Shown: one piece after another, positions 1-64,000 of the stretch | Layout of the letters: each line of letters begins with the position of its first letter | How positions within the stretch are numbered: position 1 is the stretch's first letter | NCBI GenBank assembly: GCA_964187785.1 | Contig: OZ076409.1 | Span: 65,040,001-65,104,000, forward strand | From: Amphiscolops sp. MND2022 | Taxonomy: Eukaryota | DNA: 64,000 bases | Direction: 5' to 3' | Notes under the pieces: generated by a model | The model's database searches: none | Seen by the model: the letters and a program-made list of their open reading frames with translations, nothing else | Told to the model about the DNA's origin: nothing | Position numbers and translations under genes: made by a program

Positions 1-1946
1 ACTTGCGTTATATTGTGAAAAAGTCGAAATGTGATTTTCTATGCACTGTTTATACATCTGGTGTTCTTTTCATTCTGATTTATAATCCACCATTATCTAG
101 CCGGTATCGGGTTTCGGCCTCAAATATACTACATCTTATTGATCTCTCGATCGATGATTACTCTATCAAAAACGACGAAAGAGTTGTGATACTGGGTGAT
201 TTCAACTTCCCCGACTTTCGACGTGAACTCACAAATATCGGTCCATCCCATGAATACAGTCATTTTTCTGAATTCCTATTTCAGCATGGTTACAATCAGT
301 TCATCGATAAACCCACTCATTCTCATGGAAAAATACTGGATCTGGTTTTCTCAAATTTTGACGTTAATGTTCGAGACGTTGACTCAGAAGCTAACTTATC
401 AGATCGTTTCCCCATCACCTTCTCATTTCTAAATGATGTAACAAAATGTTGAAAGAATCAGTTTAGACGATAAAAACAGCATCTCAAGCTGTCAATTCCC
501 CAAACTGTGCGAATCTATTGATTCTTCACTGTTTTCCTTCAGGCTCTCACAAGATCCTGTGACATATATTTCAAATTGGTTTGATTTTCACTCACTGTTA
601 TTTCAATCACTGCCGAAGAAACGACGCAAACGTTGTCATTTGCCAACATACTTCTCTTCTCATTCCGTCCATATTTATAATAAGCTGAAAAGTGCTAAAC
701 GAGCCAACCCTGTAAACAATGCCAAACTTAAACAGCTGAGCAGTGATCTTCATGATTCGATCGAGCTTGATAAAATGTTTCATCGAAGATTTTGTTGACA
801 CTCAAACATCGTCAACTTCTTGTTATAAATTGATCAATATCATCAAGAATGAAACACCTTTGCCTGATGTTATGGTGAACAGAAAGTTAACGACCTTGAA
901 AAAGCGACAGCCTTTAATAAATATTCCTCCTCATTCTATTCCGATTTCCCGGATATATTTACTGATTTCTCTGATGGAATTCATAACTCACTTGACTGTT
1001 CGTTATCTGACTGCGAAAAAGTTTTACGGCTTTCCAAACAAGGCTGCGGCCCAGATGGCATATCAGGTACTGTGTATGCCAATACAGCTATACCGCTTTC
1101 TGTCCATTTCCTTCAACTTGCTAAATGTGCAACTGAACCTGGTATATATCCTTCTGACTGGAAACACTCTTATGTGAAACCTCTATTCAAAACTGGAAAA
1201 CGTAGCTCCATTGAAAGCTACAGGCCATTTTCTTCTCTTGACAAACTATCAATGTGTTTTGAAAGACATCTTTTCCCCAAACTGTATGATATCATAAATC
1301 CCAAACTCTCAGACCACCAATTCGGATTTAGGAGAAAGAAATCTACAACACTGCTGTTAATAGCCTATTTAGAAACTGTTTACTCGTCAATAGACACCGG
1401 TCAAAATGTATACTCGCTTTACATCGATTTTTCAAAAGCTTTTGATAAAGTTCCCCACCACTTGTTACTGGAAAAACTTCAGAAAACATTTGGCATAGGT
1501 GGAACGCTCCTCAAGCTGATACATTCATACCTGCATAAACGCACGCAGCAAGTTATTTTGAACAATGTTTTATCACCAGTTTCTAATGTTACCAGCGGTA
1601 TCCCACAATGATCGATTTTAGGGCCTTTACTCTTTCTAGCTTTCATTGATGATATTGCAGACTTATCGGATTACAATATGCTTCTATATGCTGATGACAC
1701 GAAGATCTATTCAGATAGTTTAATCAAGCTTCAAAACGCGAGTATGTGCCTACACACTCGGTCAGCAGAAAATCATCTTCCCTTTAATGCTGATAAAACC
1801 CAACTCCTCTGTTTTTCAAATCGGAAGAAAACCTATTTTGATCCTGTACTTATCTTTGAGCATAAAGATGTTTGCTTCAGCCCTGATGCAGTAAAAGATC
1901 TTGGAGTATATTTTTCGTCAAACCTTACCTGGTCCGACCATATTGC

Positions 1947-4900
1947 GGGGGAACGGAATAAGACCTAAGGAATAAGACCTAAATCGAAAACGGGAATAAG
2001 ACCTAAAAATTTAGGTCTTATTCCTATTTTTTTAAAGAAGACATATTAGCAAAACAAGACCTAAAAAAGTGGGAATTACACCTAAAAACGACAAACAAGA
2101 CCTAAAAAAGTGGAAATTAGACCTAAAAACGGGAATAAGACCTAAATGCGAAATGAGACCCATGGGGAGAACAGAATCCTATATATAATGAAGATACTTT
2201 TCTTTGTCTCGGCAGCTTTGTTACGTAATAGCCGAGAGCCGATCAACATTATCAGAGCATATTACGTAACAATTTGTATGCCAACTGAAAGATATTTTTG
2301 AAAAATGGTATGCCAATCAAATTCGATCTTTTTGAAAACAGACTTTGAGAAAAAAGATCAAATGACTTTGAAATGAAGAATTGATTGTCATGGCTGCTAA
2401 TATCAAATCTAAAGAAATACCAGTGAAATCGTCAATAAAGGACCTTCGGAAGACCTTCGAGATCAAAGATCATTCAAGGACCTTCGGAAGATCTTCGATA
2501 TCGAAGACCATTCAAGGTCCTGCGAAAGATCTTGGAGATCAAGTTTCATTCAAAGAACTTCCGACGTTCTTCATGATCGAAGATCATTCATGGATCGTGG
2601 GAAAATTTCTGAGGTCAAAGATAATTTAAAGATTTTCGAAAATTCTTCAAGGTCAAATATCGTTCGAGGAGCTTTAGATAATCGATATCGAAGATCATTC
2701 AAGGCCCTTCTGAAGATCTTTGATATCAAAAAACATTCAAGAATCTTCGGAAGATCTTCGAGATCGAAGGTCATTCAAGGAACTCCCGACGTTCTTCATG
2801 ATCGAAGATCATTCAAGGATCTTGGGAAGATTTTTGATGTCAAAGATAATTTAAAGATTTTCGAAAATTCTTCAAGATCAAATATTTTTGAGGATTTTTA
2901 GATAATGGAGATCGAAGATCATTCAAGGACCTTCTGAGGATCTTTGATATCAAAAAACATTCAAGAATCTTCGGAAGATCTTCGAGATCGAAGGTCATTG
3001 AAGGAACTCCCGACGTTCTTCATGATCGAAGATCGTTCAAGGATCTTGGGAAGATTTTTGAGATCAAGGATAATTTAAAGACTTTCGAAAATTCTTCAAG
3101 GTCAAATATCATTCGAGGAGCTTTAGATAATCGATATCGAAGATCATTCAAGGACCTTCTGAAGATCTTTGATATCAAAAAACATTCAAGAATCTTCGGA
3201 AGATCTTCGAGATCGAAGGTCATCCAAGGAACTCCCGACGTTCTTCATGATCGAAGATCATTCAAGAATCTTGGGAGGATTTTTGAGGTCAAAGATAATT
3301 TAAAGGGTTTCGAAAACTCTTCGAGATCAAATATCTTTCGAGGATTTTGAGATAATTGAGATCAAAGATCGTTCAAGGACCTTCTGAAGATCTTTGATAT
3401 CAAAGAATATTCAAGGATCTTCGGAAGATCTTCCAGATCAAATTTCATTCAAAGATCTTTGATATCAAAAAAGACTCAGGGATCTTCGGAAGATCTACGA
3501 GATCGAAGGTCAATTAGGAATCTTCGGGAAATAGCGAGATTAAATTTCATTCAAAGATCGTCGGAAGATCTTCGAGATCAAAGGTCATTCAAGGAACTCC
3601 CGGCGTTCTTCATGATCGAAGATCATTCAAGGATCTTGAAGATTTTTGAGGTCAAAGATATATTAAAGATTTTCTAATAATCTTCAACATCAAATATCGT
3701 TCGAGGATATTTAGATAATCGAGATCGAAGATCATTCAAGGACCTTCTGAAGATCTTTGATATCAAAGAATATTCAAGGATCTTCAGAAGATCTTCGAGA
3801 TCAAATTTCATTCAAAGATAACCGGAAGATCTTCGCGATCAAAAGTCATTCAAGGAACTCCCTACGTCCTTCATGATCGAAGATCATTCAAGGACCTTGG
3901 GAAGTTTTTTGAGGTAGAAGATAGTTCAAAGATTTTCGAAATCTCTTCGAGATCAAAAATCGTTCGAGGATCTTCAGATAAACGAGATCGAAGATCATTC
4001 AAAGACCTTCTGAAGATCTTTGAGCTCAAAGGTCATTCAAGGACCTTCTGAAGGTCTTTGATATTTAAAAACGTTCGAGAATCTTCGGAAAATCTTTGAG
4101 AGAAAATAATCTTCAAGGATCTTTGGAATGGAAGATCAATCAACGACCATCGGAAGATCTTCCGTGTCTTAGATCTTTCAAGGATCTTCGGAATATCTTC
4201 GAGATCAAATATCAATCAAGAACCTTCGGAAGATCTTCGAGATCAAAGATCATTCAAGAATCTTCGGAAGATCTTCCATATCACAGATCAGTCAAGAATC
4301 TGCGGAAGATCTTCGATATCAAAGGTCTTTCACGGACATCCCGAAGTTCTTCATGATTTAAGATCATTCAAGATATTCGGAAGATTTTTGAAGTCAAAGA
4401 TCTTTCAAATATTTTCGGAAGATCTTCGAGATCAAACATCATTCGAGGAGCTCTATATAATAGAGATTGAAGATCTCTCAAGGACCTTCTCAAGATCTTC
4501 GAGATCAAGTATTATTCGAGGATCTTCGAGATTAAAGATCAATCAAGGTACATCGGAAGGTCTTCGAAATCAAAGAATATTCAAGGATCTTCGGAATGTC
4601 TTCGAAATGGATGATCCTCCAAAGGTCTTCGGAACATCTTCGAGATCAAAGGTCACTCGAGGATGTTGGGAAGTTCTTCGAGATCAAAGGTCTTCAGGGA
4701 TCCTCGAAAGATCTTTGCCAACAAAGATCATTCGAGGATATTCGGAAGAGCTTCGAGTTCAAAAATCGTCCAAAGGACCTTCGGAAGATCTTCGAGATGA
4801 AAGCCCATTCAAGGATCTTTGCAAGATCGTCGGAATCAAAGATTATTCAAGGGTCTTCGGAAGTTCTTCGTTATCGAAGGGCATTGAAAGATCTTTGGAA

Positions 4901-5800
4901 TATCATCTTAGGATTTTTTGTATCAGTTAACCACAAAACACAAGATGGTACTTCAGAAGAGCAATTTTGCTGTCCTTCGGACTAGGGGTTCGCTAGTAGT
5001 CTTTAAAGGATGAATATCTGAAGTAAAGGATGAATATCTGAAGTCTTTTAAAGTATGAAACGTGCCTCTGATATTTCCCCATTTCCTCTAGTGCCCCGCG
5101 GCCCCTTGGGGCCGCTTATGTTCCCAGCTTGCTAAGCGAGGTCGAACAGGTGCAAAGACCTAGCGGAAACGGAGATCGCGAAGCGATCGTAGTGGGAGCT
5201 GGTCTTTGCGACGGTGAGGGCGAGCGTGCATACACCAGATATGCCCCCACATTAGAAGCAGAAGGTACTGAAAATTTTGTGAGACATTTACGAAAGGTGA
5301 TATTTTTTTCTTGAATAAAATGATTTGAGATCTGACTATTTTATAAAATCAATGGGAGGAAAGAAATGATGAAAAATATTTGTTATTCAATGATTTTTTT
5401 GTGTTGATTGCCTCAATTTCATCTGCTGGAGGTTTTTTCTTTCACGTTTTGCAATATTTTTCGATGCCTAATGGTTATCTGTGATGATTGCCTCAATCCC
5501 CAGATTCTGGAATAGATTTTCGCCTTAAATGTTTTTTTTTTAAAAAAATAATTTTTCTAGGTCTTATTCCCTATTTTAGGCCTTATTCCCTGTTTTAGGC
5601 CTTATTCCCTAATTCAGGCCTTATTCCCGTTCCTATTTTAGGTCTTATTCCCGTTTTTTAGGTCTTTTTCCGCATTTTAGGTCTTATTCCTGTTTTTTTA
5701 GGTCTTATTCCACTACTTTTGAGTTTTAGGTCTTATTCCTTTAGGTCTTATTCCTTTTGACTTTTTAGGTCTTATTCCTTAGGTCTTATTCCCGGTCCCC
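1947..5800. mobile_element. Non-autonomous foldback/Mutator-like DNA transposon inserted in the LINE
   Basis: Long TIRs built from tandem GGAATAAGACCTA units (about 1947-2160) and their reverse complement TAGGTCTTATTCC (about 5557-5800). TSD CATATTGC at 1939-1946 and 5801-5808 (9 bp CCATATTGC if the end is 5799). Removing the element restores the LINE frame. Superfamily assignment is an inference. Confidence 0.88.
2440..4900. repeat. Tandem satellite, about 38-bp monomer (GGACCTTCGGAAGATCTTCGAGATCAAAGATCATTCAA) with about 225-bp higher-order period
   Basis: The monomer recurs throughout. The variant CCGACGTTCTTCATGATCG starts at 2561, 2786, 3010 and 3235 (spacing 224-225). Confidence 0.9.
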
Positions 5801-6543
5801 CATATTGCAAATCGTATTAAAATAGCCTTTGACCAATACATAGCGATCAGACGATGTATTCCGAAATGTGTTCCTGCTTTCACTAAACTTAAATTGTACA
5901 AACTCTATATTTTACCTATTATTGTGTATGCTTCTCAAGTTTGGTATGCTAACCTTACCACTATTGAAAAATTAGAAACCTTTCAAAATCGAATTCTTAA
6001 ATGGGCATTTCCTACAACAAGTTCAAACTATAAAGACAGACTAATCAAAGGAAATCTTCCCATTTCTTTATACTTACAATATCTTGATGTCGTTCTACTT
6101 AATAAACTATTCAAAGAAAATTTCGATTTGGGGTGTTATGTTTATGTGAAGGAAGCTGCGGAGAACTCAAGAACAAAATGTATCCAACTACAACGCCCTG
6201 TCAGCAACATGAAAAAGACAGATCAGTCATTCTTCTCCAGAGTTTGTCGGGTTGTAAACTTCATCAGAAAACTTATAGTATCGATATACGAAATACAGAC
6301 AGGAAAACTCTACAATATTTTCTTCAGTTTCTTTGAAACTGAATATTACCGCTATTCATGCAAACGATTCATAAAATGCTCATGTTGTTTTGTTTCATAA
6401 GATTATGTTTGTGATACTTTGAAGAAAGTAATTTAAGTCTTTTAATAGTAGTAGTAGTTGTAGGCGAAAATCGTTATATACTAGTTATATACTCATTGTA
6501 TTTCTATTGTGACTGTATCGTTTGATGTCTTTTTTATATTTTT

Positions 6544-6606
6544 AGACAAACATGACTGATGATGATCTGTTCAAAGATCGAAAATCTTCTCAAAATTGCA
6601 TTGTCT
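6544..6606 (+). ncRNA. Type I minimal hammerhead ribozyme-like motif (Penelope pLTR type)
   Basis: CTGATGA (6556-6562), T, stem II GATCT/AGATC, GAAA (6580-6583), 2-bp stem III, TTC site (6587-6589). Stem I is TGA/TCA plus AGACAA/TTGTCT. Lies in a 135-bp insert flanked by a GTTATATACTAG direct repeat. Confidence 0.55.
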
Positions 6607-6631
6607 TTTCTATTTCTCAGTTATATACTAG

Positions 6632-6712
6632 CATCGTGGCCGGGACCGTAAAACTATCGCTATAACCGGAATATTGTTATAAACGTAATCGTTATAAACG
6701 GAGTTGAGTGTA
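6632..6712. mobile_element. Right end of a Tc1/mariner/pogo-like MITE
   Basis: Repeated (C)GTTATAA(A)CG subterminal motifs ending ...GGAGTTGAGTG|TA. No left end found. Confidence 0.4.
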
Positions 6713-6945
6713 TTCCGAAATTTTTAGCCCAGCTTTATAGAATGTTGATATCAAATGTTTCCGTTAACTGGTGTCAAACAATGTATTTTTGACTCGGTGC
6801 TCACTGTATCGGTGCCGGCGGCTATAAACGCTCTCGTCTTGTTTGTTGATTAATTTGTCTTGTTTTTAGTCACGCCCGTTGGTAACAATATTTCAAGTAT
6901 TTCACCACTATTTCCTATAAGTCCTTTTTCAGATATTCCACGAAA

Positions 6946-9900
6946 ATGTCTTATATGATACCCCATCTGCATAATGGCTGGCAAGTTGATCAAGCCATTC
7001 TAGCTGAAGAAGATCGTGTAGTTGTGATTCGATTTGGTCATGATTGGGATCCTGTGTGCATGAAAATGGACGAAACTCTTCATAAGATTGTTGAGAAGGT
7101 CAAAGTGTTTGCTTGCATTTACGTCGTTGATATTACAGAGGTCAGTTGAACTTTAGTCACCCAGAGCTAAGAAAGTGAATTTAACGTTCATATTGAATAA
7201 CCCAAAGAATACATATTATTCTTAACATAAATAACTAAAAGCTAGATGTGCAGCTTGGTAATTTTTAGGCTTCCATTCAGTTCAATGACATTTAATTTTT
7301 CTGCCGTGTAATCTTTCTTGCCTAATGATGTTTGATTTTAGCCGTCGCGTTATGAAATAAACTCGATTATTATCGCATTTTTTTTCAATCCGGTCAAAGT
7401 GATCATTCTCATGCTGAATGCCAAATGTAAAAAATTTCTTAAACAGTTCGGAAGGCCCGGTCCTCCTTTTCAAATTTTGACTAAGAGTTTTTTTCGGCGC
7501 AGTGCGAATTTTTTTCAGATCACAAAAGGGTTTTCGTTTTGGTTCTTTGATGTTTCTGAAGTTAAAAAGGCTTTGGTTTTTTTGTATTTCTGGTAATAGA
7601 AAACAAAAAAGCACTTTTAAGCCCTAATGGTCCCCCTTTAGGTTTTTCGGTACTGTGAAATTAAGAATTTATGCAAAACTGAATCTTTGACGCTTTGAAA
7701 TACTTTTGCTCTTTTTGAGCCTTGAGTGGGGCGCCGAAATATGCCGGTCTCGGCTTGTTTTCTCTAAAGGAGACGATACAGACTGCAAAACTACTACTAC
7801 ATCATTCACAATCTTCAGAGTATGACCCATTCAGGCCTCTATATGTCTAAGTGACGTTAATTGGTTCAACTCAAAGAAGGATGTTTTTTAGTATGTTGAT
7901 TTTTTAATATGTTGATGGAAAATATAGTTTCACTGATTTCTGCATCTCGTTAATGGTTGGTTACTCTTGAAAGCCTGGCTCCCTTTTCTCGGAAGCTACA
8001 TTGTTGACTCGTTCGCTTTTTTATCCAAGATTTGTGATCGCTTTCCAATTTCTCAAGTCTTCTATGGATCGTCCTCATTTGAATAGTCTAGTACTTTGAC
8101 TCTAGGCCGAAAGACGACATTCGATTCTATACACTCCTCCATAATCCGATTAATGGACATGACTAAATTGTAAATGAACTTTCAAGACATGTACGCAAGG
8201 CTGCAATTAGTTTTAGTTTAATTGAATTAGTCATTGGCCCCTGAACGTTTCAGTGAACATGCCTATATGACTCATGTCAAATTAAAGTACATCTATTCTC
8301 TTTTGGTCAGTAAGGTGTAATGAATGTCTATCATTGTATGTATGTATGTATACCTTGTACATATAAATGTATCAATGGAAACGTATCCAAATACCATTTC
8401 ACGTCATGATTATGCTCCTACTCAATTCAATTGCTATAATCTTTTTTGTTTGCCTCCAGAATGATGCTGAGTCTTTTTTCCGATCTCACTCATGCATTAA
8501 TTTGAACAGTTCTTTCGTGTTACCTGGCGCTCCAAAATGGTATTGTGCAGAAAATCTTACTCCATTCTAGCATCCAATCTTTTTTGCATTAGCCATTGGC
8601 TTGATTTTCTCCTCATTCGTCACCGGCTGATGGAACCTGGTGTGTTTTCATCAGCCCATTGAACTGCAAAATGATGTGTTGGATGCAAATTGTGGGTTAT
8701 GTTGGCACCTTTTCATTTGCACGTGCATCTTAACAGGGTTAAGCCATCATCATCAGTGTTCCGCCACTGCTGCCACTTTTATTTCCGAAGTGTGTTTATT
8801 ATTAGAAAATGATGCCTACCTCCTCCTGCACCGTTGCTACGTTCATAGCTGCAAAAGAAAGTGGAATTTTTCATCGTATCGAGAAAGCCTCTGGCTGAGT
8901 TGTATATCTATACTTGGTGCTATGTGAATTGCGCTGTTTTTGCCTGGGAAAATTAACTTTCGTATGGATGACGTAAATTTGAATTGTTCTTAAGTAATGA
9001 TATGCTAGGATGAAGTTATGTTTGCTCTTTGATTTTAGCAAAATTTTTAAATGAGACTGATATACACGCACAGGAAACGCAGTTCGGATTACGTCTCCAG
9101 TAAACTTCTTCGTAATTATTATCGAGGAAAAATTCAAAGGAAGTATTAGATATAGCAGTTTTCATTTTTTTTCAATACCTGGATTTCAACTGATTTTTTC
9201 TGAGATAATTATGCTTGGAACCATTTGAGTGGAGCAAATTTTTGCGTCTTGAAAGGCTCCACTCAAATGATTCTAGACCTATTTATCGATCAGAAAAACT
9301 TTGGTTCAAAGCCAAGAACTTTGTATTTATTTTCGTTCACCTTCAGTGCTGCTATGTCTTCGATCTCACTCATGCATTGAGCAGTTTTTGTGCTATCTGT
9401 TGCTCTAAAGTGGTATTGTGCAGACAACGTAGTCAAAAATTATGGTCCCTAAGTTGCCGTGAATGTAAAAATGTCAAATTTTGACTATTTTCAAAACAAT
9501 TTTGCTAATTTTTCAATCAGTTTCTTCGGTAGTGGCCCTAATTGGAAAATAACTGCCTTCAGAGGGGTTGATTTCTGAATTTTAATTTAAGTTTCGAGAT
9601 TTTCGTGAAACACTTGATCGAAAGTTGCAACTAAGTCATCTGTCATTTTTCTCAACTGTTCCACTCAATTCTCACAGTGTTTCATTCAAGTCGACCAGTT
9701 TTGAGAACATTTTCATGTTTTGAAAAAAGTTTCATTTTTGAGTTATTTATGTCTGATTCGCTTCACAATCGTTTTCTCTGATTTTCCACTCAAAGCCTCT
9801 TACTGGTCTACTTGGGAAGCCAATTAACTAAACATTTATTTAGGCGATTTCCTGATTGTGTTGCACTTTCGAGAATTACTTATTCGAAAGTAACAACTTC

Positions 9901-12900
9901 ATTTTCGACCCGAAATAAATACCCCAGTTGAATAAGCATTGAAATATGGTCGTTTTGTATCTTCGTATTGCAATGCGATCAAGTAAGTAAATTTGAGTAG
10001 TCGTATCTTTGAGTAATTTGAGAAACTTTGTTTATTGTTCCCCAGTGTGCCCGTAAGGTGCATTAAAAGAGATTATTTTAACAAATGAGTTTCAGGGTAA
10101 TGCGATACATGTTAAATTAGAAAATGAATTACTACCCTATTAATGTAGTCAGCTTACAACAGGTGTACAGTACGTGTACTAATAATATGCGATATGCATG
10201 TAGATCGTTTCATTGATATTTCTTTTGGGTTCATGGGTCCTAGGATAACCATAGCCTCAGAAGGAGTGTTCTAAGAGGGAACGTTTATTTAGGCCCGAAA
10301 AACTGAGGACCGATAATGAAATTTTATCTGAGGTCCGAAAAAAGCTGTCCTAGAAATTCCAACAATTTCCAACTGTCCAACAAATTCCAAAAAAATAAAC
10401 TAAACAAACAACAGAAGGCTGAATTGGCTTAAATATTAAAGCACATTTGTGTTTACCGATCAAACAAATTCATGGGGCCTCACTTTCAATACTTTCTGGC
10501 CTCAACTAACACTAGCTTTGGGCCTCGCCCTTCTAAGAAATGCATACGAGTCCCAGTGATTCGACCACCCAATAACTTTCTATGATAATTCGCTGCCTGC
10601 CTCAAAGCATTCGTATGCATAATACAAAACTGAGTGAGATTCTTGAATTATGCATTGAATTTTTTGTAAAAGTTAAAGTTATCAAATTGCTGAAATTCTT
10701 ATTGGATGGTTAAATACAAACGTTAATGTTTCAGTGTGAAACATTCATTACTTTTATCTGGATTAAGATCAGGCGTTGGGAATAAATAATTTAATAAATA
10801 ATTCACAATAAATAAAATTGAATAATTTATTTTCTCTTGACAAAAATACAAAGAATTAATTCTATCTTAACAATCATTACGTACATTGACGCTATTATGA
10901 CGTTCACGCTGGCATGGCAGTTAATCACGGCGTGTAAATTCGTGTAATCCCGTGAATTTTATTAAATCAAATTGCGCCGTGAAATATCTTGATGCAAAAA
11001 CATTGAAAAATCTACAATATCTGTAGGTTAATTCCTCCTAATTGAATTGAAGTAGTTAAAATTCTGTGTTTTTGGTGAAAAAATTGCGAAATCGTTGAAT
11101 TGAAATACTTGAAAAACCGTGTTTTTTTTTTCGTGTTTTAGTGTGAAAAATCGTGAATTTGGCGTGATTTTCGTCATCTTAGCGTGACATTTTCAGCGTT
11201 ACTTATGCGAAAAATTTCCGTGATTAGCTGCCATGCCTGCGTTCATGTATTGTAACGTTAGTTTAGGCGCCAAAACCAAATAGACGGTCAATTTTGTTCA
11301 GTGGAATGAACTACGTTTTCAATGATTACAGGAACTAAACTGAACCTGTTCATCTTGGAAGTCATGTTTTTGTCAGAAAACTCGATGTTTTGGACATTAA
11401 TTTGGTAAATTCCATTGTTGCTAATGGACCTGCTGATAATTAAATCTTGACAAAATAATTTTTGGCACTAGATATTCCAGAAAAAAGTAAGTCAATTTAT
11501 TTTTATCATTTAGAATACAAAATTATTTATTATATGATAAAAATAATATTCAAATACAATATTCCCCACCCCTGATTAAGATGCTCAAAAGGTTATCAGT
11601 TCTGAAGCCTGGCAGGTTTCACCTCAATGATGAATTTTTTGGCGAGCAGAAACGTGTCGATGTATAATTCATCTATTGAGATTACTGTTCAAGGTCAGAC
11701 TTCATCATTTGAGGGCTTAACAGAGGTTAAGCCCTCAAATGATAAAGTCTGGCCTTGAGCAGTAATCTCAATCGATGAATTATACATCGACACGTTTAGA
11801 TAAAATTATACATCGACACGAGCTTAGATCAATGCAAATATGTTTTTTTGCAATTCATGACTTTGACTTTCCGATATTGAATCTGTCAGTCAGAGTTCAG
11901 TTTTTTATTTGTCGATTATTTCGGCAAAAATTTTAATATTCCTGCTTAAGAATGTTACTGTGACCGAGCCAGTCCGACTTTTTTGTTGTAAGAATATTGT
12001 TCAATAAGTTACCGTTTGTTCTCTTAGCAATAGACGAGCTGAAATTTTTGGCAATAGACAATAGTGTGTTGACTTGAGTAATTAATGGTTCCTTGAGAGC
12101 ATTTGAAGGCCTTACTCTAGCTTTATCTTTTGCTCAGATGTGAAGAAAGTGAAACTTTTTTACTTGAGTTTTTGCAAAAATCAGTAGATGAGATATTCAA
12201 AAATCCATCTAAAATTTGAAGGTTTACGTCTACTAACTTTTTCCTAATTGTAGAAGTGATATACTTTTTGATTTTTTGAAAAATTTTGCAATTGTAGGAA
12301 TATAATTGCGACTCGATCTTTATGGAGTGCCCCATAGTGCTATTATGTACCATGGGTCAATCTGAATACGACCCTAGCATTTAGTCACAAACTCTTCCTG
12401 TTAGAAAATTGATCTAGCAAGACACGTTATTAGATTGATTCCCTGCGGTATTTTGTTTAATTTTGAAGCAACACTATTTTCTACTTGTACCATGGTAATT
12501 GATACCAAAGGAACTAGGTTACACCCCTTCAATGCTGTGAGACCTACCATCTACTTAAGTCTCAAGGCCGCCGGCTGGTTTTTGCATGTTGACTGTAGTG
12601 TTCTTTTTTAAGCCTTAAGGCATTTTTGGTGCATTTTTAATCCTTTTTTCCTCGAGAAACCGTTTTTGGATCTCCAGTTACCTCATCTTTTCTTTTAGGT
12701 TCCTGACTTCAACAAAATGTACGAGCTCTATGATCCATGCACTGTCATGTTCTTCTACAGAAACAAACACATAATGATTGACTTGGGAACGGGTAACAAC
12801 AACAAAATAAACTGGGCCATTGAGAACAAGCAAGAATTCATCGACATCATAGAAACTGTGTACAGAGGTGCGCGCAAAGGCCGCGGTCTTGTCATATCCC

Positions 12901-12932
12901 CCAAAGATTATTCTACCAAGTACCGATACTGA
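6946..12932 (+). CDS. TXNL4A: Thioredoxin-like protein 4A (Dim1, U5 snRNP 15 kDa); exons 6946-7140 and 12699-12932; 142 aa
   Basis: MSYMIPHLHNGWQVDQAILAEEDRVVVIRFGHDWDPVC...VDITE | VPDFNKMYELYDPCTVMFFYRNKHIMIDLGTGNNNKINW...SPKDYSTKYRY. GT-AG phase-0 intron 7141-12698. Confidence 0.97.
10770..11574. mobile_element. hAT-like MITE in the TXNL4A intron
   Basis: TIRs CAGGCGTTGGGAATA / TATTCCCCACCCCTG. Perfect 8-bp TSD ATTAAGAT (10762-10769, 11575-11582). Confidence 0.85.
10909..11239. mobile_element. hAT-like MITE nested in the previous element
   Basis: 22-bp TIRs CTGGCATGGCAGTTAATCACGG / CCGTGATTAGCTGCCATGCCTG. 8-bp TSD CGTTCACG / CGTTCATG. Confidence 0.85.
11650..11797. repeat. Near-perfect 148-bp palindrome (72-bp arms, AGAG loop)
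   Basis: AAACGTGTCGATGTATAATTCATC...GAGGGCTTAAC-AGAG-GTTAAGCCCTC...GATGAATTATACATCGACACGTTT, with few mismatches. Confidence 0.92.
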
Positions 12933-13520
12933 CAGCATCACATATGTCTCTACAACATTTTCTACCCTTTTTCCTGTTACGATGGGCCTACGTGTTTTAC
13001 GGGTCCAAGGTTCTTCAGTCACCATCTGACCAATTTAGATGCATGGTCTGTAAAATTGCGACAAGAAAGTGGCTCCTCCTATTTTTATGGAAATGTTCAT
13101 TTATCTAAGAGCATAGACCGACTCGACCTGATATTTCTTTGCCCAGGGCTCTTTTGAAAGCAAATGTTCGGAAGATTCATTGAAGTGGACTAAAGTGTTA
13201 TTCAATAATCTTTTTAGTAAAGGTTATGTAGATCCGTCCCACCGGATAGGATAATTCTCTTGATAATGTTTAGTTTTAATTGAAGTTTTTCTCAACATAC
13301 TGTTATAATTTTGTGATATTGTTTAGTCCAAATTAAGTTAATCGCTTAGAGCTTTGAGTTACAAAGCTTTTAGTCCAAGATCTCGATGCTCAGCTCAGTA
13401 GGTCTGAATTTTTAAAATTAGGTTCAATTTTGTTAAAATCCAAATGTTTTGAAAAACGTCAGAAGTTGAGTAGAGTGGGGATCTTGATCGAATGAATGTT
13501 TGCTTTTCAGATTTTAGTGT

Positions 13521-16500
13521 ATGATGTCTCAACCGTGTCTGGACCTGCGTCAAGACGTGAGTGTGGCCATTGACCTGCTGCATAAACTGAAGAGAAACAA
13601 CGAGATCAGTGGTCAAAAAGCCGATGCCCTCATCTCAGTTCTAGAGAGTCCCTTTTTCAACGCAGTCCGCGAAGTGTACGAACATGTGTACCAGACTGTA
13701 GATATCCAGGGAAACGAAGAGGTTAGTTAGTTAGTGCTAAAATTGTGCCCCTATTGCGTTTCTTATTGAATCATTTCATAAGAGTATATTGCATGCTGCG
13801 CATATACAAGTATTCAACTCTGGTTAGATTTGATTGGTTACGTTGACAACGGGAACAGAAGGCGGGGAGGGTGTTGTAACAAAGAAGGCCTAGTCATACC
13901 GCCAGTGCTGTAACAACAGGATACCGGTGGGCTTAAACCAGTCTACTAGAAAGTGAAATCAGTCAAAGCTGTTTTTTTAGTCGGCGCTTTTCTTTAGAAA
14001 AGAGTCGACTATAGTCATGGCTTTTCGTCAGTGTTTTTTAAGAACACCTGAACTGACCAAAATAGTTCTACCAAAAGTTCTACAAAATTTTCAGAAGACT
14101 CCAAAATGTACCTGTTGGCCCAAGGAACAACCAAAAAGGTTTCCCGCGCAACATACAATACCGGACGAGACCAAAGGGTCCATTTTTTCGGCACTGTGCG
14201 ACTTTTTTCCCCACGAAAGGCCCCCTTCAATTTTTTGGAGTTTTGCAACAGAATGGATGTTGAAAAATCCCAAAGGGTCCTCCCTTTCAGTTTTTTTCGG
14301 CATTGTGAGACTTTTCAAAAAAAATTTTCATAAAAGTAGTCCCAATTCACCAATACTTGGAAATTTTGAAGTCCTTTTGCTATTTTTGAGCCTTGGATAT
14401 GGCGCCGACTTGGGCCGTTCCCGGCTTGTTAATGGAAGCAGTTGAGTTTCTAAATTCCACATCTTTTGCTACCGAGCTCTCAGAAGTTTAATGTGTATTT
14501 TGCTGTTAAGTACAATTCAGTATCAACCAGTATCTTGAATTCGTTTCATTAACAAGACTTAAAGTCATAAGAATTTGCATCATTTTCAAATGGTTTTGAG
14601 TGCTGTGACATGTCCTCGATCAACAATACTTACATGTACGACTGGTAACATGGTCGGATTTGAGAAAAAAATCGGAATTCAATAAAAAATCTTTTCATGC
14701 TGCTGGTACTGGCGCTACTTACACACTGAAGTTTGTTGACCGCCATTCCGTAAAAAAATTAAATGAAAAAGTACTGAAAATTTATAGTCGCTTGAAATGT
14801 CTCGGAAAGTAAACATCCGAAATTTCTTTGCGAAGAGCTTGGTAGAATCTTCTAAATTGAAACAGTAGAGTTACATGTACCTTTATTATTTATGCAAAGC
14901 TTTTGTGCTACTTCAGCTGTTGGCTAGTTTTCATTACCGTATTGATGTCGTCACGTTTGACCTTTAATGCTTTTCATTTTCCCTTCCTGGTGACAGACAG
15001 GTCCGGTTCAGTAATGGTCAAGCGTCGTTCTCATCTATTCATTTTCCATGTTCTCGTAGACAGTGGGTATCGGATCAGATTCAATTACCATTCCATTAGT
15101 TGCACTGTCATGGAAATTGATATATGATGCTGCTTGTATGTAAATTACACAAGTATTATTTTCGCCTCAATCAATAAAAACATTCAATATTTGTGCTACG
15201 GTTCGTGAGATATGCTTGGCTCCAGGATTTCAGGCATAGTCACAGTGGGGGTTTTGTCGGAGTGATGCTTGGAATAGAACTTGAAACAACAGGTATTTTT
15301 AAAGTTGTTTTAAACAGTTTAACATGATATGTTTTTCTAAACCCCAATAGTCATAAATGTTTGAAACAAACTTAATTTCTCCCCATCTTTGATTTATGTT
15401 AAAGAACGGAAACATAAGGTTAACCGTGGGACCTTCCGTTGAACTAAATTCATTCGTACACCGTCTGAATAATAATGCTTCTTTGTTCCAAAAAATGTTG
15501 AGTGTTGCAAAACTTTTTTGTATTGAAAAAGCCAACTATTTGCGTGGCTGTTTTCAGGTAAGAGCCAACGCAACGGCAAAAGCGACAGTGGCCGCATTTG
15601 CTGCTAGCGAGGGCCATGCTCACCCCAGAGTAGTGCAACTGCCGGTCACTGACGAGGGATTCGGATTCAACATCATGGGAGGCAAGGAGCAGAACTCACC
15701 CATCTACATCAGCAGGATCATTCCCAATGGCATCGCGGCCAGGTACGGGGGGCTGCGGCGGGGAGACCAACTGCTCAGTGTGAATGGGGTGTCTGTCGAA
15801 GGAGAGAGTCACACTGCCGCCGTACAATTGTTGAAAGATGCTACAGGTTTGTCGGTTGTTAAATTATTATGCCTCTTCCTATCTAATGCATACGAGGGGA
15901 GGAAAATTTTGTAATTTCACAAAATAAGCACTATCCCGCAACAACAATCAAAAAGGTCAAAAAATGGTTTCGTAGCGTGTATTTATGAAGAATGGTGCAT
16001 TCATTCTCAATACGGGAGGTTTGACTCTTTGGGATTACCGTTAATAAGTCGGGAGATATCGTGGTATTTTATTGGTCTTCTATGGAAGCTAGGGAAACGC
16101 TTCTGTTGACCAAAACTGAACGAGTTTTCACTAATTGATCGTTCGCTGAGGGCTTCATTGGCATTCAAATGTGAATCCAAAAACTCATTTCCGCTTCCTA
16201 CAAAGCTTTTAGTTCACGATTTGTTTAGATGCTTTCTTTCTGAATTATCGTCTCGAAAATCAAAAACGAACTTCACGTCTGTAACTACACGATGCTCCGC
16301 ACAAAAAAACTATTAAACTCGCACAAAAAACTATTACGCTAAGTCACAACTCTTAATCTATTACAAAAGCGGATGGATGTGCATCCTACTTTGATTTGGA
16401 TCCAATTTTCCGATCAGAGAAAAAATACGTGATATTTGTTTCCTTCGGAAGTCCACCAGCGTTAAGGAAAACATGGCGTCTTCTGGTATCGCTACTGTGT

Positions 16501-17392
16501 ACTACCTCAATTTTTAGGAACCATTCAAGTTTATTTTGAAATCAATGACCCCGTAACTTTTTTGAATGACCTCATTAATCAAGAAGAGTGGTATGAATCC
16601 GAAATCATGGTGGAAAGAGCGCCAAAGCCATATCCCAGCTCTAAAGTTGGATTGAATGTCTTGGGCATTCTTCCATCGCTGAGTAGCATCGCTAACCTCT
16701 AGGAGTATTATCGCGAATACGTATCACGAGCTTTTTGAAAACTTCGTTTTGAGCAATGAAGATTTGGTACGTTTTGTTTTTGGAATGGCAGAATGAATCC
16801 CAGAACTGAAGTTTCCTATCTCTTTTGAATTGTTTAAATTCTGTTACCTGTCTTCCTTTGTTGCAATTTACCCAAAAATTCATTTTCCGCCCCTGATGTG
16901 TTGTTGCTGAACTAATTACTAAGTTTGTTTTTTTTTCACAAAGTTCTGAAAATGAATGTTTTTGGGAAATCTGTTTGCAATTGGAATGTTTACTTCCGGA
17001 AGTTTTCTATGAATTGATTTTATCCCGAAAACTTATGTGTGGAATAGATAAACTTCTTTAAATTAGTCAGCCAATTTTTTCAACAGGTCCCCGTGATTTT
17101 TCAAATTTCACACACAGCCGTTTATCCTTCGATGTTTTGGCCTTGATTGAACTTTTTGAATTGTTTGAATAATTGAAGCGCAATAGTGTATGAAGATGAA
17201 GTGCCTGTATTATTGCGCTGTGTTGTTGCAGGTGTTGTGAAACTTATCGTTCGGTACACGCCTAAAGTGTTGGAAGATATGGAAGCCAAGTTCGAGCGCC
17301 AGAGACACAGATCAACGCAGCAGACTCTTCAGTACCAGCAACAACAACGCACCTTAGATAGGAATTCCATGCCTCGCAACAAAGGACACTGA
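13521..17392 (+). CDS. LIN7: Protein lin-7 homolog (L27 + PDZ); exons 13521-13721, 15558-15846, 17232-17392; about 216 aa
   Basis: L27 domain [14 protein letters not shown]...[71 protein letters not shown]...[34 protein letters not shown] introns with consistent phases. Confidence 0.96.
13972..14430 (+). mobile_element. Non-autonomous Helentron/DINE-1-like element (complete copy, LIN7 intron 1)
   Basis: 5' T-run + AGTCGGCGC sub-TIR with adjacent partial inverted repeat. 3' GGCGCCGACT sub-TIR + GCCG-TTCC-CGGC hairpin + TTGTT. No TSD seen. Confidence 0.7.
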
Positions 17393-18707
17393 TTAATTGG
17401 CCCTCTAACCAATTAATTCATCCATTACCCTTCCTCTTCTGTCATACAAATCCAAATCTTTTAAAATATTGTTTGTACCGCCGCTTCCTGCACATAAAAA
17501 ATAATGAAGTTTGTTATGAAGTGTTTTTATACCCAAAAGCTCGGTGTACTTTTTGTTGGATTCAGTGTGCAATCATCTCTGTTTTTGGTTGTATTGTAAA
17601 TACCTCCGTCACTGTAAACGTTCATTTGAGGCCGTTTTTCAGCCAGTTTTTTTGCCAGAAAAACTTGAAAGACGGTAGCATTTGATTGTCAATGAATACA
17701 CTTTATGGCATCAGAATCTTCATCAAAATGTTCGACCATTTCCTCTTCCGTGTTCAACTTCTGAAACAATTTCTCATTTCAAATTTTAATGTGAATACCA
17801 TCTGTTAGGTACTAGTGGGTTTTCAAAAATTCAATATTTTTCAAGGAAATTTTGAGCACCGTTCAGAGAAAGTTTTGAACTCGGAAGATTCAGATGGTCC
17901 TGTTCATAATTATTTTTGCTGCTTCAGAGTTTCTACTGATGTTCTCAAGATTTTTCAAGATGTTTTGGTTTTCTTCGAAAAGTATTTTCCCCAATTCATA
18001 TTAAATGTAACGGGTCGTGAAAATCAGTCAAGATATGATTAAGGGGAATGCGTGTGAAAATAGCCTCCAGTAGTTGTGAAAATGTCAGGTTATGACGTTT
18101 TTCGTATTGAGTGGAAATGTAATTTCAACGGGCTCCGCCTTTCCGATTCAGTTCACCTTAGGAAGAAGGCTCATTACATATAGTTCCATGAACTCTGACG
18201 CAAGTAGTAATTGAAGATGATATTTCTACAATTCTATTTTACAATTATATAATGCAAATATTCTCATTACGCTAGAATTAGATTCGATGCTATCTTTGTA
18301 ATTTGTATTTGCCATAAAATAAACTGACAAATTTTCTATTTTTGTGTTGATAAGAAACAAATTAGAAAAAGCTTTCAGGTTAGAAGTGATGAAATGTAAG
18401 TTCAGAAATCTTTTCAGATTTTATTGTTCTGAATCAAATTGTTTTTGTGGATGCGTGGGTTTGATTGCCTCTACGAAGATATTAACAATTGATCACCTTC
18501 GCTATCTCTAAACTACAGTCATCCTGCCATCGGTGTAGACCTATCGCCATTTCTGGCAGCGTTGTGGAATTCATTTATTGGCACTGACGTGATTTGATAG
18601 TGGGTTGGTTTGCGACCTTGTCTGGAGTCGCGTCCGTCAAGTGATTTGAAGTCGAGGCAAAGGAGGACCCCAAGCGAACCCCTGGTTGAAGCAGAGTGTG
18701 AACTAGG

Positions 18708-21700
18708 ATGGGTGACTCATCAGAGACAACGGGTGTCACAGGAGGTCCCACGGAGAACCACCATCCACCAGGCACAGTGTCACATAAACAATTTTCAAAC
18801 ACTTTTCGACAAATTAGGAGGCTGGGAGTACGAGGATTCGCATCCCGCGCTCGGCCAAATTTTTAATGCTTACAAATGTTTAAAAGGAGACCAAAGGATC
18901 ACCACATTGGAGTTTTTTGGTACTTAGCGACTTTTTTGAGAAAATTTTGGTCCAATTTTTGAGTAATCCTGAGATCTAACGTGTACCCAAATGTGTCAGA
19001 GGGCCCGCTTTTGAATTTTTAACTTGGATAAAAAACTTAATGATATGACAGGGTACCCCCTTGGATTTTTTGGCTCGCTGCAATTTTTTCAAAATGTTTT
19101 TCATTTCACTAGGGTGTCTTTCGGTTTTCAAAAAGTTTTCGGTTAGAATGTGTTTTCCTCGCCCAAAAGGTCTTTAATTTGCGTTTGTCGACATTGTGAC
19201 TTGAATTCATTTTTATTTGTTGTAAGTTGGGGAAAAGTTTTTTTAACCTGAAAGGTTCCTCTTTTGACTTTTTTCGGCATTGTAAGACTTAATAGAATTG
19301 TTTACCACCAATTAGTTTCACCAGTGCCGTAATTCGCATTCAACCAGTATCTTTTCAAATCGAACTATAATACCGTTTCTGATGTAACGCGTATAACGAT
19401 GAAAATACTCTATATCCGAATTATTAACGTTATTCTTACCGGATCGAAGACATGGGAAGTACGTTTTTCTAATTGCCATTTCGGAACTAGTTTTCATTTT
19501 CGTAGACTTTTTAGTTCAAAGTTTCCCGATACCTTTTTTGTCAAACAATCGAGGCTGGAAGGTGTCCGATCGTTTCTAAACGCGTATTAACAGAATATAC
19601 GCAAAATATTGCAGAGTAACTGCGCCTCTTGAGGTTTAGAATGGTGAATCGTTTAGCTGATGCATTTAGCGCACTATAAAGTCCCTATACTAGTGTTTTG
19701 TCTTGACACAATTGATTTTTAGTCCGAGTTTTTGAAGAAAATGCACGACTCTTACAGTGACAAGTTTTTTTTCTTCAGTTCAACGCGATCGGTCCACTTT
19801 TTCCAACATCATCAACTTGAACTACGGACGTCCAAAACATCTTCCAAACGCCAGAACCTCGTCCAAAACAAAAACATCGACGTCCAGAACCTCGAAAACA
19901 GGATTCCCTTTGGTGTTTTCCACTCGGATTTTTTTCGGCACTGTGCGACTTTTTTTGAATTTTTTTTGGATTCCACCAAAGGGTCTCCCCTTCGTTTGTT
20001 TCGATATTTTGCAACACAAATGGATGTCAAAAATCCCAAAGAGTCCCCCTTTCACATTTTTCGGCACTGTGGCACTTCAAAAATCTCATTAAAAAAATTG
20101 TTCGGAAAACATACTGAGGATCCCCTCTTTGGCGTTCTTCACTCGGATTTTTTTCGGCTCTGTGCGACTTTTTTTGAAATTTTTTGGATTGCACCAAAGG
20201 TTCTATCTTCCTTTGTTTCGATATTTCGCAACACCAGGAATGTCAAAAAATCCCAAAGGGTCCCCCTTTTACATTTTTTGGCACTGTGACACTGTTCAAA
20301 AAACTTTAAATTTTTTCCGGAAATTTTTCAAAATCTCCCAAGGGTCCCCTCCAATTTTTGCAAACCAACTGGAGTTTCACAAAGCCCAAAGCCCCCCCCC
20401 CTTTTTACAATTTTGAGCCTTAGATATAGCGCCGCCTTTGGCCGTTCCCGGCTTGTTACATATTAAGCTGTCCGGCTCACTTAGACTTCTTTTCAAAAAT
20501 CCAATAATTTCGTGCAGACCGACAAACTAATTGAGTCCTTTGACCCTTTCATTATTTTCTTAGCGCACAACATTTTTGAAATATGGAAATACGGGTGTTT
20601 CTCGCAGAGTAGTTGTTGGTTGGTTTGATTAAATGGGTCAATGGTAATATACAGCAACATGAAGTTATTTAATTTTGGTGACACTGGGCAGGCACTTCGA
20701 TCCCGACGCCTTCAGTGGCATCTAACAGTCACCAGCAAAGCAACGACTCCAACCACAGTGCAGCTAACACAGCCGCCGCTGCCACAGCTGACCCGGACCA
20801 AGAGGCTGCCCAGGAGCTAGAGTCTGAACTGTCCAAACTCAAGGTAATCCTCGCCATCTCACCTTATATAACACCTATATAGCTTCATAGCTCAACCAAT
20901 CTGTGGATTGAAATACTCAAACCAAACTTGGATTGTTATCAAACTAGTTTGGCTGACATTTTCTGAATAGACGATCGAGTCTCGATACGAGTTTTACCCA
21001 AATGTAAAAAGTTGCACAAAACACCGGAGTATTCATCTGTGCAAATTTCTGCAAATTGTGACACCGAAAAAATTCAAGTGACAGAAGCAAAGCTATTTTA
21101 GGGGCTGAGCTATGGAAATGATCTTCTATTCAGAGCTAACGTTTTTAGGAAAGTACAACTGTGCAGTAATTAGTGGAATCGGTTACTTGCTAATTTTCGA
21201 AACCTTTTCGATAAAGGTACACTCTGGGAAATGTTGAACAATGGGTTTATATTGGACTTCACTAAATGCTAGTAAGATTATAACATCGCTTTCACATACC
21301 ATTATTTTTATCAACAATGACAATTTTCAGTGAACAATAGCACGTTTGTATGAAATCTCTATGTTTTTCTTGAACCTTTACTCTTGAAGCCTATCTTTAC
21401 TATTTTCGTTGAAATTTCTGGGTAATTGCCAAATTTTCAAAAATTTCACTCATAAAATAGGTGTCTCTTTGGTCTCTTTATCACGCGTAATAAATTACTT
21501 TGCCCATTTTAAAACTATTTTTAGTCGGCTATTTTTTTAAGAACAGAGCCGACAATAGTCATGGCTTTTCGTCAGTTTTTTTCGATGAACATGAACTGTC
21601 CAAAATAGTTCTACCGGAAGTTCTTCAATTTTGACAATGTCCCTTTTGGCAATCTACATACTACATTTGACTGTAAAAAGTGCTACGGAGTCCCCTTCGA

Positions 21701-24700
21701 CAATAACACAACCCATACCGAATTTAACGCAAACCGGATATAACGAATACCGGAAATAACGTTTCTTGGAGGCTTTTTCAATGATGAGGTCAAAGCAGTA
21801 AGTTTTTGTATGGGTACATGAATGAAGGGCAGCACTAGTTTTCGTTTCAAAAGATTTTATAATTGATATTTTGGTGTTGAAATCTAGAATGCGAAATGAG
21901 ATGTAAAATTGGTGATTGGTTTCAGGACAAATTACAGAGTGAAAGAGAAGCAGTAGGAGACAAGACGCTGAACGACACAGCTTCGACCCTAGAAAACCTC
22001 ACTCGAATCAGACTGAAGCGTTAGTTTCCATTTTGTTACTTTAATCTGAGTTCCAACAAGAAATCAATGGTATAGGATGCAATATCCTGAAGTTTGATTC
22101 ATCAAAACTTGAACAGAAACAATTGATTTCGATTAGAAACAGTTGTATACTGCTATTTTCTTGAAAAATAAAATCGGTATTGCGAACTTGTTTGCATTAT
22201 CATTTCCATCTTTTCCAGATATTTCAGATATTTTTGCACGAAAAGGTCAGATCCTGGATTATTTTACCGTGTTATTACTTACACTTGCGATAAGCAAGTG
22301 TTATGGGAAAGTGCGGGTGCTTTTTTTCCGGGCGACAACTCTCTCGTTTCAGCCCGCAAGTCGCATAGTTCAGGCAAGTATTCCGGAGCAGATGGTTCTC
22401 ACTTTTTTTGGCACTATGAGACCCCCCTTTTCGGCTTTGTGAGATTTTTCGAAAATTTATTAATGTTCCCGAAGAGTCCTCCCTTCATTTTTTTGATATT
22501 TTGCAACAGAACGAATGTTAAAAAATTCCGAAGGGTCCCCTTCATTTTTTTTGAAAATTTGCAACAGAATGGATGTTAAAAAATCTCAAAGGCCCTTCTT
22601 ACAGTTTTTGGCATTGTGAGATTTTTCAAAAGGAATATTTTTCGTTTTGAAATTAGGTTTTCTCAGGCCCAGCACGCTATATCCGATTTTTGATTTATTT
22701 TGAAGAACGGTGTTTTTTCTATGCGACTTTTAAACTTTGTTTTCATCGAAGTCCCTCCTCAATTTTTACCAGATACGAAACGTTTTGCGAGCGTTAAGGA
22801 CTCCTCAAGGTTTTCGGCACTATGCGACTTACCGGAGACCATCAAAAATTTTAGAAACATTTTTTCCTCAATTTTCTTTTTTAAAAGGTTTTCCGTTTAG
22901 AGAGATGAGTTTTTTGCTGTTTTCAGTTGGGGAAGAATGGTTTTCGAGACTCATGCATATCCCTTCGGGTATTTTTTTGCGCTGTAAATTGATGAAATTT
23001 TAATATCCTTTTACCTTTGGTTCTCCGTATGATATTGCTTATTTGGTTTTCTTCAAAAGTTCGCAAGTGTTTGCGGAGCACGGCTTCGCCTCTGTGTAAT
23101 AAAAAGTGAGAACAACTGAGCCCAAAAGTTTTGTTCCTACATAGGTACCAATGATTCATCTTTGTTATGAGTATAAGTCCCCATATTGGCCTTTGTTGTT
23201 CCGATTTTTCGTTGAATAACACATTAAAGCCCCATTTTGTACATAGTAAATCGGAATAGCTGGCTATTGTTTCAGCGAGACGTACGTTAAATGGTCACGC
23301 AGCGGCCATCTACACAGTGTCGTGGCGACCTGAGTCGTGTGAGCTAGTGAGTGGGTCTCAGGATGGGAAGTTGTTGATCTGGGACACTCACACCAACAAC
23401 AAGATCAACATCATCACCCTCAAGTGTCCCTGGGTCATGAGCAGTGGCTTCGCGCCCTCGGGCAGTCTGGTGGCCAGTGGGGGTCACGACAACGCAGTCT
23501 CTGTCTACTCTCTCAAGGCAGAAGCCTGTCCTGAGAAGCCCATCCAGCAGCTCACAGACCATAACGGTAGGCATACATTCATACAACTGACCAGTTTCTG
23601 ACCAGCGCTAGCTCATTATAATCAAGCGATTGTGATCATTGATTATCATCAAGCTATCATCAAAATTGATTGAAAGTATTTTAGTAACAAGCTGGGAACG
23701 GCATAAGTCGGAGCCATATCTAAGGCTCAAAAATAGCAAAAGAACATGAAAGTCAAAAAAACCCAAAGTATCAAACTCACAAAAAGAGTATCAAACTCAT
23801 GAAAAACCCAAATGACCGAACTGGCGCGCTAAAATGGGGGACCCTTTCGCATTTTTTAACATCCATTGTTGCAAAACATCAAAAAATTGAAGGGGGCATC
23901 CTTTGGTGAAGGAAAAATTTCCAAAAAGTCTCACAATGCCAAAAAAACTGAAAGGGGGGACCCTTTAGTTAAAAGTTGAATTTTCTTGAACATTATTATA
24001 CAATCATAGTATTGATAGTATTTTAACGTTTAGATATGAAAATGTTCAAGAAGGACAAAAAATAAGCCTAATCAGCTCTTCAAGTTTCCGCCCTTAAGTA
24101 CAGGACCAAGATAGGCAAGTTTATCGCTTTCGTTAATTGTGTTCCGATGAACATTTGAACGCGTCTTCCTATTGGAAAAAATACGATACGATATCCCTAC
24201 TTTCAGTTATATACAACCGTGTTAGGTTCTTCAGATATGATGTAATTTGATGATGCGTCATTTCTTCGACACCAGCCGGCATCAAATCCATTTCAATTAA
24301 CCAATTATAGCCTTTGATTAATGCATTTTCCACCGATTTATATTTAGTTCTTGTTCGGTTCATAGATACTGGTAGAAAACCTTTTTTAAATTCAATTTGG
24401 GATCATATAATTTTGTAGAACTTTGAAGAACTATTTTGATCAGTTCGTGTGGATTGAAAAAAAGTCACTATAATAGTCGCGGTTCACTTCATGGAGCACC
24501 GACTAAAAATAGATTAAAATCAGCAGAACTTGGCCACTTTTGACGTGGCTTAGTTAATTTTTTTCTGCTGTTCGTTCTGAGCACTGAACAATCGTAATCC
24601 GTCTCATCGCTTGAGGCTTGGTTTATTTGAAGACTAAACACTAATTCAGAATTGAAACCCGAAAGCTTGTTTTCTGATCCAAATTTTGAATTTATCATTG

Positions 24701-27700
24701 AAATTATTCAATTTTCTGCATCCTTATTTTTAATCAATTTAGTTTTGGCTATAGTAATTTTAATCGGATATTTTTAGTCGGTGCTTTTCTAGGGAAAAGT
24801 GCCCGACTCTTACAGTGGCTAGTTTTTTTTTCGTCAGACCACAGACCTCATCGCGTATGTACCACTTTTTACAGACTTCACTCCCGCTCACATGTACTCG
24901 TCAGTACTCGGTTTACGGTGAACCCAGCGGTCACGGGTTCGAGTCCTTGCTTTAGCCAGAAACTTTTTCGAGCAATTTTTTTCGGCACTGTGCGACTTTC
25001 AATTTTTTTTGGCACTGTGCGACTTTTTTTCGAAATTTTTTTTGTCGCCAAAGGGCCCCCTTCAAGTTTTTTGATATTTTGCAGCAAACTGAAGTTTCAA
25101 AAAGCCCAAAAGGTCCCCCTTTCTAGTTTTTTGGCACTATGAGACTGTTTCAAAAATCTCATTTTTCGTTTTTCTTCGAAAATTTTTATATTTTTTAAAT
25201 GTCTCCAAAGGGTCCCCCCTCAACTTTTTTGATATTTTGCAACAAACTGGATTTTCAAAAAGTCGAAAGGGTCCCCCCTTTAACAAATTTTTAAAAAATT
25301 GCGCTTTTTTGAGCCTTAGATATAGCGCCGACTTTAGACGTTCCCGTCTTATCAAATTCAAAGCCAACCCTCGCTTTGATATCGTTTTGAATTTTATGAT
25401 GCAACATATCCTATGATGTGGGGCAGAGGTGTGACAGCGAGAGCGATGGCGGTAGCGTTGACGACAATTCAGCATTAATTAGCGATAGCGATAGTTAGCG
25501 ACGAATTAGGGCGTTAGCGAAGATTTTCATTCGCTAAACAGAATGCAATGCCGTTAAGGTAAGAACGATTGAAAATATGATACTGCTGAAAAATATTCAG
25601 TGTGGCCGGCAATATGCAGAACCCAAGGCGAACTAGATTTTAAAACTCCGAAATTTAAATGAATATCTTGAAAATCAGTTTTTTAATTAGCGATTAGCGA
25701 ACCCATTTTGTTGTAGCGATAGCGATGAAATCAAGCCATTAGCGATGTTAGCGATTAGCGATAAAAATGGTTAGCGATCACACTTCTGATGTGGGGGTCC
25801 TATTCTACTGGAGTTCATTGGGGTAATAGGCAGGGGAGGTTGGCATATTTTTCAAGAGGCTGTTTTTGGTTTATGACTTCTGTGAAATGGTGTTGGCAGT
25901 AGCAGTACCAAAACAGCCCGCATTGATTGAAAACACCATGAAATAGAACTGAAATCCATTTTGACACAATCGAAGTCCTCTGAAACATTTAAAGCATAGA
26001 TTACCGCATTCAGCCGATTTGAAAAACGCACGAATTTCTCGATAAATATTTCCTTACTTTTAAGTTCTTTCTCAGTTATAACCTTTCTAGTATCTTAAAA
26101 GTAACAATGATCTTCGTTCTTTAATCAAAACATTGCTATTCTTCTCCAGTCAACTAGGAAAAGTTATAACATGGTGAAGTGGTTAGAGTATACGGCCTGA
26201 ACTGGGGCGGTATCAGGTTCGAATCTCAACTCACTATTGTTGGGCGTTTTGCAACTCCTTCATCTCTAGCTTAGTCGTATGGTCATGACAAAACGTAACG
26301 CAGTCGGCGGAGTTCAAGCAGACCATTTCTTGACCATTTGTCTGCATACAATAGGGTACCAAAAAGCTACATATACTTGATTCCAAATCTCAAATCGCCA
26401 TAGTATTTTCATAATCAGAAGATACAAAAGTGATAGCAGCAAAACCTCCTCAAATTTCAATCAGAATTACATTTTGAACTCACACAAAAGTTAGCAAGAA
26501 AGCTCCAGATCAATTTCTCACTTTAAAATTTAACAGTTTTTCTGAAAACGCCCTCCTTAGGAATTCACAGCGCAAAAATACAATTTTTTGGCTGTTCATT
26601 TTTTAGGAAATCATTTTCAGAATAATTGTTCTAATGAAAGTCAAAGAACTGTGTCAAGGCGGCAAAAATGATTGAAGGTAGTTTTTCTTTTGAACAGTAG
26701 TTTCTTGGAGATTGCTTAATAAAGTTCAAAAAGCTCCAAAATTCCTCGAAATACAATGTGATAGAACTTTTTTTCGATTTCAAAACAAATATTACTTTTG
26801 TAATTCTGATCAAACACCTAATGACTCCTGTTAGAGACTTTTGTGCAAATGAATATATTAAAAGTTATTGCGCTCTGAAAATTTTTCGTTAGCCAAATCG
26901 ACTGTCTAGCTTTTCGGTACCCTAGTGTATATGATGGTGAATTCCCAAATAACATTAGAGCAAATAACATAAAAACCATTAGTTTCAAATAACATAAAAA
27001 TGAAATGAGTTTCACTAAACATTAAAATAAAATGGTTTACGAGAAAGTTTTAGTGGTCAAAAGATTGACTGAAAACTGTGAAAATTACAGATAAAATTTT
27101 GAGTTCGATTGTTTAACCGGGTATTCGGTTTTATTTTTGTTATTTGAAACTATTTTTGTTTTTGTTATTTGCTCTTATGTTATTTGGTACGTAATCGCAT
27201 ATGATACCATAGCTTGCTATGGGAAGGTAGTATTCGAAAGGGCGCCGACTTAGAAAAGCAGAATTGCTTGTTCGGCGTTCACCCCGCGGTAATAGAGAAA
27301 TTATTAACTTTATTTCTTCCAAGTAAACTGCGCTGCTATAGCGAAGTGCACCAATTGTGTCGGTATCTGTATTATAGCACGTCAGTTAAGAACAACAAGA
27401 CTACTACCATCTTTATTCGACCTCTTAGTTCTTCCTCAAACGGTGTTAGTCTTGGATTGACTCAATTTTTGCTGAAATTGAATGATATTTATGGTGAAGT
27501 GACCATTGGAAAACAATATAGTTGTGTTTATTCAGTTCAGTACGCAGCATACAAGTCAATCTGATTTTATAATTGTGTAGTACGGTTGTGGTGCGCTTTA
27601 AAAATGCCCATCTATAAATATAGTGTATGGTTTAATCAGAAAAGTGAATCTTGCGTAACGAATCACGGCAATTTTGTAAAATTGAAACATGTTTGACTTC

Positions 27701-30700
27701 TAGGGTGAGGTTTCCCTTGGTCTGATTTTACGACCCACGATAATGTAATATTGTGTCTTAGACGACAACTTTTAGAAGCATATTCAAAGTGTAAGTCTCG
27801 TTATGTATCAAAGGTGCAATTTTTGTTCAAACGTTCCCAGGCAATCAGGGAAAAGCGTTGAATTGTAGCTGCTACAAGTTTTTAATTTCATGTCAAGAAT
27901 TCGGTTGCCTTTTAATGTTGTTTGATGTTTACCATTGAGTAATCAAAATTCAATTTGTTACGACGAAGCTGTTTTGTTTGCTTTCAACTGCTGACCGCTA
28001 ATGTATTTATTAATGGTCGGTCAAATGGTCGGTCCTGATTTTTTTCATGCATCCACTGATGACGTTGAGAGCCGGGGGTAGTTTCCATTAATCTTTATAC
28101 TTTTATCAAGAATTTAGAACCAAGTATCAGCATAATTAATTTCTTCTTAATTAAATTCTTAATTTCAATAAGAACACTTCCTGTTCAGCTGGAACGCTGA
28201 AACCCTCTACGCATCAAGTTTTTTTTGAAATGCAAGGGCTTCAGTTTCTCTGTCATCTTTTGGTATGGAAACGTAAGGACTATAAATTCGGAATCTTTGT
28301 TGGAAAATGATAAAAAGTCATCATTAGCAATGTAGAAAATCATCAAAAAATAAAAGATCATCCAACAAAAAGTTCCAATTTAGTTCCAAAACATCTTATT
28401 GGTCACTTAGATTTGAGTTGTGTTGAGAAACAAGGATCAAAACACCTCACTTCAAAATGGAATTAGTTGCAAGATCATAAATTTGAAACAGCGGCGCTTC
28501 CTCGTCAGAATCATTGGACAAAGATATCATGTACTTTTTAGTCGGCGCTTTATGAAGTGAAACGCGACTATAATAGTGACTTTTTTCAATCCACACGAAC
28601 TGACCAAAATAGTTCTACAAAGTTCTACGAAATTTTAAGGTGTCAAATGGAACCATTTGGTCCAAGGAACTGAACTAAAAGATTTTTCCTTTTTAGTCGG
28701 CGCCTTTTCCCTTAAGGAAAAAAGCCCGAATATTACAGTGGGTAGTTTTTAGTCGGCGTCTTTTCCCTTAAGGAAAAAAGCCCGACTATTACAGTGGGTA
28801 GTTTCTTTAGTCGGCGCTTTTCTAGGGAAAAGTGCCCGACACTTACAGTGGCTAGTTTTTTTTCGTCAGACTACAATCTCACTCTGATTGGACCACTTTT
28901 CTTACAATCGAAACTACTAAAACTACTACCATAAGGCCAAGTCCGGTCAGCGGAAATTAGTGCAAAAATCCCCCTTTCATTTTTTACTATTTTAACGTAA
29001 CCTACAAAACCGGACGAGACTAAAGGTCCCCCCTTTCGATTTTTTTTCGGCATTGTGCGACTTTTTTTCGAAAATTTTTTAATGTCTCAAAAGAGTCCCC
29101 CTTTCGAGTTTTTTGATATTTTGCAACAAAAATATATGTTAATAAAGCCCAAAGGGTCCCCTCTTTTACATTTTTCGGCGCTATGCGACATTTTCTGAAA
29201 GAAAAAAATTCAAAAATTTCAAGTTTTTTTCAAAAAAAGTCTTTTGCGCTTTTTGAGCCTTAGATATAGCGCCGACTTTAGACGTTCCCGTCTTGTTTTC
29301 TTTTTCAGCTGACAATCTCACTCTGAATGGTCCACTTTTCTTACAATCTTACAATTTCTCAATTTCTTACAATTGTTAGCTTACGAAGTAGTATTTTCAT
29401 ATCATTTAAGAAACTCAACGGGACCAAAGAGTATTTTCGGCTCTGTGAGAGTTTTTTTGAAAATTTTTTCACCGAAGGGTCCCACCTTCAATTTTTTGAT
29501 ATTTTTGGACAGAATGGATTTTGAAAAATCCCAAATGGTCCCCCCTTTCAGTTTTTTTCGGCATTGTGAGACTTTTCGGAAAAAAAATCCATAAAAGGGT
29601 CCCCAATTCACCAATACTTTGACATTCCGAAGTCCTTTTGGTATTTTTGAACTTTAGATATGGCGCCGACTTGGGCCGATCCCGGCTTGTTTTTCTTTTT
29701 CAGCTGACACTCTGAATGGTCACACTTTTTACAATTTTCATGATTCATGAATTTTAGCAAGCAAATTTATAAATAATTGCACAAAAGTTTACAACGATTT
29801 TTTACATCTAAGAAATTTAACGGGACCAAAGGGTACTCCCTTACAGTATTTTCGGCTCCGTGAGACTTTTTTCGAAAATTTTCAAATGTGACCGAAGGAT
29901 CCCCTTTTTGATGTTTTTTGTAACCATAAGCCACTTTTTGTGTCCAAAGGGTCCCCTTTCGGGTTTTTCGGCACTGTCGAGACGTCAACATGGATTCTAG
30001 TTCGGATATAACGTTTCAGAGTTCGGATGTAACGTTTTCAATGTTCGCATGTAACGTTTTGAAAGTTCAGATGTGACGTTTTCCAAAGTTCGGATATAAC
30101 GTTTTCAAAGTTCGGATATAACTTTTTTCATTTCTCGTATAATATCAATTTTTTGCCCCAAAAAAACGTTATATCCAAAATGTCACATAATTTGCTTCCA
30201 AAGTAATGCTTAGGGTTTCAGTACTATAAGACTTTTGGATTTTCGAGCCTTAGATATGGCGCCGACTTGGGCCGATCCCGGCTTGTTTAGCTTAACATAC
30301 AGTACCGGGCGAGACTAAAGGGTCCGCTTTCAGTTTTTTTGGCATTGTTAGACTTTCGAAAAATTTTTAGTGTCTCCAAAGGGTCCCCCTTTAGTTTTTT
30401 GATATTTTGCAACAGACTGCATGTTGGAAAATCCAAAAGGGTCCCCCCAGCGCGCCAGTTCGGTCCAACGTTTAGGTTTTTTGGGTACTGTAGAAGAGAA
30501 TACTTGACACTTTGAAGTCCTTGTGTTATTTTTAGTCGTCGCTTTTCTAGAGAAAAGAGTCGACTAAGTCATGGCTTTCCGTCAGTTTTTTTTCGGTAGA
30601 CCTGAACTGCTCAAAATAGTTCTACCAAAAGTTCTTCAATTTTGGAAATGTCCCTATTGGCAATCTACATACTACCTTTGGACAATAAAGGAGTCCCCTT

Positions 30701-33032
30701 CGACAATAACATCGCCCATCCCCTTTGGATTTTTTTGGGAAACCGGATATAACGTTTCTTGGCGAATTTTTCAATGATACAAAAGCCCCCCCCCTTGTGA
30801 GTTTTAAGATATTTAGAGTTTATACGAAATCATTTGAAGCCAAAGGGTCCCTCCTTTCGATTTTCTTCGGTATTGTGAGACGTTATTCTTAACTTAACCG
30901 AACATTTGTTTTATTAATACTTTGTTTAAGCCTTTTTTGGCTCTGTGCCTTTTTTTCCGAAACTTTCATTTGGTCAAAGGGTCCCTCCGGCTTGCATAGC
31001 TGATTTCGGCTTGAGAAAAGGTAATTGTTCGAGCTGAAAGTTCCTTTTTTGGCACTCTGATACTTTTCTGAAAAAAATCAATTTTTTTTCGAAAAATGGA
31101 TTTTTTGTTTCCAGTTAGGAAAAATGTGGTTTCCGAGTTAAGTGGTCCGGAATATAAAATGAAAAAATCATGAATTTTGGAGAAACTTTGTGTATGTGAA
31201 TATTTTTGACTCCGTAGTGCCGAATTTTTATTTTCTGCTGTGATTAAGTATCTATTAAATGTTCCACTGGTTGAAGGCATTTTGTTTTAGGCTTTGTTTC
31301 TTCCATTCACTTCATTGACGACCAGCAATTGATCTGTAGCTCAGGAGACAACTCGTCTGCTCTGTGGAATTGTGAGGACAACGTCAAATTAACATCTTAT
31401 GAAGGTACGTCTCCTCCGCATTCATCTCAGAAACACTGTTGACTATGTCATCGTCATTAATGTCTGCGTTGGCAACTCAACTCGAGTGTGCTTCATTATG
31501 GAATTGGAAAATTCAAAAGACACTTGCTGTAAGGACGTGCTAAGCAAATCACGCTGAGTGCAGAACTTCTGATAGTGACGTTTCAGGAGTGATTTTTGAG
31601 GAGTTTCATTTATCACTCATTCATTTGGTATTCTAAAACTCAAGTTTCAATCAAACTGCCTGATTTCACATCAGGAAGTAATATTATGCATTGTAAATAT
31701 TCAACTCTAATAGAAAATGTCAACAAAAATTGCTGAAACTTTCAGTGTTTTGAGTGATGTTCACTGCATTCTTTAAAAAAATAGTTGCAAGAAGTCTTTT
31801 TGATAATGAAAGATAGGATTTTTGATATTTATTTGTAAGTTTCTGCGCAGTCCAAAATTCTGATCACCATAAGCCTCTCTAAAAACGTTCGTTTTCTTTT
31901 TTTGCTTGGGTTGAAGTATTTTTTGCTTAACCAGAAGTTCGTATTTCACAGAGAACTATGCTTAAAGAGACCTAAAAAGATGAAAATCCAAATTTCTCTG
32001 AATTTTTGAAAACTACATTTATCGGAACCAATAACATTTGAGAACTTGTCATATGAACAGAATGTTTTCCGGAAAATCCTTGGGCTACAAAAATAATAGC
32101 TGGTATAATTTCTCTATGCTGGCTTGAGTGTGAATAGTGGTTTGTTGATTCAGGTCACACGGCTGAAGTGATGGGAGTGGCTGCGTCGAGTGACAACACC
32201 ATCTTCGTCAGTGGCTCCTGTGACAGGACGGCCAAACTGTGGGATGTGCGCGAGAAAAGTGCCAGACAGACGTTCACTGGACACGAGCTGGACATCAACT
32301 CCATCTGCATGTTCCCCTCTGACCGCGCTTTCGTCACCGGCTCCGACGACAACTCCTGCAGACTATTTGACATCCGCTCAGACCAGGCATGTCATCACAT
32401 TGATATCTTCCAAAAATATTTTTTGAAAAAACTGTGGGTTTCATATAAGCTGAGCGTTTTGGTTCTTTCTGCGTGAAGGGAAAGTTAACAGTGCGTCTTG
32501 GATGCTTCATGCAATGAGTTATATAGCCAATTTTGGTTATTGAATTTCTATGAAACTCATTATTTTTGACCGTTTATAATTGGATTCTAACCACTTCGGG
32601 TTCAGACAGGTAACTTTAAAAAGAATAGCTTGAAATTGAGGCTTCTTTTTTTAAAGAAAACCGTTTCAGTTGTCAGTAAAATTTTGAAGGTTGTTTTATA
32701 TCGTAGAAATAAAATCATGACATTTTTTGAACTGGCGACCCAGAACTTTGGTAAAGATAATTGTTGACGTGCCTGTCATGCGTTACCAGTCGGTGGCTTC
32801 GTACACTCAGCTGAATCTCAACTTCGGAATCTCCTCCGTGTGCTTCTCGAAGAGCGGGAGACTTCTCTTCGTTGCATGTGACTTTGATGTCCTCATCTGG
32901 GACACGCTGAAGAGTCTGAAAGTGGGCATCCTGTCTGGCCACGAAGCCAGGGTCTCCTGTCTGGGCGTGAACAGCGAAGGCACCGCCGTTTGTTCAGGCT
33001 CTTGGGACGCCAAGCTCAAGGTGTGGAACTGA
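18708..33032 (+). CDS. GNB: Divergent heterotrimeric G-protein beta subunit (WD40); exons 18708-18771 (tentative), 20692-20843, 21926-22019, 23276-23566, 31291-31404, 32154-32386, 32790-33032; about 396 aa
   Basis: Coiled coil [126 protein letters not shown]. Exons total 1191 nt in one frame. Introns 1 and 6 are GC-AG. Paralogue (GNB1-4 versus GNB5) unresolved. Confidence 0.92.
19716..20457 (+). mobile_element. Helentron/DINE-1-like copy inside predicted G-beta intron 1
   Basis: TTTTTAGTCCG start, family internal modules, end GCGCCGCCTTTGGCCGTTCCCGGCTTGTT. Confidence 0.65.
23686..24509 (-). mobile_element. Helentron/DINE-1-like copy, interrupted by unrelated sequence at about 23970-24390
   Basis: Reverse-complement termini AACAAGCTGGGAACGGCATAAGTCGG and GCACCGACTAAAAA. 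Confidence 0.6.
24771..25350 (+). mobile_element. Helentron/DINE-1-like copy with tRNA-like module
   Basis: Family termini. Internal GGGTTCGAGTCCTTGCTTTAGCCA. Nearly identical to 63364-63971. Confidence 0.7.
25424..25788. mobile_element. hAT-like MITE with (T)TAGCGA subterminal repeats
   Basis: TIRs CAGAGGTGTGA / TCACACTTCTG. Perfect 8-bp TSD ATGTGGGG (25416-25423, 25789-25796). Confidence 0.85.
26168..26236 (+). repeat. Degenerate tRNA-derived sequence (SINE head or tRNA pseudogene)
   Basis: A-box-like TGGTGAAGTGG and B-box GGTTCGAATCT at tRNA spacing. No intact cloverleaf. Confidence 0.45.
28535..30530 (+). mobile_element. Four-level nested stack of Helentron/DINE-1-like elements in G-beta intron 4
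   Basis: 5' termini at 28535, 28690, 28746 and 28806. 3' termini at about 29297, 29691 and 30287. Outer bodies resume after each 3' end. Confidence 0.72.
30000..30125 (+). repeat. Minisatellite, about 21-23 bp (GTTCGGATATAACGTTTTCAAA) x about 6
   Basis: Directly visible tandem units inside a Helentron-like copy. Confidence 0.85.
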
Positions 33033-34443
33033 TACAGAGCGTGGAGAAAGGAGCGATTTGATGCTACAAATCAAAAACACTTATCAGTGCAGTGAACAGA
33101 AGAAATGATGCTGATAGCGCAAGTGATAAATGTTCCAATTTCAATTCAAACTCATCATTGCGTAAATATAACGTAATTAGTACAAACTTTTTGTAACAAA
33201 GCGGATTTGTGAACGAAACCAAGGCGCTGCTTCTCTCAAGTTGCTATTCATTGTTTCTCTCAATTTTCACTGATTAATATATAGGGTAAAGTTTGCGCGT
33301 TTTCATGTTTTGTACATTGATGCGTATGCATGATAGAAATGGTTTGCTCGATGGTTTTCTGGACCATTCGGGCTAAAAGTCTGAAAAATAAGGTAGCTGC
33401 TGTTTTTGTTGTTTCTATTGTAAAGTTGGATAATTTTTTATAAATGGATAATGAATTTATTTAATTCTTAGTAAATTACACTTTACCAAATGAATTTATG
33501 CCGATTTGCAAATCAACTTTGATGATAGGCATTAATGCACTGTGAAACGTCCTTTTTGTAGAATCTCCAGAAGACGTTCTGTTGCGCCCATTGAATCCTT
33601 TTATTGACCCAAATTAGCGAGATGACCTCTTTACCCCGTTTCCTTCCCATAACCTGATCGGTCAACGGTTGAAGTGTCACTCGGTATGTCGCTATCAGAT
33701 GTTCAGAAACTTGGGTTTGATAAAAATTAATCTACATAAGTCTCAATTCGTGGTTTAAAATTGAGAATTGAAAAAAAATAGACAATCGTGATGCCCTCCA
33801 AACAACGTTGATGATAAATGACACCAAGGAACGTCTAAGGGTCTTTTTGATGTTTTGTGATACCCCCCCCCCACGTCGAACTTTATGATTAACGACATTT
33901 ACCTTCAGAATTAGAATTCCTTTCGTTTCGGGGAAGGGTGTTAACACCAAAAAGATCCATATCATCGAACCACTTTAAAATTCAACCAACTGTCCAAAAG
34001 TAATTAAGGCAATAAATTGCACACTCCTCTCTAGTATCTTCATTTGAGCACGTTTCTGTAATTGCTGCTTGGTGCTTCATATATTATTACTAATACTTGG
34101 ATACTCGAAGTGAGAGACCCTGATGATGAACACAACCTGTAACAGTGAATGATTTCTATTCTGGCCAATTTCTTCTTTACAAGAGTCGAACTACCATTTC
34201 TTCAGTGAACAGCTCATTCGGGCTCAGGTTATTAAAGATCCCACAGTTCATTTTCGACTCAATAATTGGTCCAGATGCCACAGTGATGCATGGATTTTAG
34301 ATTCGATAAATTTATAACATTTATTTTCGCCAATTTTGTAGATACGTGAATTTGATGATTAAATTTTTGTAGCCTTTTCCGTTTTCACATTTAGGTGAAC
34401 GGTATTCAAAATATCGCCGGCCCGCTCAATGTTAAAAACATAG

Positions 34444-34983
34444 TTTTTAGTTGGCGCTTCATGAAGTGAAACGCGACTATTATAGTGACTTTTTTTCAAT
34501 CCACACGAACTGTTCAAAATACTTCTCAAAAGCTCTACAAAATTTTATGGTCTAAAATTGAATCATTTGGCCTAGCGAACAGAACCAAAAAGGTTTTTCC
34601 GCGTAAGATACAATACCGGGAGACTAAAGGGTCTCCCTTTCTGCTTTTTCGGCATTGTGGGACTTTTCGAAAAATATTTTCCCCTTCAATTTTTTGATGT
34701 TTCGCGACAGAATGGATGTTGAAAAATCCCAAAGGGTGCCCTTTCTGTTTTTTTTTCGGCATTGTGGGACTTCTTTCGAAAAATATTTTCCCCTTCAATT
34801 TTTTGATGTTTCGCGACAGAATGGATGTTGAAAAATCCCAAAGGGTGCCCTTTCTGTTTTTTTCGGGATTGTAGGACTTCTTTCGAAAATTTCTTTCGGG
34901 TGCTGTAGAAGAGAATACTTTGACACTCTGAAGTCCTGCTATTTTTGAGCCTTAGATATGGCGCCGACTTGGGCCGGCTTGTT
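34444..34983 (+). mobile_element. Helentron/DINE-1-like copy with an internal duplication of about 110 bp
   Basis: Family termini. TTCGCGACAGAATGGATGTTGAAAAATCCCAAAGGGTGCCC is duplicated. Confidence 0.65.
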
Positions 34984-36157
34984 CATCTTCGTTATGACGA
35001 AGACGAAGATAACCTATACTACCATAAAACCAAAAAAGGCACAGATCAGTGAAGTTATCTGTTATCTGGAAAAGATTTCACTTGAAATAATGACAGTTTC
35101 AAAACATTCGAGAGATCTCGTGCATCAGTTTTCGAAGGTGGGGAGAAACAGAAAAAAAGCCGTTTTTTCTTGATTAAAGTGTTGACCTTTTCTATCTTGA
35201 ATTGTTAATAACTTGAACTGAACAGCAACCGTTTTGATTGACACGAGACATCCCAAACTCTTTTCTATTTTATTTGATTCAACATCAGTGAATGTGAAGT
35301 TTTACAATTTTTAACGATTGTTATAATTACAATTTCATATATACTCCATGATATCAAATAAAGAGTGGAGTTTGATCATGTTTTTTGGTTTTAGGTCAAC
35401 CCCCTTCAATTTTTTGATGTTTTGCAACAATGGATGTTAAAAATTGGGAAAGGGTCCCGCCAATTCGGTCCAATTTTTGGGTTTTTTAGGTACTGTAGGA
35501 GAGAATATTTTGACACTTTGAAGTCCTTTTGCTATTTTTAAGCTTTAGATATGGCGCCGACTTGGGCCGGTCCCGGCTTGTTCAAATATGCAAAAGGCTA
35601 TTAATGGGAAAGTTTAATCAAGTTACAGCCCCAAAAATACTCAAAGGGATGCCCATAAGACTCACTTTTACCCTAACGTCAAAACTAACTTCATGTAATT
35701 TTTTCTTTCCGAATAGTCTGTGCCGAAAAACCCAAAAGGAGACCCTCTAAGTTCGCAAAACACTTTTTCCATTCCAAAAACTTAAAAAATGAACTGTATT
35801 CATCCTTCTGAACTTTTTTTCGGAAAAAAGCCCATTGCCGAAAAACCGTAGGCCTTGTCCACATGTATTGAGAAAACCATATGTCACCCCTAATACTCGG
35901 AAAAAGGTTTTCCTTAGAAGAAAACCTCAAAAACAAAAACTAAGAAAAATCCTAATCTTTTACCTAATTTTTTCACAAAAATGTCTTTCAATAGCCGCAT
36001 AGTGCACCTTAGAGATTTTCGGCACTATGAGACTATTCAAAGGGGCACTTTATGCTGATAAAATGCTGGGGTTTTTGGTTTGAAAAATTAGAACAAAGTT
36101 GCATAGTGTCCAAAGGAGGGACTGCTCTTTCATCTACCTTTGCAAGCATAAAAAACT

Positions 36158-36249
36158 TGGTATAGTGCGGGACTCGAACCCCCGAACTCCTGGTTCTCAG
36201 GAACTGACACCAGGCCTGGAAATCCGCGCTAACCACTGGGCCAAAAGGC
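36158..36249 (-). repeat. tRNA-like Pol III cassette within a minus-strand Helentron-like copy
   Basis: On the minus strand: TGGCCCAGTGGTTAG (A box) ... GGTTCGAGTCCC (B box) ... TATACCA, then a T-run. The acceptor stem does not pair. Confidence 0.55.
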
Positions 36250-38241
36250 GGGCCCATTTCCGTTCAAAATTTTTGACGCATCCAAAATTTAAATGCGGAC
36301 CTTTCGAGGTGACTGAAAAAAACTTGCCACTGTAAGAGGTTTTTTCAAAAGGTGCCCACTAAAAATACTATATCGTTTTCCGCACATTTTTCCATATGAC
36401 AAAAGAAAAACACTGAGTTTTCGATTTAATAACTGCCATGCTACCAATTTAAATCCAAATGATAGAGGTTCTTACAAAGAATTCAACTACCATAAACATA
36501 GTTTCGTGGGATGTTTTGTAGAGATATTGAACTATAAAAAAGTGTCACGAAATGGCCAAAAACAATGAAATTTTCCCTTTTTTGACCGTTTTTACACAGT
36601 TTTAGTACTCTTTCTGAGTTTTTCCGGAAATTAGAATATCCACTGAGTTCAGCGATAAATATAAGCTATACAAAAATCTTTAAAAAATTCAAGATTTTCA
36701 TGAAACTCCCTCAAAAATTGTAATTGGTATTGACATAAGCAGAGTTTTGAGATAGAAACATTTACTTCTTTGACGTACTTTTTGTTGGAGCGATTCGAAA
36801 TAGTTACTAAGAAACTTAGAAAACGAAAATTTTCCAATTTGTGACAATTTTATGCAGTTTTTCCATCAATTTTTAAACGTTTTTCCTCAGTATGATTTCC
36901 ACATGTTTCAACAACTAACTAAGTAGCTACTGATTCAACTTTATGATAAGTATAGTTTGTTTCGAAAAAACATTCATGTCAAAAACTTGAATTCCCGAAC
37001 GTTTGATACACGTTTCGTGCAACAGTTGGGTGTTTCCCTGAGTCTGAAAGTCTAAAGAGGAGGAAAACGAAACAATTGTTTCTTCAGCTAATTTTTGCAC
37101 ACATAATAAGCTGGGTTTTATTCAAAAACTAGTGTAAAAGTTTTGTAACAAAAAACAAGTTTTTTTAAAAAACGATGTCAGAAAAAAAATGAAATTTGAT
37201 AAACTCGAAAAAATGTGTAAATTTCGAAATATCGGACGTTTTTAGTCTTTTTGTACCGGTCTTGGAGCTTCTTATGGGTCTGAAAATTCAACGAATAGGA
37301 GAACAAAGCGTTTATCGTTTTTCGTTCAGAAGAATTCAGAAAAGACCCCAAAGTTCAGAAAAGAGTCCAGACGGACAAACAAACCAGGACGTTGCAGTTT
37401 GTTGAGTTAATTGAGCTTTTTCGCAAATTCGTAGTTTATTCAGTCTCAAAACAATGTCGTCTCTGAAATATTTCCAACCGGGGAAAGTTCTGCTCCTTCT
37501 GGGTCCTCTTGTAAAAAAGCGATCGGAATAAAACATACTATGATCGGATGCAACTAATCGAATTCTGGATTGATGCAGAATAATCGACTATTCTAAAGTT
37601 TTGACTGACCAAGAACAATGAAATACATAAAATTTCTTTCACAATCGAGAAAAGTTTAGATTGGCGCCCAACTTTAGTCCTAAATGGTGTGTAGTAAGGG
37701 TGTACTGGACATCAAGTCCGGTCCGGTGTCCGGTCTTACTTTTGACGAAATCCGGCCTGTCAAATTTTTCAGCAAAAACTATCCCTGGATGACAACCCAT
37801 GCCAAGCCACCGGAGCCCCGTCTGAGGTCAAAGCACATTTTGCTGTATCCCACCGATACTCCATCGGTGGGCTGTCATAGTGTTGACTTTCGACAGTAAC
37901 AGTGGAACACCATAGTTAGTAAACCTGAATTGCGTAAAACTAGTTCATTGAATTTCCTATTCAAATCTATTTTAAAAAAGTTGCACAGTGTGAAACAACC
38001 ACGCTCAACTTTGTACATTGGATAAAATTGCCAAAAATTTAAAAGAGGGTCCTTTTAAAACTTTTAGGCCTTCTTCAGATTTTTAAAAATTTTTCAGAAT
38101 CTTCGGATCTTTGGCAAACTAAAACTTTTTTTGGTTACTTAAACTGCTTAGAGAAAAAGACTTGATACGTAATAGAGCGCCAATGGTTTTTTTATTCGAC
38201 ACTTTTTGAAATATAAAAAGTTCTCGACTTCAACAGAGGCA

Positions 38242-38708
38242 TTTTTAGTCGGCGCCTTTTCCCTTAAGGAAAAAAGCCCGACTCTTACAGTGAGTAGTTT
38301 TTTTTTTGTTTTTTTCAGTTGACAATCTCACTCTGAGTGGTCCACTTTTCTTACAATTCTTACAATTTTCAAAATCTTACAATTATTACTTAGCAAAATT
38401 AAAATACTGGCGCAAAAGTAGTTTTTATATCATCTAAGGGTCCCCAAAGGGTATTTTCGGCACTGTGCGACTTTTTTTCGAAAAAATTTTTATTGTTCCA
38501 AAAGGGTCCCCCCTTCGAGTTTTTTCATATTTTGCAACTGAATGTATGTTAATACATCACAAAGGGTCCCCCCTTTTACATTTTTCGGCACTATGCGACT
38601 TTTTTTGAAAGAATTTTTTTTCAAAAATTCATGTTTTTTTCCAAAAAAATTTTTTTGCGCTTTTTGAGCCTTAGATATGGCGCCGACTTTGGACGTTCTC
38701 GTCTTGTT
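38242..38708 (+). mobile_element. Helentron/DINE-1-like copy, uninterrupted
   Basis: TTTTTAGTCGGCGCC...CCGACT start. GGCGCCGACTTTGGACGTTCTCGTCTTGTT end. Confidence 0.68.
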
Positions 38709-39899
38709 GCGTTTTGTTTTCGAAGTGCTCACACTGAATGGTCCACTTTTTGATAATATTCAGTTTGATTATCTTCGGTCTTCATTGACTTGTATCAACA
38801 AGCCGGGATCAACCCAAGTCGGCGCTCCGCTCACGTTTCTAAAAACCGAGTTTCCTAAATATGCAAAGGACACTTTTATCAATTTCTCAGAGCCGAAAAA
38901 GACCACAACAGATGCGCTTAAAACTCGGAATCTTTTTCCCCCAGCTGAAAACACAAAAAATCCATTTTTGCAATGTTTTCTTTCGAATTTTTCTCCCGGC
39001 AATCAGCTATGAAGGCGACGAAATACCCTTTGACCAAACGAACGTCTCGGAAAAAAAAGAGGCCAAGAACCAGAAAAAAGCCGAAAAAAAGGTCTTTTCC
39101 ACAGTCATTAACAAAACCCGTCAGTACCTTAGGATCGAAAAGTAGCAAACAGGTCACCGTCAAGACTCGGGAACTGTTTTTTAAACAGAAAACCACAAAA
39201 ACCAAAAATTGTGAAACAAATTTTGGATGTTTTTGTTGAAAAACTTTTTCAAAAAGTTTTTTCATCTCGGTAATCGCACAGTAACGAAAAACGAAAGGGC
39301 ACTTTGTTGTTCGCCTACTTTGAAAACATAAATCCAACTTGGATGAAAGCGAGACTCAAACCAATGTACCCCTGCTTCATTGACCTTTCCACCAGGTCGG
39401 GAAATCCGCCGCGTTATCTACAAATGGCAGTGATTGAGTTTATTAAAATTGAACACTTTTTGATAGAACAATTTTGGCTAGTTCAGTTGTATGAAAAAAT
39501 CAGTTATGTATGAGTAAAAATAGAATCAAAAGAAAAGAGCCGACAAAAAATTACTAGGACCCTTGCATATCTGGGAGCACTAGCTAAAACTCCAACGAAA
39601 TTTGCAAGTAGCAGAGATTGATTTGAATTTGGAATGCATTGCGGAACAAATAGAATTTTTAAAACATACAAACACTTATCTTCAGTTGTGCAATAATTGC
39701 AATCATTGACTAATTTTAAAAAAGATTTCAGGATAAAAAAATTCGCGGACAAACTTTAACCTGTTCATTTGAAATCTTCCATCATCTCAGGTTTTTTAAC
39801 TTATAATTTACACTTAAATTCAAACCTTTTATCCATTTTGAAAAGATCCTGTTGCTCAATAAGGGTAAGTCTAGGCTCGAAGCCTAATTAAGCACAAAC

Positions 39900-42800
39900 G
39901 ATCTAATCAATTCATAGGCTATGACGAGTTCGTAAATGACATAATCCCCAAAGAAAAGCGAACTACTGAGTTTCAGCAATTAGGTGGGGAATTTCCTAAT
40001 TTATTTAATAGAAGAGGTCGAGTAGAAAAACAAAAAATTGAAGATAGTGCAAATTTTTCAGAGCATAAAGGCCGCAGAGTACCGACCAAATTGCAAGATC
40101 AAATTGACATCGGAAAGGTTTTTAAAGAAAGCTATATTGAACGAGTACATAAAGTTCAAGAGCACGTAAATTCACAAACGGCAATAACAGTAAAAATTTC
40201 AAGTCCGCCACGATAGCACTCGATGCACGAGCAATGAATGATTCAATATTTTGAAAAAACCAAATGCTGAATTTCGCGAAAATATTCGGTATGATTGACG
40301 GAATGACGGAAAGCTAGATAAAGAAGAAAGGAAAGTGTGGTTTTTGTTGGTGGATATGATTGCATACGTACAAGTACCACAGAATGAGATAGTAAAGAAT
40401 CATTGCAAGGTTCAATATTTCGAAATAAACTCTACCGTAACGAATCGCTTAACAACAGAATATTATGGTCTCACAGTAATGCCAACGCAATGTGAGAATT
40501 TGATGAACAACACATTTGTAAATAGAAAGTGTGTTTGTGTACACTTAATTGTAACAAAATGAACCAAGAGTAATCATTTAGATAAAATGCTGGAAGTCTT
40601 GGTAATACTGGATGGTGCAAACTTGCAGCTTGAGCAGAAACATGCATGAGTGCCCAAGATATTTAAATTGATTTGGGTAAAAATTAACTCAAACAGGCCT
40701 TGCCTCGTGATGGCAAAGGCCCAGGAAATAGGCGATAGGTTGACACCAGCAAATTTGAAACAAATTGCGCTCAATATTGGGAGCACTCAATCAACTCAGG
40801 AAATTCATTCCGAACTTGAGTGTAATCAGGACTACTTTGAAAAAGACACAAAATGAGATGGTCCGCAGAATACGAAAAATATTTCGCAAACCTGAAGAAG
40901 AAATTAAACGAGTTGCTGAATTGTCACAATTTAAAAGAAACAAAAAAACACAAGAACAATTTTTGACGCTAATAAACAGGGCGTAGGGGCTGTTTTACAA
41001 CAAATTGAAAAGGCTGGGGATTTGAGACCGATACTCTTCAAAACAGTTTTTGCACTGATTTCGAAACTAAAATCTTTGTTTTTGAAATAAAACACTCAAC
41101 GATCGTATAAAAAAATTGAACATTTTAAAAACCTAATGTATGGAGATCCATTACAAATAAAGTCTGACCAATTAATGTCTGTTTTAAAACCTAACAGGGA
41201 AACTGAAACGACTTCAAGCCAGTTGACCAGTTGGGTGAATAGATTACTGCCACTTGATTTTGAGGAGATAACAAACGCTGCAGGAAGAACCTTGGGCAAT
41301 GCCGATTGCAAGACAATAAAAAATATGAAGGACTTGTCCTTAAAACCAAAAACTGTGGATTGAGTGGTTTATTGTGGAAATGTAATTTGCCCTTATGATG
41401 TTTTTGATAAGGGCGCGATTTCACGCGACCGAAACAAAATGGCAGAAACTATCAATGAGAGAATCAGCATCAACTGTGTGAGCGAAGTGAAATTGAAGCG
41501 TCTGATAAGGTTGCGGGAACAACACGGTTCGCGGGATACCAGTAAGAGTAGTTGAAGCGCTACCAACACCAAATTTAGATCGACTAGGAGGCCGTCAATT
41601 CGCTCTCATTAATTGGAAGAAAAGCTAATGGCTGCTAATTATGTAATCGAGAGTTTATTTCGGAGGGTCATTGCGACCGAACATGCCTGGACAGGCCCAA
41701 GTCGGCGCCATATTTAGGGTTCAAAAGTAGCAAAAGGACTTCAAAATGTCAGAGTATTGATTAATTGGGGCCCTTCATGAATAAAAAATGACAAAAGTCT
41801 CACAAGGTCGGAAAAAAAAACAAAAAAGGGGGACTCTTTGAATCTTTTGAACATCAATTCTGTCGCAAATCTCCGAAACAATTGAAGGGGAGACCCTTCG
41901 GGAAAAACTTCTTTCCGAATAAGGTCCTGCAATTCCAAAAAAACTGAAAGGGGCACCCTTTGGCTCCTCTGGTATTGTTTGTTAAGCGGGAAATCTTTTT
42001 GGTTCAACACCTTGGGCCAACGGGTACAATTTGGCGTCTTCATAAACTTTTGTAGAACTTTTGGGTTAGAACTATTTTGGTCACTTCTGATGTATCAAAA
42101 AAATATATTAAAAAAACTTGAACAAGACACCGACGAAAAGCCATGACCATAGTTGACTCTTGTTTCTAGGGAAGCACCGACTGAAAGTGCAACTGAACAG
42201 CAGTATGCCGGCTTCCTCCCTCTCAGCGAGAAACCTTTCAATCGTTTTCCCTGAACGAGGAAATTTTTTTTACAAGGATAACTGTCTCGTTACTCCCTAG
42301 TCAAAACGGAGAGCCATGATGCAATACTTTTTACATTATGGACACACAGGCAATGGTGCCATGCTAGGCAGGGTATCGGATATCAGTTGGCCTTGAAGAT
42401 ACAAGCATATAAGAATTTGAAGGTAATTTCGAGACAGAGCAAGGTGGTGAGGGTACCGGTATTGAAAGAATTGAACGAAGTAGCCCTCGGTTTCGCAGGA
42501 CCTTCCGCAGTTCAGAATGCTAAACAAGGAAAAATCGCTTCTATCAAAAGATCCTATTTCAGGAAGGTTGGACACGAAAATTTTCATCGCGGAACAACAA
42601 GGAAGATATCGAGTTTTTGAAGCAATACTTATCGTGTTATGGCGTCTCCAAAACAACAAGAACAGATTCGACACAGTGTTGGTGAGTGAGGCATTTTCAA
42701 AGTTTGTCAGCCGTTTTGTATAAAAAACACATACTTTATCCAATGCGCAATCAAAGACTGCGATTGAAGTATCGAACGGTAAAACCGAACGACTTATTCG

Positions 42801-43600
42801 CACGATCAATGAACACTTAAGCGCGAACAAACAAATAGTGCAAACAAAAGATAGGTCGGCGTTATCAGAATTCATGTATGCTTTACAGAAGCAAGAAGGA
42901 TTGAAAGTCGCCGTATGAAAAACAGCTGGGAAAAGAGCCAAAAACTGTAAAAAACAATGTAGTTGAAACTTTGTTGGAAGTTTCAGATAGTAACAACAAC
43001 TTAGACCTCTAGCCTTCGGACTTTCGAGATGATCTGATCCAAACAAATTCTGTCCGTGAAGGAGCCGGAGACTAAAAATGTGAAGGAATCTTTGACAAGA
43101 TGGCGGGAGGAGTAATAAAAAACGGACCAATCAACTACCAATTTGCTAAACACAGCGGCAGGCCGAGACTATACGCGAAAAGCGATTCGGGAAAATCAAC
43201 AGAAAACAGAGGTGCAGAGGTGCTCGAGAGAAAAAAAACGAATTCTTAATGAATTGTCAAGGTTGGAGGAATCAGTGGGTGAATAGAACGAGATTCATCT
43301 GATGTCAGAAACTGCAATGGACTTTGAAGAACAATTTTGATCGATATTGCAGTGTATTTAGTGAGACAGCGCTCATGCATGCAACTGAAATGGCGAAATC
43401 GCAAAACACTGGAAAAGCGCAAGTCCCTTCGGAAAGAGCCATCTCCACGGATGAGCAAAGTGGTAGAACGCTCGAAAAGCATGGGAAATTACCAGCTAAT
43501 GTATAGGACAGGACCCGTGTGGCGACTTGGAGATACGGCATCGATGTACTGCGAATGGAGAATGATCTTGATGGGTTAAACTTTTGTTTCATAAACTACT
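39900..43600 (+). pseudogene. Highly decayed Ty3/Gypsy pol relic (RT, RNase H, integrase), interrupted by a Helentron-like copy
   Basis: Fragments YYGLTVMPT, LRSILGALNQLRKFIPNL, YGDPLQIKSDQ, LTSWVNRLLPLDFE, HYGHTG, FAGP, NGKTERLIRTINEHL across many frameshifts. Boundaries are approximate. Confidence 0.75.
41690..42186 (-). mobile_element. Helentron/DINE-1-like copy inserted in the Gypsy relic
   Basis: GGCCCAAGTCGGCGCCATAT ... GAAGCACCGACTGAAA (reverse-complement termini). Confidence 0.62.
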
Positions 43601-46600
43601 CTAACAACACTTAACACTAGATAATCAACAATGTAAATTTGTTTTCACATTTACACGTTTACAGTTTGTCCTTGAGAAGATAATGGGGATTGAACAACTT
43701 CACGTTGTTTGGTCCTTCTCAATAAAACGGGGGGTTAAAAGATGTCGAAGTATTTGTAAACATTTGTAATCATCAGCTGTCACGCCAGCATTCAAAAAAG
43801 TTTCCAGTAAATGATAGATGTAGCTGCCAGCGTCTTTCAATCTACCAACAAAAACGACCGGAAAATCGCCCAAAGGAAAATCTAGGTCATTCTAAAACTG
43901 ACTTTCATTGAACAGTTCGGAAATGTTGCTGCTGACAAACAATTGATGTTCCGTTTCGAAGGAAATCAAACAGTCTGCGCCAATCACAACTCTCAGATTG
44001 CTTTAGAAACTGTGATCTCAATTCTATCTCTTTGGCACAGCGACTACAAGACGTTGCCTACTGCGTCATGTCAACAACGCATCTTTATTTCATCGCCGTT
44101 TGTTGGCTAAAGCAAGCGAATTGAATTGTTTACGATCAATTTAACTAACTGTGGCCAGAAAAGCGTCAATCATTCATCTTCCGACGAACAGTATGACAAT
44201 CATAAAAATGCAGATCAAGAAACTCGACGGAGCCAAGAACTACGGCAACGCAACTAAATCTACCCGAAAAACCCGAGGAATTACCAAGAGACGACCAGCA
44301 TCTTTTTTCTCCTTCTCAGAGAAGACTATAATAGACAGAACGAACGAAGGGCTTTCTCTAGCTAACGAAGGAAAAAGTCGACGCCCACGCTGAGACAACC
44401 ATCCTCTACGCATTTGGCCTCTGCACTCTATTTCCAAATACCTTCCCCGGGAGTGTCATGCTAGATGATGGATAGGTAGTTCACTAAACATTTGTAGGGT
44501 AAATATTTTGTCATTGGTATTTACTTGTGGACAATATGGAGCCATTTGATAAGGGCTATGGTTATGTTCAACTCTACATTTATTGTACTTAATCGCTATC
44601 TTTGAGTTTGAGTTACTTTAACATTTTTACAAGCATGAGCCTCCTTATTCCGGTGTTTTGCTAGTATATCTGCTGATAGCTAGTGCTATTTTGAATTACT
44701 AAATGGTGAGTCACGACAAGGGAGAGGCAAAGACAGTTTTCCGGTCAAAATGGACCGTCGGATATAAAAGAGATGAAGTATAGTGAAAGATATAATAAGG
44801 TCCCGCCTCAGATAAAGATCTACCGTGACACTTCATGATTGACTCATCGGTATTTATTTATTAGACTTAGAGACTGAAATCGGAGAATGATAGCTCATCC
44901 GCTTTCCATCACTACTAACCAGACTTTGAAATTCATCAAGAACGTACAGCATATTCGTGTATTTCATGACAACTCCATCAGCGGAGTGGGTTTATGCTTA
45001 GTGAGCAGTTATTCGTTTATGCTTATTCGTGTAGTTCACCGCAAATCTATCAGCGGATTTAGTTTTTGGTTGGAAAGCAGTTTAGACGCGTCAGTTTTAC
45101 TAATTCCTTTCTTATTTGGTACGAGTAAAAGGCATCGTTTATGCATCGCCTAGAAAGTGTATAAAGGTTACTCTAGTACTGTTCACTGGAACTTACTTGT
45201 AAATATGGGAAGCTCACCTTAAATTAATCATTTAATCAGTAAAAGAATAAATGTGCTGGTTTTCATTGATGTATGGTATAGTTCATCGCCTATTCGTCAA
45301 TAATTGGTATGATTGTGTATTGAATGAGTGACTCACGCATTAAACGTGAAAGTTCATCACTTTTACTTCACCATGGTAATGAAAATGTAGTGCTGGTAAT
45401 CATTGAGTCTGTAAGTTGATGATTCATGTGGATTTACCAATTATGCACTGCTGGCATTTACTCTGGCCACCCAGCGGCAAGTTGTTTCACTGGCGTGACT
45501 GCTCTTTAATTCCTGCTAAAGAGAACTACTGAGAGAAACGGATGGTAAGAGACCATCCAAACAGGACTCGCAACTTGGCTAAAAAGGACGCCGCCATTAG
45601 TGATTAGCCAGTAGAGAACTGATACCGACGTCCTGAAAGGATGTCTCTCTCCACTAGAATTTGTACAACATCAATTATTCCCATTTCAAAATCTAACATC
45701 GACTGATTAGTCATTTGTTTACAGTTTCATCTCTCCTTTGACAAATTATCTAAACCAGTTTTATGAAAAACCCTGAAGTAGTGAATCAATTTTCATACAG
45801 TCGTTCATGAAATGCTTCTTAGTCTAGAGTAGTGGACTGAATTTCTCATACAAGTTTACATCGAAAAGAAACTTCATTGTAAAATCATCGCCAATCCAGT
45901 CTTTAATAAAACATTTTTTCTCCATCGTATTAGCGCAGAAACAGGCACTAAGCTCCGAAAACGGAAAGCTCATCGATTTGAGACCTGATAGTTCTTTAAC
46001 AAGTAATATCGATTTGATTGACGCCAATTCCGGTGTTGTTGAATCCGTTGGTGAAGCCAGTGTGTCGTCTCGGTTCGCTGAAATGAAAGACAGTTACGAG
46101 AGGAAGTTTAACTAGTCCGGAATCAGTCAACTGAAGGATTTTTTGTTATATATGATAAAAAAGTCCAACAATACTACTACTATTAGTTCATATCAAAGTC
46201 CTTCAAATCAACCTACGCGTAGGTTCGACAGCAGTTGTTAACATGAAATATATACTACGAGGTAAAAATCTCAGCAAAAAGCAGACGTCAGATTAAAATA
46301 TTGAATTACCGAAAATAAGTACTACATCAATTCAACATTGCATCCCCTTGTTTTGATCAGTTCTTTTTCTTTATGACCCTAAGTCATGTATTTATCTCAA
46401 AGCAAATGATGTTTGCCTAAATTCAACGAATTGATTTTCAAAACATAATTCATAGTAATAACCACGCGAAAATCCCTTTTAGCTTTTTTAAATTTCAACC
46501 TAGAGAATTTTTTAGCCATTGCATGATGAGTTATGATTGTGGCTTTGAAGTTTCTTGACTCAGTTTTTGAAGTTTTCGGCAAATTCAATATTAAACTTCA

Positions 46601-48104
46601 CACCGAATCGATTGGTGTTTTCATTGACGCATTTTGAATCAAAAGACGCGACTACTACCGTGACTAGTTTTTTCTCCAACCTCACTCACTCTGAAATTAC
46701 TACTTTTTCTGAACTTTGTTCAGCTTTGTAAATGGTTTCACACCGTCCTAGAGCAAGTCTAAAATGCATCCATCTAGCACGCAGTGTACAACACCAGATG
46801 GCAGCAAAGGGTCCCCGTTCTGGAGTTTTTGGCACTTTCCAGCTTCGAAAAAATTTTCCTTCCCACTAAAAAACTTTCTCACTAAAGGGTTTACATTTGG
46901 TATTTCTCAGTGATTCTAGTTAAGGAAAGATCAACAGTTGCATAATTTTTTGGAGAACAATATTGTTCCAAAATTGAACCGACGAGGTAATCATAATCGT
47001 TAAACAACCCATTATTTCATTTCACGTGTTTTTCCCCGAAAAAAAAAAGTTTAAAGTGTGCAGCGAAGATGATATTGGTTCTTGAACTGTTTGAAATCTA
47101 GACTAGCAACGAGGAACAATTTTTTATAATGGAGTATTTTTCTATTGTTTTGGAGAGCATCCGACTCCGCAAATCACCGAAGAAAAATTGGAATCGCACT
47201 CGCAGGTCTTTCCCTATTGTCACCCGAGGAAAACCGTTTCTGAACTTGTTTTGATCTTTATAAAGTTTGTTAACATTTAGATGGTCTTTAGTAATTCCAA
47301 AGTCCCCTACCCGCACACTTGAGATCTTTGGACCCCCACAGGGCTTGGGGTCAATGAAATGCATGTCGTCAAGAAATAGAGTTAAATAGCATACGGTTGA
47401 CAAGGTTCAGAAAAGACAGGAAGCGGTTGTGATTATCAATAGGTCTTAAATACCAACATATTGAACGTTTAAGTTCATTTTATGTACCAAGTCCTGGTAT
47501 TTGAAATTTACTTGACCGAACAAATACTTTTTTCAACATTTGGTTTAAAGGTCTTCTAAAGTTCATTTTGCACCCTGATGTAGAATGCAAATTCTATTGT
47601 CAGGTGCCTGGAATTATGTCAAAGGGTACAAAGACAATATAGTAATATAGTGATAGGGTCCACCTCAAGGCTTTAACATCTTCAGGTGTTGTAACAATTC
47701 GTTGTGATACATATAGACACGAAAGATTGAAAGATTAATTGAAAAGTTTCAGGAAACCCAGTAGTTTCATAAAGCAACTTTCATTAAACCTAAATTTGTG
47801 GAAGTCGTGAAGCATTTAATGAGGCTTAAGGTATTGACTTCAGATTGGTATAAGACTTCAGATGTCAAAGTTGGTATATTTTGGTCGAGATGATGGCATT
47901 TTCTCTATAGGAGCGAAGAAAAATGAAGCACTGACTAAACCTGTGAAAACGACGCTATATGCTAATATTTCCGTTGTTGAACAAGTTTACTCGCCTCGGT
48001 TCTTGAACTCAATACGAAAAAAATTTCCATTAGGTTTGTTTCATCGCATGATTTTTTCGAAGTCATTCAAAATAGATCAAGTTTCTGCAATTGATCTTTG
48101 TCAA

Positions 48105-49296
48105 CCCAGGTTTTCGATCTTTGCGAATCTGTGCAGATCTGCAGGATTTTTGCAGACCTTCGCACATATGTGCAGATCTGCGGAATTTTTGCAGATCTTT
48201 GCAGATATGTGCAGTTTCGAAAAAATTTAACATACTCAGAAACACAATAAAAACCCCACAGCGATGTCAAACGAATAATAAAAATTTTTAAAACTGGAGA
48301 GAAGTCTCATTTATTTCAAAATGATGAAACATTTTTCTGTAGCAATCTGTACAGATCTGTAAAGATTACAGATCTTTACAGAGCCAAACAATGACCAATA
48401 AATTACCATAACGTATTCCAAAAATTCCAGTTTTACCAAAATAGGCCCCTCCGGGGCTCAGTACTATTTCTGCTTTAATCTTTATTTTTTTTGAAACAAA
48501 AAAATCATTAATAAGAGAATCATATCTGGAATACCAATACACTCTTGTTCAATCATTATTTAGCGCACAATTACATGTAATCACTGTACAAGTTTACACC
48601 GCCTTTAATTCTTCTCGGACCAAAGAAAATATAACTACTAAGCGTAGACGAAGTTTCGCATTCGCATTTGAATGCAGGCGAAGCTCTCAACGAACGAATA
48701 ATTAACACTCATTCGCTTCATCTCAATAACTCGGGGCAACGAAAGCACAATTACGAACATTCGCTCGCTTCATCTCAATGACGTCAGCATACGAATGGAT
48801 AATTACCACTCGCTCGTTCCATCGCACTAGAATTGAATTGTTGTCGGCAGCTTTCCCACGCTTACAGTCACTGCCGAACAAAATATCTGAATTATTCAGT
48901 ATCACGACAAAAATTGTTCTGAAAAAAAAGTAGAACGTTTGAGGTTTCAATAATATTCCTGCTAAAGCAGAATTATTAAAAATCGCACTTTCGCCAGTCA
49001 CCAAAATTACCGTGATGGGGACAAATTAGTTCTCAAAATTTTTGAGTGATGGAGAGTTTCAACTGACTGACCCTAGGTCAGCTAAAATACTCGATAAAGT
49101 AGTTGAAGAAGTCCAAAAATGCAGTATATTGGTTCCTTAGAAGCTGCAGAAAAATAAATTTCTGCAAAAATCTTCAAAAAAATCTGCACACTTCTGTAAA
49201 GATCTTGCAGATCTGAATGGATCTTCAAGATTCAGTGCAACGATCTTTGCAGAACCCTGCAGATCTGCACAGATTCGCAAAGATCGAAAACCTGGG
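48105..49296. mobile_element. Non-autonomous CCCAGG-ended TIR element (CMC/EnSpm-like), copy 1
   Basis: TIR of about 40 bp CCCAGGTTTTCGATCTTTGCGAATCTGTGCAGATCTGCAG and its reverse complement. AA on both flanks (possible 2-bp TSD). GCAGATCT subterminal repeats. Confidence 0.78.
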
Positions 49297-51133
49297 AACT
49301 TAGTTTGTACTCTTAGTCACAAAAAGTACGATTTGTGAATCAGATAATCGAGATTTTGACTGCTTCCTAGTCTCATGCAGCTTTGTACTAGGTTTTAGTT
49401 TTTTGAGGTATTCTTTCTAACTAGAGACCAAATACTAATGCATTCTGTTCTTTCAAACGACTGACTTTTTGCCGCAGCAATTGGCTGTTAGCCAAGATAC
49501 TGCAGGATAAAGCACAACTAAAACTTGACCAAACTTTTGACGACAATAGCCCGTGTTGAATTTAAGAAAACTGAAAACCAATTCCAACAAGACAAGTGTA
49601 AAACATTCACAATCCCAATGATACCCAAAATTTTGATCTTTGATTTGGCCTTCATTGCACTTTGAACTGTTCCGAATGGTTCTTGTGGTCTTTCACAACA
49701 AGTGTTCAATGAACTTCTGCTTGCCATTTCAAAGGGTTCGTCAACTTGTCTAAATAACAAAGTATTTATCCTAAAATCAATGAGACCAACCCATTGTTTT
49801 TGTTTATCATATTCTTTACACGTTCAAGAATCATGGTCGTGTTTGTTTTCCGTGTTTAGCCGTGTTCATCTAGAAGATTGATTGTCAGAATCTTCGTCAC
49901 CTGTGATCGCCTCTCTTCCAGAGGTCAAAGTCTCCTCGCGATCTCCGGCGTTTGCAAAATTTGTTCACGCTTGACTTCACGCCAAGTTCACACCGCGACT
50001 TTTTATAAGTCCAGTCACGCTGTAACAAAGTGTGAAAATTGCGTCAGCTGCCACGTGAAATGATTAAGATAATTAATTTGTTCACGCACTCATAAAGAAT
50101 TTAGTGACTGGTACTGAAATACTCAGCTTGATTCTGTAATTGGCCGAAATAGATAATTAGTGGAATAATAACAAACAAAATATTAATAAACCTTTCACGA
50201 TTCAGCTCTTTTGAACTCCAAGTAAGTCATTTTCTTTTTCAAGAAATATTGTAAAAAATGCTTCCATGTTTTTTTTCAAATAAAATTGTCATTATGCAAC
50301 TTTTCGGAAGTAATTTTTCTGGCAATTATTTAAAATTCAAGCAAATTGCTTAAGCATTCAAATTTATGCATTTGGCAGTTCCTAAAATTTTCAATAGTTT
50401 AGTTAATCAACAAAATACTTTTACTATTCGAAAAATTGCTTTATTTACTGTTCGTGTTCCCAAATAAATTTGATTCGGCCGAAATGCTTATGGCACTTTG
50501 AAGTACATAACGCTGATATCAAGTCATATTTATAAAAACGTTTATAAAGTTACCAATTTCCATCTTTCCATTTTTTGGATTCCAAATAGATGCAGCTGTT
50601 CAATACAGTAACTTTAGGAAACAGCACCTTCGTCTTTATTTGCTTCGAAAATGCCAATGTTACAATTTTTTTGCTAGAATTGCATATCAGAGGAATACCG
50701 CAAGCTAATGAGAGCCTAAAGCTGTGCAACTTTGATCAAAATTGAGTGAATTTAGGGTACTAATTTTTTTTCGAAAAAGCTTTTAAAGCAATTTCCTGTG
50801 CCATGGTTCTAGTTACCCTCAACTCATCTGTCTTTACTAAGTGTTGATTGCTCTTAATGAAACGACTATACGCATCAACGTTGGCCACGTCTCTTTTTTC
50901 AAAACTTTCCTGACGTTTTTTAAACAAACGGAACCTGGAACCAAACTCACAAGTTCCATACGATAGTTTCATGCCGTTTTCATGCATTGAACCGTATGGA
51001 AGCATATGACATTTGTACGGAACTATTTGATATTCCTATGAAAGCATATGATAGTCGCATGGAACCATATGCATTGCTTCATAACTACAATCGTTCACGT
51101 TCTACCCACGAAGCCGCAAGAAGTCGATAACAA

Positions 51134-51954
51134 CCCAGGTTTTCGATCTTTGCGAATCTCTGCAGATCTGCAGGATTTTTTCTGCAGGGTTCTGCAAAGA
51201 TCGTTGCACTGAATCTCGAAGATCCGTACAGATCTGCAAGATCTTTACAGAAGTGTGCAGATTTTCTTTAAAGATTCTTGCAGAAATATGTTTTTCTGCA
51301 GCTTCTAAGGAACCAATAACTGCATTTTTGGACTTCTTTAACTACTTCATCAACTATTTGAGCTGACCAAGGCTCAGTCAGTTGATACTGGCGATCACTC
51401 AAAATTCTCGAGAAGAAAAATTTGTCCCCATCACGGTAGTTATGGTGACTGGAGAATGCGCCGTATTGGTTATACACCGAAATTTATCCATTTCACTTCA
51501 ACTTTCCAGATGTGGTTGTTGAACTTTGAGAAGCTCGTTTGCCTCATTGAATTCGTTTTGACGGATGAAATTTGACATATGGCAACCTTCTGGGTTGGTA
51601 GATGTGTTGATAAAGTGTTGTTGTAATATTTCGGGAACATGGTTTAATGGAGTAATTTTAATAATTTCTGGTAAATCGGAATACGTTATAGTAATTTACT
51701 GATCATTGTTTGGATCTGTAAAGATCTGCGAAACTCTACAGATCTGTACAGATTGTTGCAGAAAAATGTTTCATCATTATGACATAAATGAGACCTCTCT
51801 CGAGTTTTAAACACTTTTATTATTCGTTTGACATCACTGTTTGGTTTTTAGTGTGTTTCTGATAAGGTCATTTTTCTTCGAATCTGCACATATCTGCAAA
51901 GATCTGCAAAACTCCTGCAGATCTGCACAGATTCGCAAAGATCAAAACCCTGGA
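51134..51954. mobile_element. Same CCCAGG-ended family, copy 2, inverted relative to copy 1
   Basis: Same TIRs. 51180-51440 is the reverse complement of about 49010-49260, and 51685-51900 of about 48190-48415. Confidence 0.78.
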
Positions 51955-52344
51955 AAAGTTCACAGATGCCCGAAAACAAAGTTTTTATTTTTAAAAAGAG
52001 TACGGAACAATATCTAAAACCAAAATTAAAAACTTTGGGTTAAAATGTCCTCCCGTCGGTTTTCTCTTTCAGTCTCTCGTGTTTATCAGTATATAAAGCA
52101 GGGGTACGGAAAACAGAGTTCAAATATACCTTTTCCGAGTGCAACCCAAATGAATTTTTATTTTAAAAAAACTGTCCTATACCGTTTTCCAATCAGTAAA
52201 TCATTTTCTAGAAACAAAAGCAGAGACAGGGGTACCGCAAATGTAATTGCCATAATATTCTCTAGCTTCCATAAATAATTTTCATGGATGACAGCTGCCC
52301 ATAAATCATTTCCATAATCTCACAAAAATAAATAATGGCAATTA

Positions 52345-52922
52345 TTAGTCGGCGCTTCATGAAGTGAAACGCGACTATTATAGTGACTTTTTTTTCTATC
52401 CACACGAACTGACCAAAATAGTCCTTAAAAGTTGTACAAAATATCATTACACAAAATTGCACCATTTGGCCTAGCGAACTAAACCAAAAAGGTTTTTCCT
52501 GTTTTTCCGCATACAATACCATACCGGGCGAGACCAAAGGGTCCCCCCTTTCAATTTTTTCGACACTGTGAGACTTTTTTTCGGAAAATAAAAAATTTCC
52601 CCCTTCAATTTTTTAATGTTTTGCGACAAAATGGATGTTGAAAAACCCCAAAGGGTCCCTTTGCCTTTCGGTTTTTCGGCATTGTGTGACTTTTTTTTCT
52701 AAAATTTTTTTTCTCTCCAAAGGGTTCTCCCTTCAATTTCTCCGATGTTTTACAACAGATTGGGTGTTTAAAAATCCCAAAGGGTCCCTTTTTTCGGTGC
52801 GCCATTCGGTCCATTTTTTTTTGGTTTTTCGATTTTCGAGTACTGTAAATTGACACTTGGAAGTCCTTTTGCTATTTTTGAGCCTTGGATATGGCGCCGA
52901 CTTGGGCCGGTCCCGGCTTGTT
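52345..52922 (+). mobile_element. Helentron/DINE-1-like copy
   Basis: TTAGTCGGCGCTTCATGAAGTGAAACGCGACTA start. GGCGCCGACTTGGGCCGGTCCCGGCTTGTT end. Confidence 0.68.
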
Positions 52923-54389
52923 TTTTGAATTACAAGGAATAATACACAAAACAGAACATGGAGACAAAAAGTACATGTACAATTGTACCAGCGTAGAAAA
53001 TAACTCAGCGTTCGAAAAAGTTTTGTTGACGATTAGAAAAAGTTCGGCTTCAAGGTGCATGGGCAACAACTTTTGACAACTAACCGCTAACAGCCAGACT
53101 GGATGTTGGGAAAATAATGTTGCCATAATTCTCAGAAATCCATAAATTACTCCTTTGTCCAAAAATATTTTTTTCTGGAGGCCCAAAATATTTCCATAAT
53201 GAATTATTTTTGCAGTACCCCTGAGCAGAGGTGATCGGCTGCTTGAATATAGTATTTTCTACAATATTTATGGATCTAAAACGGAGTTTTTGCGTTGGAC
53301 GTACATCGCTTTCCTAAACAAGTCAAAGTCCCAACAGAAACTTGCAAATGATCTTTCTAGAGTTTTTGTATTAGCACCATTTGTTGAGCTGTATTCCTGA
53401 AAAAAACAATACTACACCAAAAAAACTGAATCTCTGGTACCTGATTCGAATAAAAAATTTAGTAACAGGTGTAAGGACCTAGATCTGCATCTCCTCTAAT
53501 ATCGAAGGCACATCTAGAATCTCTCTTTGTTAAGTTTGTTTGAGACCCATCCGGTCGATCACCGGAATTGATGGCAAGTGGACTTACCCGACCCAAAACT
53601 ACTTTCTCTCAATCGCAAACATCCTACAATGTTTTGTGTTTCAGGAAATACTCTATCATTGATTGCAGAATTGATTTCTCCATTTATCTTTTTGCATAAC
53701 GTTCATCAGTGAATCCCTTCCTTGGGGAAACCTTAGGTTCTTTTCTTCTGATAAACATTCCATCGATTCCAAAAGCCTCTCAGATCTAACATTCCCACTT
53801 TTTCGGATATTTTTGATGATTATTTGATGAGAAACATTACGACAATTTTTGCTTTGAGATAATTAATTACGGATACCGAGTGAAGTAACCTAGCGGAATT
53901 ACTATTTTGACTTTGAAGCTCGAAGCCCTACCTGTGAGAAAACAAGAGGTTCAGTAAACCGAAAATAGTGATCAAAATGGTCAAATTAGTTTCATAATAT
54001 TTTGGACTAATGTTATTTCTCATTAAAAAAGAGGCTCACTGGCACTGCGATTATTTTCGAGTCCTATTAAAATACGCCTTTGGAAAAACTTGGACACATG
54101 CAAAACGGAAATTTGCTTGAAAACTGAACTTATCAAAAAAATTTTCAGGCATGTTTGTGCAAGTAACAAAATTGTTCTTTATTCTTGCAAAGTTATCGTA
54201 GACATTCTAATCATGTCTGTGGAAATTTTGTCAGAAAAAGAAGTTATGTATGGTTGCCTGAGACTGGAGCGCGATCAGTGGTGACTGTTTTTTGCAGCCA
54301 ATTTTGCTTCAATCAGAGTCATTTTTCCAGAATGAATATTTGTTATTGTTTTGTGTAGTTTCTTTGTTATATATTCACAAAAGGATGAC

Positions 54390-54853
54390 AACAAGCCGGG
54401 AACGGCATAAGTCGGCGCCATATCTAAGGTTCGAGAATAGCTGAAGGAATTCAAAGTGTCAAGTATTCTATTTTACTGTACCCGAAAAATCCAAAAGTTG
54501 GACCGAAGTGGCGCGCTAAAAAGGGTGAACCTTTTGGGATTTTTCAACATCCCTTCTGTCGCAAAATGTCAAAAAAATCAAGGGGGACCTTTTGGAAAAT
54601 TTTTAAAAAATTTCGAGAAAAAAGTCTCACAATGCCGAAAAAGACGGAAAGGGAGACCCTTCTCGCCCGGTATTGTATGTTACGCTGAAAAAAAGGAACA
54701 ACTTTTATATTTCAATACCTTGTGTCAAATGGTCCAATTTGACACCTTAAAATTTTGTTGAACTTTGTAGAACTATTTTGGTCAGTTTGTGTGGATTGAA
54801 AAATAGAGTCACTAGTAAAGTCGCGTTTCACTTCATGAAGCACCGACTAAAAA
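54390..54853 (-). mobile_element. Helentron/DINE-1-like copy
   Basis: AACAAGCCGGAACGGCATAAGTCGGCGCC ... CACTTCATGAAGCACCGACTAAAAA. Confidence 0.68.
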
Positions 54854-55574
54854 GACCTCAGGGTCACTGAACATCTTGTACTCTTTTCACATATTGCATC
54901 TACGACAGGCTGCCAATCAGAATAATTTTCACGTGGGTGTCCAAACTGATTAGTTCTAACGTGTGCTAGGTACTATCCCGCTGACTTCAAGTTATCCATT
55001 CCTGAATGTTTTTATTGTACATTAGTAAACGTAGTTACACAAAAAGTACGTTCGTGTTTAATTGATCCAATAGATTAGAATTTCCTTACGAAGGGCTGAG
55101 AGCAACAGTAGTTTCATAGGGAACGAATAACGCTCAAATACAACTACAGTGTGAATTGATCCTACATTGTACTGCTTCGCTGCTTCGTACTGCGAAAGAC
55201 AGTTATACGTTGTCTAGGAATTTGCGATTAACTACTCTCAAGCAGACAAACAACCTTCGTAGAAAGTAATGTTTTGCACTAGAGCAGTTTTCGGTGAAAA
55301 CAAAGTTTGAAGAAAACAACTGAAACTTTAAAAAATTGATCAAAATGATTGTTTTGTCGCGGAGCACCAAAACGTGGAATATATAGTTTCTACTGCAATC
55401 TCTGAAGCGATGAAAATCAAAAAAGAATAAAAAGCCAAATCAATTTAAAACAATTTCTCGACATCAAAAAACATCAGAATAATACGTTAAGATTTTTAAC
55501 TCGAGGCTCCTGAGGATGCTATAGTTAGAGTAGGTAAATTTCCGGAACAATTGACGTGCAGGGGACCTTACATT

Positions 55575-56011
55575 CAGAGGTGTAAAAATTTATATTGTAT
55601 TGCAATATGTTGCAATTAAATACAAATAATATATTTATTTAGTTGGAGCAAAAATACAATATATTTATTGAAAGAAGGCAAATATTGTTATAGCTCTGCA
55701 ATTTATTGCGCAAAAAAATTATTGCAAAATAGAAATAAAATTCCATTTAGTATGCATTTTAAACGGACTAGAAGTGAAAGACTATCAAGGGAGAAATTCA
55801 CTAAGCTGTTCGCTAATTTCGAGAGTGTAGTCTTTCTTTATACAAATAAACAACATTGGGTTGTTTGCCTTGTGAATGAATGTTTCTCTGCCCAATGTTT
55901 TTCTAAAATTTTGCAGGACATTAAATACCATATATTTATTGCTGAAATTGAATCAAACAATATAATATTTTTTTTGAAAAATACATTTAAATACAATATT
56001 TCACACCCCTG
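55575..56011. mobile_element. hAT-like MITE
   Basis: TIRs CAGAGGTGTAAAAAT / ATTTCACACCCCTG. Perfect 8-bp TSD CTTACATT (55567-55574, 56012-56019). Confidence 0.85.
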
Positions 56012-56592
56012 CTTACATTAGGCTATTAAGCAGAAATATCAGGAAGAGTATTAGAGTTAGAGTATCTTTTATGTCAATCACTCCACTAAGTTAATCCCCC
56101 CAGTTAAGCGGTCAAGTGAAATCATCATTGAATTAATAGTAACAATTAATCGAATTGCAGTATGTATTTTATAACTCTAACTACAACTGAAACTCATCGC
56201 TGATAGTGGTGGGGAATCAAAATTTCCGCGATTACTGTGGGGGGGGGGGATTAACAGAAAAGATCGGAGTTAGATAAAGGCTAATAGAGAACCCCTAGTG
56301 ACCAAAATATTAAAATTGCATAGAAACATCAATCATCAAACATTTTCTTTGACTTTTCAAAGTAGGATACTCAAAGAATCATTTGACTTAACTACTAATC
56401 AAAGAAAGTTCACAGGTTTTCCCAATCCAACAATTTTCTATCGGCATCATGCCACCCAAAAATTGATTGACATGCGAAACTTGAAGAGTACCAACAATTT
56501 CAAACATTGATTTGCCAGAAAGTTTATGACGTCTTCAAAACTATTAGACAGAATTTCAATCCTAGACTTTAACCCCGAATCTGAGTTTGTAT

Positions 56593-57055
56593 GGATGCGG
56601 GACAAAACAGCCGATTTTAAAACGAGACAAAACAGCCGATTTTCAAAACGACGCAAAACAGCCGATTTTCAAAACGGGACAAAACAGCCGATTTTCCAAA
56701 CGGAACAAAATGAGCGCTGTTACAGCCAATGTGCATGAATTGATTTATTTGAAGGTTCATATTTATTGTATGGCTCGGTCGCTTCGCTCCCTTCGGCAAG
56801 TAGCAACATTGAGGCATGGCCATATGGCACGTCGCTCCGCTTCGCTCCTGCTTTTAGGGCACTAGGGGTATGTGAACATATCTGACTACGTTATAATAAT
56901 AATTTTATTGACTGCTAATCTTACGCATTAAAAAATCGGCGATTTTTATTTTTACAAATCGGCGATTTTGTACTGTTTTAAAGTCGGCTGCTTTGTCCTA
57001 TTCTGAAAATCGGCTGTTTTGTCCCGTTTAAAATCGGCTCTTTTGTCCCGCTCCC
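56593..57055. mobile_element. Short foldback/Mutator-like element
   Basis: TIRs made of tandem CGGGACAAAACAGCCGATTTT units and their reverse complement. 10-bp TSD GAGTTTGTAT (56583-56592, 57056-57065). Confidence 0.85.
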
Positions 57056-58323
57056 GAGTTTGTATATATGGTCACTGCAATTGACTCCAATTTTCATTTT
57101 TAGACTGGCAAAACTCACTGCACTAAGAAATTGAAATTTCTACGCATTCAATTGCGGGAAAAGTTTGAACAATTTTGGGCGTTTAAAATGTGCTGGGATA
57201 GTGCCTTGATTCTGAGTATTGTGAATCCACCAGAAAAGCCTGAAAAACGTATCACCCTTTGTTCCGAACTAATTGTCTGGAACAAAAGATATTTTCCACT
57301 CACTTTTTGTTGTCAAGTGAATCCGTACGAATCGAAGTTTTGAACTACTAAAACTGACAAAGATGGAGCTTAAAACAATGTGATATCAGTCTGTGGTTGT
57401 CTGAAAGACAGGCCTTGCTAGCTGGAAAACAAATTTCCAGATAAGACAGCCAGGTATTTTGTGCGGATCAATGACTTCTTTTTCTCATGAGCAAATTGAA
57501 ACTCATATTTTGCCGTAAAATTTCAAATTTGCAAACCAAGTTTGTTCTAAATAATTTGTTTCTGTTGCCTAAAAGTCTCAAAAAACAAAACCATAAGCAA
57601 ATCAGGTTTACAAAAACTATCTTGATCGGGGAACAGCTGTGTGGTTTTGTTACTGCGAGCCATCAAAGAATGAACATGACAAGAACGTCTCGAGTCGATA
57701 CCCCCCCACCTTATATAAACTTTTCGGGCTCAAAAAACGCTCAAAAGATAAGTCAGATCGGCCGCCTTATCCATTTCGTCGCATTCGTGTCTGTCTTGAT
57801 AGAAAAATTTCCAAGTATCGCAAAAAGAGTCAAAAAATGAAAAAGAAGCAATGTTTTAGTAACGATGGTATGACAAATGAAAAGTTAGAGTGCTGGTCTC
57901 CAACATTAGAACATCATATTGCGTTATTCAACCGATGATTTTCCGAAGGCAATCACTCAGATTGCCTAAAATGCACCAAAGTAAGACCATTGTTCAGAAG
58001 GCGGATATCAAAAATACAGACCCATCAGTCTTTTGAAATCGCTACACAAATTTTTTGAATTTTGAAAATGGTTACACAAACGGATGATGACGAATAATTT
58101 TCTAACTGGCTCTCAAAATGGAATGAGGACTAAAATATTTTGTACGGGTGCAATCACTGCTGTACCTTGTTACATGAGATAAGTTGTATCGACAACATTG
58201 CTGGCCAATCTTGTTCTATCGATTTACAAAATTTTTTTGAAGCATTCCAACATCCGAACACCCGATACTTTTATCCTAGTTGGAAAAGTAGGAACTTAGA
58301 ACTTTGAGGGAAGATTGGGATGT

Positions 58324-59637
58324 TCAGAATAAGGTGGGATGAAGAATTGGGATGAACTTTATATTTTCTTCCGTGATTTTCTTGTTGCCGGTTAGTTTTC
58401 CCACGATATGGTTAATTTGGATGTATTTCGCTTCCTTTCCATCCGTGTTGTATTTGCTGAGGTCTACTATAGGTAGATTGTCGCCCCGCATTATGATACT
58501 GTCTTCTTCGGTCTCGGCGTTTTCAATTTCCAGTTCACCTTCTTCCCGTAATTCTTCCGGTTCGTCTTGTTCTTCGGTTATGGGTTGGTACCCGCCTCCC
58601 AATCGGTTCGCTCTTCTCATTAACTCCGCATCGATTTCAGCAATCTCCTCTCTACTCCTTTTGTTAGGTCTTGATGGGGCGAATACTGTCCGTTGTGTGT
58701 ATTGGTCGTACCGGCGTCGTAATGTTCCTGGCCGGGATAGTTGATTTCTTTGTTCGACTAGTCGGCACGTCTCTGGGCTGTTGTTCCGTCTGCGGATAAT
58801 CTCCATAATTTCCCGTGTGGCGCCCCAGTGGTAAAAGTTTTCACGATCCATTTCGGTAATTTCCGTATTTAATTTTCTGCTTTTTTGAGTTTGATTTAAA
58901 CTTTTAGCTTCTTTCGTTGAATGACTTCTCTCTAGCGTGCTAATTTCGGACTGCCCGGATGTGGTTTTCTTATTTCGTTGGTGTTTGTTCACGTTGTTTT
59001 TGTTCTCGAATGTTCTATTCTTCTGTGATTGGTTCGCGCGATTCTCATTTTGTTCTTCGGATGTATTCTTCTTTGTCTCGGTTATTGCTTTCTCGCTTTT
59101 TGATTTGTCGGCGAATATTGGTCCGTATTTTATGTTCAGTTTTGCTTGTTCGGATAGTATGTTGATGACGTATTCCTCGTCGTAACTTTCCTCCGGTGTA
59201 GCTCCCCCTACCGGATTTCTACTAAGGTAATCGGTGAATTTCAAGTTATTTCCTGCGATATGTTGTATCGATATATCAAAATGAGTTAAGCGGTCTAACC
59301 ATCTTGTTAGTCGCGCACTATATTGTTTTTTACTCCGGTTTCTTTTAATTAATGGTTCTAGTGCTTGGTGGTCGGTATAAAGGTGTACCTTTTTTCCGTA
59401 CAAATAAAATCGGAATTTTTCAAGTCCCCACACTACTGCTAGTAGTTCTAGTTCACCGATAGAATATTTCTTTTCGGTATCATTCAAATATCTGCTTCCG
59501 AATGCTATCGGTTTTGTGTTTCCGTCGTCTTGCTTTTGCCACAGTGTTATTCCCAGTCCGGTAGTGCTAGCGTCCGTTGTTACTATGTTCTCTTTATCTT
59601 TTGCGTAGTGTGCTAAGCATGGGACTTCAGTTAACAT
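58324..59637 (-). CDS. Ty3/Gypsy pol continuation: RNase H plus long linker, truncated before integrase
   Basis: VTTDASTTGLG, IAFGSRYLNDTEKKYSIGELELLAVVWG, LYTDHQAL, RLTRW, FTDYLSR. Offset from the upstream ORF by a frameshift in an A-rich run near 59640-59655. Confidence 0.9.
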   Translation of the reverse strand: MLTEVPCLAHYAKDKENIVTTDASTTGLGITLWQKQDDGNTKPIAFGSRYLNDTEKKYSIGELELLAVVWGLEKFRFYLYGKKVHLYTDHQALEPLIKRNRSKKQYSARLTRWLDRLTHFDISIQHIAGNNLKFTDYLSRNPVGGATPEESYDEEYVINILSEQAKLNIKYGPIFADKSKSEKAITETKKNTSEEQNENRANQSQKNRTFENKNNVNKHQRNKKTTSGQSEISTLERSHSTKEAKSLNQTQKSRKLNTEITEMDRENFYHWGATREIMEIIRRRNNSPETCRLVEQRNQLSRPGTLRRRYDQYTQRTVFAPSRPNKRSREEIAEIDAELMRRANRLGGGYQPITEEQDEPEELREEGELEIENAETEEDSIIMRGDNLPIVDLSKYNTDGKEAKYIQINHIVGKLTGNKKITEENIKFIPILHPTLF

Positions 59638-61894
59638 TTGTTTTATTTTTTTTGAAGTCTTTCTGTTGTTCTTCTGCCCATTTCCATGGTTCGTTCTTTT
59701 TCAATAGTTTCCGTAACCGGTCGGTTTGTTCCGAGAGTTTCGGTAGGAATTTCGCCATGTATTGTATTGCTCCGAGAAATGATTTTAGTTCTTTTGTGTT
59801 TTCCGGTGGTTTCAATTTCAGTATTGCTTCTACTTTTTCTTCGTTCGGTTTGATTCCGTTCTCATCGATTTCGTGTCCCAACCATTTTATCCGGTTCATA
59901 AAGAATTCTGATTTCTTTTTACTTGCTCGGTAACCGGCTTTTTCCAGTTTATTTAGGACGTCGAATAGTTTCTTCTCGTGGTCTTGTCTGCTTCCCCGTG
60001 TTACCACAATTATATCGTCCAGCCATGCCGGTGTGCAGTATTCAAGTGTTCGGTCAATTTTTTCTTGGAATATTGTGGGTATATCGGCAAGTCCGTAAAA
60101 CCCTTTTTTGAACCGGTAATATCCGCTAAATTTTCCTCCGGTTAGTGCAAATACGCAGTGTCGGCTTGTTTCTTCTGATAGTCTCATTTGACCGTATGCG
60201 TAATCCAAGTCTATTTTGGAGATGAAAAGTTTTACTGTTCTGTCGCGTGTTATTTCCACCGATATTTGATTCAGTAATTCTTCCATATTTGGCATATGGG
60301 GTCTCATTTTAATGCAACTGTCGTTCAATTTCCTTGAATCTAGCGCTATTTTCACCGACTTGTCGCTTTTTACTGTTATTACCACCGGTGATACAAAACA
60401 GTCTTCATCTACATCGTTTATTTTTTCTAAGTGTCCGGATTTTATTAGTTTTTCTAATTCCCGTCCGACATCGTCTTGAAGGTGTAGTGGTATCGGTCTT
60501 GCTTTTTGTTTAACCGGATAGTGCCCTGGTTTTAATTGAATGTTTATCTCGGTGTCTTTTATCGTTTCGTTGTTCTCAAATAGGTCCGGAAATTTATTGA
60601 ATACTTTCTCGCGTTCTGATTGGTTGTTTTCGGCCAATTGAATTTTACTAATTGTTAGTTTGAATTTCTTCATCCAATCCATCCCCAGTAATGGTGTTAT
60701 ATCTGTTCTTTCGGTTATCAGGATTTCCATTTTCTGTTTGTTGTTTTCGTGTTCGACGTTTACCGGAATTTTCCCCCGGAATTTTACTTCGTTTTTGTTT
60801 ACATCTTGATACCGGCTTGTTATTTTCTGTATTTCGGATGATTTCGTTATTCTTTCGTCCGGTGGCATTAATGATATTGGTGATCCGGTATCATTTATAA
60901 ATTCTTTCGGTATTCCGTTGATCTTCAGTGTTGTGGTGAAGTGTTTGTTTGTTTCGTCTATTTTCTTTATTTCTTTTATGTGGTGTATGCTGTCTTCGGA
61001 TTCACTTGACGGTTCGTCCGATTCGTTTGGTTCGTTTTCGGTTAGTCTTTTCACCGTTCGGTTGTTGTTCATTTTCTGTCTGCATACTTTTGCGTAATGT
61101 CCTTTCTTGCCGCATTTATTACAATTGGCGTCTAGTGCGGGACATTTATGTAATGGAGTCCAATTAGGTGCATTACAGAATCTGCATGTTCGGTTTCCGA
61201 AATTTCTGTTTTTCGGTCTTGCTCCGAATTTTTCCATTCTCTGGATTGGTTCTTCCTTTATTATTTGCTTCTCTTTTGTTGATATCAAGGCTTCCGGTAT
61301 TGTGTTCTTTTTGTTTTTCTTCTCGTACGTATTTTGCTTGATCAGTTCAATTATCTTCTTCAGTTCTAATGTTTTTTCTTTCATTATTTTGTCCCGTAAT
61401 TTTTTGTCGGTGATTGCTGTCATATATTTTGATATCAACAATTCTTCTGCTGAAATAGTGTTAAAGTTACATTCTTTTTCGATTTTGATTAGTCGTCTCC
61501 AGAAGTCTTCCGGTGTTTCCTCTTCTGTTTGTTTCGCCCAGAAGAAATCTCCACGATTATGGTATGTATTTCTTTTTGGCATGTAGAATTCGGTGAATAA
61601 CCGGATTAAGTCTTTCACTTTTATGCTGTCGGGTTCCGTTTTATATTCGGCCCTGGTTATCTGGTATAGTGCTTCCGGTCCCACTCCCCACAAGAAATCT
61701 TCTTGGATTGCTTGTTCTTTTGCGGACCATCCGGAATCTGTCATGTTTTCTCCTTTCACTAGTGGTGTGATGTCCATCTTGTGTTCCCGTTTGCAAAACT
61801 GCCGGAATCTTTCTAGCCACTGTCTCGGTGTAAATACCGGATTCCCGTCTGTGGCTTTTGCTTCGAGATTTGGGACTGTATTTTTCTCTGCCAT
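59627..61894 (-). CDS. Ty3/Gypsy gag-protease-reverse transcriptase
   Basis: Zinc knuckle CNKCGKKGHYAKVC. Protease DTGS...LLGMDW. RT motifs SKIDLDYAYGQ, FYGLADIPTIFQ, WLDDII, WLGH. Confidence 0.95.
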   Translation of the reverse strand: MAEKNTVPNLEAKATDGNPVFTPRQWLERFRQFCKREHKMDITPLVKGENMTDSGWSAKEQAIQEDFLWGVGPEALYQITRAEYKTEPDSIKVKDLIRLFTEFYMPKRNTYHNRGDFFWAKQTEEETPEDFWRRLIKIEKECNFNTISAEELLISKYMTAITDKKLRDKIMKEKTLELKKIIELIKQNTYEKKNKKNTIPEALISTKEKQIIKEEPIQRMEKFGARPKNRNFGNRTCRFCNAPNWTPLHKCPALDANCNKCGKKGHYAKVCRQKMNNNRTVKRLTENEPNESDEPSSESEDSIHHIKEIKKIDETNKHFTTTLKINGIPKEFINDTGSPISLMPPDERITKSSEIQKITSRYQDVNKNEVKFRGKIPVNVEHENNKQKMEILITERTDITPLLGMDWMKKFKLTISKIQLAENNQSEREKVFNKFPDLFENNETIKDTEINIQLKPGHYPVKQKARPIPLHLQDDVGRELEKLIKSGHLEKINDVDEDCFVSPVVITVKSDKSVKIALDSRKLNDSCIKMRPHMPNMEELLNQISVEITRDRTVKLFISKIDLDYAYGQMRLSEETSRHCVFALTGGKFSGYYRFKKGFYGLADIPTIFQEKIDRTLEYCTPAWLDDIIVVTRGSRQDHEKKLFDVLNKLEKAGYRASKKKSEFFMNRIKWLGHEIDENGIKPNEEKVEAILKLKPPENTKELKSFLGAIQYMAKFLPKLSEQTDRLRKLLKKNEPWKWAEEQQKDFKKNKTNVN

Positions 61895-61934
61895 TCCGTT
61901 TTCTATGTTAAGAAAATTGTTACAGTTTAAAAAT

Positions 61935-61949
61935 TGGCTGACTGCGCCA
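61935..61949 (-). promoter_or_regulatory. Primer-binding site of the Gypsy element
   Basis: TGGCGCAGTCAGCCA immediately follows the LTR terminal CA on the minus strand. Cognate tRNA not identified. Confidence 0.7.
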
Positions 61950-62171
61950 TGTTGTATTCTCTAGATCTAGATTAAGATGGAAAAGAATAAAAGTTATATC
62001 TCTAGTTTCGACTGCTCTATATCAAATCAAATTGTACATATGTATCAAATGTAATTTAATGTAGATTGAGTTTGTTAGTAAACAACTCTAGTATCTAGAT
62101 TAGATAGTTTGTAGACCGAATCTCGATAGAGGTTAAATGGTAGTCTGAACCGGTTTGAACCGAATATAACA
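61950..62171 (-). mobile_element. 5' LTR (222 bp) of the Gypsy element
   Basis: TG...CA ends with inverted termini TGTTGTATTC / GAATATAACA, abutting the PBS. No second LTR found in the window. Confidence 0.75.
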
Positions 62172-63363
62172 AGATAGTCAGCTGAGTTCGCTGTTGGTAG
62201 CTAAATGTTGAAAAATTGAGCACCCAGGTTATCTGTCATGGCTTGCTCATGAAGTTTCATCCATGATCTTGAATTTTTCGAACAGTACTTCAGGTTCCAT
62301 GGAAAAAAGTTAAGTGTTTCTCGAATCGAACAAATGTCTTTAGGACGAAGATTTTGTAACCAACACAGTTGATGACTATAGTTTCAAATCGCCATTAGTT
62401 GAGGTTTCAGCTTTCTAGACAATCGTAAAGAAGAATCGTTATTTCTAGCCTAGTTACAATGTTGAGAAAGTTTTAGACGTGTTTTTACACTTGCCCTGCC
62501 GTTCGGGAAAAAAATATTGCAGGGACTTTTTTTTTCAAAACAAAACTTTTGCAAGTTGCAGCGACTTTTTTCAATGCGCAGTGAAATGCTGCCAGGAATT
62601 TCCATGCTGCAGTGCAATTTTACAAGTTTTTTCCCTGCGCGCAGTCTGAATTTTCTATGTTTTATAAAAAAATTACCCTGCGTGCATGCCTGCAACATGT
62701 AAAAAGTCACGGCAGTCTCGACTAGGGTAGGAACTAATTAATTACCAAGTTAAAGACTGTTTAATCTGATCAATAAACACTTTTTAAAACTGTAAACAAC
62801 CTTTTTAAAAATTATTGAAATTAATTAGTAATTTTGCTTTCATTCTCTTCACAAAAAACATGAACTACTTCGGTTATAAGGTCGAAAATTCTGATAGAGC
62901 GTGCTTTTCTTTCGACTTTTTAAAAAGTTAACATCAAGATTGACAAGACTCCAGCCTCCGCCTCTTTCCGAAAATTACTTCGGAAATGAAAACAAAAATT
63001 AAGGATATTGCGCATTTTTTCCGAACCTTCGTTTCCTTCGCAAAACGCAATTCCATTCGGATACAACGTGAAAACTTCGGACATAGCACTCTGGACCAAA
63101 TGGGAGCGCTTCATTTCGAACACCAGCCCCCACCTTAATGAAACGCGATTTACTTCGGATATAACGTCAAACATTCGGTTGAAGTGTGCTGGGCCGAAAA
63201 GAAATTTCAAGTTTTCAAGGTTTTGTAGAACTATTATGGTCAGTTCGTGTGGATCCAAAGACCACCATAATAGTCGCGCTTTTATTTCATCAAAGCGTAG
63301 ACTAAAATTATCAGTTTACTCGTTTAATGAAATAATATATCTTAAGGTTCTTTCAGTGAGTAG

Positions 63364-63971
63364 TTTTTAGTCGGCGCTTTTCTAGGGAAAATTGCCCGAC
63401 TCTTACAGTGGCTAGTTTTTTTTCTTTTTTTTTCGTCAGACCACAGACCTCATCGCATATGTACCACTTTTTACAGACTTCACTCTCGCTCACATGTACT
63501 TGTCAGTACTTGGTTTACGGTGAACCCAGCGGTCACGGGTTCGAGTCCTTGCTTTAGCCAGAAACTTTGTCGAGCAGTTTTTTCGGCACTGTGCGACTCT
63601 TTCATTTTTTTCGGCACTGTGCGACTTTTTTTCGAAATTTTTTTGTCGCCAAAGGGCCCCACCTTCAAGTTTTTTGATATTTTGCAACAAACTGAAGTTT
63701 CAAAAAATCCAAAGGGTCCCCCCTTTCTAGTTTTTCGGCACTATGAGACTGTTTCAAAAATCTCATTTTTCGTTTTTTTTTTCGAAAATTTTTCCAAAAA
63801 ATTTTTTATATTTTTTAAATGTCTCCAAAGGGCCCCCTCAACTTTTTGTGATATTTTGCAACAGACTGGATTTTCAAAAAGTCGAAAGGGTCCCCCTTTT
63901 AACAAATTTAAAAAATTGCACTTTTTTGAGCCTTAGATATAGCGCCGACTTTAGACGTTCCCGTCTTGTTT
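63364..63971 (+). mobile_element. Helentron/DINE-1-like copy with tRNA-like module
   Basis: Family termini. Nearly identical to 24771-25350. Confidence 0.7.
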
Positions 63972-64000
63972 TCTCTAGTTGTCAGTAACAATCCACGTGC

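Follow-up and report, generated by a model that had tools for sequence, protein, structure and literature searches.

The DNA analysed here, a window of 64,000 nucleotides from the genome of Amphiscolops sp. MND2022, carries on its plus strand a G-beta-like gene of seven exons, which together encode 396 amino acids with no internal stop. The coding part of exon 1 (18708-18771) starts with the ATG at 18708 and ends with the codons for HHPP and one further base. Exon 2 lies at 20692-20843 and exons 3 to 6 at 21926-22019, 23276-23566, 31291-31404 and 32154-32386, all on the plus strand; exon 7, through the stop codon, occupies 32790-33032. Two genes precede it on the same strand at approximately 6946-12932 and 13522-17392. 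From their translations we take them to be a DIM1/TXNL4A-like gene and a LIN7-like PDZ gene, respectively, and their introns appear to be GT-AG.

Over one exon, the encoded protein shares 88% identity with a G-beta-like protein of Symsagittifera roscoffensis. The cluster of the second match includes a Convolutriloba macropyga protein, and the host is therefore an acoel, though a different one from S. roscoffensis. A second G-beta model of S. roscoffensis (P0006) has a duplicated end of 53 amino acids, possibly an artefact of assembly or annotation. Spliced alignment with the S. roscoffensis protein recovered all six introns, with introns 1 and 6 as GC-AG, and placed intron 1 exactly at 18772-20691; a GC donor was penalized by one point only in this alignment. 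The join of 18771 to 20692, described as in frame by a first-pass annotation of the window, yields the open 396-residue product, and the orthologous proteins are continuous over it. The motif ENHHPPGT runs uninterrupted across the join in all five full-length orthologous proteins. As had also been noted, exon 2 offers no start codon of its own: it contains no Met, and an in-frame stop lies just before it.

Ends and splice sites of intron 1

Intron 1 is a GC-AG intron of 1920 nt in phase 1 on the plus strand. Its junctions fall within two 8-mers, here interpreted as the copies of a target-site duplication. The left copy ACCAGGCA (18767-18774, plus strand) carries the donor CAG/GC and the right copy GGCAGGCA (20687-20694, plus strand) the acceptor CAG/G, where the slash marks the splice junction. 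Directly inside these copies lie the arms of a terminal inverted repeat, the left arm CAGTGTCACATAAA at 18775-18788 on the plus strand and the right arm at 20673-20686 on the minus strand. Both arms begin with CAG, and they match at all of the first nine positions and at 12 of 14 overall. The flanking 8-mers match at six of eight positions, with both mismatches on the intronic side, and a 4-bp parse of the duplication can be made as well. The longest exact direct repeat across the junctions is the 7-nt CAGGCAC; it runs into the left arm, and this overlap permits alternative parsings of the intron ends. All of these coordinates, the match values of the arms and the placement of the 8-mer differences in the intronic copy had been given in the first-pass annotation and were obtained again upon recomputation. 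Within the element, a degenerate fragment of a common genomic repeat was located at 18825-18948 on the plus strand.

For comparison, a sample of 259 well-supported introns was used, which covers three gene families only (6 G-beta, 58 myosin and 195 dynein introns). The acceptor of intron 1, earlier described as having no pyrimidine tract, contains four pyrimidines at positions -15 to -4, where the median is eight, and values of four or fewer occurred in 6 of the 259 introns. A T-rich stretch within and just 5' of the right arm may represent a displaced pyrimidine tract. The inverted ends were subjected to two chance tests. In the first, ends taken from 64 well-supported introns were paired crosswise, with the 8-bp duplication fixed in register with both junctions; none of the 4032 pairs attained the 12/14 of intron 1, the best value being 11/14 (n = 3). 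When YAG starts were demanded, none of 20,000 shuffled pairs attained 11/13. Such ends with at least 11/13 matches were present in two of the 259 sampled introns, intron 1 and one myosin intron.

These features make it likely that intron 1 is a non-autonomous hAT insertion in the first coding exon of the G-beta-like gene, with predicted exact splicing. Transposition of hAT elements proceeds through an 8-bp staggered cut. A hAT transposase would have inserted the element into exon 1 with such a cut, upon which the left target copy would have served as donor CAG/GC and the right copy as acceptor CAG/G, with splicing from the first. Exact removal is predicted because the duplicated 8-bp target holds CAG-GC: with the donor in the left copy and the acceptor in the right, the element and one target length are removed and the message is left unchanged. 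Afterwards two bases of the right copy, both intronic, would have drifted, the interior would have decayed and a Helentron-like repeat would have inserted.

Intron 1 might also have been gained by double-strand-break repair, a route that has been proposed for Daphnia, or by a local duplication of CAG-GC, with inverted ends that are due to chance or were later selected for splice-site pairing. The 7-nt exact direct repeat across the junctions, the weak donor and acceptor and the lack of any family member of intron 1 among the loci found would fit such an origin. We nevertheless regard it as highly improbable, since arms of 12/14 in register were seen in none of the 4032 control pairs, the CAG starts of the arms lie precisely 8 nt from the start of the repeat, and intact young examples occur in the same genome (see below).

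Absence of introns 1 and 6 from a related locus

A metagenome scan, in which 56 pattern matches led to a single locus (L046), provided a genomic orthologue of the G-beta-like gene from a related acoel. Its protein is the closest by identity (82%). The locus contains four introns of 58-78 nt each at the positions of introns 2-5, which are GT-AG in Amphiscolops; neither of the GC-AG introns, 1 and 6, is present. The peptide ENHHPPG is identical in L046 and in the five full-length orthologous proteins, and its codons differ from those of L046 at five third positions with no amino-acid change. A lineage-specific gain by transposition, as put forward in the first-pass annotation, is thus supported by one outgroup in which intron 1 is missing and introns 2-5 are kept. 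The gain is deduced from the transposon signature together with this single genomic outgroup; a protein tree of the orthologues did not resolve their branching order.

The same pattern would be expected if intron 1 were old and had been lost in the L046 lineage. Alternatively, the GC site could be unused, either in favour of an upstream GT or because the allele is defective. The short introns of L046 point to genome compaction, the protein tree does not settle the branching, and three GT sites upstream (18712, 18733 and 18745) share the phase of the GC donor. Yet L046 has retained all four GT-AG introns, and those absent are exactly the two with transposon-like ends. Splicing from the upstream GT sites would moreover delete ENHHPP, a peptide whose codons change only silently, and the gene is intact apart from the intron 1 region. 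Both versions of this explanation are accordingly considered very unlikely, and a gain of intron 1 by hAT insertion is preferred.

hAT-type elements and introns elsewhere in the genome

A search for siblings of intron 1 in the genome gave no second copy. DNA queries with both intron ends returned the window itself and one internal repeat piece, but no other terminus. Three end patterns gave 51, 12 and 13 genome matches vs 37, 6 and 23 for their controls, and a partner arm of 12/14 within 1.5 kb was present in none of the 28, 11 and 12 other pattern loci fetched. One candidate sibling, L008, was dropped as it has no arm of at least 10/14. The published introner criterion asks for a family of four or more similar introns spread over unrelated genes, and no intron similar to intron 1 was found. 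As no sibling was found, its membership in a specific hAT family is unproven. Because the genome search ignores common words and requires near-exact matching, an extinct and decayed family of intron 1 may have escaped it. The check for a family of terminal inverted repeats that the first-pass annotation had suggested came out partly against its proposal: no family with the exact ends of intron 1 was detected. Families with other CAGTG and CAGG ends are abundant.

The hAT dimerisation domain gave 150 scored matches among 2215 candidates. Of 20 such loci fetched, 13 were flanked by YAG-start inverted repeats and an 8-bp duplication, which was perfect (8/8) in 12 of them; none of the 20 had ends matching intron 1. 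Across 853 pairs of YAG arms in 1.75 Mb, a sample that is enriched for hAT-type loci by the manner of its selection, 33 exact duplications of 8 bp lay beside the arms, one of 5 bp and none of 6, 7 or 9 bp.

A young case of the same geometry was encountered in a de novo scan of a locus that had been selected for another reason. In this WD40 gene, named POC1-like from its translation, a young hAT-type element of 1270 nt with CAGTGATG ends and an 8/8 duplication is predicted to form a GT-AG intron (L042, 1700-2977, minus strand; G000:C4, near 77.67 Mb). The donor lies in one target copy and the acceptor in the other, with offsets matching those of intron 1, and excision of the element restores the frame HANWVRVA/RFAPDSR. 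Sequence related to this element was found in L100, L130, L148, L199 and L202. The arrangement proposed earlier for intron 1, in which the target duplication supplies both splice sites, recurs in this gene with a perfect duplication.

The observations on duplication length bear on the alternative parsing of intron 1. Read as a CMC/Chapaev-like element, it would have the arms CACAGTGTCAC / CCCAGTGTCAC, with termini as assigned to such elements, and an exact 4-bp CAGG repeat; another parse outside hAT has GC-start arms and a 2-bp AG repeat. The 4-bp version, with arms of 13/16, needs one mismatch fewer than the hAT parse and is compatible with the 7-nt exact repeat. The 1.75 Mb, however, contained 25 pairs with CAC/CCC starts and a 4-bp repeat, of which one was intron 1 itself, two were TTAA cases and the 22 others were judged by eye to be palindromic flanks or inner arms of common repeats. 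YAG arms, by contrast, peak clearly at 8-bp repeats, and the POC1-like case is in the exact hAT register. An origin from another superfamily thus has little probability. A Transib element, characterized by CACAGTG and a 5-bp duplication, was ruled out since the 5-mers are out of register.

Other elements were recorded along the way. The window contains hAT-type MITEs of other families at 10770-11574, 25424-25788, 52227-53223, 55575-56011 and 48142/51171-51917, with 7/8 or 8/8 duplications and located inside introns or between genes. A piggyBac-like element with CCC-start inverted repeats and a TTAA duplication was seen in myosin region C1 (9311-9845) and in L131 (1886-2420).

Intron 6 of the G-beta-like gene (32387-32789, plus strand) is a GC-AG intron of 403 nt with inverted arms of 12/14 at 32384-32397 and 32762-32775. 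The left arm begins at the last CAG of the exon and contains the donor. Overlooked in the first-pass annotation, intron 6 is probably a second, older hAT-derived intron that took its donor from the end of the element. Used as DNA query, it matched only itself. Inverted-repeat scores of at least 9 were obtained for four of eight GC introns vs none of 56 GT introns (Fisher p = 1e-4, intron 1 included). The left end CAGGCATGYTCAA, which intron 6 shares with introns of myosin genes, occurred 79 times in comparison to 21 times for the control, and 26 of the 71 sites examined resembled exon ends vs 94 of 2160 control CAG sites.

Eight CAGGCATGYTCAA elements had a partner arm of 13/13. Five of them looked free, four with an 8/8 and one with a 7/8 duplication, and three lay in coding-like DNA, with duplications of 5/8 (L128), 6/8 (L151) and 7/8 (L152). 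Dispersed copies with the same ends constitute a family, designated CAGGCATG, with 8/8 duplications in the free copies L103, L108, L138 and L157. A free copy used as query gave 874 candidates, of which 40 were scored; of 30 loci, both arms were present in 18, and the duplication matched at six or more of eight positions in 14. Members or relatives of this family form frame-preserving introns in L111, L132, L151 and L152, and their likeness to one another and to the myosin C11 case lies in the shared arms. The youngest, L152 (G000:C10, near 55.97 Mb), has the subterminal sequence common to the free copies, a 7/8 duplication and an open joined frame. In all four, the AG end lies 11 nt past the right arm, so that the CAG of the element substitutes for the host NAG at zero length cost. 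Of 13 hand-picked joins, 6 were fully open over about 100 codons, and a Pfam domain spans the join in one of eight tested (L132, domain positions 1-43 and 45-70 on the two sides). Two further family members are located within open frames. In L209 one codon would be added, the acceptor being at the end of the duplication, and L181 has a GT donor, possibly through CpG decay of the arm.

Several hAT families appear to make introns throughout this genome by two routes. In the first, both splice sites would come from the target, as in intron 1 and the POC1-like gene. In the second, the donor CAG/GCATG would be supplied by the element end, and a NAG of the host directly after the right target copy would act as the acceptor, as in intron 6 and others.

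The frequency of such introns was estimated from the sample of 259. It was derived from strict alignment runs, from which weakly supported calls had been removed (42 of 106 and 69 of 264) and two long gaps skipped; a dynein reference built from paralogues was excluded from the counts. GT-AG ends were present in 246 introns and GC donors in 13, or about 11 once two likely mis-calls, myosin C3a-451 and dynein d12b-2260, are set aside. GC donors usually make up about 1% of animal introns, and the sample lies above this value. Four sampled introns had a CAG/GCATG donor, all four with inverted ends. Five introns were hAT-like: introns 1 and 6, myosin C11-130, myosin C10a-652, out of register by 4 nt, and dynein d1b-1347, with 9/13 only. 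The positions of the last three are uninterrupted in 7 of 10, 4 of 10 and 13 of 16 paralogues, respectively. Myosin C11-171 scored 12.5 and fell below the support filter. Leaving out intron 1, the rate of hAT-like introns is about 4/258. It dropped as data grew, the dynein sample containing one candidate (9/13) in 195 introns, and an early estimate from the myosins of about 5% hAT-made introns was abandoned on account of the dynein sample.

On balance, it seems somewhat more probable than the contrary that several hAT families have contributed introns over a long term in this lineage. All stages would then be present in one genome, from free MITEs through young introns with intact duplications to the eroded introns 1 and 6. 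Such introns would amount to about 1-2% of the total (hundreds to a few thousand), would explain part of the raised rate of GC donors and would mostly be hidden from similarity screens. Because hAT-made introns would be mostly invisible to these screens, transposon-made introns of animals would, if this holds, be under-counted.

Relation to known introners and the nested repeat

Intron 1 probably behaves as a hAT introner that has co-opted both splice sites, a kind already catalogued. The entries in supplementary file 8 of Gozashti et al. (2025; PMC12130899) include two hAT families with the mechanism 'co-opt both' and an 8 in the TSD-detection columns, family 1 of Styela clava and family 14 of Panicum virgatum, with 6 and 12 copies, respectively. 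As far as these entries go, intron 1 agrees with them in the DNA/hAT class with terminal inverted repeats and in the co-option of both sites, and Styela is likewise an animal. The Styela and Panicum families, however, are small and recent and were detected by similarity between introns, whereas for intron 1 no similar copy was found and its paired ends are the only mark. In 12 of the 14 supplements of that study, ten acoel and xenacoelomorph names gave no match, and the lineage appears to lie outside the published introner screen. Literature listings and the beginnings of abstracts, among which subscription papers were few, contained no report of introners in acoels.

Introners of Micromonas, Symbiodinium and Florenciella are described by Gozashti et al. 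(2022; PMC9860276) as MITE-like, with terminal inverted repeats and target-site duplications, splice sites that are either carried or co-opted, and GC donors. Median introner lengths there range from 30 to 654 nt, and the hosts are mostly protists and fungi, with two animal groups only. In contrast to these algal and dinoflagellate introners, intron 1 measures 1.9 kb, contains a nested repeat and resides in an animal with a genome of 1.07 Gb. MITE-derived introns with terminal inverted repeats, target-site duplications and species-specific positions are known from the animal Fritillaria borealis, according to a review (PMC11282704) of Henriet et al. (2019). Intron 1 resembles them in its animal host, inverted repeats and putative duplication. 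As summarized in that review, most Fritillaria introns depart from the canonical ends and require a modified spliceosome, whereas the acoel introns end in GC-AG or GT-AG.

The case bears on the origin of new animal introns, as introners have so far been reported in few animal groups. If true, it would add an early-branching bilaterian lineage in which every stage between mobile element and fixed intron occurs within one genome. A detection rule could moreover be built on inverted ends that keep register with the splice sites, one that catches old cases missed by similarity screens.

The interior of intron 1 contains a nested repeat at about 19716-20457 on the plus strand, with an internal tandem of about 217 nt. 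Helentrons are recognized by subterminal inverted repeats, a 3' hairpin and T-rich insertion sites. The nested copy shows the first two of these features and has T-rich ends, in agreement with the nested Helentron-like insertion postulated before. The repeat shares features with Helentron/DINE-1-like non-autonomous elements and is a passenger of the intron, not its maker. It is very abundant, with 63 3' ends in 596 kb. Further copies in the window include those at 24770-25358 and 63364-63975; they are often in tandem, and some contain a motif like a tRNA B-box (near 24937). Between positions 58000 and 62000, the window displays a strong AT skew of -0.36 to -0.39.

Follow-up and report, generated by a model that had tools for sequence, protein, structure and literature searches.

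A GC-AG intron of an acoel G-beta paralog as a probable decayed hAT-type transposon

The last intron (intron 6) of a G-beta paralog gene in the acoel Amphiscolops sp. MND2022 is, judging from sequence comparisons, probably a decayed non-autonomous hAT-type DNA transposon of ~390 bp that was inserted in a coding exon and is now spliced as a GC-AG intron. The window analysed here is a stretch of 64,000 nucleotides (contig OZ076409.1 of assembly GCA_964187785.1, positions 65,040,001 to 65,104,000 of the forward strand), and its positions are used throughout unless another locus is named. The gene and the parts of it surrounding the intron are as follows:

18708..33032, + strand: whole G-beta paralog gene, seven coding exons and six introns, open frame, 396 aa
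18708-18771, 20692-20843, 21926-22019, 23276-23566, 31291-31404, 32154-32386 and 32790-33032, + strand: coding exons
32154..32386, + strand: exon 6 of the G-beta paralog, from protein comparison
32387..32789, + strand: intron 6, GC-AG, phase 0, 403 nt, after a conserved D-Q, single copy in the genome
32790..33032, + strand: exon 7, the last coding exon, stop codon included

Protein similarity marks the gene as a divergent G-beta paralog that is specific to acoels and carries an N-terminal extension. Among named proteins, the nearest to it are the G-beta-like ones of the acoels Symsagittifera roscoffensis and Convolutriloba, both of which also have a paralog with the N-terminal extension. It shares only a minority of the intron positions found in the two GNB1-like paralogs from the same genome. 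The predicted splicing of its introns is based on protein P0051, which comes from a 1,797-bp, transcript-like contig, is continuous over all six junctions and is identical to the reconstructed protein in 382 of the 399 aligned columns (~96%). The intron 6 junction is also spanned, at the protein level only, by P0003, a 164-aa gene call with a non-homologous start on a 339-kb contig.

Introns 1 and 6 of the gene are of the GC-AG type, and for both of them the protein comparison gave GC as the sole junction solution, while the remaining four introns are GT-AG. The preliminary description of this DNA had placed the donor of intron 6 at CAG|GC (32386/32387) and the end of the acceptor at 32789; these coordinates and the length of 403 nt are correct. 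The use of a GT donor instead, which had been named as a refutation, is not supported, as the comparisons with P0051 and P0002 allow no in-frame GT solution next to the GC donor and AG acceptor. The acceptor is poor: it scores 0.5 bits with a matrix built from the kinase introns of this genome, for which the median is 9.6 and the 5th percentile 3.1, and the pyrimidine tract reported as missing is indeed absent from the last 14 nt (32776..32789). GC donors combined with poor acceptors can be real in this genome, which calls for caution on the part of annotators.

Almost the whole intron lies between two inverted repeats, and only the final 14 of its 403 nt fall outside the span from one terminal inverted repeat (TIR) to the other:

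32384..32397, + strand: left TIR, whose first three bases are the exon Gln codon and whose bases 4-5 are the GC donor
32762..32775, - strand: right TIR, 12/14, holding TTGAC on the + strand
32776..32789, + strand: 14-nt tail, likely a decayed 8-bp target duplication plus the original host CAG, which serves as acceptor

The inverted match of 12/14 between the two repeats was reproduced, and it is beyond chance. When the intron interior was shuffled 2000 times, 7 trials reached 12/14 or better, and the best inverted match did not exceed 10/14 in the gene's four GT-AG introns or in 15 introns of four paralogs (a comparison with one doubtful junction dropped and one unresolved). Matches of this quality are therefore rare in both shuffled and GT-AG introns, in line with what had been proposed. 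However, a strong GC donor of the ordinary kind would read much like CAG|GCATG, so that the left end adds no independent evidence, and it is the right end that carries the weight of the argument against chance. The family end word described below matches at 10/11 near the intron 6 acceptor, whereas none of 191 other introns exceeds 9/11. When the left end was paired with 191 foreign right ends, one scored equally, in another register. With 3000 control pairs of mismatched ends taken from real introns, p = 0.0017 was obtained for the joint score of the TIR and the target site duplication (TSD). As the preliminary description had also noted, no clean TSD survives, the agreement at the TIR boundaries being 1/8; we read this as decay of the duplication. 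The last five bases of the tail are identical to the exon end.

Both ends of intron 6 match a transposon family with CAGGCATG termini and 8-bp TSDs, at 12/13 positions for the left end and 11/13 for the other. Against a library of 55 TSD-flanked elements, intron 6 was tied first among 205 junctions, a rank affected by the enrichment of the library for the CAGGCATG family through targeted searches. Four distinct CAGGCATG elements of 445-940 bp with an exact 8-bp duplication were present among 30 loci. The 11-mer end word occurs 407 times in the genome compared with 136 for a control, but part of this excess is not derived from TIRs, because 55 of the 58 matches to an extended end pattern share one longer word and the 5 of those examined lie inside an unrelated repeat. 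One other candidate from the extended pattern, L306, was rejected as a sibling of intron 6; at 250-285 it has an acceptor-like run, five bases and CAG|GCATGT, without an evident right repeat, which would be compatible with a GC-donor micro-exon.

The hAT label given to the family is based on the 8-bp TSDs and the YAG termini. The genome is rich in hAT dimerisation domains (2215 candidates, of which 150 were scored). YAG-ended elements with exact 8-bp TSDs hold 8 of the 20 hAT-transposase loci examined out of the 150 listed. Among these 20 loci, one hAT-transposase element ends in TAGACATG, the nearest to CAGGCATG, and none is an autonomous element with the exact CAGGCATG end. Within the window, YAG-ended elements with exact 8-bp TSDs lie at 10770-11574, 25424-25788 (in intron 4) and 55575-56011. 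The first of them contains a MITE:

10909..11239, no strand assigned: 331-bp MITE, TIR 20/22, TSD 7/8, of a different subfamily within the same terminus class, enclosed by an 805-bp element

This MITE had been reported to share the terminus of intron 6, which holds for its right end, CAGGCATG, and fails for its left end, which starts with CTGGCATG, that is, with CTGG and not CAGG; its interior has no similarity to that of the intron. A genome search for sibling copies with the whole 403-bp intron matched only the intron itself, and its interior was not similar to any of 15 candidate elements (z <=1.8). Right ends of CAGGCATG type with a nearby CAG gave 68 matches, and in the 30 examined the other 29 loci were not introns. 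No sequence-similar introns were found in unrelated genes, only the end type being common to the kinase loci L280 and L183 described below. Intron 6 likely behaves as an old hAT MITE, and it agrees with the family in part.

A metagenome scan gave 34 loci, among them one genomic orthologue, L212, taken from its similarity to be that of a related acoel. In this compact gene, four GT-AG introns, 58-77 nt in length, occupy the positions they have in the G-beta paralog and the sequence is continuous at both GC-AG sites, and for this reason introns 1 and 6 look gained. Moreover, the two GNB1-like paralogs of the same genome are continuous over the intron 6 position, so an ancestral position across animal G-beta genes, named beforehand as a refutation, was not supported. 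The empty site codes for Asp-Gln-Ala. The other apparent gain is considerably longer:

18772..20691, + strand: intron 1, GC-AG, absent in L212

The element within it (18775-20686) has a perfect 9-bp inverted repeat of the CAGTG type, and an 8-bp duplication (6/8) flanks the element and supplies both splice sites. The gene would thus have gained two introns whose sites are empty in the orthologue, and the earlier proposal of two transposon-born introns formed by two geometries, with the donor supplied by the TSD in one and by the TIR in the other, holds up in both parts.

For intron 6, a hAT-type MITE would have inserted between the Asp and Gln codons, just upstream of CAG. The CAG at the end of the element would have remained exonic and replaced the Gln codon, creating an AG|GC donor, while the host CAG, displaced to a position downstream of the right end and of the 8-bp duplication, would have become the acceptor, with the protein length unchanged. 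The right TIR may provide the branch point as well, through TTGAC with its A at 32767, 22 nt upstream of the intron end; this reading is weak because a branch-point-like word stands at a comparable place in 46 of 192 introns. The 8-bp duplicate, which would include a competing AG, would then have decayed along with the interior of the element. The model predicts a tail of 11 nt and the tail of intron 6 has 14 nt. Other YAG-ended families likely acted alike elsewhere, the GC or GT donor coming from the TIR, from the duplication or from one base of each. A geometry like that of intron 1 (a 6/8 repeat over the junctions, with the duplication giving CAG|GC) was also considered for intron 6 and rejected, as it leaves no inverted ends.

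The element could instead begin at the GC itself, with 8-bp inverted ends and an 8-bp duplication ending in CAG that gives the acceptor. Such an arrangement, the classic one, which also makes the element the source of the donor, requires no length change and would account for a 7/8 inverted match ending exactly 8 nt before the acceptor and for a 5/8 direct repeat in which the five exon-side bases are identical. We consider it unlikely, as this inverted match is shorter than that of 12/14, the 14-bp right repeat is left unexplained, and in the DNA examined GCATG is absent from the tallied termini of TSD-flanked elements whereas CAGGC is present. Quite improbable, too, is a gain by break repair or tandem duplication at an existing CAR|GC site with an inverted match by chance. 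The empty site encodes Gln-Ala, hence AG|GC could predate the intron, which is single-copy, and the one equal score among the 191 foreign right ends leaves some room for coincidence; the family end word beside the acceptor, better than in any of the 191 other introns, speaks against it, as does the clearly TIR- and TSD-bounded structure of the other gained intron of the gene.

Two further explanations assume that an intron was already present. MITEs are common in the introns of this genome, and one may have inserted at the 5' end of a pre-existing, lineage-specific intron, taking over its donor, which would agree with a 14-nt tail that does not fit the expected duplication. However, almost all of the older intron must then have vanished, since only 14 nt without a pyrimidine tract lie outside the element, and L212 has no intron at the site; we regard this course of events as very unlikely. 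An ancestral intron lost in the relatives examined is hardly credible: although the DNA of only one relative, with a compact gene, was compared directly, the loss would have to strike precisely the two TIR-bounded introns and spare the other four, and the position is also missing from the two GNB1-like paralogs. The insertion of a hAT-type element into the exon is the explanation retained here.

To see whether the locus reflects a wider process, kinase introns were located with a profile made from 27 kinase domain stretches of the same genome, applied to junctions in 120 ten-kilobase regions. The resulting figures are indicative, as the cuts were chosen after seeing the data, the junctions are profile-based and kinases may not represent the genome. 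Among 197 resolved junctions, 171 scored at least 15 (162 GT and 9 GC), and 7 of these 171 introns (4 GT, 3 GC) were TIR-bounded at p<0.01, compared with 1.7 expected (binomial p = 0.002). A cut at score 19 left 157 junctions, 6 of them GC (3.8%). In this set, TIR-bounded introns made up 2/6 of the GC and 3/151 of the GT introns at p<0.01 (Fisher 0.012), and 3/6 and 5/151, respectively, at p<0.025 (Fisher 0.0016); the other half of the six confident GC introns has no TIR. Excluded from the strict count as unreliable were L187, L192, L290 and four low-score GC calls, and L289, a GT intron with a strong TIR, fell below the score cut and was not counted. On the - strand of L192, at ~4306-4930, a CAGGGATG-type inverted pair stands at a kinase junction that has no good GT or GC solution, and a GG donor is possible. 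Acceptor scores are low in all seven TIR-bounded introns of the strict set (-2.1 to 4.8 bits, compared with the median of 9.6), which may be taken as an independent sign of recent origin.

Three of the GC-AG kinase introns illustrate how the donor could arise. The layout with CAG|GC and a TIR starting three bases inside the exon recurs in L280 (+ strand, 568-2404; p 0.002) and in the MAP2K7-like L183 (- strand, 4409-4783; p 0.017), the latter without a GT option against P0057. A third geometry is seen in L166 (+ strand, 5173-6719), presumably a DYRK-like kinase by its motif, where one host G and the first C of the element form the donor and the first 14 bases of the intron are the end of a TSD-flanked MITE in L043. 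GT-AG introns with inverted ends of the TAAGG or CAGGG type were found in L162, L267 (two introns), L269 and L289, two of them with 6/8 duplications. Elements starting with CAG or TAG may therefore be able either to swap their terminal codon for the host CAG or to complete a donor with one base.

An enrichment of TIRs in GC-AG over GT-AG introns, proposed at the outset as a check, was found in the kinase sample, with many TIR-bounded introns still being GT. The broader claim of a hAT-driven gain of GC-AG introns is borne out as regards hAT-type gain but not as regards GC alone: there is a GC bias, and 4 of the 7 best kinase cases are GT. This suggests hAT-type intron gain with a GC bias, acting more widely in the genome. 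Whether the acoel lineage has undergone a long-running intron gain driven by many hAT families, with a few percent of the introns and about half of the GC-AG ones being old scars of it, is a question on which we see an even balance.

Intron 6 can be compared with several known systems. Maize Ds, a non-autonomous hAT element, is said to have been found by Giroux et al. in 1994 to act as a new intron removed by splicing; that case reportedly concerned a recent mutant allele in a plant, whereas intron 6 is fixed and decayed and lies in an animal gene.

Introners carrying a donor and co-opting an acceptor have been described (PMC9860276, Chrysochromulina, Fig. 2C; PMC11282704). In the part of PMC9860276 that treats Chrysochromulina, introners likewise insert in exons, bring a gc or gt donor, use a host AG as the acceptor and leave the protein unchanged. 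However, their acceptor lies within the target duplication, while in intron 6 the acceptor is probably a host CAG immediately past the duplication, and the CAG of the TIR stays in the exon; moreover, they form a family of near-identical introns, whereas copies of the intron 6 type are old and single-copy. Supplementary file 8 of PMC12130899 lists hAT-class introner families in Styela clava (fam1), Panicum virgatum (fam14), Trifolium repens (fam4, gc 6/7) and Salvia splendens (fam1). As listed there, these also have sources with hAT-type TIRs, some with 8-bp TSDs and some with mostly GC donors, and one is an animal case. Unlike intron 6, they were found via the similarity of recent introns, and the Styela, Panicum and Trifolium families are listed as co-opting both splice sites; compared with the families of that survey (PMC12130899), several families appear to act in the acoel and their interiors are diverged. 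The review PMC11282704 mentions GC-AG introner introns in Polarella and Symbiodinium and MITE-derived introns in Fritillaria borealis, which, according to its account, are similarly transposon-born, with non-GT donors, TIRs and TSDs. In these three, however, non-GT introns are described as common or predominant, with the suggestion of an altered or relaxed spliceosome (PMC11282704), while ~96% of the sampled acoel introns are GT-AG.

Introners, including hAT ones, are therefore known, and the acoel case was not found in print. Five acoel or xenacoelomorph names are absent from supplementary files 1-12 of PMC12130899, the species list included, and no published paper on an acoel introner or acoel intron gain was found by title or abstract. 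Nor was the swap of a TIR codon found described in the openly accessible literature covered.

The gain of spliceosomal introns in animals is poorly documented. A survey of 8,716 genomes found >98% of its introner-bearing species among aquatic, unicellular or fungal organisms and validated few animal cases (PMC12130899). If the acoel lineage has indeed undergone such a long-running gain by many hAT families, screens for introners based on similarity would miss these introns because only the ends survive, and this genome would be among the very few animal genomes that allow each intron birth to be dated individually by comparison with relatives. The locus also offers a simple rule for predicting whether a given transposon end will yield a GC or a GT donor, and a search that does without intron families is suggested, combining ends that match the genome's own TIR library with a weak acceptor. 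A direct test is possible in acoels, for which several genomes exist.

Apart from the G-beta paralog and the elements described above, the window contains long reverse transcriptase-like reading frames on the - strand (58324-61960), which by their motifs presumably belong to an LTR retrotransposon. Two further genes, at 6949-12932 and 13518-17392, presumably resemble DIM1/TXNL4A and LIN-7, respectively, based on motifs.
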